Shown: one piece after another, positions 1-43,608 of the stretch
Position numbering within the stretch: the first letter of the stretch is position 1
Layout: each line of letters starts with the position of its first letter
Source: Gemmatimonadota bacterium
GTDB taxonomy: Bacteria; Gemmatimonadota; Gemmatimonadetes; Gemmatimonadales; Gemmatimonadaceae
Reading direction: 5' to 3'
DNA: 43,608 nt
Assembly: GCA_040389905.1 (NCBI GenBank)
Contig: JAZJZK010000037.1
Location: 1 to 43,608, forward strand
The notes under the pieces: model-generated
The model's input: the letters and a program-made list of their open reading frames with translations, nothing else
What the model was told of the DNA's origin: nothing
The model's database searches: none
Position numbers and translations under genes: made by a program

Positions 1-1
1 C

Positions 2-1102
2 TGGCCTGCGGCCGATTTCTTATCCAAATTCACCCACTCGATCGGGAGAAGACCCATAATTGAAGATACCATTGCTACCTCAACCATTGAGGGCTGCAGC
101 TTGGGACTGGTGGTACAGTCCGGATCTACGCGTGGCTTCATAACGGCCTCCCACTGTCAGGGGCCCGGGGGGATGTGGACGCTGAATACGGGACTCCCGA
201 TGTGGCAGCATGAGAATCCATATGTTGCCGGATATGAGAGCATCGACCCGGCGCCATATTGGAATGGAAATAGGTGGGAGCGGAACAGTGACGCCTCGTT
301 TTTTCCTCTCGCAAGCGGCGTCGTCGGGCACCGAGGTGGGATCTTGAAGACGACGGATCGCAGGTCCGCGCTCTCTGGGGAGTCGCTCACCACGGTCGGG
401 GGCAGCCATGCTTATATCAATATGGTCGGCTGGGGTACTCCGGTATATGGCGGAGCGCTCGAGAAGATTGGCAAGACATCGGGATGGACATACGGAACAG
501 TTACCAATACCTGCTACAACACCAATCTTGACGAGACCCACAACGGCCAAGGTACAACCCTAATGTGCTCGACACTCGCGACAACGGTCTCGGGCCTAGG
601 CGATAGTGGAGGGCCCGCGTTCTACTGGGATGGCGAAGACGGGGGGGTGTTCTATGGTCTCGTGACTGGCATGAGCGGCGGCTACGGCGTTTACTCAACA
701 AACGGGATTCAGACCGATCTCGGTACACTCAACGTCGTAACGGACATAACAATCGGTACGCCGAGTCCAACTGGAAGTGTTGTCAGCGGGTATCCACATC
801 TGGCGTGGGACTCTGTGTCGGTTTCTGGATCGAGCCTCACGACCAGTTACCGGGTGTATAAGTGGGCGTGGGATGCATCAATAGACTCTTGGACGCAGCA
901 GGGGCAGCTCGTTCAATCGAGTACTTCGCGCACTTTTGATGAAGCAGTGTCTGTCAACGCGTATGTGGGAAATAGTGCGCCCGATCCGTGTACGTACAGT
1001 TTTGTATACTACATTGTTCGCGCGTACAACAACGGTGTATCTACCAGTAGCGATATATTCGCATTTCGAGGAGCAGCGAACGGTACACCCCCGTGTAGCT
1101 GA
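2..1102 (+). CDS. S1 (alpha-lytic/trypsin-like) serine protease with C-terminal Fn3/Ig-like domain, 5' partial
   Basis: Frame is open from position 2. Motifs GCSLG..GFITASHC (catalytic His), NSDAS (probable Asp) and GLGDSGGP (catalytic Ser). C-terminal beta-rich segment (SYRVYKW..YYIVRAYN). Confidence 0.85.
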   Translation, partial: WPAADFLSKFTHSIGRRPIIEDTIATSTIEGCSLGLVVQSGSTRGFITASHCQGPGGMWTLNTGLPMWQHENPYVAGYESIDPAPYWNGNRWERNSDASFFPLASGVVGHRGGILKTTDRRSALSGESLTTVGGSHAYINMVGWGTPVYGGALEKIGKTSGWTYGTVTNTCYNTNLDETHNGQGTTLMCSTLATTVSGLGDSGGPAFYWDGEDGGVFYGLVTGMSGGYGVYSTNGIQTDLGTLNVVTDITIGTPSPTGSVVSGYPHLAWDSVSVSGSSLTTSYRVYKWAWDASIDSWTQQGQLVQSSTSRTFDEAVSVNAYVGNSAPDPCTYSFVYYIVRAYNNGVSTSSDIFAFRGAANGTPPCS

Positions 1103-1109
1103 TTGAGAA

Positions 1110-1147
1110 CGACGCGAGAAGGATACGGTGCGTGCCTTCTCGCGTCG
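1110..1147. terminator. Hairpin between convergent genes, possible terminator
   Basis: 13-bp perfect stem CGACGCGAGAAGG / CCTTCTCGCGTCG just after the protease stop; no U-tract. Confidence 0.45.
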
Positions 1148-1263
1148 GCGCCAACGGCAGCTCTCTGTCGTGGATGGGCGTAGCACAAGCGAATGCCTTC
1201 GTAGGGTGTGGGATTTGCAACCCGGGCTGAGGGAATGCCGTGAGTCGAACGGCTGCCGCAAAG

Positions 1264-1889
1264 CTAGGGAGCGTGCATCGCCAGACTCTCGGTTGTGACG
1301 CCAGAGAAAGGTCTGGACTGAGCCCCATCAATGTGCAATCGCAAGTAGATCTGATACTGCGGAAGTGCGATGAAATCCTCTGCTGTAAATAGCGGTGCGA
1401 ACTCCTTTGCCAAGTATCCCGCATCCGCCGCGCCCACGCGGAATGCCACGATGCTCCCCACATTACCAAACACAGCATCCCTGATCTCGGCCTCAAGCTG
1501 AGACAGGTGCTGGTGTGCGAGTATCATCGAGACGCGATACTTCCGGAGCTCGGAGAGCATGTTTGCGAGTGAGTGAGTCGTGAACGTCTGGAACTCATCG
1601 AGGTAGACGAAGAAGTCTTGCCGCTCCCTTTCGTCCTGCTCACTTCGTGAAATGCCCGCGAGCGCGATATGCGAAAGCAGAAATGAGCCGATCGTCGTGG
1701 CTGGTCCCTCGCCAATCCGCCCCTTATCCATGTTCGCGAGCAGGATCCTCCCGCTATCCATCGCCCGTCTGAGGTCGATCTCGTCTCCTGGCTCAGTGAG
1801 GAAGCGGAGCAGGGTGGGATCAGTGAGCAGCGCTCCCAGCTTGTTCTGGAGCGGCGCCGTCACCACCGCTCGGAACGCCGGCGAATAGT
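1264..1889 (-). pseudogene. C-terminal fragment of a VirD4/TraD-like (type IV coupling protein / HerA-FtsK superfamily) ATPase, truncated by IS21
   Basis: APLQNKLGALLTDP, Walker B VYLDEFQ, LSELRKYRVSMILAHQ and GNVGSIVAFRVG are present. The frame runs into the IS end at 1890; Walker A and the N-terminus are absent. Confidence 0.85.
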
Positions 1890-1937
1890 TGTGCGTTCTC
1901 TAAATTCTGTCACCGTTTTTCTCTAAATTCTGTCACC
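1890..1937. repeat. IS21 terminal inverted repeat (istB end) with two transposase-binding repeats
   Basis: TTCTCTAAATTCTGTCACC at 1896-1914 and 1919-1937. Confidence 0.9.
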
Positions 1938-1952
1938 CTCGGCTGAGGGCGG

Positions 1953-2777
1953 TTAGCCAGCGGTCGCGCGACGGGAAGTAGCCTCCTCGGTGAGATGTTT
2001 GGTCCGGTACGAGCGGCCGCGCAGCGCGAAATGCACGCCCCGCTCGAGCAGGCGATCCAGGATTGCCTCGGCGAGGTCGCCATCACGCACGACATCGCCG
2101 AGGGACGCCAGCGGTTTGTTCGTGGTGAGCAGGATCGGCCGGCGCTGCAGATAGCGGTCGTTGATGACGCGATAGAGCACGTTGGCCGCGTCCGCCGCGT
2201 GCGAGAGATAGCCCAGCTCGTCGATGACCAGCACGTGCGGGTGCAGAAAGGGCGTGAGCGCCGCCTCGAGCCGGCCTTTGTGCGCCGCCCGCGATAGCTC
2301 GCCGATCAAGACATCCGCCCCGACGAAGCGGGCCTCGTAGCCATGTTGGATGGCACGATACGCGATCGCGATGCAGAGATGCGACTTGCCCGTCCCACTG
2401 GGGCCGGAGAAGATGGCATTCTTCCCCTCGCTCACGAGGTCGGGGCTGAGATAGCTCCCCAGCATCTGGAGTTTGAGCGCCGTTTGAAAGGTGAAGTTGA
2501 AATCATCGATCGTCCGCAGAAAGGGGAAGCGCGCCTTGTGGACGGCGCGCGTGAGCCGCGTTTCCGTGCGATGCGCGATCTCTTCCGCGATGAGCGTTTC
2601 GAGATAGGTGTGGTAGCTCATGCCCTCGCCTTCCGCGCGCGTCGCGAGATCACTGTAGAGGCGGCGCACGGTCGGCAGATGCAGGCGGCGCAGCATGCCG
2701 TCGAGGTCATGGACCGGCGCGGGCGGTGGGGCGGGCGCACGGCGCTGCCGCTTCGGCGTGGGACGGGCGCGCGTCAT
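1953..2777 (-). CDS. istB: IS21 helper AAA+ ATPase
   Basis: Walker A GPSGTGKS, Walker B VIDELG, AILDRL, GRSYR. ATG at 2777 overlaps the istA stop (ATGA). Confidence 0.95.
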   Translation of the reverse strand: MTRARPTPKRQRRAPAPPPAPVHDLDGMLRRLHLPTVRRLYSDLATRAEGEGMSYHTYLETLIAEEIAHRTETRLTRAVHKARFPFLRTIDDFNFTFQTALKLQMLGSYLSPDLVSEGKNAIFSGPSGTGKSHLCIAIAYRAIQHGYEARFVGADVLIGELSRAAHKGRLEAALTPFLHPHVLVIDELGYLSHAADAANVLYRVINDRYLQRRPILLTTNKPLASLGDVVRDGDLAEAILDRLLERGVHFALRGRSYRTKHLTEEATSRRATAG

Positions 2778-4195
2778 ACGACGGCCTCCGTCGATGCGCC
2801 GCTGCGGGCGACGAGCCGCACGACATACTCCGATCCGATCAGCCGCTGAAAGAGCGCCCGCTGTAACACCAGGCGGAAGGCGCCATCGCCGAATTCTTCG
2901 AGCAGGGCGAAGAGGCGTTCGACATCGCCCTTCCACGTATAGGGCCGTTGGTGAATGAGCTCCGTGAGGTACGCCTCACCGACCGGCCCGAGTTCCAAAA
3001 TCCGCTCCCGCATGAAGTACAGCCGCTTCCGCGAGCCTGCGACGGCGGCGAGTTGCGCGGCCCGCTGGCCCGGCAAGTAGCTGACGCTGCCCTGCGTGGG
3101 AAAGCGCGGATGGACGGCCTCGTGCTTACTCCCCGCCGTGACGATCTTCACGCGCGTCGGATAGAGCCAGAGGGTCGCCGGTAAGCCACACGCGCCGGCC
3201 GGCATGGCATAGCGCACGCCCTGATGCGTGACCATCGCCGTGGGACCGACCGTGACGGCCACGCACAGCCCGTACTCACTCGGTGCGACGGCGAGTGGCT
3301 TCATGCGTGCCTGCTCTGCCGGCAATCGGGTGGCAGGGAGCTCCTTCGTCGCGCGATTGGGCCGCGTCGTGTTCACCTCGGTCAGCCATTCGGTGAGCTG
3401 CTGCGGGAGATCCGTCGTCAGATCGGTGAAGCGACGTGCCCGAACAAAGGCGCGCTTCACGTAGCCGACGAGATTCTCCACCGCCCCCTTCTGCTGCGGC
3501 TGGCGGGGCGTGCACAGCTCAATCGTAAACCCGTAGTCGATCGCGACCGGGGCGAGCACCGCATTCCACACCGGCCGGCCCTCGTCGTGCCGGATGACCA
3601 CCGTCTTCGGATTGTCGAACACGACGCGGAGCGGCACCCCACCCGATGCCGCGAAACTATCGAGCAGACTCCGGATCAACGCCTCGACGCGCTCGTTCGG
3701 CACGACGACGACGTGCATCCAGCGCGAGTACTTGAGGCGGTACGCCGCGAAGTGGATGGTGCGACGACTGCCCTCGGTGAGCCGCACACTGACCTGGCCG
3801 AAATCGAATTGCGCAAACTCACCGGCCACCCCTTCAAACCGCACGAGCAGCGCGGCCGGCATCGTCGCGCGCGTGGCGGCCAGCACGCGATACACCGTAC
3901 TCAGACCGACCGGGGTGCCCTCGTCGGTGAGCAGTCGGCAAATCTCGCCGGGCGGCCGCTCCGGATCCTCCACCAGCAGGGCCTGCACGCGGGCCCGAAT
4001 CGCGTCGGTGATACGCGGCCGGCCGATCGCGCGGGTGCGCCGCGCCGCGTCGTCGTCGCCGGTCTCCACCCGCCCCTCGCGAATGATCCGTCGCACGGTG
4101 CGGAGACACACCCCGAACTGCCTGGCAATTTCACGCGCGGTGACCTTCGCGCGGACCAACTCCTGAACGGCATGTCGATCCAACATCCTGAGCAT
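2774..4195 (-). CDS. istA: IS21 DDE transposase
   Basis: N-terminal HTH and the DDE motifs AQFDFG, VVFDNPK, KGAVE. Confidence 0.95.
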   Translation of the reverse strand: MLRMLDRHAVQELVRAKVTAREIARQFGVCLRTVRRIIREGRVETGDDDAARRTRAIGRPRITDAIRARVQALLVEDPERPPGEICRLLTDEGTPVGLSTVYRVLAATRATMPAALLVRFEGVAGEFAQFDFGQVSVRLTEGSRRTIHFAAYRLKYSRWMHVVVVPNERVEALIRSLLDSFAASGGVPLRVVFDNPKTVVIRHDEGRPVWNAVLAPVAIDYGFTIELCTPRQPQQKGAVENLVGYVKRAFVRARRFTDLTTDLPQQLTEWLTEVNTTRPNRATKELPATRLPAEQARMKPLAVAPSEYGLCVAVTVGPTAMVTHQGVRYAMPAGACGLPATLWLYPTRVKIVTAGSKHEAVHPRFPTQGSVSYLPGQRAAQLAAVAGSRKRLYFMRERILELGPVGEAYLTELIHQRPYTWKGDVERLFALLEEFGDGAFRLVLQRALFQRLIGSEYVVRLVARSGASTEAVV

Positions 4196-4268
4196 CCTCC
4201 TCGGGCCTCCGGTGATCGGGATTCAGATCCCAGCGCGGAAGCCCTAACGAAACAGGGAGGCCCTCAGG

Positions 4269-4316
4269 GGTGACAGAATTTAGAGAAAATGGGTGACATC
4301 TTTTAGAGAACGCACA
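4269..4316. repeat. IS21 terminal inverted repeat (istA end)
   Basis: GGTGACAGAATTTAGAGAA at 4269-4287 and GGTGACATCTTTTAGAGAA at 4292-4310, ending CGCACA. Confidence 0.9.
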
Positions 4317-4541
4317 CCGCACCGTGGCGCGACCGTCACGCCTCTCTTCGGCGATTGATACTGTACGGGGCATGGATCTGCGCAAAAAGTATGAGAACAG
4401 CAGGGGTCTGCGGCCAGCTAACGCGTGTTCTGTGACCGCGATGAAATTGTTCAGTCGTCACGCCAATGACTCACCACGACGTGCAGAGAGTATCAACTCT
4501 CAGGCGGCTGAGGAGTAGATCCCGATCTCAATTCGCACCTA

Positions 4542-4799
4542 CTACGTCTTCGCAGGCCGGGGTAGAAGGGAGTCGAGCTCAACACCGTAGGCCTCCACGA
4601 ATTGGAGTATTTCTACGGCATCAACTCGACGTTCGCCCGTCTCAATTTTCGCGACATAGGACTGAGGCCGGCCAATCCGTTCTGCGGCTTCGCGCTGATT
4701 CAACCCCGCCGCTTCGCGAGCGCGAACGAGGTTTCGACAAAGCTCCTCTCGAAGCTTTGGCCACCGTGCTCGCGACGAGCGGCGATCCCCTGGTGCCAT
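4542..4799 (-). CDS. XRE/Cro-family helix-turn-helix regulator
   Basis: LVRAREAAGLNQREAAERIGRPQSYVAKIETGERRVDAVE is a classic HTH_3 signature. Start codon chosen at ATG 4799. Confidence 0.85.
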   Translation of the reverse strand: MAPGDRRSSRARWPKLREELCRNLVRAREAAGLNQREAAERIGRPQSYVAKIETGERRVDAVEILQFVEAYGVELDSLLPRPAKT

Positions 4800-4878
4800 A
4801 GGCATGCACCTTGACACCCAAATCGGTTTGATACCAATTTAGGTTCACAGTTCGATCATCGTTCAATCGGGGGTCGCT

Positions 4879-5076
4879 TTGCCTACTGAATACGCCGAAG
4901 AAATGAGGGCCAGAGCACAAGAACGGATTCGCCGACGTCGCGAGAAAGAGGACGTTGGCGCGGTTCTCGACGCCTACATGAGGACCATGTTCGACGCATT
5001 CATGCGGCGCGTTGAAAGAAAACGTGCGGAGGAGGCGGGAACGGATTGCGGTCCGGAGGGTACCGAGGGTAGCTAA
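4879..5076 (+). CDS. Small basic helical hypothetical protein, divergent from the XRE gene
   Basis: 65-aa ORF with helical, charged composition; no recognised motif. Confidence 0.4.
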   Translation: MPTEYAEEMRARAQERIRRRREKEDVGAVLDAYMRTMFDAFMRRVERKRAEEAGTDCGPEGTEGS

Positions 5077-5436
5077 CCCGAGGTCCTCGGCCTGAGCGCC
5101 TTGGCCAGAACGGGCGACCGCGCGACTACAAACCATACGAGATTGCAGTTGAGCGAGCTCGTGCGCTCCTGCTCCATCGCGCACGCTGAACCCGCGACGG
5201 GCTCAATGAGGAAGCAGCGGTAGTTGGGCGGAGTCAACGTGAGAATGGCCTCCGTTTCTCCCCTTTCCGTCCACTCGGCTTCCCTTTCCTTGGGTCGATA
5301 TGGCTGCTGAGCGCGGCTACTTTCCCCTCCTGCTCCCACCCACGCTTATCTCGGCGGACTTGGCGCGCCGGCTCGAGTAAGACCACACGGATTTTCTGAA
5401 CTCGGACGTAGGTGTACTTCGGTGCTGGCTCTCCTT

Positions 5437-5685
5437 TTACTGGAACCCGAGCTCACCGTACGAGAACACCTGATCGACCATGACCTGGATCATCTTGGCC
5501 TTGGCGTCGATCTCCTTAACGGCTTCCGCCTTGAGCGCGTCAATCTGTGCGGTCGACGGATACTTGTACTTGATCGAGTCGGCGGCTCCGGCGCCGCCGC
5601 CCCGTTGGGCGATCGCGGTGGGTGCCGCCAAGGCAAGTGCGCAGACGACGAATGATGTAGCGCGACGGAGGGTATTTCGGACCAT
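5437..5685 (-). pseudogene. N-terminal stub (82 aa) of a secreted M20-family amidohydrolase (AbgB-like)
   Basis: Signal peptide, then MVDQVFSYGELGFQ, typical of the M20/AbgB N-terminus, followed immediately by TAA. The rest of the gene is not found downstream. Confidence 0.75.
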
Positions 5686-5767
5686 CGAACGGCTCCAGTA
5701 CGGGTGGCGGGAACGGCAGACCAGATCGGGAGAATATGTGCGCATGATCAGCCCTGCACGAGGCTCG

Positions 5768-5837
5768 AGGTGCGGGCCCTTCACTTCGTTCCCTTCGTCG
5801 CTGCGCTCCTCGACGGCAGGCAGGCGACACAACGAGC
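5768..5837. repeat. REP-like repeat, type B (expanded form)
   Basis: GTGCGGGCCCTTCACTTCGTTC...GGCAGGCAGGCGACACAACGAGC aligns by eye with 14558-14626 and with the reverse complements of 30004-30044 and 33114-33154. Confidence 0.7.
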
Positions 5838-5982
5838 GGACACGCACGGTGACCAGCAGCATGGTGGGAGGGTTCGGCTTATCAGCACCTGTACTGCATA
5901 CTATCTTTTCAACCGAGCAGATGAGGGTGACCCGGGCGTTGAGTGTCCGGAAGACATGATGCCTTGGTCCCTTACTCCCCGT

Positions 5983-7143
5983 ATGGAAGCGCATTCCGCT
6001 GACGCCGTGTTGACGCTTCAGCCCCCGGAACAGGCGGAGCCAGCCGGGGGATCGCTCGTGGTCGCTGTGGAGGCCACCCGCCTGGCGCGCGAAGTACGCG
6101 GTATCGGAAGGTACGTGCGCGCTCTCCTGCCCCGCCTCGTGGCGCTGCGGCCCGGTCTGCAACTCATTCTCTTCGTGAAGCGCCAGGCCGACATCGAGGC
6201 GCTTCAGCCCGGCTTCGACGCGATTCCTGTCATGCGCGGGCGCATTCAGTTCCGGCTCGCCAAGGACATGCACCGGACGGCGGCGGATGTCCACTGGTAT
6301 CCGTGGAACACAGTCGCCAAGGTGCCAGCGCGCGGAGCCGTTGTGGCCACGGTCCACGATATCGTCCCCATCGCGCATCCCGACCCGCGGTTGCGCGGGT
6401 GGCAGAAGAACCTCCGCTGGAGGCGGCGCTACGCGGCAACAGCGAAGCGTTCCACGCTCATCATCGCCGACTCACGCTTCACCGCAGACGAGATCCATCG
6501 CATGCTGGGTGTGCCGTACGACCGCATGCGCGTCGTTCTTCTATCCGCGGACGATTTCCGAATTCCACCGGCCGAGGGCGATGCGGCGACGCTCGCGCGG
6601 CTCGGCGTCACCCAACCGTTCGTGCTCGCTGTCGGCGCTGCCGACCGGCGAAAGAACCTCGCCACGCTGGACCAGGCGATGGCGCGCGTCGTCGAGGCCC
6701 ATCCCGAGCTTCGTCTCGTGCTGGCTGGACCGCGGCGCGACGGGAACTCCGCTGGCGATAGCCCCGCCTGGCGCCAAACGCTCGGCTTCGTGAGCGACGA
6801 CGAGCTCGCCGCACTCTATCGCGGCGCCGAGGTGCTCGTGATGCCTTCGACGTACGAAGGCTTCGGGCTTCCGGTGCTCGAGGCGATGCGACTCGGCACC
6901 CCGGTGATTTGTGCGCAGGCCTCGTCCCTCCCCGAAGTCGGTGGCAACGCGGCGCTCTGGGTAGCCCCAACCAGCGTCGACGCACTCGCCAATGCGATCG
7001 AGCGCGTCGTGTGCGACGAACAGTTGCGCATGCGCCTGAGTGCGGCAAGCGTGGCACAATCCGCGCGATTCAGTTGGGACTCCACGGCGCGCCAGACGAT
7101 CGAAGTGTTCGAAGAGGCCGTCGTGACCGCGAGCTGGAGGTGA
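5983..7143 (+). CDS. Glycosyltransferase family 4 (group 1)
   Basis: RGIGRY, TVHD, RKNL and PSTYEGFGLPVLEAM motifs. Start codon uncertain. Confidence 0.9.
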   Translation: MEAHSADAVLTLQPPEQAEPAGGSLVVAVEATRLAREVRGIGRYVRALLPRLVALRPGLQLILFVKRQADIEALQPGFDAIPVMRGRIQFRLAKDMHRTAADVHWYPWNTVAKVPARGAVVATVHDIVPIAHPDPRLRGWQKNLRWRRRYAATAKRSTLIIADSRFTADEIHRMLGVPYDRMRVVLLSADDFRIPPAEGDAATLARLGVTQPFVLAVGAADRRKNLATLDQAMARVVEAHPELRLVLAGPRRDGNSAGDSPAWRQTLGFVSDDELAALYRGAEVLVMPSTYEGFGLPVLEAMRLGTPVICAQASSLPEVGGNAALWVAPTSVDALANAIERVVCDEQLRMRLSAASVAQSARFSWDSTARQTIEVFEEAVVTASWR

Positions 7144-7148
7144 GGTGA

Positions 7149-7541
7149 ATGATGGTCAGGAAACTGTGTCTGGTTTCGTTGTTGGCTGTGGCAGCGTGCT
7201 CGTACGGTACCACGGCACCGAAGGACGTGACCCTTGGCCAGCCAATTCAACTGGGAATCGACGAAGCGGCACGCGTGCCCGGCGCCGACGTCACGGTGCG
7301 TCTCGTGAGTATCGGTGATTCCCGGTGCCCTTCGGATGTGACCTGTGTGCAGGCCGGTGACGCTGCGGTCCTGCTGACGTTCTCCGGAAACGGGTCGCGA
7401 TCAGAGACCTTATATCTCCGAACGCAGCCGACGTCGACGACCTACGGCTCGTATACCTTCCAACTGGTCGACGTGTCGCCGTACCCGAAGACGACGAACC
7501 CGCGCCCGAACCTCGTGGCGACGCTGAAGGTGACGAAGTAG
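7149..7541 (+). CDS. Lipoprotein, hypothetical (DSRCP..C..AG motif)
   Basis: Lipobox LAVAAC; GAGG RBS upstream. Confidence 0.8.
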   Translation: MMVRKLCLVSLLAVAACSYGTTAPKDVTLGQPIQLGIDEAARVPGADVTVRLVSIGDSRCPSDVTCVQAGDAAVLLTFSGNGSRSETLYLRTQPTSTTYGSYTFQLVDVSPYPKTTNPRPNLVATLKVTK

Positions 7542-7568
7542 GGCTCCTGATACCTGTGGCCTAGTCCG

Positions 7569-8879
7569 TCAGGGCACAGGCTTCTTCCCGTCCATCTCCT
7601 GAATGGTCTTGATGGAGGCCGGCCGCTCGCGCTTGATGCGCGCTGACACGACCTCCACACGCTTCAGCACGCGCAGCACGTTCTCCCCGGCAAGTTTCCG
7701 GAGATCCGCGTCGGACCACCCTCGGCGCGCCAGCTCGGCGAAGAGCATCGGAAACTTGGAAACGTCCTCGAGCCCGACCACGTTCTCGTTGATGCCGTCG
7801 AAATCACTTCCGATGCCGACGTGATCGACGCCAGCGATTTTGCGAACGTGATCGATGTGGTCGGCGACATCGGTCAACTGCGCCTTCGGTCGAGGGTGCG
7901 ACTTGCGCCACGCGTCGAATTCGCGACGTTGCGCGGAGGTGTCGTTCGGGAATCGCCGCTTGAGATCCGCGTTCGTCCGCTCGATCGCGACATCGTCGTC
8001 GAGTACCGCCTTCGACACAAAGCTCGTGACAAACGGAACCATCACCACACCACCGTTCTTCGGAAGACGCCGGAGGATGGAGTCGGGCACGTTACGCAGA
8101 TGACCAACCAGCTCGCGTGACCCGGAGTGCGAGAAAATGACCGGAGCTTCGGTGACGTCGAGCGTATTGCTCATGACGCCCGGCGACACGTGCGACAAGT
8201 CCGGAATCATTCCCAGCCGATTCATCTCGCGCACGACTTCCTTCCCGAATGGCGTGAGCCCACCGTGCTTCGCCGAGTCGAGCGCCGCGTCCGCCCAGTC
8301 GAGCGTGACGTTGTGCGTCAGCGTCATGTACCGTGCGCCGAGGTCGTAGTAGGCACGCAGGAGCTCGAGTGAGTTCTCGATGGCGTGACCACCCTCCATG
8401 CCGATGAGGGATCCGATCTTTTTTGCGGCGAAGGCTTTTCGGACGTCCGCTTCGCTCGTCGCGAGGGTAAGGCGCTCCGGATACTTCGCAATGATGCGGC
8501 GCGCGAGCTGAATTTGCTCGAGTTGGGCGCGGGCGTACCCTGGCGTGCTGGTAACCTTTCCGTTCGGCTTGTACGGCGAGTCGCCCGGTTCACCCGGAAT
8601 GTAGACGGACCAGAACTGTGCACCGACCATGCCTTCTCGCAGCCTCGCGAAGTCAGTCATGCCCGGCGTGCGTTTGCGAAGGTCGTAGGCCTCGATGTCG
8701 TTCGCGTGCATCGTGTCTTCGCGAATGCGCCACGGGAGATCGTTATGCCCGTCAACGAGCGGGGTAGAGCGCAGTACAGCCTTCGCGCGCGCGAGGTACG
8801 GATCGGGTTTTTGTGCAGCCACGGGATGCAGAGGGGCGGCGAACAGGATCGCCGCTACGACGAGAATTGAAGTGCGCAT
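7569..8879 (-). CDS. Membrane/renal dipeptidase family M19, secreted
   Basis: Signal peptide; DGHND, EGGH, DLSH, FSHS and GSDFDG motifs. Confidence 0.93.
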   Translation of the reverse strand: MRTSILVVAAILFAAPLHPVAAQKPDPYLARAKAVLRSTPLVDGHNDLPWRIREDTMHANDIEAYDLRKRTPGMTDFARLREGMVGAQFWSVYIPGEPGDSPYKPNGKVTSTPGYARAQLEQIQLARRIIAKYPERLTLATSEADVRKAFAAKKIGSLIGMEGGHAIENSLELLRAYYDLGARYMTLTHNVTLDWADAALDSAKHGGLTPFGKEVVREMNRLGMIPDLSHVSPGVMSNTLDVTEAPVIFSHSGSRELVGHLRNVPDSILRRLPKNGGVVMVPFVTSFVSKAVLDDDVAIERTNADLKRRFPNDTSAQRREFDAWRKSHPRPKAQLTDVADHIDHVRKIAGVDHVGIGSDFDGINENVVGLEDVSKFPMLFAELARRGWSDADLRKLAGENVLRVLKRVEVVSARIKRERPASIKTIQEMDGKKPVP

Positions 8880-8958
8880 CCCCAAAGGTGCGCCAAGGTC
8901 GCCGTGTCTGGCCAGAGGCGGAAACAGCGGGAGGTGCAGACGGCGCCTGCAGGACCTC

Positions 8959-9450
8959 TCAGACCGCGGCCGCCTGATCGCGTCGTCGCTGCACTGCGCT
9001 GTCGACCGCCTGAATCAGTTCCTCGCGCGTCCACGGCTTGACGATGAGACTCTCGGCAGCACCAGCCGACCGGGCGACGGACATGGTTGTGGGGTCAGGG
9101 AGCCCGGTCAGGATGATGCGCGGCGTCGTGGGCGCAACTTCGCGGGCCTTCTTGAGAAAGGTCAGGCCGTGAACGTCGGGCATTCGCAGATCACTGATGA
9201 TCGCGTCGAACGGGCCCGCACTGGCGATCAGCGCGAGCGCGTCGTGTGCCGTCTGCGCAATGTGCAAGTCGTACCGAACCCCCAACTGGCGCTTGAGGAG
9301 CTTCAGCACTTTCGGGTTGTCGTCCACGCACAGGACGCGCGGTCGCACGTCGTCAACCGCCGTTTCGTCGTGATCGCTCCCAGTGCCCGTCATGGCTTGG
9401 CTGATGCGCTGAACGGGCTTCCTGATCCAGTCGGGGACGATGTTTCCCAT
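8959..9450 (-). CDS. Stand-alone response regulator receiver protein
   Basis: VLCVDD, IISDLRMP (phospho-Asp), IILTG, VKPW. Confidence 0.88.
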   Translation of the reverse strand: MGNIVPDWIRKPVQRISQAMTGTGSDHDETAVDDVRPRVLCVDDNPKVLKLLKRQLGVRYDLHIAQTAHDALALIASAGPFDAIISDLRMPDVHGLTFLKKAREVAPTTPRIILTGLPDPTTMSVARSAGAAESLIVKPWTREELIQAVDSAVQRRRDQAAAV

Positions 9451-9543
9451 CGGTCGCTCTCGTGAAAGTGTCAGCGCCGGCAGGAAGGGGTCCGGGCCTG
9501 CCTATAGCATCGACACACCCCGGTTTTTGTTAACACCCGGCGT

Positions 9544-9858
9544 TCAATCCACCGACTCCTCTGCCTCCTCACCGTGCTCGACTATGTCGCCCTCGGTGAA
9601 CAGGATTTCCTTGAGGATTTTCCGCCACTTGGGGGTCGCACGCAGGAGGAATTCCAGATCCATGCCGAAGTGCTTCATCTCCTCCTGCATGGCATTTTGC
9701 ATGATTGCCTTGGCCGACCGATTCTTCTCGAGGGAGATGCGCTGCGTGTACCAGCCGATCGCCTCAGCCTCCTCGGTAAGGGAGGTGATCATTCGCGCAA
9801 ATGTGCGAGTCCGCTCCGATAGCTCGTTCGGCGGCTCATGGTACTGGTCGAAACCCAT
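9544..9858 (-). CDS. Encapsulin-associated-type ferritin-like protein
   Basis: YHEP..LS..TR, SLTEEAEAIGWYTQR, EEMKH and LFTEGDI match the EncFtn/Flp pattern. Confidence 0.85.
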   Translation of the reverse strand: MGFDQYHEPPNELSERTRTFARMITSLTEEAEAIGWYTQRISLEKNRSAKAIMQNAMQEEMKHFGMDLEFLLRATPKWRKILKEILFTEGDIVEHGEEAEESVD

Positions 9859-9937
9859 GGCGTGTCCCTGGTCTGTGTGTACCAAGGACACGGGCATGTA
9901 TGGGGCCAGCGGCATTTTCAATCAAACCAGACTGAGC

Positions 9938-9963
9938 GTGCAGATCCTTCGACTTCGCTCGGG
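9938..9963. repeat. Half copy of REP-like repeat type A
   Basis: GTGCAGATCCTTCGACTTCGCTCGGG resembles 26730-26755. Confidence 0.55.
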
Positions 9964-9993
9964 AAGCCCCGATGTGCGCTATGCGCCTGAGCG

Positions 9994-10701
9994 CTAGATC
10001 AGCACGCGCATGTAGTGACATCCCGCGTCCTGCGCAGCCGAGACAGCGAAAATGCCGTTGGGCATGACATAGCAGCCGGGGAGAACATTGGCGCGCAGTT
10101 CGGCCAGCGCCGTTTCCGGTGTGAGCGCCGGCTCCTTCTTCCGCAGCATGTACGCAACGCCAGTGAGCGCGTTGTTGCACGCCAAGGCCACTGCGCCGCG
10201 CCGAATCAGCGCATCGAGGCCGCCATCCGCCCCAACCATGGAGTGCTTGTCTCCCTTCGCATAATTGATGAAGGGATTGCGCTTCGTGGGCTCGCCAGTG
10301 GTGGGATCCTTGAGCTTGTTGTTGTCGCTCAGCGCCAATCGCTCCCACATCGCATCGTTGAGCACCATGACCGATGCGGCGTGTCGCAGAATGAGGACTG
10401 GCGTCACGTCCGTCTCCGGAACACCGACCTGGGTATAGCCGGCCATCGCCGCCCCCGCATACGCCAGCGCCGCTCCGGAATAGATCTCCGGCGAGTCATA
10501 GGCGGTGCGGTAGCGACCCAACTTGCTCGTCCAACTCATGTCCCAGTTGCCTTTCGCGCTCGGTGCCGTGGTGCCGGCGCTTGCGGCGGTTGCGCACGAC
10601 GTGATCAAGCTGGTTCCCGCGACGGCGACACCCGCTCCGACGAGACGGTGAAGGAATTCGCGACGGGGCGTACCGTGAGAGAGCTCGGATGAGTCGGACA
10701 T
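9994..10701 (-). CDS. Tat-exported DsrE-like protein
   Basis: Twin-arginine signal PRREFL; LILRH, ALACNNAL and PNGIFAVSAAQDAG. Confidence 0.7.
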   Translation of the reverse strand: MSDSSELSHGTPRREFLHRLVGAGVAVAGTSLITSCATAASAGTTAPSAKGNWDMSWTSKLGRYRTAYDSPEIYSGAALAYAGAAMAGYTQVGVPETDVTPVLILRHAASVMVLNDAMWERLALSDNNKLKDPTTGEPTKRNPFINYAKGDKHSMVGADGGLDALIRRGAVALACNNALTGVAYMLRKKEPALTPETALAELRANVLPGCYVMPNGIFAVSAAQDAGCHYMRVLI

Positions 10702-10770
10702 GCGTGGCAGGCTCGGGAAAGGTTACAGGTTAGACGCTCGAGAGGGTGTCAGCGTTGCAGCGGGTTGTGA

Positions 10771-10823
10771 TGTCAGCCTATTGACACATGTCATTGCACT
10801 GACAGTATGTCACTGCACTGACC
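10771..10823. promoter_or_regulatory. Three tandem TGTCA-N6-TGAC(A/C) palindromes, probable BlaI-type operator overlapping a TTGACA -35
   Basis: Copies at 10771-10786, 10789-10804 and 10808-10823; TTGACA at 10781-10786. Confidence 0.7.
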
Positions 10824-10926
10824 TTCGACGGTGCGCAGCGAAGCCCTTTATCGGTGCACTGCACGCGTTGGATGCACCTCAGATCGCTCGACTGCGCTCG
10901 GGATGGACATTGCTGGAGGCAACGGT

Positions 10927-11160
10927 ATGACCGGGAAGGCGCTCGACCAACTCGGCAGGCGGGAACGGCAGATCATGGAGATTATCTACAGGCACGGCCA
11001 AGCAATGCAGCGGAGGTGCTTGCGGACATACCGGATCCGCCGACCGACACCGCCGTTCGCGGCATGCTGCGCTTGCTCGAAAGCAAGGGCTACCTCCGTC
11101 ACGAGCAAAACGGGCCGCGCTATGTCTAAATGCCCACCGCCAATGCGGAGCGAGTGAGTT
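10927..11160 (+). pseudogene. BlaI/MecI/CopY-family repressor pseudogene
   Basis: GGAGG RBS; LGRRERQIMEIIY, a 1-nt deletion near 11005, then AAEVLADIPDPP..AVRGMLRLLESKG..GPRYV, in-frame TAA at 11127-11129. C-terminal half missing. Confidence 0.85.
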
Positions 11161-11286
11161 ACAGGAGGTCGTGGACAGGGCAAGGATTCCCGCTGGTCCG
11201 CGCGGGACACGCACGCCGACTGACACCGACCGCCGCGAGAGGATCTCATCACGTGCGGACGTGAGCATGAGCCATCAGCGAGAGCA

Positions 11287-11397
11287 TGAGCGTGAGCGTG
11301 AGCCTCGAGCAATGAGCAAACACGAGCCAGAGCTCTAGCTCAGAGCTCCAGCTACGAGCTCAGTTTGCTCAATGCTCAAGGCTCACGCTCACGCTCA
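11287..11397. repeat. Long inverted repeat built from TGAGCG hexamers
   Basis: 35-bp arms at 11287-11321 and 11363-11397 with 2 mismatches; the right arm contains the YncE stop codon. Confidence 0.85.
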
Positions 11398-12435
11398 ATG
11401 ACTGATCGCCACAAACCACGCATTGAGAATCGGGCCCGGAATGCGACGAGCGCCCGCTGGCGAACCGGCTGGCGGCGCCGTTGACGGGCCACGCTCAGGC
11501 TGGAACAGATATGCACGGTGCGTCGACGCATCGACAGCGATCGTCTTGGCGCCCGGGACAGTCTGCACAGTCGCGACGACGGAGTACGTGTCTGGGCCAT
11601 CCTGACGCACCACCGTGACATTGCCCGACGCGCCCGCGGGAATGTAGATCAGCTTCTCCGACGGGTCGAAACCAAGAGCGTCGACCCCGTCGCCGTTGGC
11701 AATCTTCGCGACGACCTTGCCCGTCCCAGCGTCCACTACGACGGACGTCTTGCTGCAGCCGGAGAAGATGCGGTTCGACGGGGCATCATAGGCGATGCCC
11801 GTTGGGCCGTCGCATGGCGCGATGGACCACGACGCCGTGACTTTCATCGTCCTGGCGTCGAGCACCTGGATCGTATTGGTCCCTTCGTTGTTGACGAAGA
11901 TCCGCCCCTTGCCGTCCGTCGCGGCCCCCTCGGGAGCGGTGTCCTCGAGCTCCGCCGTTCCGAGGATGTCGCCCGTGTTCGGATCGATCGCGATGGCGGT
12001 GCCGGGCCTGCTGTGGTTCGTCAGGATGATGCGATCGTCCGCGACGTCGTACATGATCCCATCGAGCCCACCCACCTTGATGCTGACCTTTTTGAGCACC
12101 TCCAGCGTCTTCAGGTCGAACATCGTGATGCTGGAATCGCCGGCGTTCGTCGTGAAGCCATGGTTCCATTTGGGCGCGAGGCCGACGCCGTGCATGCGCG
12201 GTGTGTTCGGAATGTCGCCAAGCACTTTCCCGGTGAGACCGTCGACGACCATGACATGCGTCTGCCGCGACACGAACACGCGACCCGTTCCCTCCTCTGC
12301 CGTGACGTAGTCGGTGCCACCCTCGCCACCGATGCTCCACTTCTCGACCTTGAACGTCTGAGCGCGGGCGCCAGCGGAGACAGCGAATACGGCGATAGCC
12401 AGCGTGCGGGCGACGACCGATGAGTTGCGGAACAT
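11395..12435 (-). CDS. YncE-family secreted beta-propeller protein
   Basis: Signal peptide; repeated propeller blades (GGTDYVT, HGVGL, PEGAATDGKGRIFVN, GPTGIAYD, GAKTIAVD). Confidence 0.85.
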   Translation of the reverse strand: MFRNSSVVARTLAIAVFAVSAGARAQTFKVEKWSIGGEGGTDYVTAEEGTGRVFVSRQTHVMVVDGLTGKVLGDIPNTPRMHGVGLAPKWNHGFTTNAGDSSITMFDLKTLEVLKKVSIKVGGLDGIMYDVADDRIILTNHSRPGTAIAIDPNTGDILGTAELEDTAPEGAATDGKGRIFVNNEGTNTIQVLDARTMKVTASWSIAPCDGPTGIAYDAPSNRIFSGCSKTSVVVDAGTGKVVAKIANGDGVDALGFDPSEKLIYIPAGASGNVTVVRQDGPDTYSVVATVQTVPGAKTIAVDASTHRAYLFQPERGPSTAPPAGSPAGARRIPGPILNAWFVAISH

Positions 12436-12504
12436 GGAAGCCTCGGAAGGGGTCAACCTGAAGCATAGGCCGGCGCACCTGACGAGAGGATGACAGTTAC
12501 CGCA

Positions 12505-13299
12505 TCACCGGCCGAAATGCGTCGGTGTGTTCGACGTGAACACAGAGCGGTTCTTCGCAAGGATGAAAACGCCCATGCACACGAGAAAGATCGCGAAGGC
12601 CTGCTTGAGGGTTCGTTGCGCAACGAACCGGGCGAGATAGGTCCCCGCCAGAATGCCGCCGACGGCGATCGCTCCAAATCCGGCCATGAAGCCCCAGGGC
12701 ACATCCACTCGCCCAGCATACCCGGCGAAACCCGATGCGCAGTTCAGCGCGATGACGAGGAGCGATGTGCCTACCGCGCGCTTCATCGGCGTTCTGGCAA
12801 GGATCACCAGCGCAGGCACGACGAGGAATCCACCACCGATACCGACGACGCCGGTCAGCAGCCCGACGAAGAGCGCCACCAGAAGGAACAATCCATACGA
12901 CGCGCCATCGGACGAATCCTCGGCGATCGACGAACCGGCGGGTCGCCGCGCGTTGCGAAACATCGCAATCGCCGCGGCAAGCATGGCGACGGCGAGCAGT
13001 GACAGTTGCACGGCACCACTCAGAAACACGGCGAGGCGGGCGCCGGCGAACGCACCGCCCATCGCGACGATGCCGAACGCGAATGCGGTCCGCAGGTCGA
13101 CGTTGCCGGCTTTCCATTGGCTGAGCGCGCCGACGAGGCTGGTCACACCGACGACGGGAAGACTCATCGCGATGGCGAGCTTCGGATCGTAGCCGAGGAC
13201 GTACACAAAAACCGGAACCGTCAGAATCGAACCACCGCCGCCCATCACGCCGAGCGAAAGGCCGATGAGCGCGGCGAGAGCGTAACCGAGTATGAGCAT
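12505..13299 (-). CDS. Sulfite exporter TauE/SafE family protein
   Basis: GLSLGVMGGGGSILTVP and GVVGIGGGFLVVPAL..AVGTSL internal repeats; about 8 TM helices. Confidence 0.9.
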   Translation of the reverse strand: MLILGYALAALIGLSLGVMGGGGSILTVPVFVYVLGYDPKLAIAMSLPVVGVTSLVGALSQWKAGNVDLRTAFAFGIVAMGGAFAGARLAVFLSGAVQLSLLAVAMLAAAIAMFRNARRPAGSSIAEDSSDGASYGLFLLVALFVGLLTGVVGIGGGFLVVPALVILARTPMKRAVGTSLLVIALNCASGFAGYAGRVDVPWGFMAGFGAIAVGGILAGTYLARFVAQRTLKQAFAIFLVCMGVFILAKNRSVFTSNTPTHFGR

Positions 13300-13349
13300 C
13301 GTGCGGGAAGCTAGTCCGCCGACACTCTCGCGGCGAGAGTCCGATCACG

Positions 13350-16187
13350 TCAAGACGGTCCCCACGGAAAATGACGGTACAGCATCGTCCACGTGCGTAC
13401 GATTCGCGGCAGGAACGGCTGTGGGCGAAAGCGATCGATCATCGCGTACATGGCGAGGCGGTCGACGAGGAGCTCACAGAGCGCGGCGCGAAAGCCCGTC
13501 TCCCACTCCACGGGGTCGATGCGCGTGCCACACGCGGCGCCGAGTTGCTCGCGAGATCGCTCCACCCACACGGCAACGTCGGCACGCGACGCGTCAGCGG
13601 AAAGCGTCCAGCAGAGCAATTCGGCAAGGTCTCGCTGCGGGAGGCCGAGTGTCGCCAGCTCCCAGTCGAACACGCAGAGACGCGGTTTCCGTTCGTGGCG
13701 GATTGCGACATTGCGCGGATTGAAGTCATTGTGAATGAGCGTCCGAGGCAACGCGGTGAGCGCGTCCGCCCAGCCTGGCATCGCATCGAGCAGACGCGTG
13801 TGCGCCCGCGCGACAAACGCATTGCGCCAGGCGGGTGCGTGTGTGAGCGCGTGGTCGGCCGAAGCGCGCCAGAAGGGCGCCATCGACTGCAAGCGCTCAC
13901 GCGAGCGCACCGGAGCCAACCAGGGCTGCGCGGCGAGGTCGGTCGCTCGGCCGTACCATATCGGGTGAATCTGCGCTGCGCCCTCGATCGCAGTGCGGAG
14001 TGACGCTGAGTCCCACGCGACGCTCTCCGCGCGCGCGTCGAACAACGCGGTCGACGGGATTTCCTCCAGCACGAGCGTCACACGGCCTGTTTCACGATCA
14101 TGTGAGCCCGCAAGCAATTCCGGCGTATGCGCGCGCATGCGATGATCGGTATCGCGGTACAATGCGAGCTCGCGCACGTCACCTCGGGTGAGTCCGTGGG
14201 CATCGGAGCAGCGAGCGAACTCGCGCCCGAGGTCCGCGCTGGCCAGCGCCGCGACGCACTCCGCGACTTCGATGACACGTGCGTCCGGCGGCTTGATCTT
14301 CACAACGGCGCGGGCGGTTACGGCTCCGCGCCGGCTCGAGAGGGCGACTTCCCCGCGAAAGAGTCCGATCGCGGCGCCTTCGCGCCAGGACGTGATCTCG
14401 GAGATGATGCTGTCCTCGCCACCCAATGGCGTGAGGGTGATTCCGGTGATGCGTAGAGATGCATCGTCGTGCCGCCGCTGCAGACTCTGCTCGATTTGCG
14501 GCAAGAGGTCGTCGATGCATGGATGCGTCGTCTCGGTCGCTTTGGGCGAGCGTGGACGTGCAGGCCCTTCGCTACGCTCACTTCGTCTCTTGCGTTCCTC
14601 GAGGGCAGGCAGGCGACGAAACGAACGGGAAGGCGGCAACACGCCGTCCGCGACGTACTGCGCGAAATAGCGATCGAGCAACGCCGTTCCGACCGTGGCG
14701 CAGCCGGCGTCCAGTCGATCCAGACGCGCGCGACTCCGGTCATCTCGCACATGCGCACGGCGACCGTCCTGATATGCTTCGGGGAGGGTGAGCCCTGCCC
14801 CGCCCGAAATCGCGCTCAGGAAGAAGGAGCGCAGCGGATGCAGCGGATGGCCTGGCGTCGCTTCGGCACGCAATCGCGCGGACCATTCGTCATACGGCAC
14901 GAGGTCGATATCGTAGCCACACAGGCGCATCCATAGCACACACTCACGCCAATGGCGCGGCCGCGCCGCAGAGATGTGCGGGACCATGACCGCGTCATCG
15001 TGGCTCAACGCGAGACGAACGATGGCGCGCGCGACGTGATCGACGGGCAAGCAGTCCACACGCCAGTCGAGATCCGGTGCACACTTCATCGCAACGCAAC
15101 CGCGGATGAAACGCGTCAGCAAGTCATCCGTGTTGGAAAGGCCGGTGACGCTGTCACCCGATACCAGCGCCGGCCGCATGATTGACACGGGCAACCCGCG
15201 CCGCCCTGCCTCCATCACCAGCGACTCGGCGACGCACTTGCTTTGCGCATAGCCGAGCCGGAGACCCTCCGCGAAGGGCAGTGCCTCCTGCCCTTCGCAC
15301 ACGATGCGCGGTCCCTCGAGCGAGTAGCAGACGCTGAGACTCGAGACGAAATGCACTGGTTTGGGCGTTCCGCGACAGGCGAACCGCAGCACCTCCTCGG
15401 TTCCCTGTACGTTCGCCGCACGCAACGCATCGTACGAGCTGACCCAATCGACCTGCGCGCCGCAATGGATAACCGCGTCGACACGAGTCGCGAGGTCGGT
15501 GAATCCTGCTTGCGACAGGCCGAACAACGGGAGCGTAAGGTCACCGTCAACAACGTGCATACGACTCGCGGCCGAGTCGTCACCCGGAGCGAGGTCGCGG
15601 GGGCTGCACGTTCCACCTGTGCTCGAGGTGCAGACCCCTCGACGCGCTTCGCTTGCTCGGGGTGACATAACCCGATAGCGCTCGAGGTTTGCGATGATCC
15701 GTTGGTGCGCGGACATTCCCTTGCCGGAGCGTGCAAGGCACAGGATCGTCGCGTCAGTTTCGTCGAGCAGCGTCCGCAGCAGGTAAGCACCAAGAAAGCC
15801 CGTGGCACCAGTCAGCAAGATGCATCGTGCGTCGCGCAGGGGAACTGGCTGCGTTCCCGCGCCGACGTTGGGCCTGATATCGTCGGCCAGAATAGCATCA
15901 GCGCGCATGCGGTCGAACACGGAGCGGTCCTCGACGGCATCACCTTCGAGGTAACGCACCAGTTCCGCTACTGTCCGATGTTCGTGCACTGCACTCAGAG
16001 CCACTTCAATGCCGGTGACGTCCTCGATGGCCGCGGACAGTTCCGCGGCCGTGAGCGAATCGAGGCCGAGCGACGCGAACGATGTGTCGTCACCGATGAC
16101 GTCCGGCGAGACGCGCAACACGTCCGCGACGGCGCTCCGCACCTGGTCGCCGAGGCAGGCGACGCTGCCGATTGCGGTGGTGGTCAC
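13350..16187 (-). CDS. ACP - thioester reductase - APH/choline-kinase-like phosphotransferase fusion
   Basis: LGLDSL (Ppant Ser); LLTGATGFLG and GYAQSK (SDR reductase); HNDFNPRN and FDWEL (kinase). GTG start overlaps the FAAL stop. Confidence 0.88.
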   Translation of the reverse strand: MTTTAIGSVACLGDQVRSAVADVLRVSPDVIGDDTSFASLGLDSLTAAELSAAIEDVTGIEVALSAVHEHRTVAELVRYLEGDAVEDRSVFDRMRADAILADDIRPNVGAGTQPVPLRDARCILLTGATGFLGAYLLRTLLDETDATILCLARSGKGMSAHQRIIANLERYRVMSPRASEARRGVCTSSTGGTCSPRDLAPGDDSAASRMHVVDGDLTLPLFGLSQAGFTDLATRVDAVIHCGAQVDWVSSYDALRAANVQGTEEVLRFACRGTPKPVHFVSSLSVCYSLEGPRIVCEGQEALPFAEGLRLGYAQSKCVAESLVMEAGRRGLPVSIMRPALVSGDSVTGLSNTDDLLTRFIRGCVAMKCAPDLDWRVDCLPVDHVARAIVRLALSHDDAVMVPHISAARPRHWRECVLWMRLCGYDIDLVPYDEWSARLRAEATPGHPLHPLRSFFLSAISGGAGLTLPEAYQDGRRAHVRDDRSRARLDRLDAGCATVGTALLDRYFAQYVADGVLPPSRSFRRLPALEERKRRSERSEGPARPRSPKATETTHPCIDDLLPQIEQSLQRRHDDASLRITGITLTPLGGEDSIISEITSWREGAAIGLFRGEVALSSRRGAVTARAVVKIKPPDARVIEVAECVAALASADLGREFARCSDAHGLTRGDVRELALYRDTDHRMRAHTPELLAGSHDRETGRVTLVLEEIPSTALFDARAESVAWDSASLRTAIEGAAQIHPIWYGRATDLAAQPWLAPVRSRERLQSMAPFWRASADHALTHAPAWRNAFVARAHTRLLDAMPGWADALTALPRTLIHNDFNPRNVAIRHERKPRLCVFDWELATLGLPQRDLAELLCWTLSADASRADVAVWVERSREQLGAACGTRIDPVEWETGFRAALCELLVDRLAMYAMIDRFRPQPFLPRIVRTWTMLYRHFPWGPS
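14558..14626. repeat. REP-like type B copy inside the reductase-kinase linker
   Basis: Homologous to 5768-5837; translated in frame as ..SFRRLPALEERKRRSERSEGPA.. Confidence 0.7.
15579..15666. repeat. 88-bp palindromic REP-like type A copy inside the reductase domain
   Basis: Reverse complement matches 26673-26760 (40/42 and 28/31 identical in the two arms). Confidence 0.85.
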
Positions 16188-17998
16188 GGCGCACCTGCAT
16201 GCGCGAGTTCGCGCCTGGATTGACGTGGCGAAGCAATTACCGACGCCTTCGTCCAGCGCGCGAGCTCATCGAGAGCGCCCGTCTCGAACGCGTCGCGACA
16301 CGCGTGTCGTTGCAGCTTGCCGCTCGTCGTCTTCGGCAACGTGCCTTGCGTGATGAGAACCACCGCCTCGAGCTGAATGCCGTGCTGCTCCATCACCGCG
16401 AGACGAATGGCCGACGCGATTCTCGACAACCCCTCTGATGCGTCATCGCCGAGCACCGCTAACTCTCGTGCGCCGACCTCGGCGAGCATCGCGACGCCCT
16501 CACCCTCGAGGGCATCCACGACGAATGCTGCCGAACATCCAGGACGAATCGGAACTCCTGCCCGCTCCGCGGTGAGCTCGAGGTCCTGCGGGTAGTGCTT
16601 GGCTCCACGAATCACGAGAAGGTCCTTGATCCGTCCCGTGACGACAACTTCACCTTCGTGGAGTACGCCGAGATCGCCGGTCCGAAGAAAGGGACCTTCG
16701 CCCGTCGCGAGGTGCGCGTGGAAGGTGGCGGTGGTTTGCGCCGGTCGCTTCCAATAGCCGAGCGCGACGCTCGGTGACGACGTCCAGATCTCCCCGATAT
16801 TGCCGGGCGCGCAAAGTTCGCACGTTTCCGGATCGACGATTCGGACGTCGGTGTCGCTCCCCGGTGATCCGCACGTCATCAGTTCCACTGAGCGAACCGC
16901 CTCTGTCGAGCGCACCGCGCGCAAGCTGCCCTGTGCGAGCACCTCTGCGTCAGCGGTGAGGCTCGTTGGCTCCCGATCGCGTCGGCTCGTCGACACGAGC
17001 AGCGTGGACTCCGCGAGTCCGTATGCGGGAAAGAACGACGTGCGTTCGAACCCTGCTCGGCGAAAGGTGTGATGAAACGCGTCGAGGGTTGCCGCGCGCA
17101 CCGGTTCCGCGCCGTTGTAAGCGCACCGCCAGCTCAAGAGATCGAGCGCATCGATCTCGTGCGGTGTGGCTTTTCGAACGCAGAGGTCGTAGGCGAAGTT
17201 CGGGCCGCCGCTGTTCGTTCCGCGATATCGCGAGATCGCCCGCAGCCATCGCAGTGGACGCTGGAGGAACGCCTCCGGCGCCATCAAGTACGCGGGATAG
17301 CCGGCGTACATCGGTTGAAGCACGCCCTCGATGAGCCCCATGTCGTGAATGACCGGCAACCACGAGACCTCGACACTGCTGGCGTCATTGCGCGCGAGAT
17401 GATGCAGGTACGCGAGGTTGTGGAGCAGGTTGCCGTGGCTCACCATCACCCCTTTCGGCGTTGCCGTGGAGCCCGACGTGTACTGGAGAAATGCGAGCGT
17501 GTCGCGACCCACGGCCGGTCGGCGCCAGGCAGCGGCTTCGTGGTCGCCAATCGTGTCCGTCGCGAGCCATGGCACGCCGCGAAAGGCTTTCGCGACGGCA
17601 GCCAGTTGCGGTGCCATGCGCGCGAGTGCATCCGTCGTCAACACGATCGAGGCATCCGAGTCCGTCGATACGGCGACGAGGCGTGGTACGGTACGCGCGA
17701 GCTGCGCGGGATGCGGCGGATAGGCCGGCACTGCAATTACGCCGGCGAAGAGGCAACCGAAGAACGCGCTGATGAACTCCAGTCCCGGCGTATAGAGAAG
17801 CAATGCGCGATCGCCCGGCTGCACGCCGCTCTCCCGCAGCGAGGCCGCGATGGCACGCGCGCGCGTCGCAACCGCATCGAAGGAGTGGACTGCGCCCTCG
17901 ACTTCGCCGTCGTCGAGGAAGGTGTACGCACGCGCCGAGCCCCGATCACCAGCGCGATACTCGATCAATTCAATCAGGGATTCGAATGCCCGCGTCAT
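16184..17998 (-). CDS. Fatty acyl-AMP ligase (FAAL)
   Basis: AFLQYTSGSTATPKGVMVSHGNL, SWLP..HDMGLI, GGPNFAYDLC, YGLAESTL, FLRTGDLG, PKTTSGK. Confidence 0.93.
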   Translation of the reverse strand: MTRAFESLIELIEYRAGDRGSARAYTFLDDGEVEGAVHSFDAVATRARAIAASLRESGVQPGDRALLLYTPGLEFISAFFGCLFAGVIAVPAYPPHPAQLARTVPRLVAVSTDSDASIVLTTDALARMAPQLAAVAKAFRGVPWLATDTIGDHEAAAWRRPAVGRDTLAFLQYTSGSTATPKGVMVSHGNLLHNLAYLHHLARNDASSVEVSWLPVIHDMGLIEGVLQPMYAGYPAYLMAPEAFLQRPLRWLRAISRYRGTNSGGPNFAYDLCVRKATPHEIDALDLLSWRCAYNGAEPVRAATLDAFHHTFRRAGFERTSFFPAYGLAESTLLVSTSRRDREPTSLTADAEVLAQGSLRAVRSTEAVRSVELMTCGSPGSDTDVRIVDPETCELCAPGNIGEIWTSSPSVALGYWKRPAQTTATFHAHLATGEGPFLRTGDLGVLHEGEVVVTGRIKDLLVIRGAKHYPQDLELTAERAGVPIRPGCSAAFVVDALEGEGVAMLAEVGARELAVLGDDASEGLSRIASAIRLAVMEQHGIQLEAVVLITQGTLPKTTSGKLQRHACRDAFETGALDELARWTKASVIASPRQSRRELAHAGAP

Positions 17999-18768
17999 AT
18001 GCTGAGCGCCTCCACGCGGTTCCCATCGACGAACTCGACGCTCAGGGGGGACGTGCCAGCGCGCACCGCGTCGTGAACGCGCACATAGAAGTCGTGCACG
18101 CGATCGCGGTTGTACTCGACGTCATAGACGTGCCACAGGCATGTTTCGATCGGGGGGAGCATCCACACATCGATCATCCCAGGCTTCGCGTCGTACCCCA
18201 TCCAGGGGTTCGACGCCGTTGGTATGTCGAAATAGATCGGAACGATGGGAGCGCCGAGTGCCGTGGCGAGGTGAAAGGACCCCTTGTTGAAGTGGCCGAT
18301 CTCTCCCGAGATGACGCGCATTCCCTCCGGACTGAGATACACCGAGTCTCCCGTCCGCCGAAGAATGCGCTCGGCTCGTTGAAAGATCTGCCGGCGTTTC
18401 TCGGGAAATTCCTGCGGAACGGTCCAGAAGATTCGAATCAGGTATCCCACGATGCCAATGGGAATCATCTTCTTGAGGAAACCACTCAGGAAGAAGCGCG
18501 TGCGCGGCAAGCCGAGTGCGATGAGCACGAAGACGTCGAGCGTCGACGTGTGGTTGGAGATATAGACGACCTGACCTGTTACCTGCGGTCCGCTCGCAAT
18601 CACGCGATACTCTATGCCCCAAATGCGCAGCACCGCCTTCCCAAGCCATTTGCCGATGACTTCTGCGTATAGTCGCCGCGCCATGAAGAGCGTCGGAATT
18701 GCGACGAGGAGCATGACGAGCGCGCCGAGCGTCATCACCACAAAGGTGAGTGCAATACGCATCTTCAT
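17995..18768 (-). CDS. PlsC-like lysophospholipid acyltransferase
   Basis: NHTSTLD (HX4D) and SPEG..R..FNKGSF motifs; ATGA overlaps at both ends. Confidence 0.9.
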   Translation of the reverse strand: MKMRIALTFVVMTLGALVMLLVAIPTLFMARRLYAEVIGKWLGKAVLRIWGIEYRVIASGPQVTGQVVYISNHTSTLDVFVLIALGLPRTRFFLSGFLKKMIPIGIVGYLIRIFWTVPQEFPEKRRQIFQRAERILRRTGDSVYLSPEGMRVISGEIGHFNKGSFHLATALGAPIVPIYFDIPTASNPWMGYDAKPGMIDVWMLPPIETCLWHVYDVEYNRDRVHDFYVRVHDAVRAGTSPLSVEFVDGNRVEALSI

Positions 18769-19760
18769 GACTTCCTCCGGCACACCACGGTCTGCATGGC
18801 GAAGTTCAGATGCTTCTCGAACGCAAGCACGGGGGCAAACAGCAGCTGTCCGATGAAGTAGGGGTAGATGGCGCGTGACAGATTCAGCCCCTTCCCCTTG
18901 AGCAGCTTGAACGCGGCCCCCGCGAAGAAGTAGAAGAACGCGGGAAACGCGCCGTACGGCAGGTACTCGACGAGCTCGAGCCCAGCCTTGTCGATTGCCG
19001 CAAGCAATGACGCCCTGTCATAGAGTACCGTGTGCTGCGGTGCCTGAAGGCCCGGCCAACGATCGCCGTACAGGCGGAAGGTGAGGCTGTCGAGTCGCGG
19101 GACTTCGATGATCAGACGACCGTCCGGCGCGAGCAGATCGCCTGCCGTGCGCAATGTGCGCATCGGATCGTAGTCATGCTCGAGGAAGTGCCACATCGTG
19201 ATGAGATCGAAGCGCTGTGCTCCAAAGTCCTGTTCGTAGAACAGGCCGCAGCGAAAGTCCACGTTCGCAAGCGACGGATGGGCGCTCAGATCCTTGAAGT
19301 CCACGCCAGTCCCCTTCGCGCCGTAGCGCACGCGGAGCTTCTCGAGGAACGTCCCGACGGCGCACCCAACGTCGAGCACACTGCTGCGCTGGCTCAGTCG
19401 TACGTAGCGGCTGACCAACGCGTCTTTCTGGCGATCATGGCGGTCCATCGCCCAGTTGAAGAAGCCAGTGAGCGGACCCCAGTCTCCCTTCTTTCGGTGC
19501 GCGATGTACTCGTCGTCGTAGTACTCGCCGATGTACTCGATCCTGATGCGCGGGTTTTGGTAGGTCAGCCCACAGGCATTGCACTTTACGAACGCGAACC
19601 GACCCGGCTTCCCGGTGAGGTCATCCTCCGCCTCGATGAATGGTGTATACCGGTGACTGCGGCACAGATAGCACAGTACGATTTCGCGCTCGACGAGTCT
19701 GGTTGCGCGCGGAGTGCCTCGCGTCGTGTACCCTTCCGTGTTGGGAGCAATGGCGGTCAT
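18765..19760 (-). CDS. Class I SAM-dependent methyltransferase with N-terminal CxxC..CxxC zinc ribbon
   Basis: CYLC..CNAC, VLDVGCAVG, FDLITMWHFLEH. Confidence 0.9.
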   Translation of the reverse strand: MTAIAPNTEGYTTRGTPRATRLVEREIVLCYLCRSHRYTPFIEAEDDLTGKPGRFAFVKCNACGLTYQNPRIRIEYIGEYYDDEYIAHRKKGDWGPLTGFFNWAMDRHDRQKDALVSRYVRLSQRSSVLDVGCAVGTFLEKLRVRYGAKGTGVDFKDLSAHPSLANVDFRCGLFYEQDFGAQRFDLITMWHFLEHDYDPMRTLRTAGDLLAPDGRLIIEVPRLDSLTFRLYGDRWPGLQAPQHTVLYDRASLLAAIDKAGLELVEYLPYGAFPAFFYFFAGAAFKLLKGKGLNLSRAIYPYFIGQLLFAPVLAFEKHLNFAMQTVVCRRKS

Positions 19761-20356
19761 GGCTGTGAACCTCGGCCGAAGATGAGCGGTTGTAGGGAGG
19801 GATCATCGAGCGTTTCGTAAATACAGAGGAGCAGGTACAGGGAGACCAGAACGGGCACCGCGATGATCGGTGTTCGTAGCTGGCCTGGCGCGATGAGGAC
19901 AACGATGACGGGATACTTGGAGAGCACCGCGTAGGCACTGAGCCGCGACGATCCGAGTATCCGCCGCGTGCGATACCAGATCGTGAGCGCAATGCACAGG
20001 GCGATGAAGAGCAACAGCCGCGACGGCGAATCGCGTCCCGTCAGCATCAGGGCAATCCAGCCGAACGCGGCGCTTTCGCCGAGGATGACAAATGCGTTGG
20101 ACGACGTAATGCGCACGGTGATGCGGTTCGGATGCTCAACCGCATCGCGTGTGCGGTCGGCCAGATCATCCCACACCCTCAGCGCGAGTATGAGGAGGAA
20201 GGCGGACGTGAGCGTGCGCAGTAGAGCGATGAGTGGTTCGGCAGGTTTCGTGGAGACCAGAAACGCCGCACCGCTGAGCACGATGGCCAGCAGCACGAAT
20301 CGCTGTCCAACAAATCGCTCGGCGAGATACGCGCGCATGATTTCAGTGCGCGACAT
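19757..20356 (-). CDS. Short UbiA-prenyltransferase-like membrane protein
   Basis: LRVWDDLADRTRDAVEHPNR matches the UbiA first Asp-rich motif (DxxDxxxD..PxR); multiple TM helices; AAGGAG RBS before ATG 20356. Confidence 0.65.
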   Translation of the reverse strand: MSRTEIMRAYLAERFVGQRFVLLAIVLSGAAFLVSTKPAEPLIALLRTLTSAFLLILALRVWDDLADRTRDAVEHPNRITVRITSSNAFVILGESAAFGWIALMLTGRDSPSRLLLFIALCIALTIWYRTRRILGSSRLSAYAVLSKYPVIVVLIAPGQLRTPIIAVPVLVSLYLLLCIYETLDDPSLQPLIFGRGSQP

Positions 20357-23039
20357 GGACACGCTCCTTGTCGGCGTCCACGGTGATCTGCGCGCCGTCA
20401 GGAATGACCGCCGTTGCATTGCGCACACCGACGACGCATGGAATGCCGAACTCACGAGCGAGGATGGCTCCGTGCGACAGCATGCCGCCGCGCTCGATGA
20501 CGAGACCCGAGATGAGGAAGAACACCGGCCCCCATCCCGGATCGGTCTGTCGCGTCACGAGGATGTCGCCCGCGACGAGCCGCTCCGCCTCGGCAACATC
20601 TCGCAACACCGCGGCTCGGCCCGTGACGTTACCGGCGCACGCGGTGGTTCCGCGTAGCGTGGACTCGCCCTCCGCGTGGTCGTGCACGACAGCATCCGAC
20701 GCCGCGACCCCTCCGGCGGCGAGATAGCCACCGTCCGACAGGATGAACGAATCTGGCGGGGACGCGTCCGCGAACGCCGCGTGCGCCTGCGACCGCAATG
20801 CTGCGAGCGCGCGTGCTTCGTGCGGGAACATCGCTCCACCGGCGGCCAGTTCCTGAAGCTCTGCCATCGTAAACCAGAAGACGTCGTCACGCGTTGCGAG
20901 CAGGTCGCGCCGCACGAGGTGGTCGCCAATCCCGAGTGCAACGCCGCGCAGCCGGCTGTAGAGCAACGCCTGCTTGAGGCGCGCGCGCTCACGGTAGCGG
21001 ATCGCCGCATGAGTCCACGGCAGCAACACGCGAAGGACCGAAGCCCAGGTCATCCACGGAATGACCCGAATACGCTGCGCTGCCAGCGTCGCCATCGCGC
21101 GCATCGTTTCGACTTCACGTTCTGCACTCTGACGCGCCATCGCTTCGAGCGGCGACTCCGCGTCCAACTTCGCGTACGCGCGGAGCATCGCAATCACGGG
21201 CGCCGGTTGTTCCTGAAACGACGGCGTCGTGAGCATCAGCTCGGACGAACAACGGAAACCCCACTCCTCGAGATACCGGTCGAACGCTATGCGAAAGTCC
21301 GTGAAGCGCGCGTCCACCGTGATTGTGCGCAGCACTGCGGCGGGTTCCTCATGCTCCACCAGGTCCGCCAATGGCGGGTTTGCCCGGATGAAGCGCGAGA
21401 GTTCCCACAGCCGATGCACCGGTTCGTTGCTGACGACGCGTGGGATCGCCTTGAGCAGCGAGGTGTGAGCCACTCCAACGCCGTCCGGATACGCCCGCGC
21501 AATGAGCCGTTGCAGTAGCCCGTAGCACACCATGGCGGCGAGATCGGCCAGAGATGCGTCCGTCCATCGATGGCAGCGAATGGACATGAAGTCGGACAGC
21601 AACTGGCGCAGCCCAGCGAGATCGAGTGTTCCGAGCTGCGCCGGATGGGATCGCGCCGCGAACTCGTCGACATCTCGCTCGAATGAGCGAATGCGCCGTT
21701 CGATCGTGAGGTAGTTCCATGTTGAACGGGCGGCGACGACGCAAATTTCCACGAGCCGTCGGAACCTTCCATCACGCGACGGTGCGTGCTGCCCACTGTC
21801 TTGCCCCCGCGCCCCCACGAATGTGTCGAAGCTCGACGCCAACGCGTCGCCGAAAGGTGCGAGACGGATGACGGCGTGGATGTTCGTGAGGTTGTAGTAC
21901 ATCCGCCCCGCATGGACGCCGATGATCTGCGCGAACGCCGGTTCCATTGCACGAAGGCGGCGAGGGGAAACACCAAGCGCTCGACCGAGGTTCCGGAAGT
22001 AGTGTGTGTATCCCGTCGACGCGACCGAATACAGCAGCGGAGAGATCGGGGCGGGAAAATTCTCGTTGACGTTCGCGTTGGACCACACCACCACGGGGGC
22101 CGTGTCGCACTGCGCGGGCGGTGCGGCCAGCGATGCAGTGATCGGGCGCGACTGCACCACGAACAGCTCGTTCGCACTGTTCATCACCCACTCGACGTCC
22201 TGCTTCGAACCGAGCTCACGCTCGATGCGCCGCGCCGCGTCGATGAGCGATGCGATGCCCTTCGTCGAAAGGACGACGATGTCGGCCGCCGGAATCTGTT
22301 CGCCCGACGACGTAACGGCGCCCGTTTTGCGATCGATTCTGATACGTGCGGGGTCAACGGCCCCGGCGACGAGTGCGTCCCCAAGCCCGGCCGCATACTC
22401 GACGAGCAGGGCGCCATCACCGCCGTCTGTAAACATGACGCCGGCGGCGTGGGCGTGAACCTGTTCCTGCACGATGACACCCATTCCTCCGGGCTGAATT
22501 CCGCGGGCACTTCTATAGAAGAGTGCGCGCTCGGACCAGAACGACGCCCAGCAGGCGAGCACCGCACACTGCAGGGATTCGTCGTCGGTCACGTGCAGAA
22601 TGGAATCGAGCTGTCCGGCGAACGACGCGGCGGCAGAGTCTTCCCCGACGGCCGAACTCCGAACGACAACCGACCCGCGCTCGAGTAGTGGTCGTGCATG
22701 GGCCAGCAGCGCTTCCTGAACGTCGTCGGGTAGCGATGCGCCGCACACGAGGCGACGAATCTCAGCCGACGCCTGCGCCCGGTCTTCCGCGCGTATGAAG
22801 TCGCGTCCGGCGCAGCGGCTGCGAATGTCACCAGCAATCCCAGCGTGCTCGAGGTGCCGTTCGAGCGCCTCACAACGAAGCACGAACCCTTCAGGAACTC
22901 GCACACCACGTCGCATCAGTCGGCCGAGCGTATGTGCCTTTCCGCCGACGAGCGTCACGTCGAGGCTCGTGTCGAGCGAAGCGAGCAGCCTCGCGCGTCC
23001 CGGCGCATGCTGCCGTCTGGTCAACACGGATGCAGTCAT
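20343..23039 (-). CDS. PEP-synthase/rifampin-phosphotransferase-like dikinase (ATP-grasp, central substrate domain, C-terminal His swivel)
   Basis: VGGKA, VRSSAVGED..SFAGQ, QDVEW, VQSRPIT; C-terminal TDPGW..GGMLSHGAILAREFGIP. Confidence 0.9.
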   Translation of the reverse strand: MTASVLTRRQHAPGRARLLASLDTSLDVTLVGGKAHTLGRLMRRGVRVPEGFVLRCEALERHLEHAGIAGDIRSRCAGRDFIRAEDRAQASAEIRRLVCGASLPDDVQEALLAHARPLLERGSVVVRSSAVGEDSAAASFAGQLDSILHVTDDESLQCAVLACWASFWSERALFYRSARGIQPGGMGVIVQEQVHAHAAGVMFTDGGDGALLVEYAAGLGDALVAGAVDPARIRIDRKTGAVTSSGEQIPAADIVVLSTKGIASLIDAARRIERELGSKQDVEWVMNSANELFVVQSRPITASLAAPPAQCDTAPVVVWSNANVNENFPAPISPLLYSVASTGYTHYFRNLGRALGVSPRRLRAMEPAFAQIIGVHAGRMYYNLTNIHAVIRLAPFGDALASSFDTFVGARGQDSGQHAPSRDGRFRRLVEICVVAARSTWNYLTIERRIRSFERDVDEFAARSHPAQLGTLDLAGLRQLLSDFMSIRCHRWTDASLADLAAMVCYGLLQRLIARAYPDGVGVAHTSLLKAIPRVVSNEPVHRLWELSRFIRANPPLADLVEHEEPAAVLRTITVDARFTDFRIAFDRYLEEWGFRCSSELMLTTPSFQEQPAPVIAMLRAYAKLDAESPLEAMARQSAEREVETMRAMATLAAQRIRVIPWMTWASVLRVLLPWTHAAIRYRERARLKQALLYSRLRGVALGIGDHLVRRDLLATRDDVFWFTMAELQELAAGGAMFPHEARALAALRSQAHAAFADASPPDSFILSDGGYLAAGGVAASDAVVHDHAEGESTLRGTTACAGNVTGRAAVLRDVAEAERLVAGDILVTRQTDPGWGPVFFLISGLVIERGGMLSHGAILAREFGIPCVVGVRNATAVIPDGAQITVDADKERVHVAH

Positions 23040-23623
23040 GCCGGCCTCGCTTTCACGCCGAGGCGGAACAGAAGAATGCTGAAGCCGAGGTGGATCACGG
23101 GGCCGACGAGCGCCACGTACGCCCACGTTTGCCACGGAGTCGGTGTCGCGAGACTGATCGCCGCCATTGCTCCGACGATTGAATCGAAGCGGTCCACAAC
23201 GAACGACACGACAGATCCGATGCTGCCGGTCGCGCCATCACCCGGGGCAATATCGAGTTGACGCTTCGCGAAGGAGTTGGGGAGCTCGCCTAACATGAAA
23301 CCGAGCCCCGCCCACAGGCCGAGCGCGGCAAACTGCATCGGCGTGAGTGGCCACATGCGGTCGCGCACAGAGGGCGCCGTAGTTTCGAGCATCGACGCCA
23401 GTGCCCAGAAGGACAGCGCCGATGCGGGCGGCATCGCGACAAACCCTCGGACGGTCTTGTTGTCGCCGAACAGTCGGCGGCCGCGCAGCCGCAGTCGGCC
23501 GTCAATGGGAATGAGCAGCGCGCGTGATGCGGCGGACGCGAGCCATGCCGAATGAACCAGGCCGGCCGTCATGAACGCCACGACAACGAAGAGCGCCGTC
23601 ACGAGCGGATCGATGGATGTCAT
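23036..23623 (-). CDS. CDP-archaeol synthase (CarS/DUF46)-like cytidylyltransferase
   Basis: PIDG..RGRRLFGDNKTVRGF, GFMLGELPNSFAKRQLDIAPG and DRFDS; hydrophobic, 195 aa. Confidence 0.8.
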   Translation of the reverse strand: MTSIDPLVTALFVVVAFMTAGLVHSAWLASAASRALLIPIDGRLRLRGRRLFGDNKTVRGFVAMPPASALSFWALASMLETTAPSVRDRMWPLTPMQFAALGLWAGLGFMLGELPNSFAKRQLDIAPGDGATGSIGSVVSFVVDRFDSIVGAMAAISLATPTPWQTWAYVALVGPVIHLGFSILLFRLGVKARPA

Positions 23624-23630
23624 CGCCGCC

Positions 23631-24644
23631 TCAGATGTCCGCGCCCGTTTCCAGGCGATTCTGAAAGAGGAAGACTTCGCCTGGGAGCGCGCGCGCGCGC
23701 CGGATCCACGTCCACCAGTCGATCTCGTTCTCCGTCTCGTACGCGATGGCGCTCAGCTTGTACCCCGGCACGAAGGGGTACATGTGGTGGAGCTCATGCG
23801 CGTCGATATGCAGCAGCAGCGCCGAGAGCCACGCCGGAAACACGAGCGAACGCGTGAAGACTTCCTGTTCGATCGCCGGAAATGGGCGCACCGGACCGCC
23901 GTCGCTGACATTCTGCGGTACGTGCGTATGCTGACTGAGCAGGAGGAGGTCCTCTGCCATCAGCGTGAGCACCAGCGCCAGCCCGAACATGCGAAGCACG
24001 GCACTCGGACCGAGCAGCAGGATCACCGCAGCGTATACGGCGAGGAAGCCCAGCATGTCGATCGCCAGCCGTCGCTGCTCGGCGGGTTTGCTGAAGAGCT
24101 GCTTCATGCGCGGCCAGTTCCAGAAGTTGTTCAGCCGGTAGAGCACCGAGAACAGTGGAATCCAGAACTTCCATGAGATGTTGACGAGGAATTTTTCGGC
24201 CGCTCCGAGCCGGCGCGGAACGAGCGCGGCGGTCGTCGGGTCAACATCCTGCCATCCCGTCCATTTATGGTGCCGTCCGTGGACGCGCTTCCAATTATGA
24301 AAGGGAATGAGGGAGAAGAACGCCGCCAGATAGCCGAGCGGCACGTGAAGACGTTTGGTGCGAAAGAGCGTGTCGTGTCCGCACTCGTGCAGGAGTGCAA
24401 ACCACTGGACCATTGCAGTGGCGAGCAGAAGCTGTCCGACCAGCCAGAGCACGATGGTAGGCTGCGCCGAGAGCAGGAGTGCGCCGGCGGTGAGCGCGAT
24501 CGCTTGTCCGGCGACGGCGGCGCCAGCGGCGTCACTGGCACGCAGATGAGTGAGTTGTGCAGGCGTGGGTGCAGCACCGTGATCCATGAGACCGGCCTCC
24601 GCTGAGGTGATTCTTGCGGGCCGATCGTACAAACCGGAGGTCAA
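23631..24644 (-). CDS. Membrane fatty acid desaturase family protein
   Basis: Three His boxes HECGH, HGRHH and HELHH. Start uncertain (TTG 24644 or ATG 24587). Confidence 0.9.
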   Translation of the reverse strand: MTSGLYDRPARITSAEAGLMDHGAAPTPAQLTHLRASDAAGAAVAGQAIALTAGALLLSAQPTIVLWLVGQLLLATAMVQWFALLHECGHDTLFRTKRLHVPLGYLAAFFSLIPFHNWKRVHGRHHKWTGWQDVDPTTAALVPRRLGAAEKFLVNISWKFWIPLFSVLYRLNNFWNWPRMKQLFSKPAEQRRLAIDMLGFLAVYAAVILLLGPSAVLRMFGLALVLTLMAEDLLLLSQHTHVPQNVSDGGPVRPFPAIEQEVFTRSLVFPAWLSALLLHIDAHELHHMYPFVPGYKLSAIAYETENEIDWWTWIRRARALPGEVFLFQNRLETGADI

Positions 24645-24695
24645 CGGGCGGTCATCCGGAAGTCACTCAGCGAAGCGGGCTGCTTAAGGTTGCTC

Positions 24696-24723
24696 TTGAC
24701 GACGGTGGGCCGATGCATATAAT
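24696..24723 (+). promoter_or_regulatory. Sigma70 promoter of the leu operon
   Basis: TTGACG (24696-24701), 16-bp spacer, TATAAT (24718-24723). Confidence 0.75.
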
Positions 24724-24730
24724 GACTTCC

Positions 24731-24820
24731 ATGCACCGCAGCGTAGTCCTCCTCCTTACCAACGCCCTCGGCCGAATTACTGGTCGCGGGCTTTCGTGCT
24801 TGGGAGGACTTACCGAGTAA
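24731..24820 (+). CDS. leu operon leader peptide (29 aa, MHRSVVLLL...)
   Basis: VVLLL control codons; lies between the promoter and a strong terminator upstream of leuA. Confidence 0.75.
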   Translation: MHRSVVLLLTNALGRITGRGLSCLGGLTE

Positions 24821-24837
24821 CGCAGAGCGTGCGTTGC

Positions 24838-24883
24838 GAACGGCCCCTCCCGCGTGATCGTGGGAGGGGCCGTTCTGCTTTTT
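24838..24883 (+). terminator. leu attenuator terminator
   Basis: 17-bp stem GAACGGCCCCTCCCGCG-tgat-CGTGGGAGGGGCCGTTC followed by TGCTTTTT. Confidence 0.85.
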
Positions 24884-25126
24884 GGGTAGTCGCAGGCACC
24901 TTGCACGACACAACGAAGAAGCGTTCGCGACCCGCTCGCGCGACTCGGGGAGTTCTTACACCCCTTCACCGCCGACGTGTCCCATGAGTGCTTTCCAGAA
25001 GCCAGAACATCCCGTCCATCAGTCCAACGCCGCGTCCGCTACGCAACCCGGACGGCGGTCGAGCGTGCAGCCTGATGCGCCCGCCGCGACGCATCAGCGC
25101 GCCTTTCCGCAGGCCGACGGAGAACC

Positions 25127-26785
25127 GTGAGCCCCGACCGAATTCCGGCGCGGGACCACGTACGGATCTTCGATACGACGCTTCGGGACGGCGAGCAATC
25201 GCCCGGCTGCACGATGTCGCTGGTCGAAAAGCTCGAGGTGGCCCGCCAGCTTGCTCGGCTGGGAGTCGATATCATCGAAGCGGGATTTCCCTCCGCCTCA
25301 CCTGGTGATGCCGACGCGGTCCGTGCGATCGCGGAAGCGTTTGCCGACGATGATAGTCCGGTGATCTGTGGCCTCGCGCGCGCATTGGAGGGCGATGTCG
25401 AGACGTGCATCGCATCCCTGGCGCCTGCGGCTCGCGCGCGCGTTCACGTCTTCCTTGCGACGTCCTCCATTCACCTGGAGCACAAGCTCCGGTGTACGCA
25501 CGATGAGCTAATTGCGCGCGCGACAACGGCCGTGCGACTGGCGCGCTCGAACGTGAACGACGTCGAGTTCTCGCCGGAAGATGCGACGCGTTCCGACCCT
25601 GTGTTTCTCCTCGACGTCCTCGCCGCCGTGATCGAGGCCGGCGCGACGACGCTCAACATTCCCGACACCGTCGGCTACACGACACCGAGTGAGTACGAGT
25701 CCCTGATTGCGCGAGTCTGTGCCCTCGCTGCGCGGACACCCGGCGTCGTTGTCTCGACACATTGCCACGACGACCTCGGCCTCGCGGTGGCGAATTCGCT
25801 AGCCGGCGTGCGCGCCGGCGCACGGCAGGTCGAGTGCACGATCAACGGGATCGGCGAGCGCGCAGGCAACGCATCGCTCGAAGAGATCGTGATGGCGCTG
25901 CACACGCGCGCGGATCACTTCGGGGTGCGCACGCAGATTCAGAGCGGGGAGTTGATGCGATCATCGCGCATCGTATCGGCCTGCACAGGGGCATACGTCG
26001 CGCCGAACAAGGCGATCGTCGGCGCGAATGCATTCGCGCATGAGGCGGGCATTCACCAGGACGGCATGCTGAAGCATTCGTCGACGTACGAGATCATCTC
26101 GCCGGAGACGGTGGGCGCCGACGGCAGCACCCTGGTACTCGGCAAGCACTCGGGACGGCACGCGCTTCGGAAACGCCTTTCGGCGCTGGGGTACGAGCTC
26201 CCAGAGGACCGCTTTCTCGAGGTCTTCACGCGCTTCAAGGCACTGGCCGACCGAAAGAAGGTGGTGAACGAGCGCGACCTCGCGGTGCTGGCCACTGGGG
26301 CGCAGGAGCATGCGCCGTCGGGCTGGACGCTCGAGCAGCTTCAGGTAACCTGCGGCACGCATCTCATTCCCACGGCGACGGTGCAGCTACGTGGACCAGA
26401 TGGGGCATTGCGCATCGCGTCGTCGACAGGAAGCGGTCCGGTCGATGCAAGCTGCCGCGCCGTCGATGGCGTCGTGGGGGAGACTGGAGAACTGCAGGGC
26501 TTCACCGTGCGCAACGTATCCGAGGGCCACGAATCGCTCGGCGAAGTGACGGTGCGGCTGAAGGATTTCCACTCGTCACGAACGTATGTCGGCCATGGTG
26601 CGCATACCGATGTCGTGACCGCGTCGGCGGAGGCGTATGTCGATGCGATCAACTGCCTGCTCTATTCCAACTGTCACCCCGAGCGAGCGAAGCGAGTCGA
26701 GGGGTCTGCACCTCACGAACAGCGTGGAAGTGCAGACCCCGCGACTTCGCTCGGGGTGACAGCGTTCGAAGAGGTGCTCGTATGA
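25127..26785 (+). CDS. leuA: 2-isopropylmalate synthase
   Basis: [45 protein letters not shown]; regulatory domain present. Confidence 0.97.
26671..26762. repeat. Palindromic REP-like type A copy forming the LeuA C-terminal tail
   Basis: CTGTCACCCCGAGCGA...TCGCTCGGGGTGACAG; encodes [30 protein letters not shown]. Confidence 0.85.
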
Positions 26786-28227
26786 TAACGTCATCTCCAC
26801 GAACGCTGTTTGAAAAACTCTGGGACCGCCACGTCGTGCGCGAGCAAACTGCCGCAACGCCCGCCGTGCTCTACATCGATCTGCACCTCGTGCACGAAGT
26901 AACCTCGGCGCAGGCGTTCACCGAATTGCGCGAACGCGGACTACCTGTCCGCGCGCCGTATCGCACGATTGCGACGATGGACCACTCGACCCCTACCACC
27001 CGTGGTGGCTTCGCCGCCTTGCCGATTCGGAATTCCGCGACCGACGCGCGGTTTGCGCAGGTCGATCAACTCGCGCGGAACTGCGAGGAGTTCGGCGTAC
27101 CTCTCCTCGCGCTCGGCGATCGACGTCAGGGCATCGTGCACGTCATCGGCCCCGAGCTTGGACTGACGCAGCCGGGAATGACGGTCGTCTGCGGCGACAG
27201 CCACACCAGCACGCACGGCGCGTTTGGTGCGCTGGCGTTCGGCATCGGCACGTCACAGGTCGCGCATGTACTGGCGACGCAGTGTGTCCTCCAAAGCAAA
27301 CCGAAGACGCTCGAGGTGCGCGTCGATGGAACGCTCGCCGCCGGCGTGACCGCCAAGGACGTCATCCTCGCGATCTGCGCGACACTCGGCGTCGGTGGCG
27401 CGACGGGCCACGTCATCGAGTACACCGGCAGCGTCATTCGCGCGCTCTCGATGGAAGAACGCATGACGGTGTGCAACATGTCGATCGAAGCGGGCGCGCG
27501 CGCCGGAATGATTGCGCCAGATGACACGACGTTCGAGTATCTGCGCGCGAGGCCCCATGCGCCGAGCGGCGCAGCATGGGATGCTGCTGTCGCGGACTGG
27601 CGCACGCTCGCGTCGGATGACGGTGCGATGTTCGATCACACGATCACCATCGACGGAACTCGCATTGCCCCGATGATCACGTATGGGACCAATCCCGGAA
27701 TGGGCATGGCCGTGACCGATGACGTCCCGCACCCCGACCGGCTCGACGATCGCAGCGAGCGAGAGAATGCCGAGCGCGCACTGCGTTATATGGGACTCGT
27801 CGCCGGGCAACCACTCGCCGGCACAAAGGTGGACGTCGTCTTCTTCGGCAGCTGCACGAACTCACGCATCTCCGACCTGCGAGACGCGGCGAGTGTCTTT
27901 CGAGGGCGCCGAGTGGCACAGGGAGTTCGGGCGCTCGTCGTGCCTGGATCGCAGCAGGTGAAGCAACAGGCGGAGCACGAAGGGCTTGACCGCATCTTCA
28001 TCGACGCTGGTGCGGAATGGCGCGAGTCTGGTTGCTCGATGTGTATCGCGATGAATGGCGATCAATTGCAGCCGGGTCAGCTCGCGGTATCAACGAGCAA
28101 TCGCAACTTCGAGGGCCGGCAAGGAAGCGGCGGTCGCACGTTGCTCGCGAGTCCATTGACGGCGGCCGCAGCCGCCGTGATGGGTGTGATCACCGATCCA
28201 CGCACGCTCATGGGAGGCGTCGCATGA
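26782..28227 (+). CDS. leuC: 3-isopropylmalate dehydratase large subunit
   Basis: [45 protein letters not shown]. Confidence 0.97.
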
Positions 28228-28841
28228 GCAGCCACTGGACGTTTACCTCGACGTACGTCACGCTCCCTCGCGAGAATGTGGATACGGACCAGATCATTCC
28301 GGCGCGCTTTCTCACGACGACGGATCGCGTGGGCCTCGGCCCCCATGCGTTCAATGACTGGCGCTACCGTGCCGATGGCTCCCCAAATGAAGACTTCATC
28401 TTGAATCAGGAGGCGGCACGCAACGCGGAGGTCCTCGTTGCCGGGCACAATTTTGGTTGTGGCTCGTCGCGGGAGCATGCCGTGTGGGCACTGGCCGGCG
28501 CCGGGTTTCGCGCCGTGATCTCGAGCTCGTTCGCGGACATCTTCCGCGGTAATGCGCTTGGCAATGGATTGCTGCCGATCGTCGTGACTCCCGACACGCT
28601 CGCTGATTTGCTCGCTCGGCCAGTTGCCGATTCGCACGTGACGGTGAATCTCGAGACATCCACGCTCACCCTTCCCGACGGTGAGGACGTCCACTTTGAT
28701 GTCCCGCCATTCTCTCGCTATTGCCTGCTGAACGACACGAACGAGATGTCCTTTCTCCTCGACGCGTCCGACGACATCGCGTCGTACGAGATGAAGCATC
28801 CTGCGTCGATCGATACGAGTCAACACGCAGCGACGGCATGA
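28224..28841 (+). CDS. leuD: 3-isopropylmalate dehydratase small subunit
   Basis: [34 protein letters not shown] overlap with leuC. Confidence 0.97.
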
Positions 28842-29926
28842 CGTCCTATACGATTGCCGTGCTGCCTGGAGATGGTATCGGGCCAGAAGTTGCGGAACAG
28901 GCCCAGCGCGTTCTGGCCGCGGTCGCGATACACTTTGGACATGAGATCACGTTTCACGAAGGGCTGATTGGCGGCGCGGCAATCGACGGTACGGGCACTG
29001 CGCTGCCGGACGACACCGTTGCATTGTGCCGGCGTGCCGACGCCGTACTGCTCGGTGCTGTTGGTGGTCCGAAGTGGGACGACCCGTCCGCGACGGTGCG
29101 GCCCGAGCAAGGCCTCTTGGCGATTCGGCGTGCGTTGGGGCTGTACGCGAATCTTCGTCCGGTCCGCCCATATCCGTCGTTACTCGATGCGTCGCCGCTG
29201 CGGCCAGAGCGTCTCGCGGGAGTGGACTTCATCGTCGTTCGCGAGCTGACCGGCGGAATTTACTTTGGCGACAAAGGAGTAGAGTCGCTCGCGAACGGCG
29301 GTGAGCGCGCACACGATCTGTGCGTCTATGACACCAGCGAGATCGAGCGAATCGTCCGGACAGGCGGCCAACTGGCACGGAGCCGGCGCAGGAAGCTGAC
29401 GTCGGTTGACAAGGCAAACGTGCTCGAGACGTCGCGCCTTTGGCGTCGGGTCACCGCGCGGATCATGGCCGATGAATTCCCCGACGTCGAGTTGGAGCAC
29501 ATCCTCGTCGATTCGTGCGCCATGCATCTCGTGACGAGCCCGTCGCGCTTCGACGTCATCGTGACGGAGAACATGTTCGGCGACATCCTTACCGACGAAG
29601 CGGCGGTGCTTACCGGATCGATCGGCGTGTTGCCGTCGGCGTCACTGGGTGCGGTAACGGCACGTGGCCGAATCGGGCTGTACGAGCCGATTCACGGGTC
29701 CGCACCGGATATCGCGGGGCGAAACATTGCGAATCCAATCGGGACGATCCTGAGCGCGGCGCTGCTGTTACGGCACTCGCTCGCGCTCGAGGACGCGGCG
29801 GCGGCGGTCGAACATGCAGTATCTCGCGTTCTGAGCGAGGGCTTGAGAACAGCGGATCTTGGCGGATCGGCAACCACCGCGCGCGCCGGGGATGCGATAC
29901 TCGCGAGTCTATTTCACGGAGATTGA
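28838..29926 (+). CDS. leuB: 3-isopropylmalate dehydrogenase
   Basis: [48 protein letters not shown]. Confidence 0.97.
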
Positions 29927-30003
29927 GGAACGGATTTCACGGATGCAACGGAAAGAGTCGGATCCGGCTGTTTCAGGTGCATCCGTTACTGATCCGTCTT
30001 TCT

Positions 30004-30044
30004 GCTCGTTTTGTCGCCCTGAGCGCAGCGAAGGGCCTGCACCT
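30004..30044. repeat. REP-like type B copy
   Basis: GCTCGTTTTGTCGCCCTGAGCGCAGCGAAGGGCCTGCACCT; direct repeat of 33114-33154. Confidence 0.8.
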
Positions 30045-30066
30045 GAAGTTCCGACGAAGGGCTCAT

Positions 30067-30317
30067 GGTCGCACGTTTCACGGCATCACTATCCAGATGT
30101 TCTGGTCCGACCGTGCTCCGCCGCACTTTCATGCGGTGTACGGAGAGCACGAAGCCGTGATCGAGATTCGGACTCTAGCTTCCTCCGCGGGTCATTGCCT
30201 CGGCGCGCTCGCCTCTTGATCTTGCAGTGGGCGAAGTTGCACGAACGAGAGTTGATGGAGAATTGGGAACTGTGCGCAAGCAATCAGACACCACGAAAGA
30301 TCCGACCGCTCGCCTGA
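30067..30317 (+). pseudogene. DUF4160-family putative toxin, frameshifted and lacking a start codon
   Basis: FHGITIQMF..APPHFHAVYGEHEAVIEIRTL in one frame and GSLPRRARLLILQWAKLHERELMENW in another; 1-nt deletion near 30178. Confidence 0.8.
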
Positions 30318-30589
30318 CCCCCCGAGTGCCGTGGCGTGTCGAAAGCGTCAAGGCTCTCCCCGGTCATCGTCTCGCCGTTGTGTTTGCGGACGGCACGGCC
30401 GGTGAAGTCGATGTTTCGAGGATCATCTTCGGCCCCATGCCTGGCGTCTTTGCGGTGCTCCGCGATCCGGCGTTATTCGCCCAGGTCGGCATTGAGCTCG
30501 GCGCCGTCACCTGGCCGGGCGAACTCGACCTCGCGCCCGACGCGATGTACGACGAGATCAAGGCGCATGGCAGCTGGACGCCGTGCTGA
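30272..30589 (+). CDS. DUF2442-family protein (putative antitoxin partner of DUF4160)
   Basis: VKALPGHRLAVVFADG..GVFAVLRDPALFAQV..GAVTWPGELDLAPDAMY. Start uncertain. Confidence 0.85.
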   Translation: MRKQSDTTKDPTARLTPRVPWRVESVKALPGHRLAVVFADGTAGEVDVSRIIFGPMPGVFAVLRDPALFAQVGIELGAVTWPGELDLAPDAMYDEIKAHGSWTPC

Positions 30590-30604
30590 AGCAGCCGCTG
30601 AACG

Positions 30605-31162
30605 CTACCAGAAAACCTTCTTGATCCCAGTCAGCTCACGCCTGCCCCGCATGCTCCAGTAGATCACCAGCCCTGTCACACCGAGTATCGCGAGGGACGT
30701 ACCCCAGAACATGGCGACGACGAGTCCGCCGTCCCCGAACCACTCGCCGCTGTGGAGCCGGTACCAGAACGGCTTGTCCGCATATTCCTCGTTGGAAATC
30801 AGCGCACCTGTCGTGGCATTGAAGACGAGCTTTCGATCTTCCCCACCGGTCGGCTTGCCGGTGAAGATCGCGACCGTCGGAGTCTCACCCTTGAACTGCG
30901 TTTGGATCTTGTCGATCGGTGCGCCGGGATTGATGAGTGCAGCGCCCGCGACCGCCTTCGAAATCGGGCCGGACCATGCGTCCGCACCCGATGCCACTGT
31001 CACGGGGCTGACGACATCGCGCGTCGCTTCGCGGAGGGCCTCGTCCTCGCCAAAGAATTCAATTCCTGCGACGATCACACCGGTGGTCGCCGCAAAGATG
31101 AGGAAGAGGGCAGCCGGAAAGCCGACCCAGCGATGCAGTTGACGCCACGACCGACGATTCAT
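30605..31162 (-). CDS. PepSY-associated TM helix domain protein
   Basis: WRQLHRWVG, YRLHSGEWFG, TGLVIYW. Confidence 0.85.
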   Translation of the reverse strand: MNRRSWRQLHRWVGFPAALFLIFAATTGVIVAGIEFFGEDEALREATRDVVSPVTVASGADAWSGPISKAVAGAALINPGAPIDKIQTQFKGETPTVAIFTGKPTGGEDRKLVFNATTGALISNEEYADKPFWYRLHSGEWFGDGGLVVAMFWGTSLAILGVTGLVIYWSMRGRRELTGIKKVFW

Positions 31163-31226
31163 CGAGCCTGAAGGTGAGAGGTTTCGGCGGTGAAGTTGGT
31201 ACCCGACATGCTCACGCGGAAGACAC

Positions 31227-31775
31227 TCAGACCGTTGGGATGGCCTTGTACGATCGGTGACCGGAGTTCCTGCGTCGGAGCAGCGCCGCAGACACCAGCG
31301 TGATAATCAGACCAACCGGGAATGGCTCGAGCAAGGTCATGCCGACGTTGAAGAAGGGATTCTTGTAGAGCTCCTTGAAGCGCGCCATCTCCTGCGCCTT
31401 GACCTCGAGCTGCGCAGCCGTTGCGCCGGTCGCTTTCTCCTTCTCGAGCACTCGGCTCGCGTACTTGTCGCCGAAGTCCGGCCACACCTTGCAGTAGATG
31501 ATCTCCCAGCTGGCGACATACAAGGTGCTGGCGACCAGCGTGATCAGGATGCCGACCTTGAACGCTCGGCCGAAGCTGATCGACTTTTCCGGCGTGGTTT
31601 CGCGATAGCTGCGGATGCCGAAATACACCATCAGGAAGGCGAGTACCATCGTCGTGTAGCCGAGGATCTCGCCCTTGTCGAAGCCGATCTCGTCGATGAG
31701 CGCGGCGGTGGTGAACATCATGGCGGAGAAGATGGCTCCGGCAATGAGTCCGAAGGTCAACACGATGCGTTGCAT
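31227..31775 (-). CDS. DUF4199-like membrane protein
   Basis: GEILGYTTMVLAF..FGIRSYR..ISFGRAFKVG..EPFPVGLIITLVSA; 4 TM helices. Confidence 0.8.
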   Translation of the reverse strand: MQRIVLTFGLIAGAIFSAMMFTTAALIDEIGFDKGEILGYTTMVLAFLMVYFGIRSYRETTPEKSISFGRAFKVGILITLVASTLYVASWEIIYCKVWPDFGDKYASRVLEKEKATGATAAQLEVKAQEMARFKELYKNPFFNVGMTLLEPFPVGLIITLVSAALLRRRNSGHRSYKAIPTV

Positions 31776-31832
31776 GGGACACTCCGTTGGCGGTGATGCC
31801 GGCGAGAGTAGTCCCAGCGTTCGAGGAACGCG

Positions 31833-31886
31833 TCACACTTTCGGGTGATTTTCGTGGCGTCGCGTGAAAATCATCCCTTTGGGTGA
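31833..31886. promoter_or_regulatory. Pair of 16-bp imperfect palindromes, candidate LuxR/NarL-type boxes
   Basis: TCACACTTTCGGGTGA (31833-31848) and TCATCCCTTTGGGTGA (31871-31886), between the regulator gene and the DUF4199 gene. Confidence 0.6.
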
Positions 31887-31899
31887 GCCGTTTGGCTGC

Positions 31900-32352
31900 T
31901 CAGGGAATGATTCCCAGTTGCTTCGCCGTCTGAACCGCCTGCGTGCGGCGCTTCGCGTCGAGCTTCTCGAACAACCGGCTGGAGTGTGTCTTCACGGTGT
32001 TCTCGCTCACGAACACCTTTTCGGCGATCTCTCGGTTCGACAGACCCGAGGCGATGAGTTCGAGGATTTCAAGCTCTCGAGGGGTGATGCCGAGCGTCTC
32101 GACCTTGTGAACGTTTCGCGTGAACGTCGTGGCGGCGGGCACGGCGACTTCGACTTCGCGGATGACGATCGTTTCCTTGGCCTTCGTGAGCCGGAGGCCG
32201 AGCCAGATGCCAACGACGGCGAAAATGATCGCGATAAGGCCGCCGTAGATCTCGACCGAGTGCTCGATCACGAGGTAACGGTACTCGACCGCCTTGAGGA
32301 GTGCGATCAGCACGCCGCCGAAAAGCCCGTAGATGAGGACCTGTTTCTTCAC
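31900..32352 (-). CDS. Membrane-anchored LuxR-family transcription factor
   Basis: Two N-terminal TM helices; ITPRELEILELIASGLSNREIAEKVFVSENTVKTH. Confidence 0.92.
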   Translation of the reverse strand: MKKQVLIYGLFGGVLIALLKAVEYRYLVIEHSVEIYGGLIAIIFAVVGIWLGLRLTKAKETIVIREVEVAVPAATTFTRNVHKVETLGITPRELEILELIASGLSNREIAEKVFVSENTVKTHSSRLFEKLDAKRRTQAVQTAKQLGIIP

Positions 32353-32412
32353 CCGGGAGAGTCTAGCGCGACCTCGTCAGCCCAACCAGAGCAGAACGCG
32401 AGGGCGCGTAGG

Positions 32413-32907
32413 TCAGGAGATAAGGGAGGAAGTCTTCTTAATGTAGACCAACTTGCTCCGCGTATCGAGGCGACGGAACTGCGTCCGCTCCTCGAAGACG
32501 AGGTTCCCGTTCAGGTCGACGAACAGCGTCCGAGTGGTGTGCAGCGTGTCGCCGCTCATCAGGAAAGTGGCCGTGATGACCAGTCGATCGCCTACCCATT
32601 TTGCGTATGCCCTCTCCGGCACGGGTTGGTCGCGTTGGTAGATGGCATTCACGGTTTCGGATCCGTCGAGCGCATACGTCGCCAAAAGGGAGCCATCGCC
32701 GAGCGTGAGATGCTTGCCGTCCTGGGTGATCTTGAGCGATCCACTCGCCTTGGCAAAGACTCCATTCTGGCCGGTAGTCGGCAGCGGCTGGTTCGGAATG
32801 GCGCCGGGAACGGGCTTCCATGTGCCGGCGAGACTTGGTCTCTGCTGCGCGTTCCCGGTGGCGCTGACGATGAAGGCGATGTTCACGACGGCAACGGCGA
32901 TCCGCAT
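32413..32907 (-). CDS. Secreted hypothetical protein (beta-barrel-like, LAGTWK)
   Basis: GGAGG RBS, signal peptide and beta-rich composition. Confidence 0.7.
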   Translation of the reverse strand: MRIAVAVVNIAFIVSATGNAQQRPSLAGTWKPVPGAIPNQPLPTTGQNGVFAKASGSLKITQDGKHLTLGDGSLLATYALDGSETVNAIYQRDQPVPERAYAKWVGDRLVITATFLMSGDTLHTTRTLFVDLNGNLVFEERTQFRRLDTRSKLVYIKKTSSLIS

Positions 32908-33021
32908 GGGGTAACCTCCGTTCGAGAGGCTCCATGCTAACACGGCATTCCTTCATTCCCCATTAACTGTCGGTTGCGAGATTCTTAAGAAATGATTGCG
33001 TCCACACCGTTGCCGCCATTT

Positions 33022-33205
33022 TTACCGCAGAGGACGCGGAGGAACGCAGGACAACGGAACTGCAGGGAGGTGCAGACCCCTCGACTCGCGTTGTTCGCTC
33101 GGGGTGACAGCCCGCTCGTTTTGTCGCCCTGAACCAAGTGAAGGGCCTGCACCTTCAGTTGCAGTTCCTCTGCGTACCTCTGCGCCTCTGCGCCCCCTGC
33201 GGTAA
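33022..33205. repeat. Nested composite palindrome: CGCAGAGG-type outer arms enclosing type A and type B REP-like units
   Basis: Outer TTACCGCAG..GGAACTGCA / TGCAGTTCC..CTGCGGTAA; inner units at 33068-33110 (A) and 33114-33154 (B). Confidence 0.8.
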
Positions 33206-33261
33206 GAACGACGCCGCCGGTTTACGTGAACAAATGCCTGCATCGCGCAGGAGACCCAGAC

Positions 33262-34307
<1,046 letters not shown>

Positions 34308-34311
<4 letters not shown>

Positions 34312-34637
34312 GAGACAAGCTCCTCAGCGGTGGTGGCGGTGGATGGGAAATCGAATTGGCGCATGACGGCTGCGAACTGGCTGAACCGCGCGTCTTCGTG
34401 CGGTAGCTCGGACACCGACAACACATCGATGAGCCGAGAGAGTTGTTGGACGATCTGGTGCACGTCGGCGGCTTCCACGACGATCACCATTCGGCTGGTC
34501 CCCGATCGGTCCGTGGCGCTGACGACCAGACTCGACACGTTGTAGTCGCGCCGCCGTATGAGGCCGATCGCGCGATAGAGTGCGCCAGGCCGGTCGTTGA
34601 GTTGAACCACGAGGGTGTGCGTCCGTGTGCGCATCAT
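34308..34637 (-). CDS. ilvN: Acetolactate synthase small subunit (short ACT type)
   Basis: [26 protein letters not shown]; lies between ilvB and ilvC with overlaps. Confidence 0.9.
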
Positions 34638-36445
34638 GGCCTCCCCGCATATGCTGGTGATTCCGCTGCTGCATGCGTGTTGGCGTCGACCATCATCTCA
34701 CCGATGCTCCGGCCCTGCGGCACCATCGGGAAGACGTTCGCCTCACGCTCGACGCGGAAATCGATGACGACGACACCGGGATGCTCCCATGCTTCGTCGA
34801 TCGCCCACTCGACGTTCGCGACGCTGTCCACAGTGATCCCTCGCACACCGTACGCTTCAGCGAGCTTCGCGAAATCGGGACCGGTCAACGGCGTACCGCT
34901 ATAGCGCTTCCCCTCGAAGAGTTGCTGCCACTGTCGCACCATCCCGAGGTAGCCGTTATTGACGATCGCGATCTTGACGTTCTTCAGCCCTTCCTGCGCC
35001 ATCGTCGCGATCTCCTGATTCGTCATCTGGAATCCGCCATCGCCTGCGACGACCCAGATCGTTTCATCCGGCAACGCCATCGCGGCGCCGAGTGCCGCGG
35101 GCACGGCGAAGCCCATCGTGCCAGAGCCGCCGCTGGTGATGTGCGTGCGTGGCCGCTGCCAGTCGAGCAATTGTGCCGCCCACATCTGGTGTTGTCCGAC
35201 GTCCGTGACGATCCGGCAACGTCCACGGGCCTGGCGCGCGGCGTTGAGCGCCGCACAGACGTCATGCGGCTGAAGCATTTCGGTGTCAGGCCGACGCCGG
35301 TACGCCTGCCGCGGCTCGTACGTGACTCGCAGGGCGCGCACTTCCTCGCGCCACGGATCGAGGGCATGTCCCTCGCTTCGTTCCGGGCGGCATCCATCAG
35401 CCTGGTCGTTCTGCAAACGAAGTCCAGCGAGCAGCGCGGCGATCGCCGCACGCGCGTCGCCAACGATGCCGACCTTCACGGGGACCAGCTTCCCGATCTC
35501 CGACGGATCGACATCGACATGAATGACCGACGCGTGCGGCGCGAAGGTCGACGCCTTGCCAGTGACCCGATCGTCGAAGCGACTGCCGATGTTGAGCAAC
35601 ACGTCACAGCGCTGGATGGCGCGGTTGACGTGCACCCACCCATGCATGCCCGGCATCCCGAGACTCAGCGCATGCTCCTGCGGAAATGCGCCGAGTCCAT
35701 GCAGCGTTGTGATCACCGGAATGCCAGTGTATTCCGCGAGTTCCAGCAACTCGGCGGTTGCGCCACTCTGAATCACGCCGTTGCCCGCGAGAATCAATGG
35801 TCGTTGAGCGTGTGTGAGCAATTCGATCGCCTGCTGCACGCCACTCTCGTTGATCGCGCTCGTCCGGCGATCGGCATAGCCTGGGAGATCGAGGGCGACA
35901 TCCCAATCGGGGATGACGCTCGCCTGCTGCGCATCCTTGGTCACGTCCACAAGCACCGGGCCAGGCCTGCCCGTGGACGCGATGTGAAACGCCTCGGCGA
36001 TGACGCGCGGAATGTCGCGCGCGTCGCGCACGAGGTAGCTGTGCTTGGTGATCGGCACGGTGATGCCGATGATGTCCGTTTCCTGGAATGCATCTGTGCC
36101 GAGCAGCGCGCTGGGCACTTGGCCGGTGAGTGCCACAAGCGGCGACGAATCCATCCATGCGTCGGCGATGGGCGTGACGAGATTCGTCGCGCCCGGACCA
36201 CTCGTCGCAACGCAGACGCCGACACGCCCACTCACCCGCGCGTAACCCTCCGCGGCGTGACCCGCTCCCTGCTCGTGTCGACAGAGCACGTGATGGAGTT
36301 GGTCAGCATATTCCGGCAACGCGTGGTAGAAGGGCATGATCGCTCCGCCCGGTATTCCGAAGATCACATCGACGCCTTGACGGATGAGCGCCTCGCAGAG
36401 GATTTGCGCGCCGGTGCGCACGCGCGGATCTGGAGAGGGGTTCAT
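34634..36445 (-). CDS. ilvB: Acetolactate synthase large subunit
   Basis: [57 protein letters not shown]. Confidence 0.97.
35361..35393. repeat. Degenerate REP-like type B remnant inside ilvB
   Basis: Minus strand TGCCGCCCGGAACGAAGCGAGGGACATGCCCT versus type B TGTCGCCCTGAGCGCAGCGAAGGGCCTGCACCT; encodes [10 protein letters not shown]. Confidence 0.55.
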
Positions 36446-38163
36446 CGCACGTCTCCGGCATGCGCAGGTGAGCGCGTCTCCGGCACTGCGAGCACGGCGC
36501 CGGTGTGCGCACTCGTCACCATGGCCGCGTATCGCGCGAGCCATCCACGCGTGAACTTGGGCGCTGGTGCGGTCCACTCGCGTGCGCGGGCTTCCAACTC
36601 GTACGGCGAAAGCTCGACGTCGAGTTGGCGAGCCGCGAGGTCGATCGTGATGATGTCGCCGTCGCGGAGGAGTCCGATTGCGCCGCCGTCGGCCGCTTCT
36701 GGCGACACGTGTCCGATGCACAGACCACGCGTGCCTCCTGAGAATCGGCCGTCGGTCACGAGTGCGACCGACTCGCCAATCGGCATACCCTTGAGAAGAC
36801 TGGTGAGCGCGAGCATCTCGCGCATGCCTGGTCCGCCGCGCGGACCTTCGTTCCGAACGATCACGACGTCGCCGGCGACGATGCCACCTGCCAGTGCCGC
36901 CGCAGCCGCCGCTTCTTCGCTCTCGAAGACGCGCGCTGGGCCCTGGAAGGTCATCTCATGTTGCGACACCGCGCCGACCTTGATCACCGCGCCGAGTGGC
37001 GCGAGGGAGCCGAAGAGGACGGCGAGTGCGCCGCGCGCCGTGTGTGGATTATCGATTGGCCGGATGCATTCCGGGTTGGCATTCTTCACGCCGACCAGCG
37101 ACTCACCAATCGTCTTGCCGGTGACCGTCGCCGCATCGAGGTGCAGCACCCCGGGCTTCTTCGCCAACTCGGCCATGATCGCCGGAATGCCACCCGCCGC
37201 GTGGACGTCCTGCATGTGCCATTGCCGATCGCCATCCCACGCTGGGGACACCTTCGCGAGGTGCGGAGTGCGTTCCGCGACGTCATTGAATCGCGCGAGC
37301 GGATAGTCAACCTCCGCTTCGCGCGCGAGCGCGAGCACGTGCAGTACCGTGTTCGTCGAGCCGCCCATGGCGACGTCGAGCGCAACAGCGTTGTCGATCG
37401 CATCCGGCGTCACGATATCGCGAAAGGTCTTCCCCTCGGCGACGAGTCGGAGCAAGTGCTCCGCCGCCGCTTGCGCGAGCGCTTGACGATCAGGCGACGT
37501 CGCGAGAATCGATCCGTTGCCGGGCAGTGCCAGGCCGATGGCCTCGCAGAGACAATTCATCGAGTTCGCCGTGAACATCCCACTACAACTGCCGCAGGTG
37601 GGGCACGCATTGCGCTCGAGATCGAGCAAACGCGCATCGTCGATGCGGCCTGCCGCGCGTTGCCCGACGCCCTCGAAGACGGAGATGAGATCGACCTTGT
37701 TGCCAGCAGAATCGCGTCCGGCCTCCATCGGGCCACCGGAGACGAACACCGTGGGAACGTTTGCACGAGCGGCACCCATCAGCATGCCCGGCACGATCTT
37801 GTCGCAGTTCGGAATGCAGATCACGGCATCGAAGCAGTGCGCGCGCACCATGGTTTCGACGGAATCCGCGATGATCTCGCGCGACGGTAACGAGTAGTGC
37901 ATGCCCTCGTGGCCCATCACGATGCCGTCGTCGACGCCGATCGTATTGAACTCGAAGGGAATGCCACCGGCGGCGCGAATGGCGTCCTTGACGACTCTGC
38001 CGAATGCCTGGAGGTGTACGTGGCCTGGCACGATGTCGACGTACGAATTGCACACCGCGATGAACGGCTTCTCCCACTCGCCGTCCTTCACCTGGCCGGT
38101 GGCGCGCAGCAGGCTGCGGTGTGGTGCGCGGTCCATGCCGCGCTTGATGGTGTCCGATCGCAT
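36442..38163 (-). CDS. ilvD: Dihydroxy-acid dehydratase
   Basis: [60 protein letters not shown]. Confidence 0.97.
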
Positions 38164-38190
38164 GTCGCCTCTCGAGAGAGTAGATGCGAC

Positions 38191-38277
38191 AGCGGCCCGT
38201 CCGAAGAGGGACGGGCCGCGGCGATCATTCTTCGCGTCCCCTCCCGTTTTCGAGAGGGTCGCGGTCGTTGTTACTGA
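38191..38277 (-). promoter_or_regulatory. ilv attenuator alternative hairpins
   Basis: On the minus strand: CCCTCTCG-aaaa-CGGGAGGG and GCGGCCCGTCC-ctcttc-GGACGGGCCGC, with cross-complementary segments. Confidence 0.65.
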
Positions 38278-38370
38278 TTACGCCGCGGTACCCTCTCGCA
38301 CGCTAATTACCTCCGCAAGTACTACGGAGATTACGATAAGCGAAAGGAGGACGAGCGACGCGAGGATCAT
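38278..38370 (-). CDS. ilv operon leader peptide (MILASLVLLSLIVISVVLAEVISV...)
   Basis: 16 of residues 2-24 are Ile/Leu/Val; directly upstream of ilvD. Alternative starts at 38406/38409. Confidence 0.75.
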   Translation of the reverse strand: MILASLVLLSLIVISVVLAEVISVREGTAA

Positions 38371-38610
38371 TTTCTGTGGCGCGGGTTGTGGTGCCTGTCT
38401 CGACATCATAGGCACGAATATGCCTAACGCGCAAGTGTCAGTTTCATTCACTCCCCTATCGGTATTTGTCCGGATTCGAGACAAAAGCAAAGCAGCTGCA
38501 ACTGAAGCCGCCCCGCGGCTGGTGTCGGTTTATCGGCGGTTCATGCCGCCAGCCTGCAGCTGAAGACGTAGCCTCTACCGCCCAGCAACGCACCCTGCGT
38601 ATGCTCCACC

Positions 38611-39759
38611 ATGTCCGAAGCCACGCCGCCGCAGTACGCGACCCTCGATGACGACGCCTCCCTGACGAGCCGGGAGATTGCGTTCATTTGTGGTTTCTGG
38701 CTGCTCTATGCACTGCTCAACTTTGCGAACCGGCTGTTCGACATGATGAGCCGTGGTCGCGACATGGTCATCCAGGTGGACTGGATCACCGTGCCGATGA
38801 TCGATGCGGTGTGTTGGGCGTTGCTCACCATCCCTCTCTTCTCCCTCGCGGCGCGATTCTCCGGTGACCGGCTCACGCCGGCGCGGCGCGTCGCGCTCTT
38901 TGGGATTCTCGGTGTTGCTGTTGTCGTCCTTCTCGGAATCATCGGGACGATGTCGCGATCGGCGTTTTCTACGCCGCAAGGGGGCGGGCCAGCAGGCGGG
39001 CCCCGCGGCAGGCGTGGCGGACCACCGCCGTTCTGGTTCGGCATGATCAACGCGCTCGTCATCTACCTCGGCGTGCTGGCGGCTGGTTTCGCGCGCGCGT
39101 ATTCGCTGCAGTACCGGGCGCGACGCGAGCAGGCGACTATCCTCGAGCGGCAGCTCGCAGAGGCGCGGTTGGACGCACTCCGGCGGCAGCTCGATCCGCA
39201 CTTTCTCTTCAATACGTTGAATGCGGTTGCGTCTCTCGTCGAGCGTGATCCGCGCGGCGTGCGCAAGATGATCTCCCGACTCGGCGCGCTCCTTCGTTTC
39301 AGTCTCGAGGGAGCAGATGCGGCCGAGATCCCCTTGAGAAAAGAGTTGGAGCTGCTTCAGCAGTATCTCGAAATCATGCAGGTGCGGTTCCAGGGGCGGC
39401 TCGACGTGGTGACCAACGCCGATTCGCGGACGCTCGATGCGCTTGTGCCGACGCTCGTGCTCCAGCCCCTGGTCGAGAACGCAATCAAGCATGGCATCGA
39501 GCCGCAGCGCGACGGCGGACGGATCACGATCGAAACGCGCCTCGATGGCGGTCGCGTGACCCTCAGCGTCCGCGACGACGGCCACGGCATTCCTGCCTCG
39601 GTGACCAGCGTCGCTTCAACTGGCGTCGGACTCAGGAACACGAGGGCACGGCTCTCGCAGCTCTACGGAGAGCACCAGTCCTTCGAGCTGGCTGCCTCTG
39701 CTTCCGGCGGGACGGTCGCCACGGTGACCATTCCCTTTCACACGACAAGCGATGCCTGA
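38611..39759 (+). CDS. LytS/YehU-type sensor histidine kinase
   Basis: TM helices; QLDPHFLFNTLN, LQPLVENAIKHG, DDGHG, GVGLRN. Confidence 0.95.
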   Translation: MSEATPPQYATLDDDASLTSREIAFICGFWLLYALLNFANRLFDMMSRGRDMVIQVDWITVPMIDAVCWALLTIPLFSLAARFSGDRLTPARRVALFGILGVAVVVLLGIIGTMSRSAFSTPQGGGPAGGPRGRRGGPPPFWFGMINALVIYLGVLAAGFARAYSLQYRARREQATILERQLAEARLDALRRQLDPHFLFNTLNAVASLVERDPRGVRKMISRLGALLRFSLEGADAAEIPLRKELELLQQYLEIMQVRFQGRLDVVTNADSRTLDALVPTLVLQPLVENAIKHGIEPQRDGGRITIETRLDGGRVTLSVRDDGHGIPASVTSVASTGVGLRNTRARLSQLYGEHQSFELAASASGGTVATVTIPFHTTSDA

Positions 39760-40582
39760 CACGCAGATGCCGCAGCCCGCCGCCCTCGACGTGCTCGTGG
39801 TCGATGACGAGCCGCTCAACCGCCTGCGCATCCAGGACCTTCTCCAGAAGGAGCAAGGGATTGGCTCCGTGCGCATCGCCGCCGACGGGATCTCTGCCAT
39901 CGAACAGATTCGCGCGCGTCGTCCCGACCTCGTGTTTCTGGACGTGCAGATGCCGGGGAAGAGTGGGCTCGACGTCGTGCGCGAGATCGGTGCCGATGAC
40001 ATGCCGCTGACGATCTTCGTCACGGCATACGACCAGTACGCGGTCGAAGCCTTTGCGGTGGCCGCCGTGGACTATCTCGTCAAGCCATTCGACGACGAGC
40101 GTTTCGAAGAGGCGTTGCGACGCGTCCGGCGTGCGATTGCCGCAGACGACATGGGCAAACTGCGGCAGCATCTGCTCGCCGTCCTTCAGCACACGGCACC
40201 GCCCCCAGAGCCGAGCACGCCAAAGGAGGAGGCCCCAGCCTCCAGGTACATCGAGCGCTTCGCGGTGGAGGTGCGTGGTGCGGTGCGGCCCGTGCTTGCC
40301 AAGCACGTCGACTACATCACGTCGGATGGTCCGTACGCGGAACTCCACGTTGCCGGGCGGACCTCGGTCATCCGCGAAACGATGCAGTCGCTCGAAGAAC
40401 GACTCGACCCGACGCAGTTCATGCGTGTGCACCGGTCGATCATCGTGCGGCTCGAGTTGGTCGAAGCGCTCGAGCGCGAAGCCGGCGGCGATGGCGTCCT
40501 GATTCTGAAAGGGGGCGTTCGGCTACGCGTCAGCCGCACTCGGCGCGAAGCACTCGAGCGGTGGTTGGGGCTTATAGCCTGA
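39752..40582 (+). CDS. LytTR-family response regulator
   Basis: VVDDE, VFLDVQMP, TAYDQYA, DYLVKP; C-terminal FMRVHRS..VSR. Confidence 0.95.
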   Translation: MPDTQMPQPAALDVLVVDDEPLNRLRIQDLLQKEQGIGSVRIAADGISAIEQIRARRPDLVFLDVQMPGKSGLDVVREIGADDMPLTIFVTAYDQYAVEAFAVAAVDYLVKPFDDERFEEALRRVRRAIAADDMGKLRQHLLAVLQHTAPPPEPSTPKEEAPASRYIERFAVEVRGAVRPVLAKHVDYITSDGPYAELHVAGRTSVIRETMQSLEERLDPTQFMRVHRSIIVRLELVEALEREAGGDGVLILKGGVRLRVSRTRREALERWLGLIA

Positions 40583-40694
40583 ACCTTGCTTAAGCCGTTT
40601 GGCAATAGATGCACTGCTCACCAGAGCTTCGCTGCAGGTGCTTAGTGATCAGCCACAGCTTGCAGCGCGTCAGGGGGTCTTCCCTGTCCGCTAC

Positions 40695-42161
40695 CTACCG
40701 GAACTCCAGCGCCGGATCGGCCACGCGACCCCAGCGCAAGCCCGCCAGGTCCTTCATGTAGTTCTGGTGCAGCTTCCACGGCACGCGCGAACCTTGTTTC
40801 GGCAGCGTCGCGAGCGCACGCTGCACATAGCCCGATGTAAAGTCGAGGATCGGCTCCTCCGTCACCGACGCGTCGCGCCGAGGGGTGACCTGGGCGTAGC
40901 CGCGCGACTTCATGTGGTTCAGCAAACGACACACGTGCTGCGCCACGAGATCGCATTTGAGCGTCCACGACGCATTCGTGTACCCGAGTGCCGCGGCGAG
41001 ATTCGGGACGTCGGACAGCATCATCCCCTTGTAGGACATCGCGCGCGACAAGTCGACCACCTGTCCGTCGACCACGAGCGTCACGCCCGCAAACAGCGTC
41101 AGGACGAGGCCCGTCGCCGTTACGACGAGATCTGCGTCGAGATGCTCGCCGGACCGCAGCATTATGCCCGTCTCGTCGAACGACTCGATGGTGTCCGTCG
41201 CCACCGACGCGCGCCCCGAGCGGATTGCCTTGAAGAGATCACCATCGGGGACGATGCAGAGCCGCTGGTCCCACGGTTCATAGCTTGGCGTAAAGTGCTT
41301 CTTGACGTCGTAGTCAGGCCCCAGCGCGTGCCGGAGTCCCTTGCGCAGTCCACCCTTGAAGGCCGGACCGCGGCGACGGGCCAAGGTGTAATAGAACATG
41401 CTCCGCAACACATTCTTCCAGCGCGCCACAACGTACGCGAGCCCGTCCGGCAGCACGCGCCGCAAGGTGTTCGCGATCGAATCCTCTGTCGGCTGCGCGG
41501 CGATGTACGTCGGAGACCGCTGCAGCATCGTCACGTGCGCCGCCGCATCCGCCCCGGTGGCCATCGCTGGCACCAGGGTGACCGCCGTGGCACCGCTACC
41601 GATCACCACGACCCGCTTGCCAGAATAGTCGAGGCCCTCTGGCCAGTGTTGCGGGTGAACGATGCGACCACCGAAGCGGTCAGTGCCGGCCCACTCAGGA
41701 GTGTATCCTGCCGTGTAGTCGTAGTAACCGGTGCACGAATAGAGGAATCCGCACGTCATGCGCGTGAGGGCCTGCTCGGCCCCGACCGCGACATCCACCG
41801 TCCATCGCGCGTCGGCCGACGACCACTCCGCACGCACGACGCGATGGTGGTAGCGGATCTTCTTGTCGATCCCGTTCTCGCGCGCGGTATCCTCGATGTA
41901 CGCCCTGATCGCCGGCCCGTCGGCGATCGCCTTGGCGTCGCGCCACGGACGAAAGCGATAGCCCAGCGTGTACATGTCCGAATCCGAACGGACGCCCGGG
42001 TAGCGGAAGAGGTCCCACGTTCCACCGAGACGCCCACGTCCCTCGAGTATCGCGAAGGTACGATCGGGGCACATCGTCTGGAGGTGCCACGCAGCGCCGA
42101 CGCCGGACAGCCCCGCGCCGACGACGAGCACGTCAAAGTGTTCTGTCTGGTTGGATATCAC
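40695..42161 (-). CDS. Flavin-containing (Baeyer-Villiger, EthA-like) monooxygenase
   Basis: VVGAGLSG, GGTWDLFRYPGVRSDSD, FGGRIVHPQHW, VIGSGATA, GYTNASWTL. Start approximate. Confidence 0.92.
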   Translation of the reverse strand: MISNQTEHFDVLVVGAGLSGVGAAWHLQTMCPDRTFAILEGRGRLGGTWDLFRYPGVRSDSDMYTLGYRFRPWRDAKAIADGPAIRAYIEDTARENGIDKKIRYHHRVVRAEWSSADARWTVDVAVGAEQALTRMTCGFLYSCTGYYDYTAGYTPEWAGTDRFGGRIVHPQHWPEGLDYSGKRVVVIGSGATAVTLVPAMATGADAAAHVTMLQRSPTYIAAQPTEDSIANTLRRVLPDGLAYVVARWKNVLRSMFYYTLARRRGPAFKGGLRKGLRHALGPDYDVKKHFTPSYEPWDQRLCIVPDGDLFKAIRSGRASVATDTIESFDETGIMLRSGEHLDADLVVTATGLVLTLFAGVTLVVDGQVVDLSRAMSYKGMMLSDVPNLAAALGYTNASWTLKCDLVAQHVCRLLNHMKSRGYAQVTPRRDASVTEEPILDFTSGYVQRALATLPKQGSRVPWKLHQNYMKDLAGLRWGRVADPALEFR

Positions 42162-42270
42162 GCTGTCATTGATACTCGCGCCGCGTCTCGCGCGAAAGGA
42201 TCTCGTGACAACCGCACGTGAAGCGGTATGTTGGGCAGTACGGATTTCCTTTCTCCTGCTCCCAGCGTCC

Positions 42271-43302
42271 ATGCGCGAACCGACCTCGCCAGACACGTCC
42301 CGCCGGCAATTCCTCGCCGCGTCCGCCGCCGCACTCGGCGCTGCCACGCTGCCCACCGCGCTCCTCGCGGAAGAAGCCGCGAGCACGCGCGCAATCGCAC
42401 CGACGAGCGCAGCGGCGCCGAGAAACCCCTTCGTTTACAAGTTCGCAATCGGCGAGGTCGAGGCGTGGTCCATCAGCGACGGCAACATGTCCTTGCCGGA
42501 CGGCCTCAAGTTGATGTGGCCAGATGGCGACCGTGAGGCCATGAAGGATGACATGGTCGCCCATGGCGAACGCACCGACCTGCTGCCGCTGTACGTCAAC
42601 ATTCTCCTGATCAAGAAGGGGAACGAGATCGCCATTTTCGACGGTGGTTTCGGCCCGGGCCGCAATCCGAACAGCGGATGGGTGGGCGAGTCGCTGACGC
42701 AAATCGGTATTGCGCCGGAGTCCGTCACGCATGCCTTCCTCAGCCACGCGCACAGCGATCACATCGGGGGATTCGTCGCAGCGAACAAGATGATTTTTCC
42801 AAACGCGGCGCTGCACTGCACGAAAGCCGAACTGGATTTCTGGCGCTCACCGGAGCCCGATTTCTCGCGGTCGAAGCGCGCCAAGGGCCCACTACCGGGC
42901 ATGATCAGGGATGCGCGGAACAAGTTCGACGTCCTCCAGCCGAATCTCCAGATCATCAAGCACGGCGACGCCGTACTCGGCGGCTCAGTCGAGGTGGTCT
43001 CAGGGCCCGGCCATACGACCGGTCACGCGCTCTTCCGCGTGCGCTCGGGAAAGGAATCGCTGATGCACTTCATGGACGTCGCGCATCACCACACGCTGAT
43101 GTTCCGGAACCCGGGTTGGGGCATCGAGTTCGATCATGAGCCTGAGCAGGCGATCGACACGCGGAAGAAACTGTTCGCCGAGCTCGCCCACACGCACGAG
43201 CGCTCGTATGGCTTTCACTTGCCCTGGCCTGCGATCGGCCGAGTCGCCAAGGCGGGCGACGGCTATGTGTGGGAAGGTGAACGGTGGAGCTGGGGGATCT
43301 AG
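42271..43302 (+). CDS. Tat-exported metallo-beta-lactamase-fold hydrolase
   Basis: SRRQFL signal; HAHSDHIGG, PGHTTGH, MDVAHH, FHLPWP. Confidence 0.92.
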   Translation: MREPTSPDTSRRQFLAASAAALGAATLPTALLAEEAASTRAIAPTSAAAPRNPFVYKFAIGEVEAWSISDGNMSLPDGLKLMWPDGDREAMKDDMVAHGERTDLLPLYVNILLIKKGNEIAIFDGGFGPGRNPNSGWVGESLTQIGIAPESVTHAFLSHAHSDHIGGFVAANKMIFPNAALHCTKAELDFWRSPEPDFSRSKRAKGPLPGMIRDARNKFDVLQPNLQIIKHGDAVLGGSVEVVSGPGHTTGHALFRVRSGKESLMHFMDVAHHHTLMFRNPGWGIEFDHEPEQAIDTRKKLFAELAHTHERSYGFHLPWPAIGRVAKAGDGYVWEGERWSWGI

Positions 43303-43384
43303 AATCAATGCCGTTCAGTTAAGGTAAGAATTTGCCGACACGGTGCTGCTTTCGATCGCCGGTAGGCGAACAGCAAAGCAATGG

Positions 43385-43528
43385 TTACCGCAGAGGACGC
43401 GGAGGCTCTGCCCGCCGGGCACTCATCAATGCGCCGGACCGCAGAGGAGCGCAGAGGACTTCGGAACCGAGTTTTAGGGGGTGCGGGTTCTCTCGTAGTC
43501 CTCTGCGACCCTCTGCGGACCGGCGCAT
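43385..43528. repeat. CGCAGAGG-type palindromic repeat
   Basis: TTACCGCAGAGGACGCGGAGG (43385-43405) is identical to 33022-33042; inverted arms at 43429-43460 and 43497-43528. Confidence 0.75.
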
Positions 43529-43608
43529 CGGATGTTGGTCATGGTGCGCATCGCCTCTGGTCGCGGTAGGAATGCCGGTCGCCCGACACCCCCCGCACGG
43601 ATCCGTGC

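Follow-up and report, generated by a model that had tools for sequence, protein, structure and literature searches.

A carrier protein, thioester reductase and kinase in one chain: a probable alkyl-phosphate-forming enzyme encoded in a bacterial lipid operon

The thioester reductase (R) domain of myxalamid biosynthesis is an alcohol-forming enzyme. R domains as a class may also end at the aldehyde after a two-electron reduction, and the reference for the myxalamid domain is cited there for alcohol products (PMC8024701). Fatty alcohols are also made by FcrA, an HMGR-related fatty acyl-CoA reductase which acts on plain acyl-CoA and leaves HMG-CoA unreduced; its authors suggested that some FcrA enzymes feed ether-lipid synthesis (PMC11948995). 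Among kinases of hydrophobic alcohols, 25-HSK (25-hydroxy steroid kinase) shows low activity toward primary 26-OH steroids (PMC8449060). Known UbiA and GGGPS ether chemistry uses allylic diphosphates as donors (PMC9385802), and alkyl-ether synthesis in aerobic soil bacteria remains an open question (PMC11868695).

Here we analyzed a Gemmatimonadota contig of 43,608 nucleotides (the window), which carries eight translationally coupled genes, the last encoding an ACP, a thioester reductase and a kinase in one chain. In the order of transcription, with the segments of the last gene below it, the features are:

23631..24587, minus strand: membrane di-iron desaturase/hydroxylase (PF00487, E 9.8e-22; likely start ATG 24587, ORF open to 24644)
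23036..23623, minus strand: CarS-like CTP transferase (PF01864, 45.7 bits vs 22; PDB 5guf, E 5.8e-4)
20343..23039, minus strand: dikinase of RPH/PigC architecture with ATP-grasp, substrate domain and His swivel SHGA (PF01326 and PF00391)
19757..20356, minus strand: short UbiA-like membrane protein, 199 aa (PF01040, E 7.1e-5; motif conservation)
18765..19760, minus strand: class I SAM methyltransferase carrying Cys pairs at its N-terminus (PF13489, E 3.8e-25)
17995..18768, minus strand: PlsC-like acyltransferase (PF01553, E 3.3e-16; likely start ATG 18768, ATGA overlap)
16184..17998, minus strand: FAAL-like adenylation enzyme, 604 aa, predicted ACP loader (FAAL are the best NCBIfam families, under cut-offs)
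13350..16187, minus strand: ACP, thioester reductase and APH/ChoK-fold kinase, 945 aa (ORF, Pfam, NCBIfam, homologue alignment and model)
15948..16148, minus strand: ACP domain, aa 14-80 (PF00550 PP-binding, E 1.8e-18)
14625..15923, minus strand: thioester reductase (extended SDR), aa 89-521 (TIGR01746 above cut-off; 4u7w fold match)
15579..15662, minus strand: in-frame palindromic repeat insertion in a reductase loop, aa 176-203 (loop length, genome matches, pLDDT)
14544..14609, minus strand: in-frame repeat insertion in the reductase-kinase linker, aa 527-548 (genome matches, linker length)
13353..14510, minus strand: APH/choline-kinase-fold kinase, aa 560-945 (PF01636 above cut-off; model and fold searches)

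The GTG start of the last gene overlaps the stop codon of the FAAL gene (GTGA). A preliminary description had read its product as an ACP-reductase-kinase tri-domain protein, which is borne out by Pfam (PP-binding, NAD_binding_4 and APH) and TIGR01746, and every motif that it quoted was found, all on the minus strand: GLDS at aa 41-44 (codon of the Ppant Ser44 at 16056-16058), TGATGFLG (aa 126-133; 15789-15812) and YxxxK (Y313 to K317; 15237-15251) in the reductase, and HNDFNPRN (aa 819-826; 13710-13733) and DWE (aa 841-843; 13659-13667) in the kinase. S44, S282, Y313, K317, K630, K632 and E673, as well as H819, D821, R825, N826, D841, E843 and D853, are invariant in all 82 aligned full-length homologues. 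A chance or assembly join of the domains is ruled out: ACP and reductase accompany the kinase region in 108 of the best 120 of 469 matches, the window's own protein counted. The best whole-protein NCBIfam equivalog match, MxcG, scored far under its cut-off.

Two genomic palindromic repeats, lying in frame in loops, make the window copy ~50 aa longer than its relatives. With its repeat, the reductase loop measures 41 aa, compared with 12-14 aa in 81 homologues; this repeat has 85 genome matches of at least 70 nt, and model pLDDT falls below 50 at aa 184-201 inside it. The reductase-kinase linker is 39 aa long against a median of 16, and its repeat has 19 genome matches of at least 55 nt. A search for a Y1 transposase for the repeats found none.

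In the reductase, NAD_binding_4 spans aa 125-389 (E 4.8e-63) and TIGR01746 scores 275.6 against a cut-off of 213.35; this score, the Rossmann Gly motif, the S-Y-K triad and the fold identify an R domain, for which the closest solved structure is the R domain of myxalamid (MxaA; 4u7w: Z 50.1, rmsd 2.0, 389 aligned). It is not a terminal NRPS/PKS release domain, as the kinase comes after it and no C or KS domains occur among the operon proteins scanned; nor is the protein a carboxylic acid reductase (CAR), with NF041592 at 124.5 vs 1300 and the FAAL encoded separately. FAAL, ACP, R domain and kinase do form a single chain in four of the best 150 of 1076 representatives. Of the reduce-then-phosphorylate release first proposed for this protein, the alcohol-then-phosphate core gains comparative support from an FcrA-like swap (below). 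The step is not, however, a release from an NRPS/PKS/CAR assembly line: the 945-aa protein is a lipid-precursor enzyme that stands alone, encoded in a lipid operon of eight genes which the preliminary description left unmentioned. The reductase would free the product before the kinase comes into play.

Since whole-chain fold searches reported the reductase only, the kinase region was folded separately. The C-terminal 386 aa modelled with high confidence (pLDDT 94.4, pTM 0.93) as a bilobal kinase-like fold across the whole domain, that of the APH/choline kinase superfamily, and matched enzymes of this type end to end (best Z 18.3, rmsd 4.2, 288 aligned; 8agy); the preliminary description had staked its kinase assignment on this fold, and on this point the assignment holds. 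Pfam APH (PF01636) covers aa 684-868 (E 3.8e-12, 46.9 bits vs a cut-off of 23.2). Identities to the best solved fold matches reach at most 18%, and PDB sequence searches with the protein gave weak APH/ACAD11 matches only. The HxDxxxxN and DxE motifs (H819, D821, N826; D841, E843) are accompanied by K630 and E673, and we take these residues to be the catalytic loop, the metal motif, the beta3 Lys and the helix-C Glu, respectively. Given their invariance (82/82), we rejected a pseudokinase.

Choline-kinase-like motifs leave the substrate of the kinase unspecified, and a natural-product kinase, choline kinases and homoserine kinase tie for the top Z values (17-18). The domain could be a head-group kinase (choline, ethanolamine or serine type) whose fusion to an operon neighbour is incidental, as choline and ethanolamine kinases rank with the best fold matches and Psd, PEMT-like and CDP-alcohol transferase genes were seen in related loci. 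This is improbable, however, for three reasons: i) the Choline_kinase Pfam was found in only two of 58 kinase members (PF01636 in 57); ii) every one of the 100 long proteins (kinase preceded by >150 residues) among the best 150 of 1076 representatives has a thioester reductase as fusion partner, SDR-type in 84 and HMGR-like in 16; iii) a CarS and CDP-alcohol-transferase route takes an unphosphorylated head-group alcohol.

Fold neighbours of the kinase further include TvaE, LxmK and 25-HSK (9ft5; Foldseek rank 3, Z 15.2). As a separate lyase eliminates the phosphate set by 25-HSK (PMC8449060), the phosphate might here serve as leaving group in an elimination that yields a 1-alkene; yet no lyase-like gene is conserved, and the operon is made of phospholipid-assembly enzymes. 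The domain might otherwise be a regulatory protein kinase, against which the atypical protein kinases Bud32 and Rio rank last of 50 fold rows (Z 10-11.5). We regard this pair of readings as very improbable.

The neighbouring genes form a recurrent set: of 57 well-covered loci, drawn from several phyla, 54-57 have each of the operon functions. The methyltransferase is the most conserved operon gene (mostly 60-80% identity between loci), and FAAL and ACP are absent together in two of the 57 loci (L058, L069). The UbiA-like protein carries the motifs RxWDDxxDxxxD..HPxR and YExxD, the first Asp-rich motif being conserved; with PF01040 at 22.6 bits vs a cut-off of 34.2 it is not assigned to the DGGGPS-type UbiA enzymes, it has no NCBIfam match, and a profile search retrieved no UbiA structure. 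The dikinase matches PDB 5hv2 (E 4.2e-63) in an alignment that includes the His motif, and scores under the equivalog cut-offs for RPH (334.9 vs 999) and PigC (260.5 vs 1300). For the CarS-like protein, PF01864 is above cut-off although the archaeal equivalog NF003114 scores 59.8 vs 148. Three His boxes are conserved in the desaturase. A CDP-alcohol transferase is the ninth gene in most relatives' operons. The operon shows no evident enzyme for supplying glycerol, and this genome (84.6% complete) has no PF01884 match for GGGPS of the PcrB family. The gammaproteobacterial loci contain an extra gene of 350-390 aa, which matches neither DUF3419 nor the methyltransferase.

The HMGR-like fusion partners inform on what the kinase receives. 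All 120 long relatives of an HMGR-type kinase among the matches listed carry PF00368. In 44 aligned HMGR-type sequences, the four catalytic residues (E/K/D/H) are invariant, Ser684 is replaced by E/D and Leu862 by F in 44 of 44, and Lys occurs at neither of two columns around the Lys735 position; the signature E and F also occur in two loci (L159, L160), where the Lys position is ambiguous. These partners thus bear the published FcrA signature, which rules out the HMGR-kinase as a mevalonate/phosphomevalonate shortcut; no HMG-CoA synthase or mevalonate kinase was found among the 62 neighbouring ORFs scanned at HMGR-kinase loci. At least one gene of the set occurs in 16 of 18 HMGR-kinase loci (dikinase in 13, CDP-alcohol transferase in 10, UbiA-like in nine, CarS-like in eight). 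Moreover, two genomes (G304 and G415) have one operon with FcrA-kinase, CarS, dikinase, UbiA-like protein, methyltransferase (54% identical), acyltransferase and desaturase, and no FAAL-like gene within 19.9 kb: there the FcrA-kinase stands in for FAAL and ACP-reductase-kinase. In a quick tree, the 16 HMGR-fused kinases group as a single clade (SH-aLRT 99), therefore the swap counts as one evolutionary event, not 16. Three loci with the gene set but no APH kinase carry a membrane protein instead, found in none of 74 R-type and none of 18 HMGR-kinase loci; it has what we take to be phytol/dolichol-kinase-like motifs, a label with no confirming match in Pfam, NCBIfam or the PDB. In the main text of the FcrA paper (PMC11948995), the words "kinase", "phosphotransferase" and "UbiA" do not occur.

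Because the same kinase family is fused to an FcrA-like reductase in the same type of operon, its most likely substrate is the fatty alcohol, and the three-domain protein probably converts a fatty acid via a fatty alcohol to an alkyl phosphate. We infer the substrate and the order of steps as follows: the adjacent FAAL would load a fatty acid onto the ACP, the reductase would release the chain as fatty alcohol, and the fused kinase would phosphorylate it. Counting against this reading, R domains may stop at the aldehyde, the best equivalog match of the whole protein, well under cut-off, is MxcG, the kinase has no close solved relative, the FcrA-like swap is a single event, and in 41 of the 150 representatives the kinase is seen alone, as a fragment or a stand-alone enzyme; the fusion could instead bring the kinase close to a later intermediate.

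Two alternatives bear on these steps. The reductase may end at the fatty aldehyde, which a PigC/RPH-like enzyme would activate and condense while the kinase acts elsewhere. R domains capable of two-electron reduction exist (PMC8024701) and the dikinase reaches 260-312 bits on PigC and RedH models, under their cut-offs; on the other hand, the exchangeable partner is FcrA-like and FcrA yields alcohol, and the conserved genes near the operon include none for pyrrole, amine or transaminase functions, so we think this improbable too. Somewhat better placed, though still unlikely, is another lipid alcohol of the pathway as kinase substrate: an alkane-1,2- or 1,3-diol, should the "desaturase" act as a chain hydroxylase, or a later monoalkylglycerol, giving a lyso-phosphatidate mimic used directly by the PlsC-like and CarS-like enzymes toward a diol lipid devoid of glycerol or toward an ether lipid. 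By established enzymology PlsC and CarS require a phosphate-bearing acceptor, and PlsC also a free hydroxyl; the PF00487 gene weakly matches the hydroxylases GntB and CrtR; and the operon lacks a glycerol enzyme. But the desaturase is absent from three of 57 loci and from most HMGR-kinase loci scanned, the FcrA substrate is plain acyl-CoA (PMC11948995), and the diol version leaves no role for the dikinase and the UbiA-like gene, both present in 57 of 57 loci.

Beyond the alkyl phosphate, the steps are more speculative. The RPH-like dikinase might raise it to the diphosphate, or phosphorylate the acceptor; the UbiA-like protein might join the alkyl chain to the acceptor, the PlsC-like enzyme add an acyl chain and the CarS-like enzyme make a CDP-lipid, to which a CDP-alcohol transferase, here supplied in trans, would add a head group, with methyltransferase and desaturase tailoring the product. 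Our best guess for the end product, at somewhat under even chances, is an alkyl-ether phospholipid. We put forward as a doubtful possibility that the protein opens one more bacterial route to ether lipids, with archaeal logic on fatty-acid chains: the alcohol would be phosphorylated and pyrophosphorylated, the UbiA-like protein would move a non-isoprenoid alkyl group to a glycerol-type acceptor, and CarS-like activation and a head group would follow, in a modular pathway (SDR or FcrA reductase; APH or membrane kinase) spread horizontally among soil Acidobacteriota, Gemmatimonadota and Planctomycetota and marine Gammaproteobacteria. The allylic-donor precedent, the short UbiA-like protein, under its cut-off and with no UbiA structure retrieved by its profile, and the lack of a glycerol-supplying enzyme in the operon count against the ether step.

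In GTDB genomes, 301 stretches match the operon pathway. It was present in 3/301 genomes sampled (own genome counted; one copy decayed) and in 5/121 and 5/151 sampled Acidobacteriota relatives. Such patchiness (1-4% of genomes sampled) marks an accessory pathway; the same figures rule out that Acidobacteria or Gemmatimonadota mainly make their ether lipids in this way, and it is therefore no general explanation of acidobacterial ether lipids. None of 417 matching plasmid records covers 80% of the protein, and for the ACP-R-kinase form cluster look-ups of 20 proteins brought up no cultured carrier; the FcrA-kinase form has cultured carriers, among them Atopomonas sediminilitoris and Alkalimarinus coralli, usable for lipidomics and knockouts. 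The literature searched, with few subscription journals covered, describes neither a bacterial fatty-alcohol kinase nor a reductase-kinase fusion, nor the operon. With the three-domain protein, the first step of an orphan lipid pathway becomes accessible to direct assay in soluble form, and making alkyl phosphate from fatty acid in one protein would be of biocatalytic interest. UbiA-type transfer of a non-isoprenoid chain, if true, would be a new ether chemistry across the lipid divide.

Compared with described systems, the protein shares the ACP-R didomain, the fold (Z 50.1) and the S-Y-K triad with NRPS/PKS terminal R domains and CAR, but has no condensation or ketosynthase modules, a separate adenylation enzyme and a 386-aa kinase after R. 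The 25-hydroxy steroid kinase of Sterolibacterium (PMC8449060; PDB 9ft5/9fsg) is likewise an APH-fold kinase acting on a hydrophobic alcohol, yet it is 14-15% identical to the window kinase, stand-alone and catabolic, and prefers tertiary alcohols. With the archaeal ether-phospholipid route (GGGPS, DGGGPS, CarS and CDP-alcohol transferase; PMC9385802, PMC7852524) the operon type has UbiA-like, CarS-like and CDP-alcohol transferase genes in common, which points to a diphosphate donor followed by CDP activation and finally transfer of a head group; the archaeal chain is an allylic isoprenoid, whereas here a fatty-acid chain is proposed and the UbiA-like protein is ~200 aa and under the family cut-off. 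As described (PMC11948995, bioRxiv 10.64898/2026.06.23.733905), the Myxococcus xanthus ether-lipid enzyme ElbD combines acyl activation, ACP, reductase and PlsC-like acyltransferase in one chain, also with a non-terminal reductase; here these four functions lie in three adjacent genes with a FAAL-type activating enzyme, alongside kinase, dikinase, UbiA-like and CarS-like genes, none of which these accounts name for ElbD. FcrA, finally, shares the four-electron role from thioester to fatty alcohol: the reductase in the window is an unrelated SDR fed by FAAL and ACP, and FcrA-signature domains replace ACP-R and fuse to the same kinase.

The ACP - thioester reductase (R) - kinase protein carries three regions that scored above the cut-offs of their Pfam profiles:

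13350-16187, minus strand: ACP-R-kinase ORF, 945 aa
aa 14-80: PP-binding
aa 125-389: NAD_binding_4
aa 684-868: APH

The protein also exceeded the cut-off of TIGR01746 in an NCBIfam profile search, and all motifs quoted in the preliminary description were found in the ORF. The C-terminal region, read there as a kinase, does model as one: the kinase-alone model (pLDDT 94.4) matched the APH/choline-kinase type end to end. The full-chain predicted model reached a pLDDT of 90.3 and a pTM of 0.89, and a fold search with the predicted model returned the myxalamid R domain as the closest structure to the reductase (Z 50.1, rmsd 2.0, 389 aligned). For the kinase domain the best scores were tied at Z 17-18 with identities of 18% or less; thus the fold identifies the type of chemistry and not its substrate. 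In an alignment of 82 full-length proteins, spread down the best 120 of 469 kinase-region matches, the Ppant serine of the ACP, S282, Y313 and K317 of the reductase, and K630, K632, E673, H819, D821, R825, N826, D841, E843 and D853 of the kinase were invariant (82/82). The kinase belongs to the APH/choline kinase superfamily, and between it and the ACP lies a true thioester reductase domain.

The query behind those 469 matches was the C-terminal 386 aa (8000 candidates scored; proteins of 519-1654 aa), and ACP, reductase and kinase occurred together in 108 of the best 120, the window's protein counted; a chance or assembly-made fusion was rejected. Moreover, an exhaustive kinase search gave 1076 representatives at E <= 0.001; among the best 150, the kinase was preceded by more than 150 residues in 100, every one of which carried a thioester reductase there: SDR-type in 84 (40 ACP-R-K, 39 R-K, four FAAL-ACP-R-K and one with a dikinase piece) and a HMG-CoA-reductase (HMGR)-like domain in 16. 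The other 50 had a reductase fragment (9) or the kinase only (41).

The gene stands last in a minus-strand operon, after those for a desaturase, a CarS-like protein, an RPH/PigC-type dikinase, a short UbiA-like protein, a methyltransferase, a PlsC-like acyltransferase and a FAAL-like protein, with ATGA or GTGA overlaps at most junctions. In a scan of GTDB genomes, relatives were encoded in 301 stretches, and 74 loci were obtained from the best 80 (Acidobacteriota 45, Gemmatimonadota 16, Planctomycetota 5, Myxococcota 2, Nitrospinota 1, Pseudomonadota 1, unassigned 4). Gene content was counted, with profiles made from these loci, in the 57 whose upstream sequence reached 8.9 kb or more (17 shorter loci excluded): UbiA-like, methyltransferase, acyltransferase, dikinase, reductase and kinase were present in 57/57, CarS-like in 56, and ACP and FAAL in 55 (L058 and L069 had lost both together). 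The desaturase occurred in 54, and gene order was largely constant. A ninth gene, for a CDP-alcohol phosphatidyltransferase, was present in 48 of the 57 and absent from the window's operon; elsewhere in the genome (84.6% complete) are four other PF01066 genes, a single CdsA-family gene and a single PPTase, while a GGGP synthase was not found at this completeness. A TauE/SafE gene (12505-13299, minus strand) occupies the corresponding position in the window; a TauE gene was found in none of the 74 related loci.

Of 1236 matches to an HMGR-type kinase among long proteins, the best 120 all had PF00368, some being from cultured Gammaproteobacteria. A quick unrooted tree covered 90 kinase domains, the window's own included, after 61 of the 150 had been excluded as short or partnerless; the 16 HMGR-fused kinases formed one clade (SH-aLRT 99), and so represent one swap of reductase. 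Among 80 metagenome loci fetched with an HMGR-kinase alignment, 18 had the fusion, and in 16 of these at least one gene of the operon set lay beside it (dikinase 13, CDP-alcohol transferase 10, one of them weak, UbiA-like 9, CarS-like 8). Further neighbours were acyl-CoA-ligase-family enzymes, PS decarboxylase, desaturases, a PEMT-like gene and a DUF3419 gene, and the 62 ORFs scanned included no mevalonate-pathway enzyme. According to the available text of PMC11948995, the HMGR homologue FcrA reduces fatty acyl-CoA to the alcohol and leaves HMG-CoA unreduced; in its signature the catalytic residues are retained, Glu replaces Ser684, Leu862 gives way to a bulky residue, and the carboxylate-binding Lys is lost (printed as Lys795 there and as Lys735 in PMC9500038). 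The 44 aligned fusions show this signature (Glu in 41 and Asp in 3, Phe in 44, no Lys, the catalytic four in 44). In genomes G304 and G415, distant matches from the scan of a 121-genome Acidobacteriota group, a single operon unites FcrA-kinase, CarS-like, dikinase, UbiA-like, acyltransferase and desaturase with a methyltransferase that is 54% identical to that of the window, and 19.9 kb contained no FAAL-like gene. Thus FAAL plus ACP-reductase and FcrA occupy the same slot before the same kinase.

Three loci with the operon's gene set (L108, L121:15381-16067 and L151:2726-4093) lack the APH kinase and have a stand-alone HMGR-like reductase and a membrane protein; L121 and L151 also have a DUF3419 gene. 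The membrane protein's motifs are presumably those of phytol/dolichol kinases, a label that Pfam, NCBIfam and PDB did not confirm, and such a protein occurred in none of the loci having the APH kinase (74 R-type, 18 HMGR-kinase). Five gammaproteobacterial HMGR-kinase operons (L080, L081, L082, L088, L091) hold a gene of 350-390 aa (e.g. L081:15398-16540) with no Pfam or NCBIfam match, a MMPL transporter and a PRK09274-type ligase. An additional N-terminal domain of ~130 aa is present in many of the fusions.

We predict that the 945-aa protein probably serves the conversion of fatty acid via acyl-AMP, acyl-ACP and fatty alcohol to alkyl phosphate. FAAL would carry fatty acid through acyl-AMP to acyl-ACP, and the reductase would yield the fatty alcohol, as the FcrA exchange and the likeness to MxaA-R suggest; aldehyde condensation in place of alcohol phosphorylation seems very unlikely. 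The kinase would then form the alkyl phosphate. Its fold matches include 25-hydroxy steroid kinase, which acts on a hydrophobic alcohol according to the available text of PMC8449060. A later lipid alcohol is an unlikely substrate, a head group a highly improbable one, and a role in elimination or regulation is hardly to be expected. The architecture itself is real and conserved; most likely it joins an alcohol kinase to a reductase that forms fatty alcohol.

Downstream, and less certainly than the alkyl-phosphate step, the dikinase, which has RPH architecture and whose His motif aligns, and the UbiA-like protein may make and then spend a diphosphate, which their adjacency and presence in 57/57 loci fit; PlsC-like, CarS-like and CDP-alcohol transferase would assemble a phospholipid. 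Since both sets fit it, an alkyl-ether phospholipid is our tentatively favoured product. Several points speak against it: i) known ether-forming prenyl transfer depends on allylic cations, in the available text of PMC9385802; ii) the UbiA-like protein is short and under its family cut-off; iii) a glycerol donor is not evident. The ether route itself, by alkyl diphosphate and UbiA-like transfer, is doubtful, and the product may be a glycerol-free alkyl-phospho-head-group lipid or a diol lipid.

The operon is an accessory lipid pathway of patchy distribution: it occurred in 3/301 genomes of the phylum (own genome counted; two same-genus genomes were without it) and in 5/121 and 5/151 genomes of two Acidobacteriota groups. 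One of the three phylum matches is a partly deleted copy; the decayed operon L077:8488-13288 (genome G221) keeps the desaturase, has a broken CarS-like gene and truncated dikinase, reductase and kinase, and lacks the middle genes. The FcrA-kinase operon of G304 (L159:929-13027) lies between IS110, IS481-like and integrase genes and its dikinase gene is split, consistent with recent mobility. Repeats and other features of the window are:

15579-15662: palindromic repeat, 84-nt in-frame insertion in a reductase loop of ACP-R-kinase
14544-14609: palindromic repeat, 66-nt in-frame insertion in the reductase-kinase linker
26672-26760: palindromic repeat
33067-33109: palindromic repeat
5759-5839: palindromic repeat
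1953-4195, minus strand: IS21-family pair (integrase-core transposase and IstB ATPase)
9544-9921, minus strand: encapsulated-ferritin-like gene (PF22277)

Both insertions lie in or beside low-confidence loops of the full-chain model, preserve the frame and leave catalytic residues untouched, suggesting that the gene is still under selection. Genome-wide, repeat family A had 191 matches on 43 contigs (85 of at least 70 nt) and family B 65 on 29 (19 of at least 55 nt); in-frame entries into coding sequence numbered two in this gene and one at the leuA 3' end. We take the repeats to resemble Rickettsia-type coding palindromic elements; a search for a Y1 transposase found none. Upstream of leuA (~24731-24885, plus strand), a likely leucine attenuator was seen by eye: its short leader ORF has a Leu-Leu-Leu run, and a GC-rich hairpin and a T run come after it.

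ACP-R-kinase is most likely the opening step of an orphan accessory lipid pathway. A description of its architecture or operon was not found in the open-access literature searched, and the enzyme architecture is apparently undescribed. The preliminary description noted that R is normally the terminal domain of NRPS/PKS/CAR-type proteins; the window's R domain is no NRPS/PKS terminus, and a kinase follows. Identity with CAR or with ElbD was rejected. The closest likenesses in working are the front half of ElbD and FcrA, beyond which the window's protein is additionally joined to look-alikes of late archaeal lipid enzymes.
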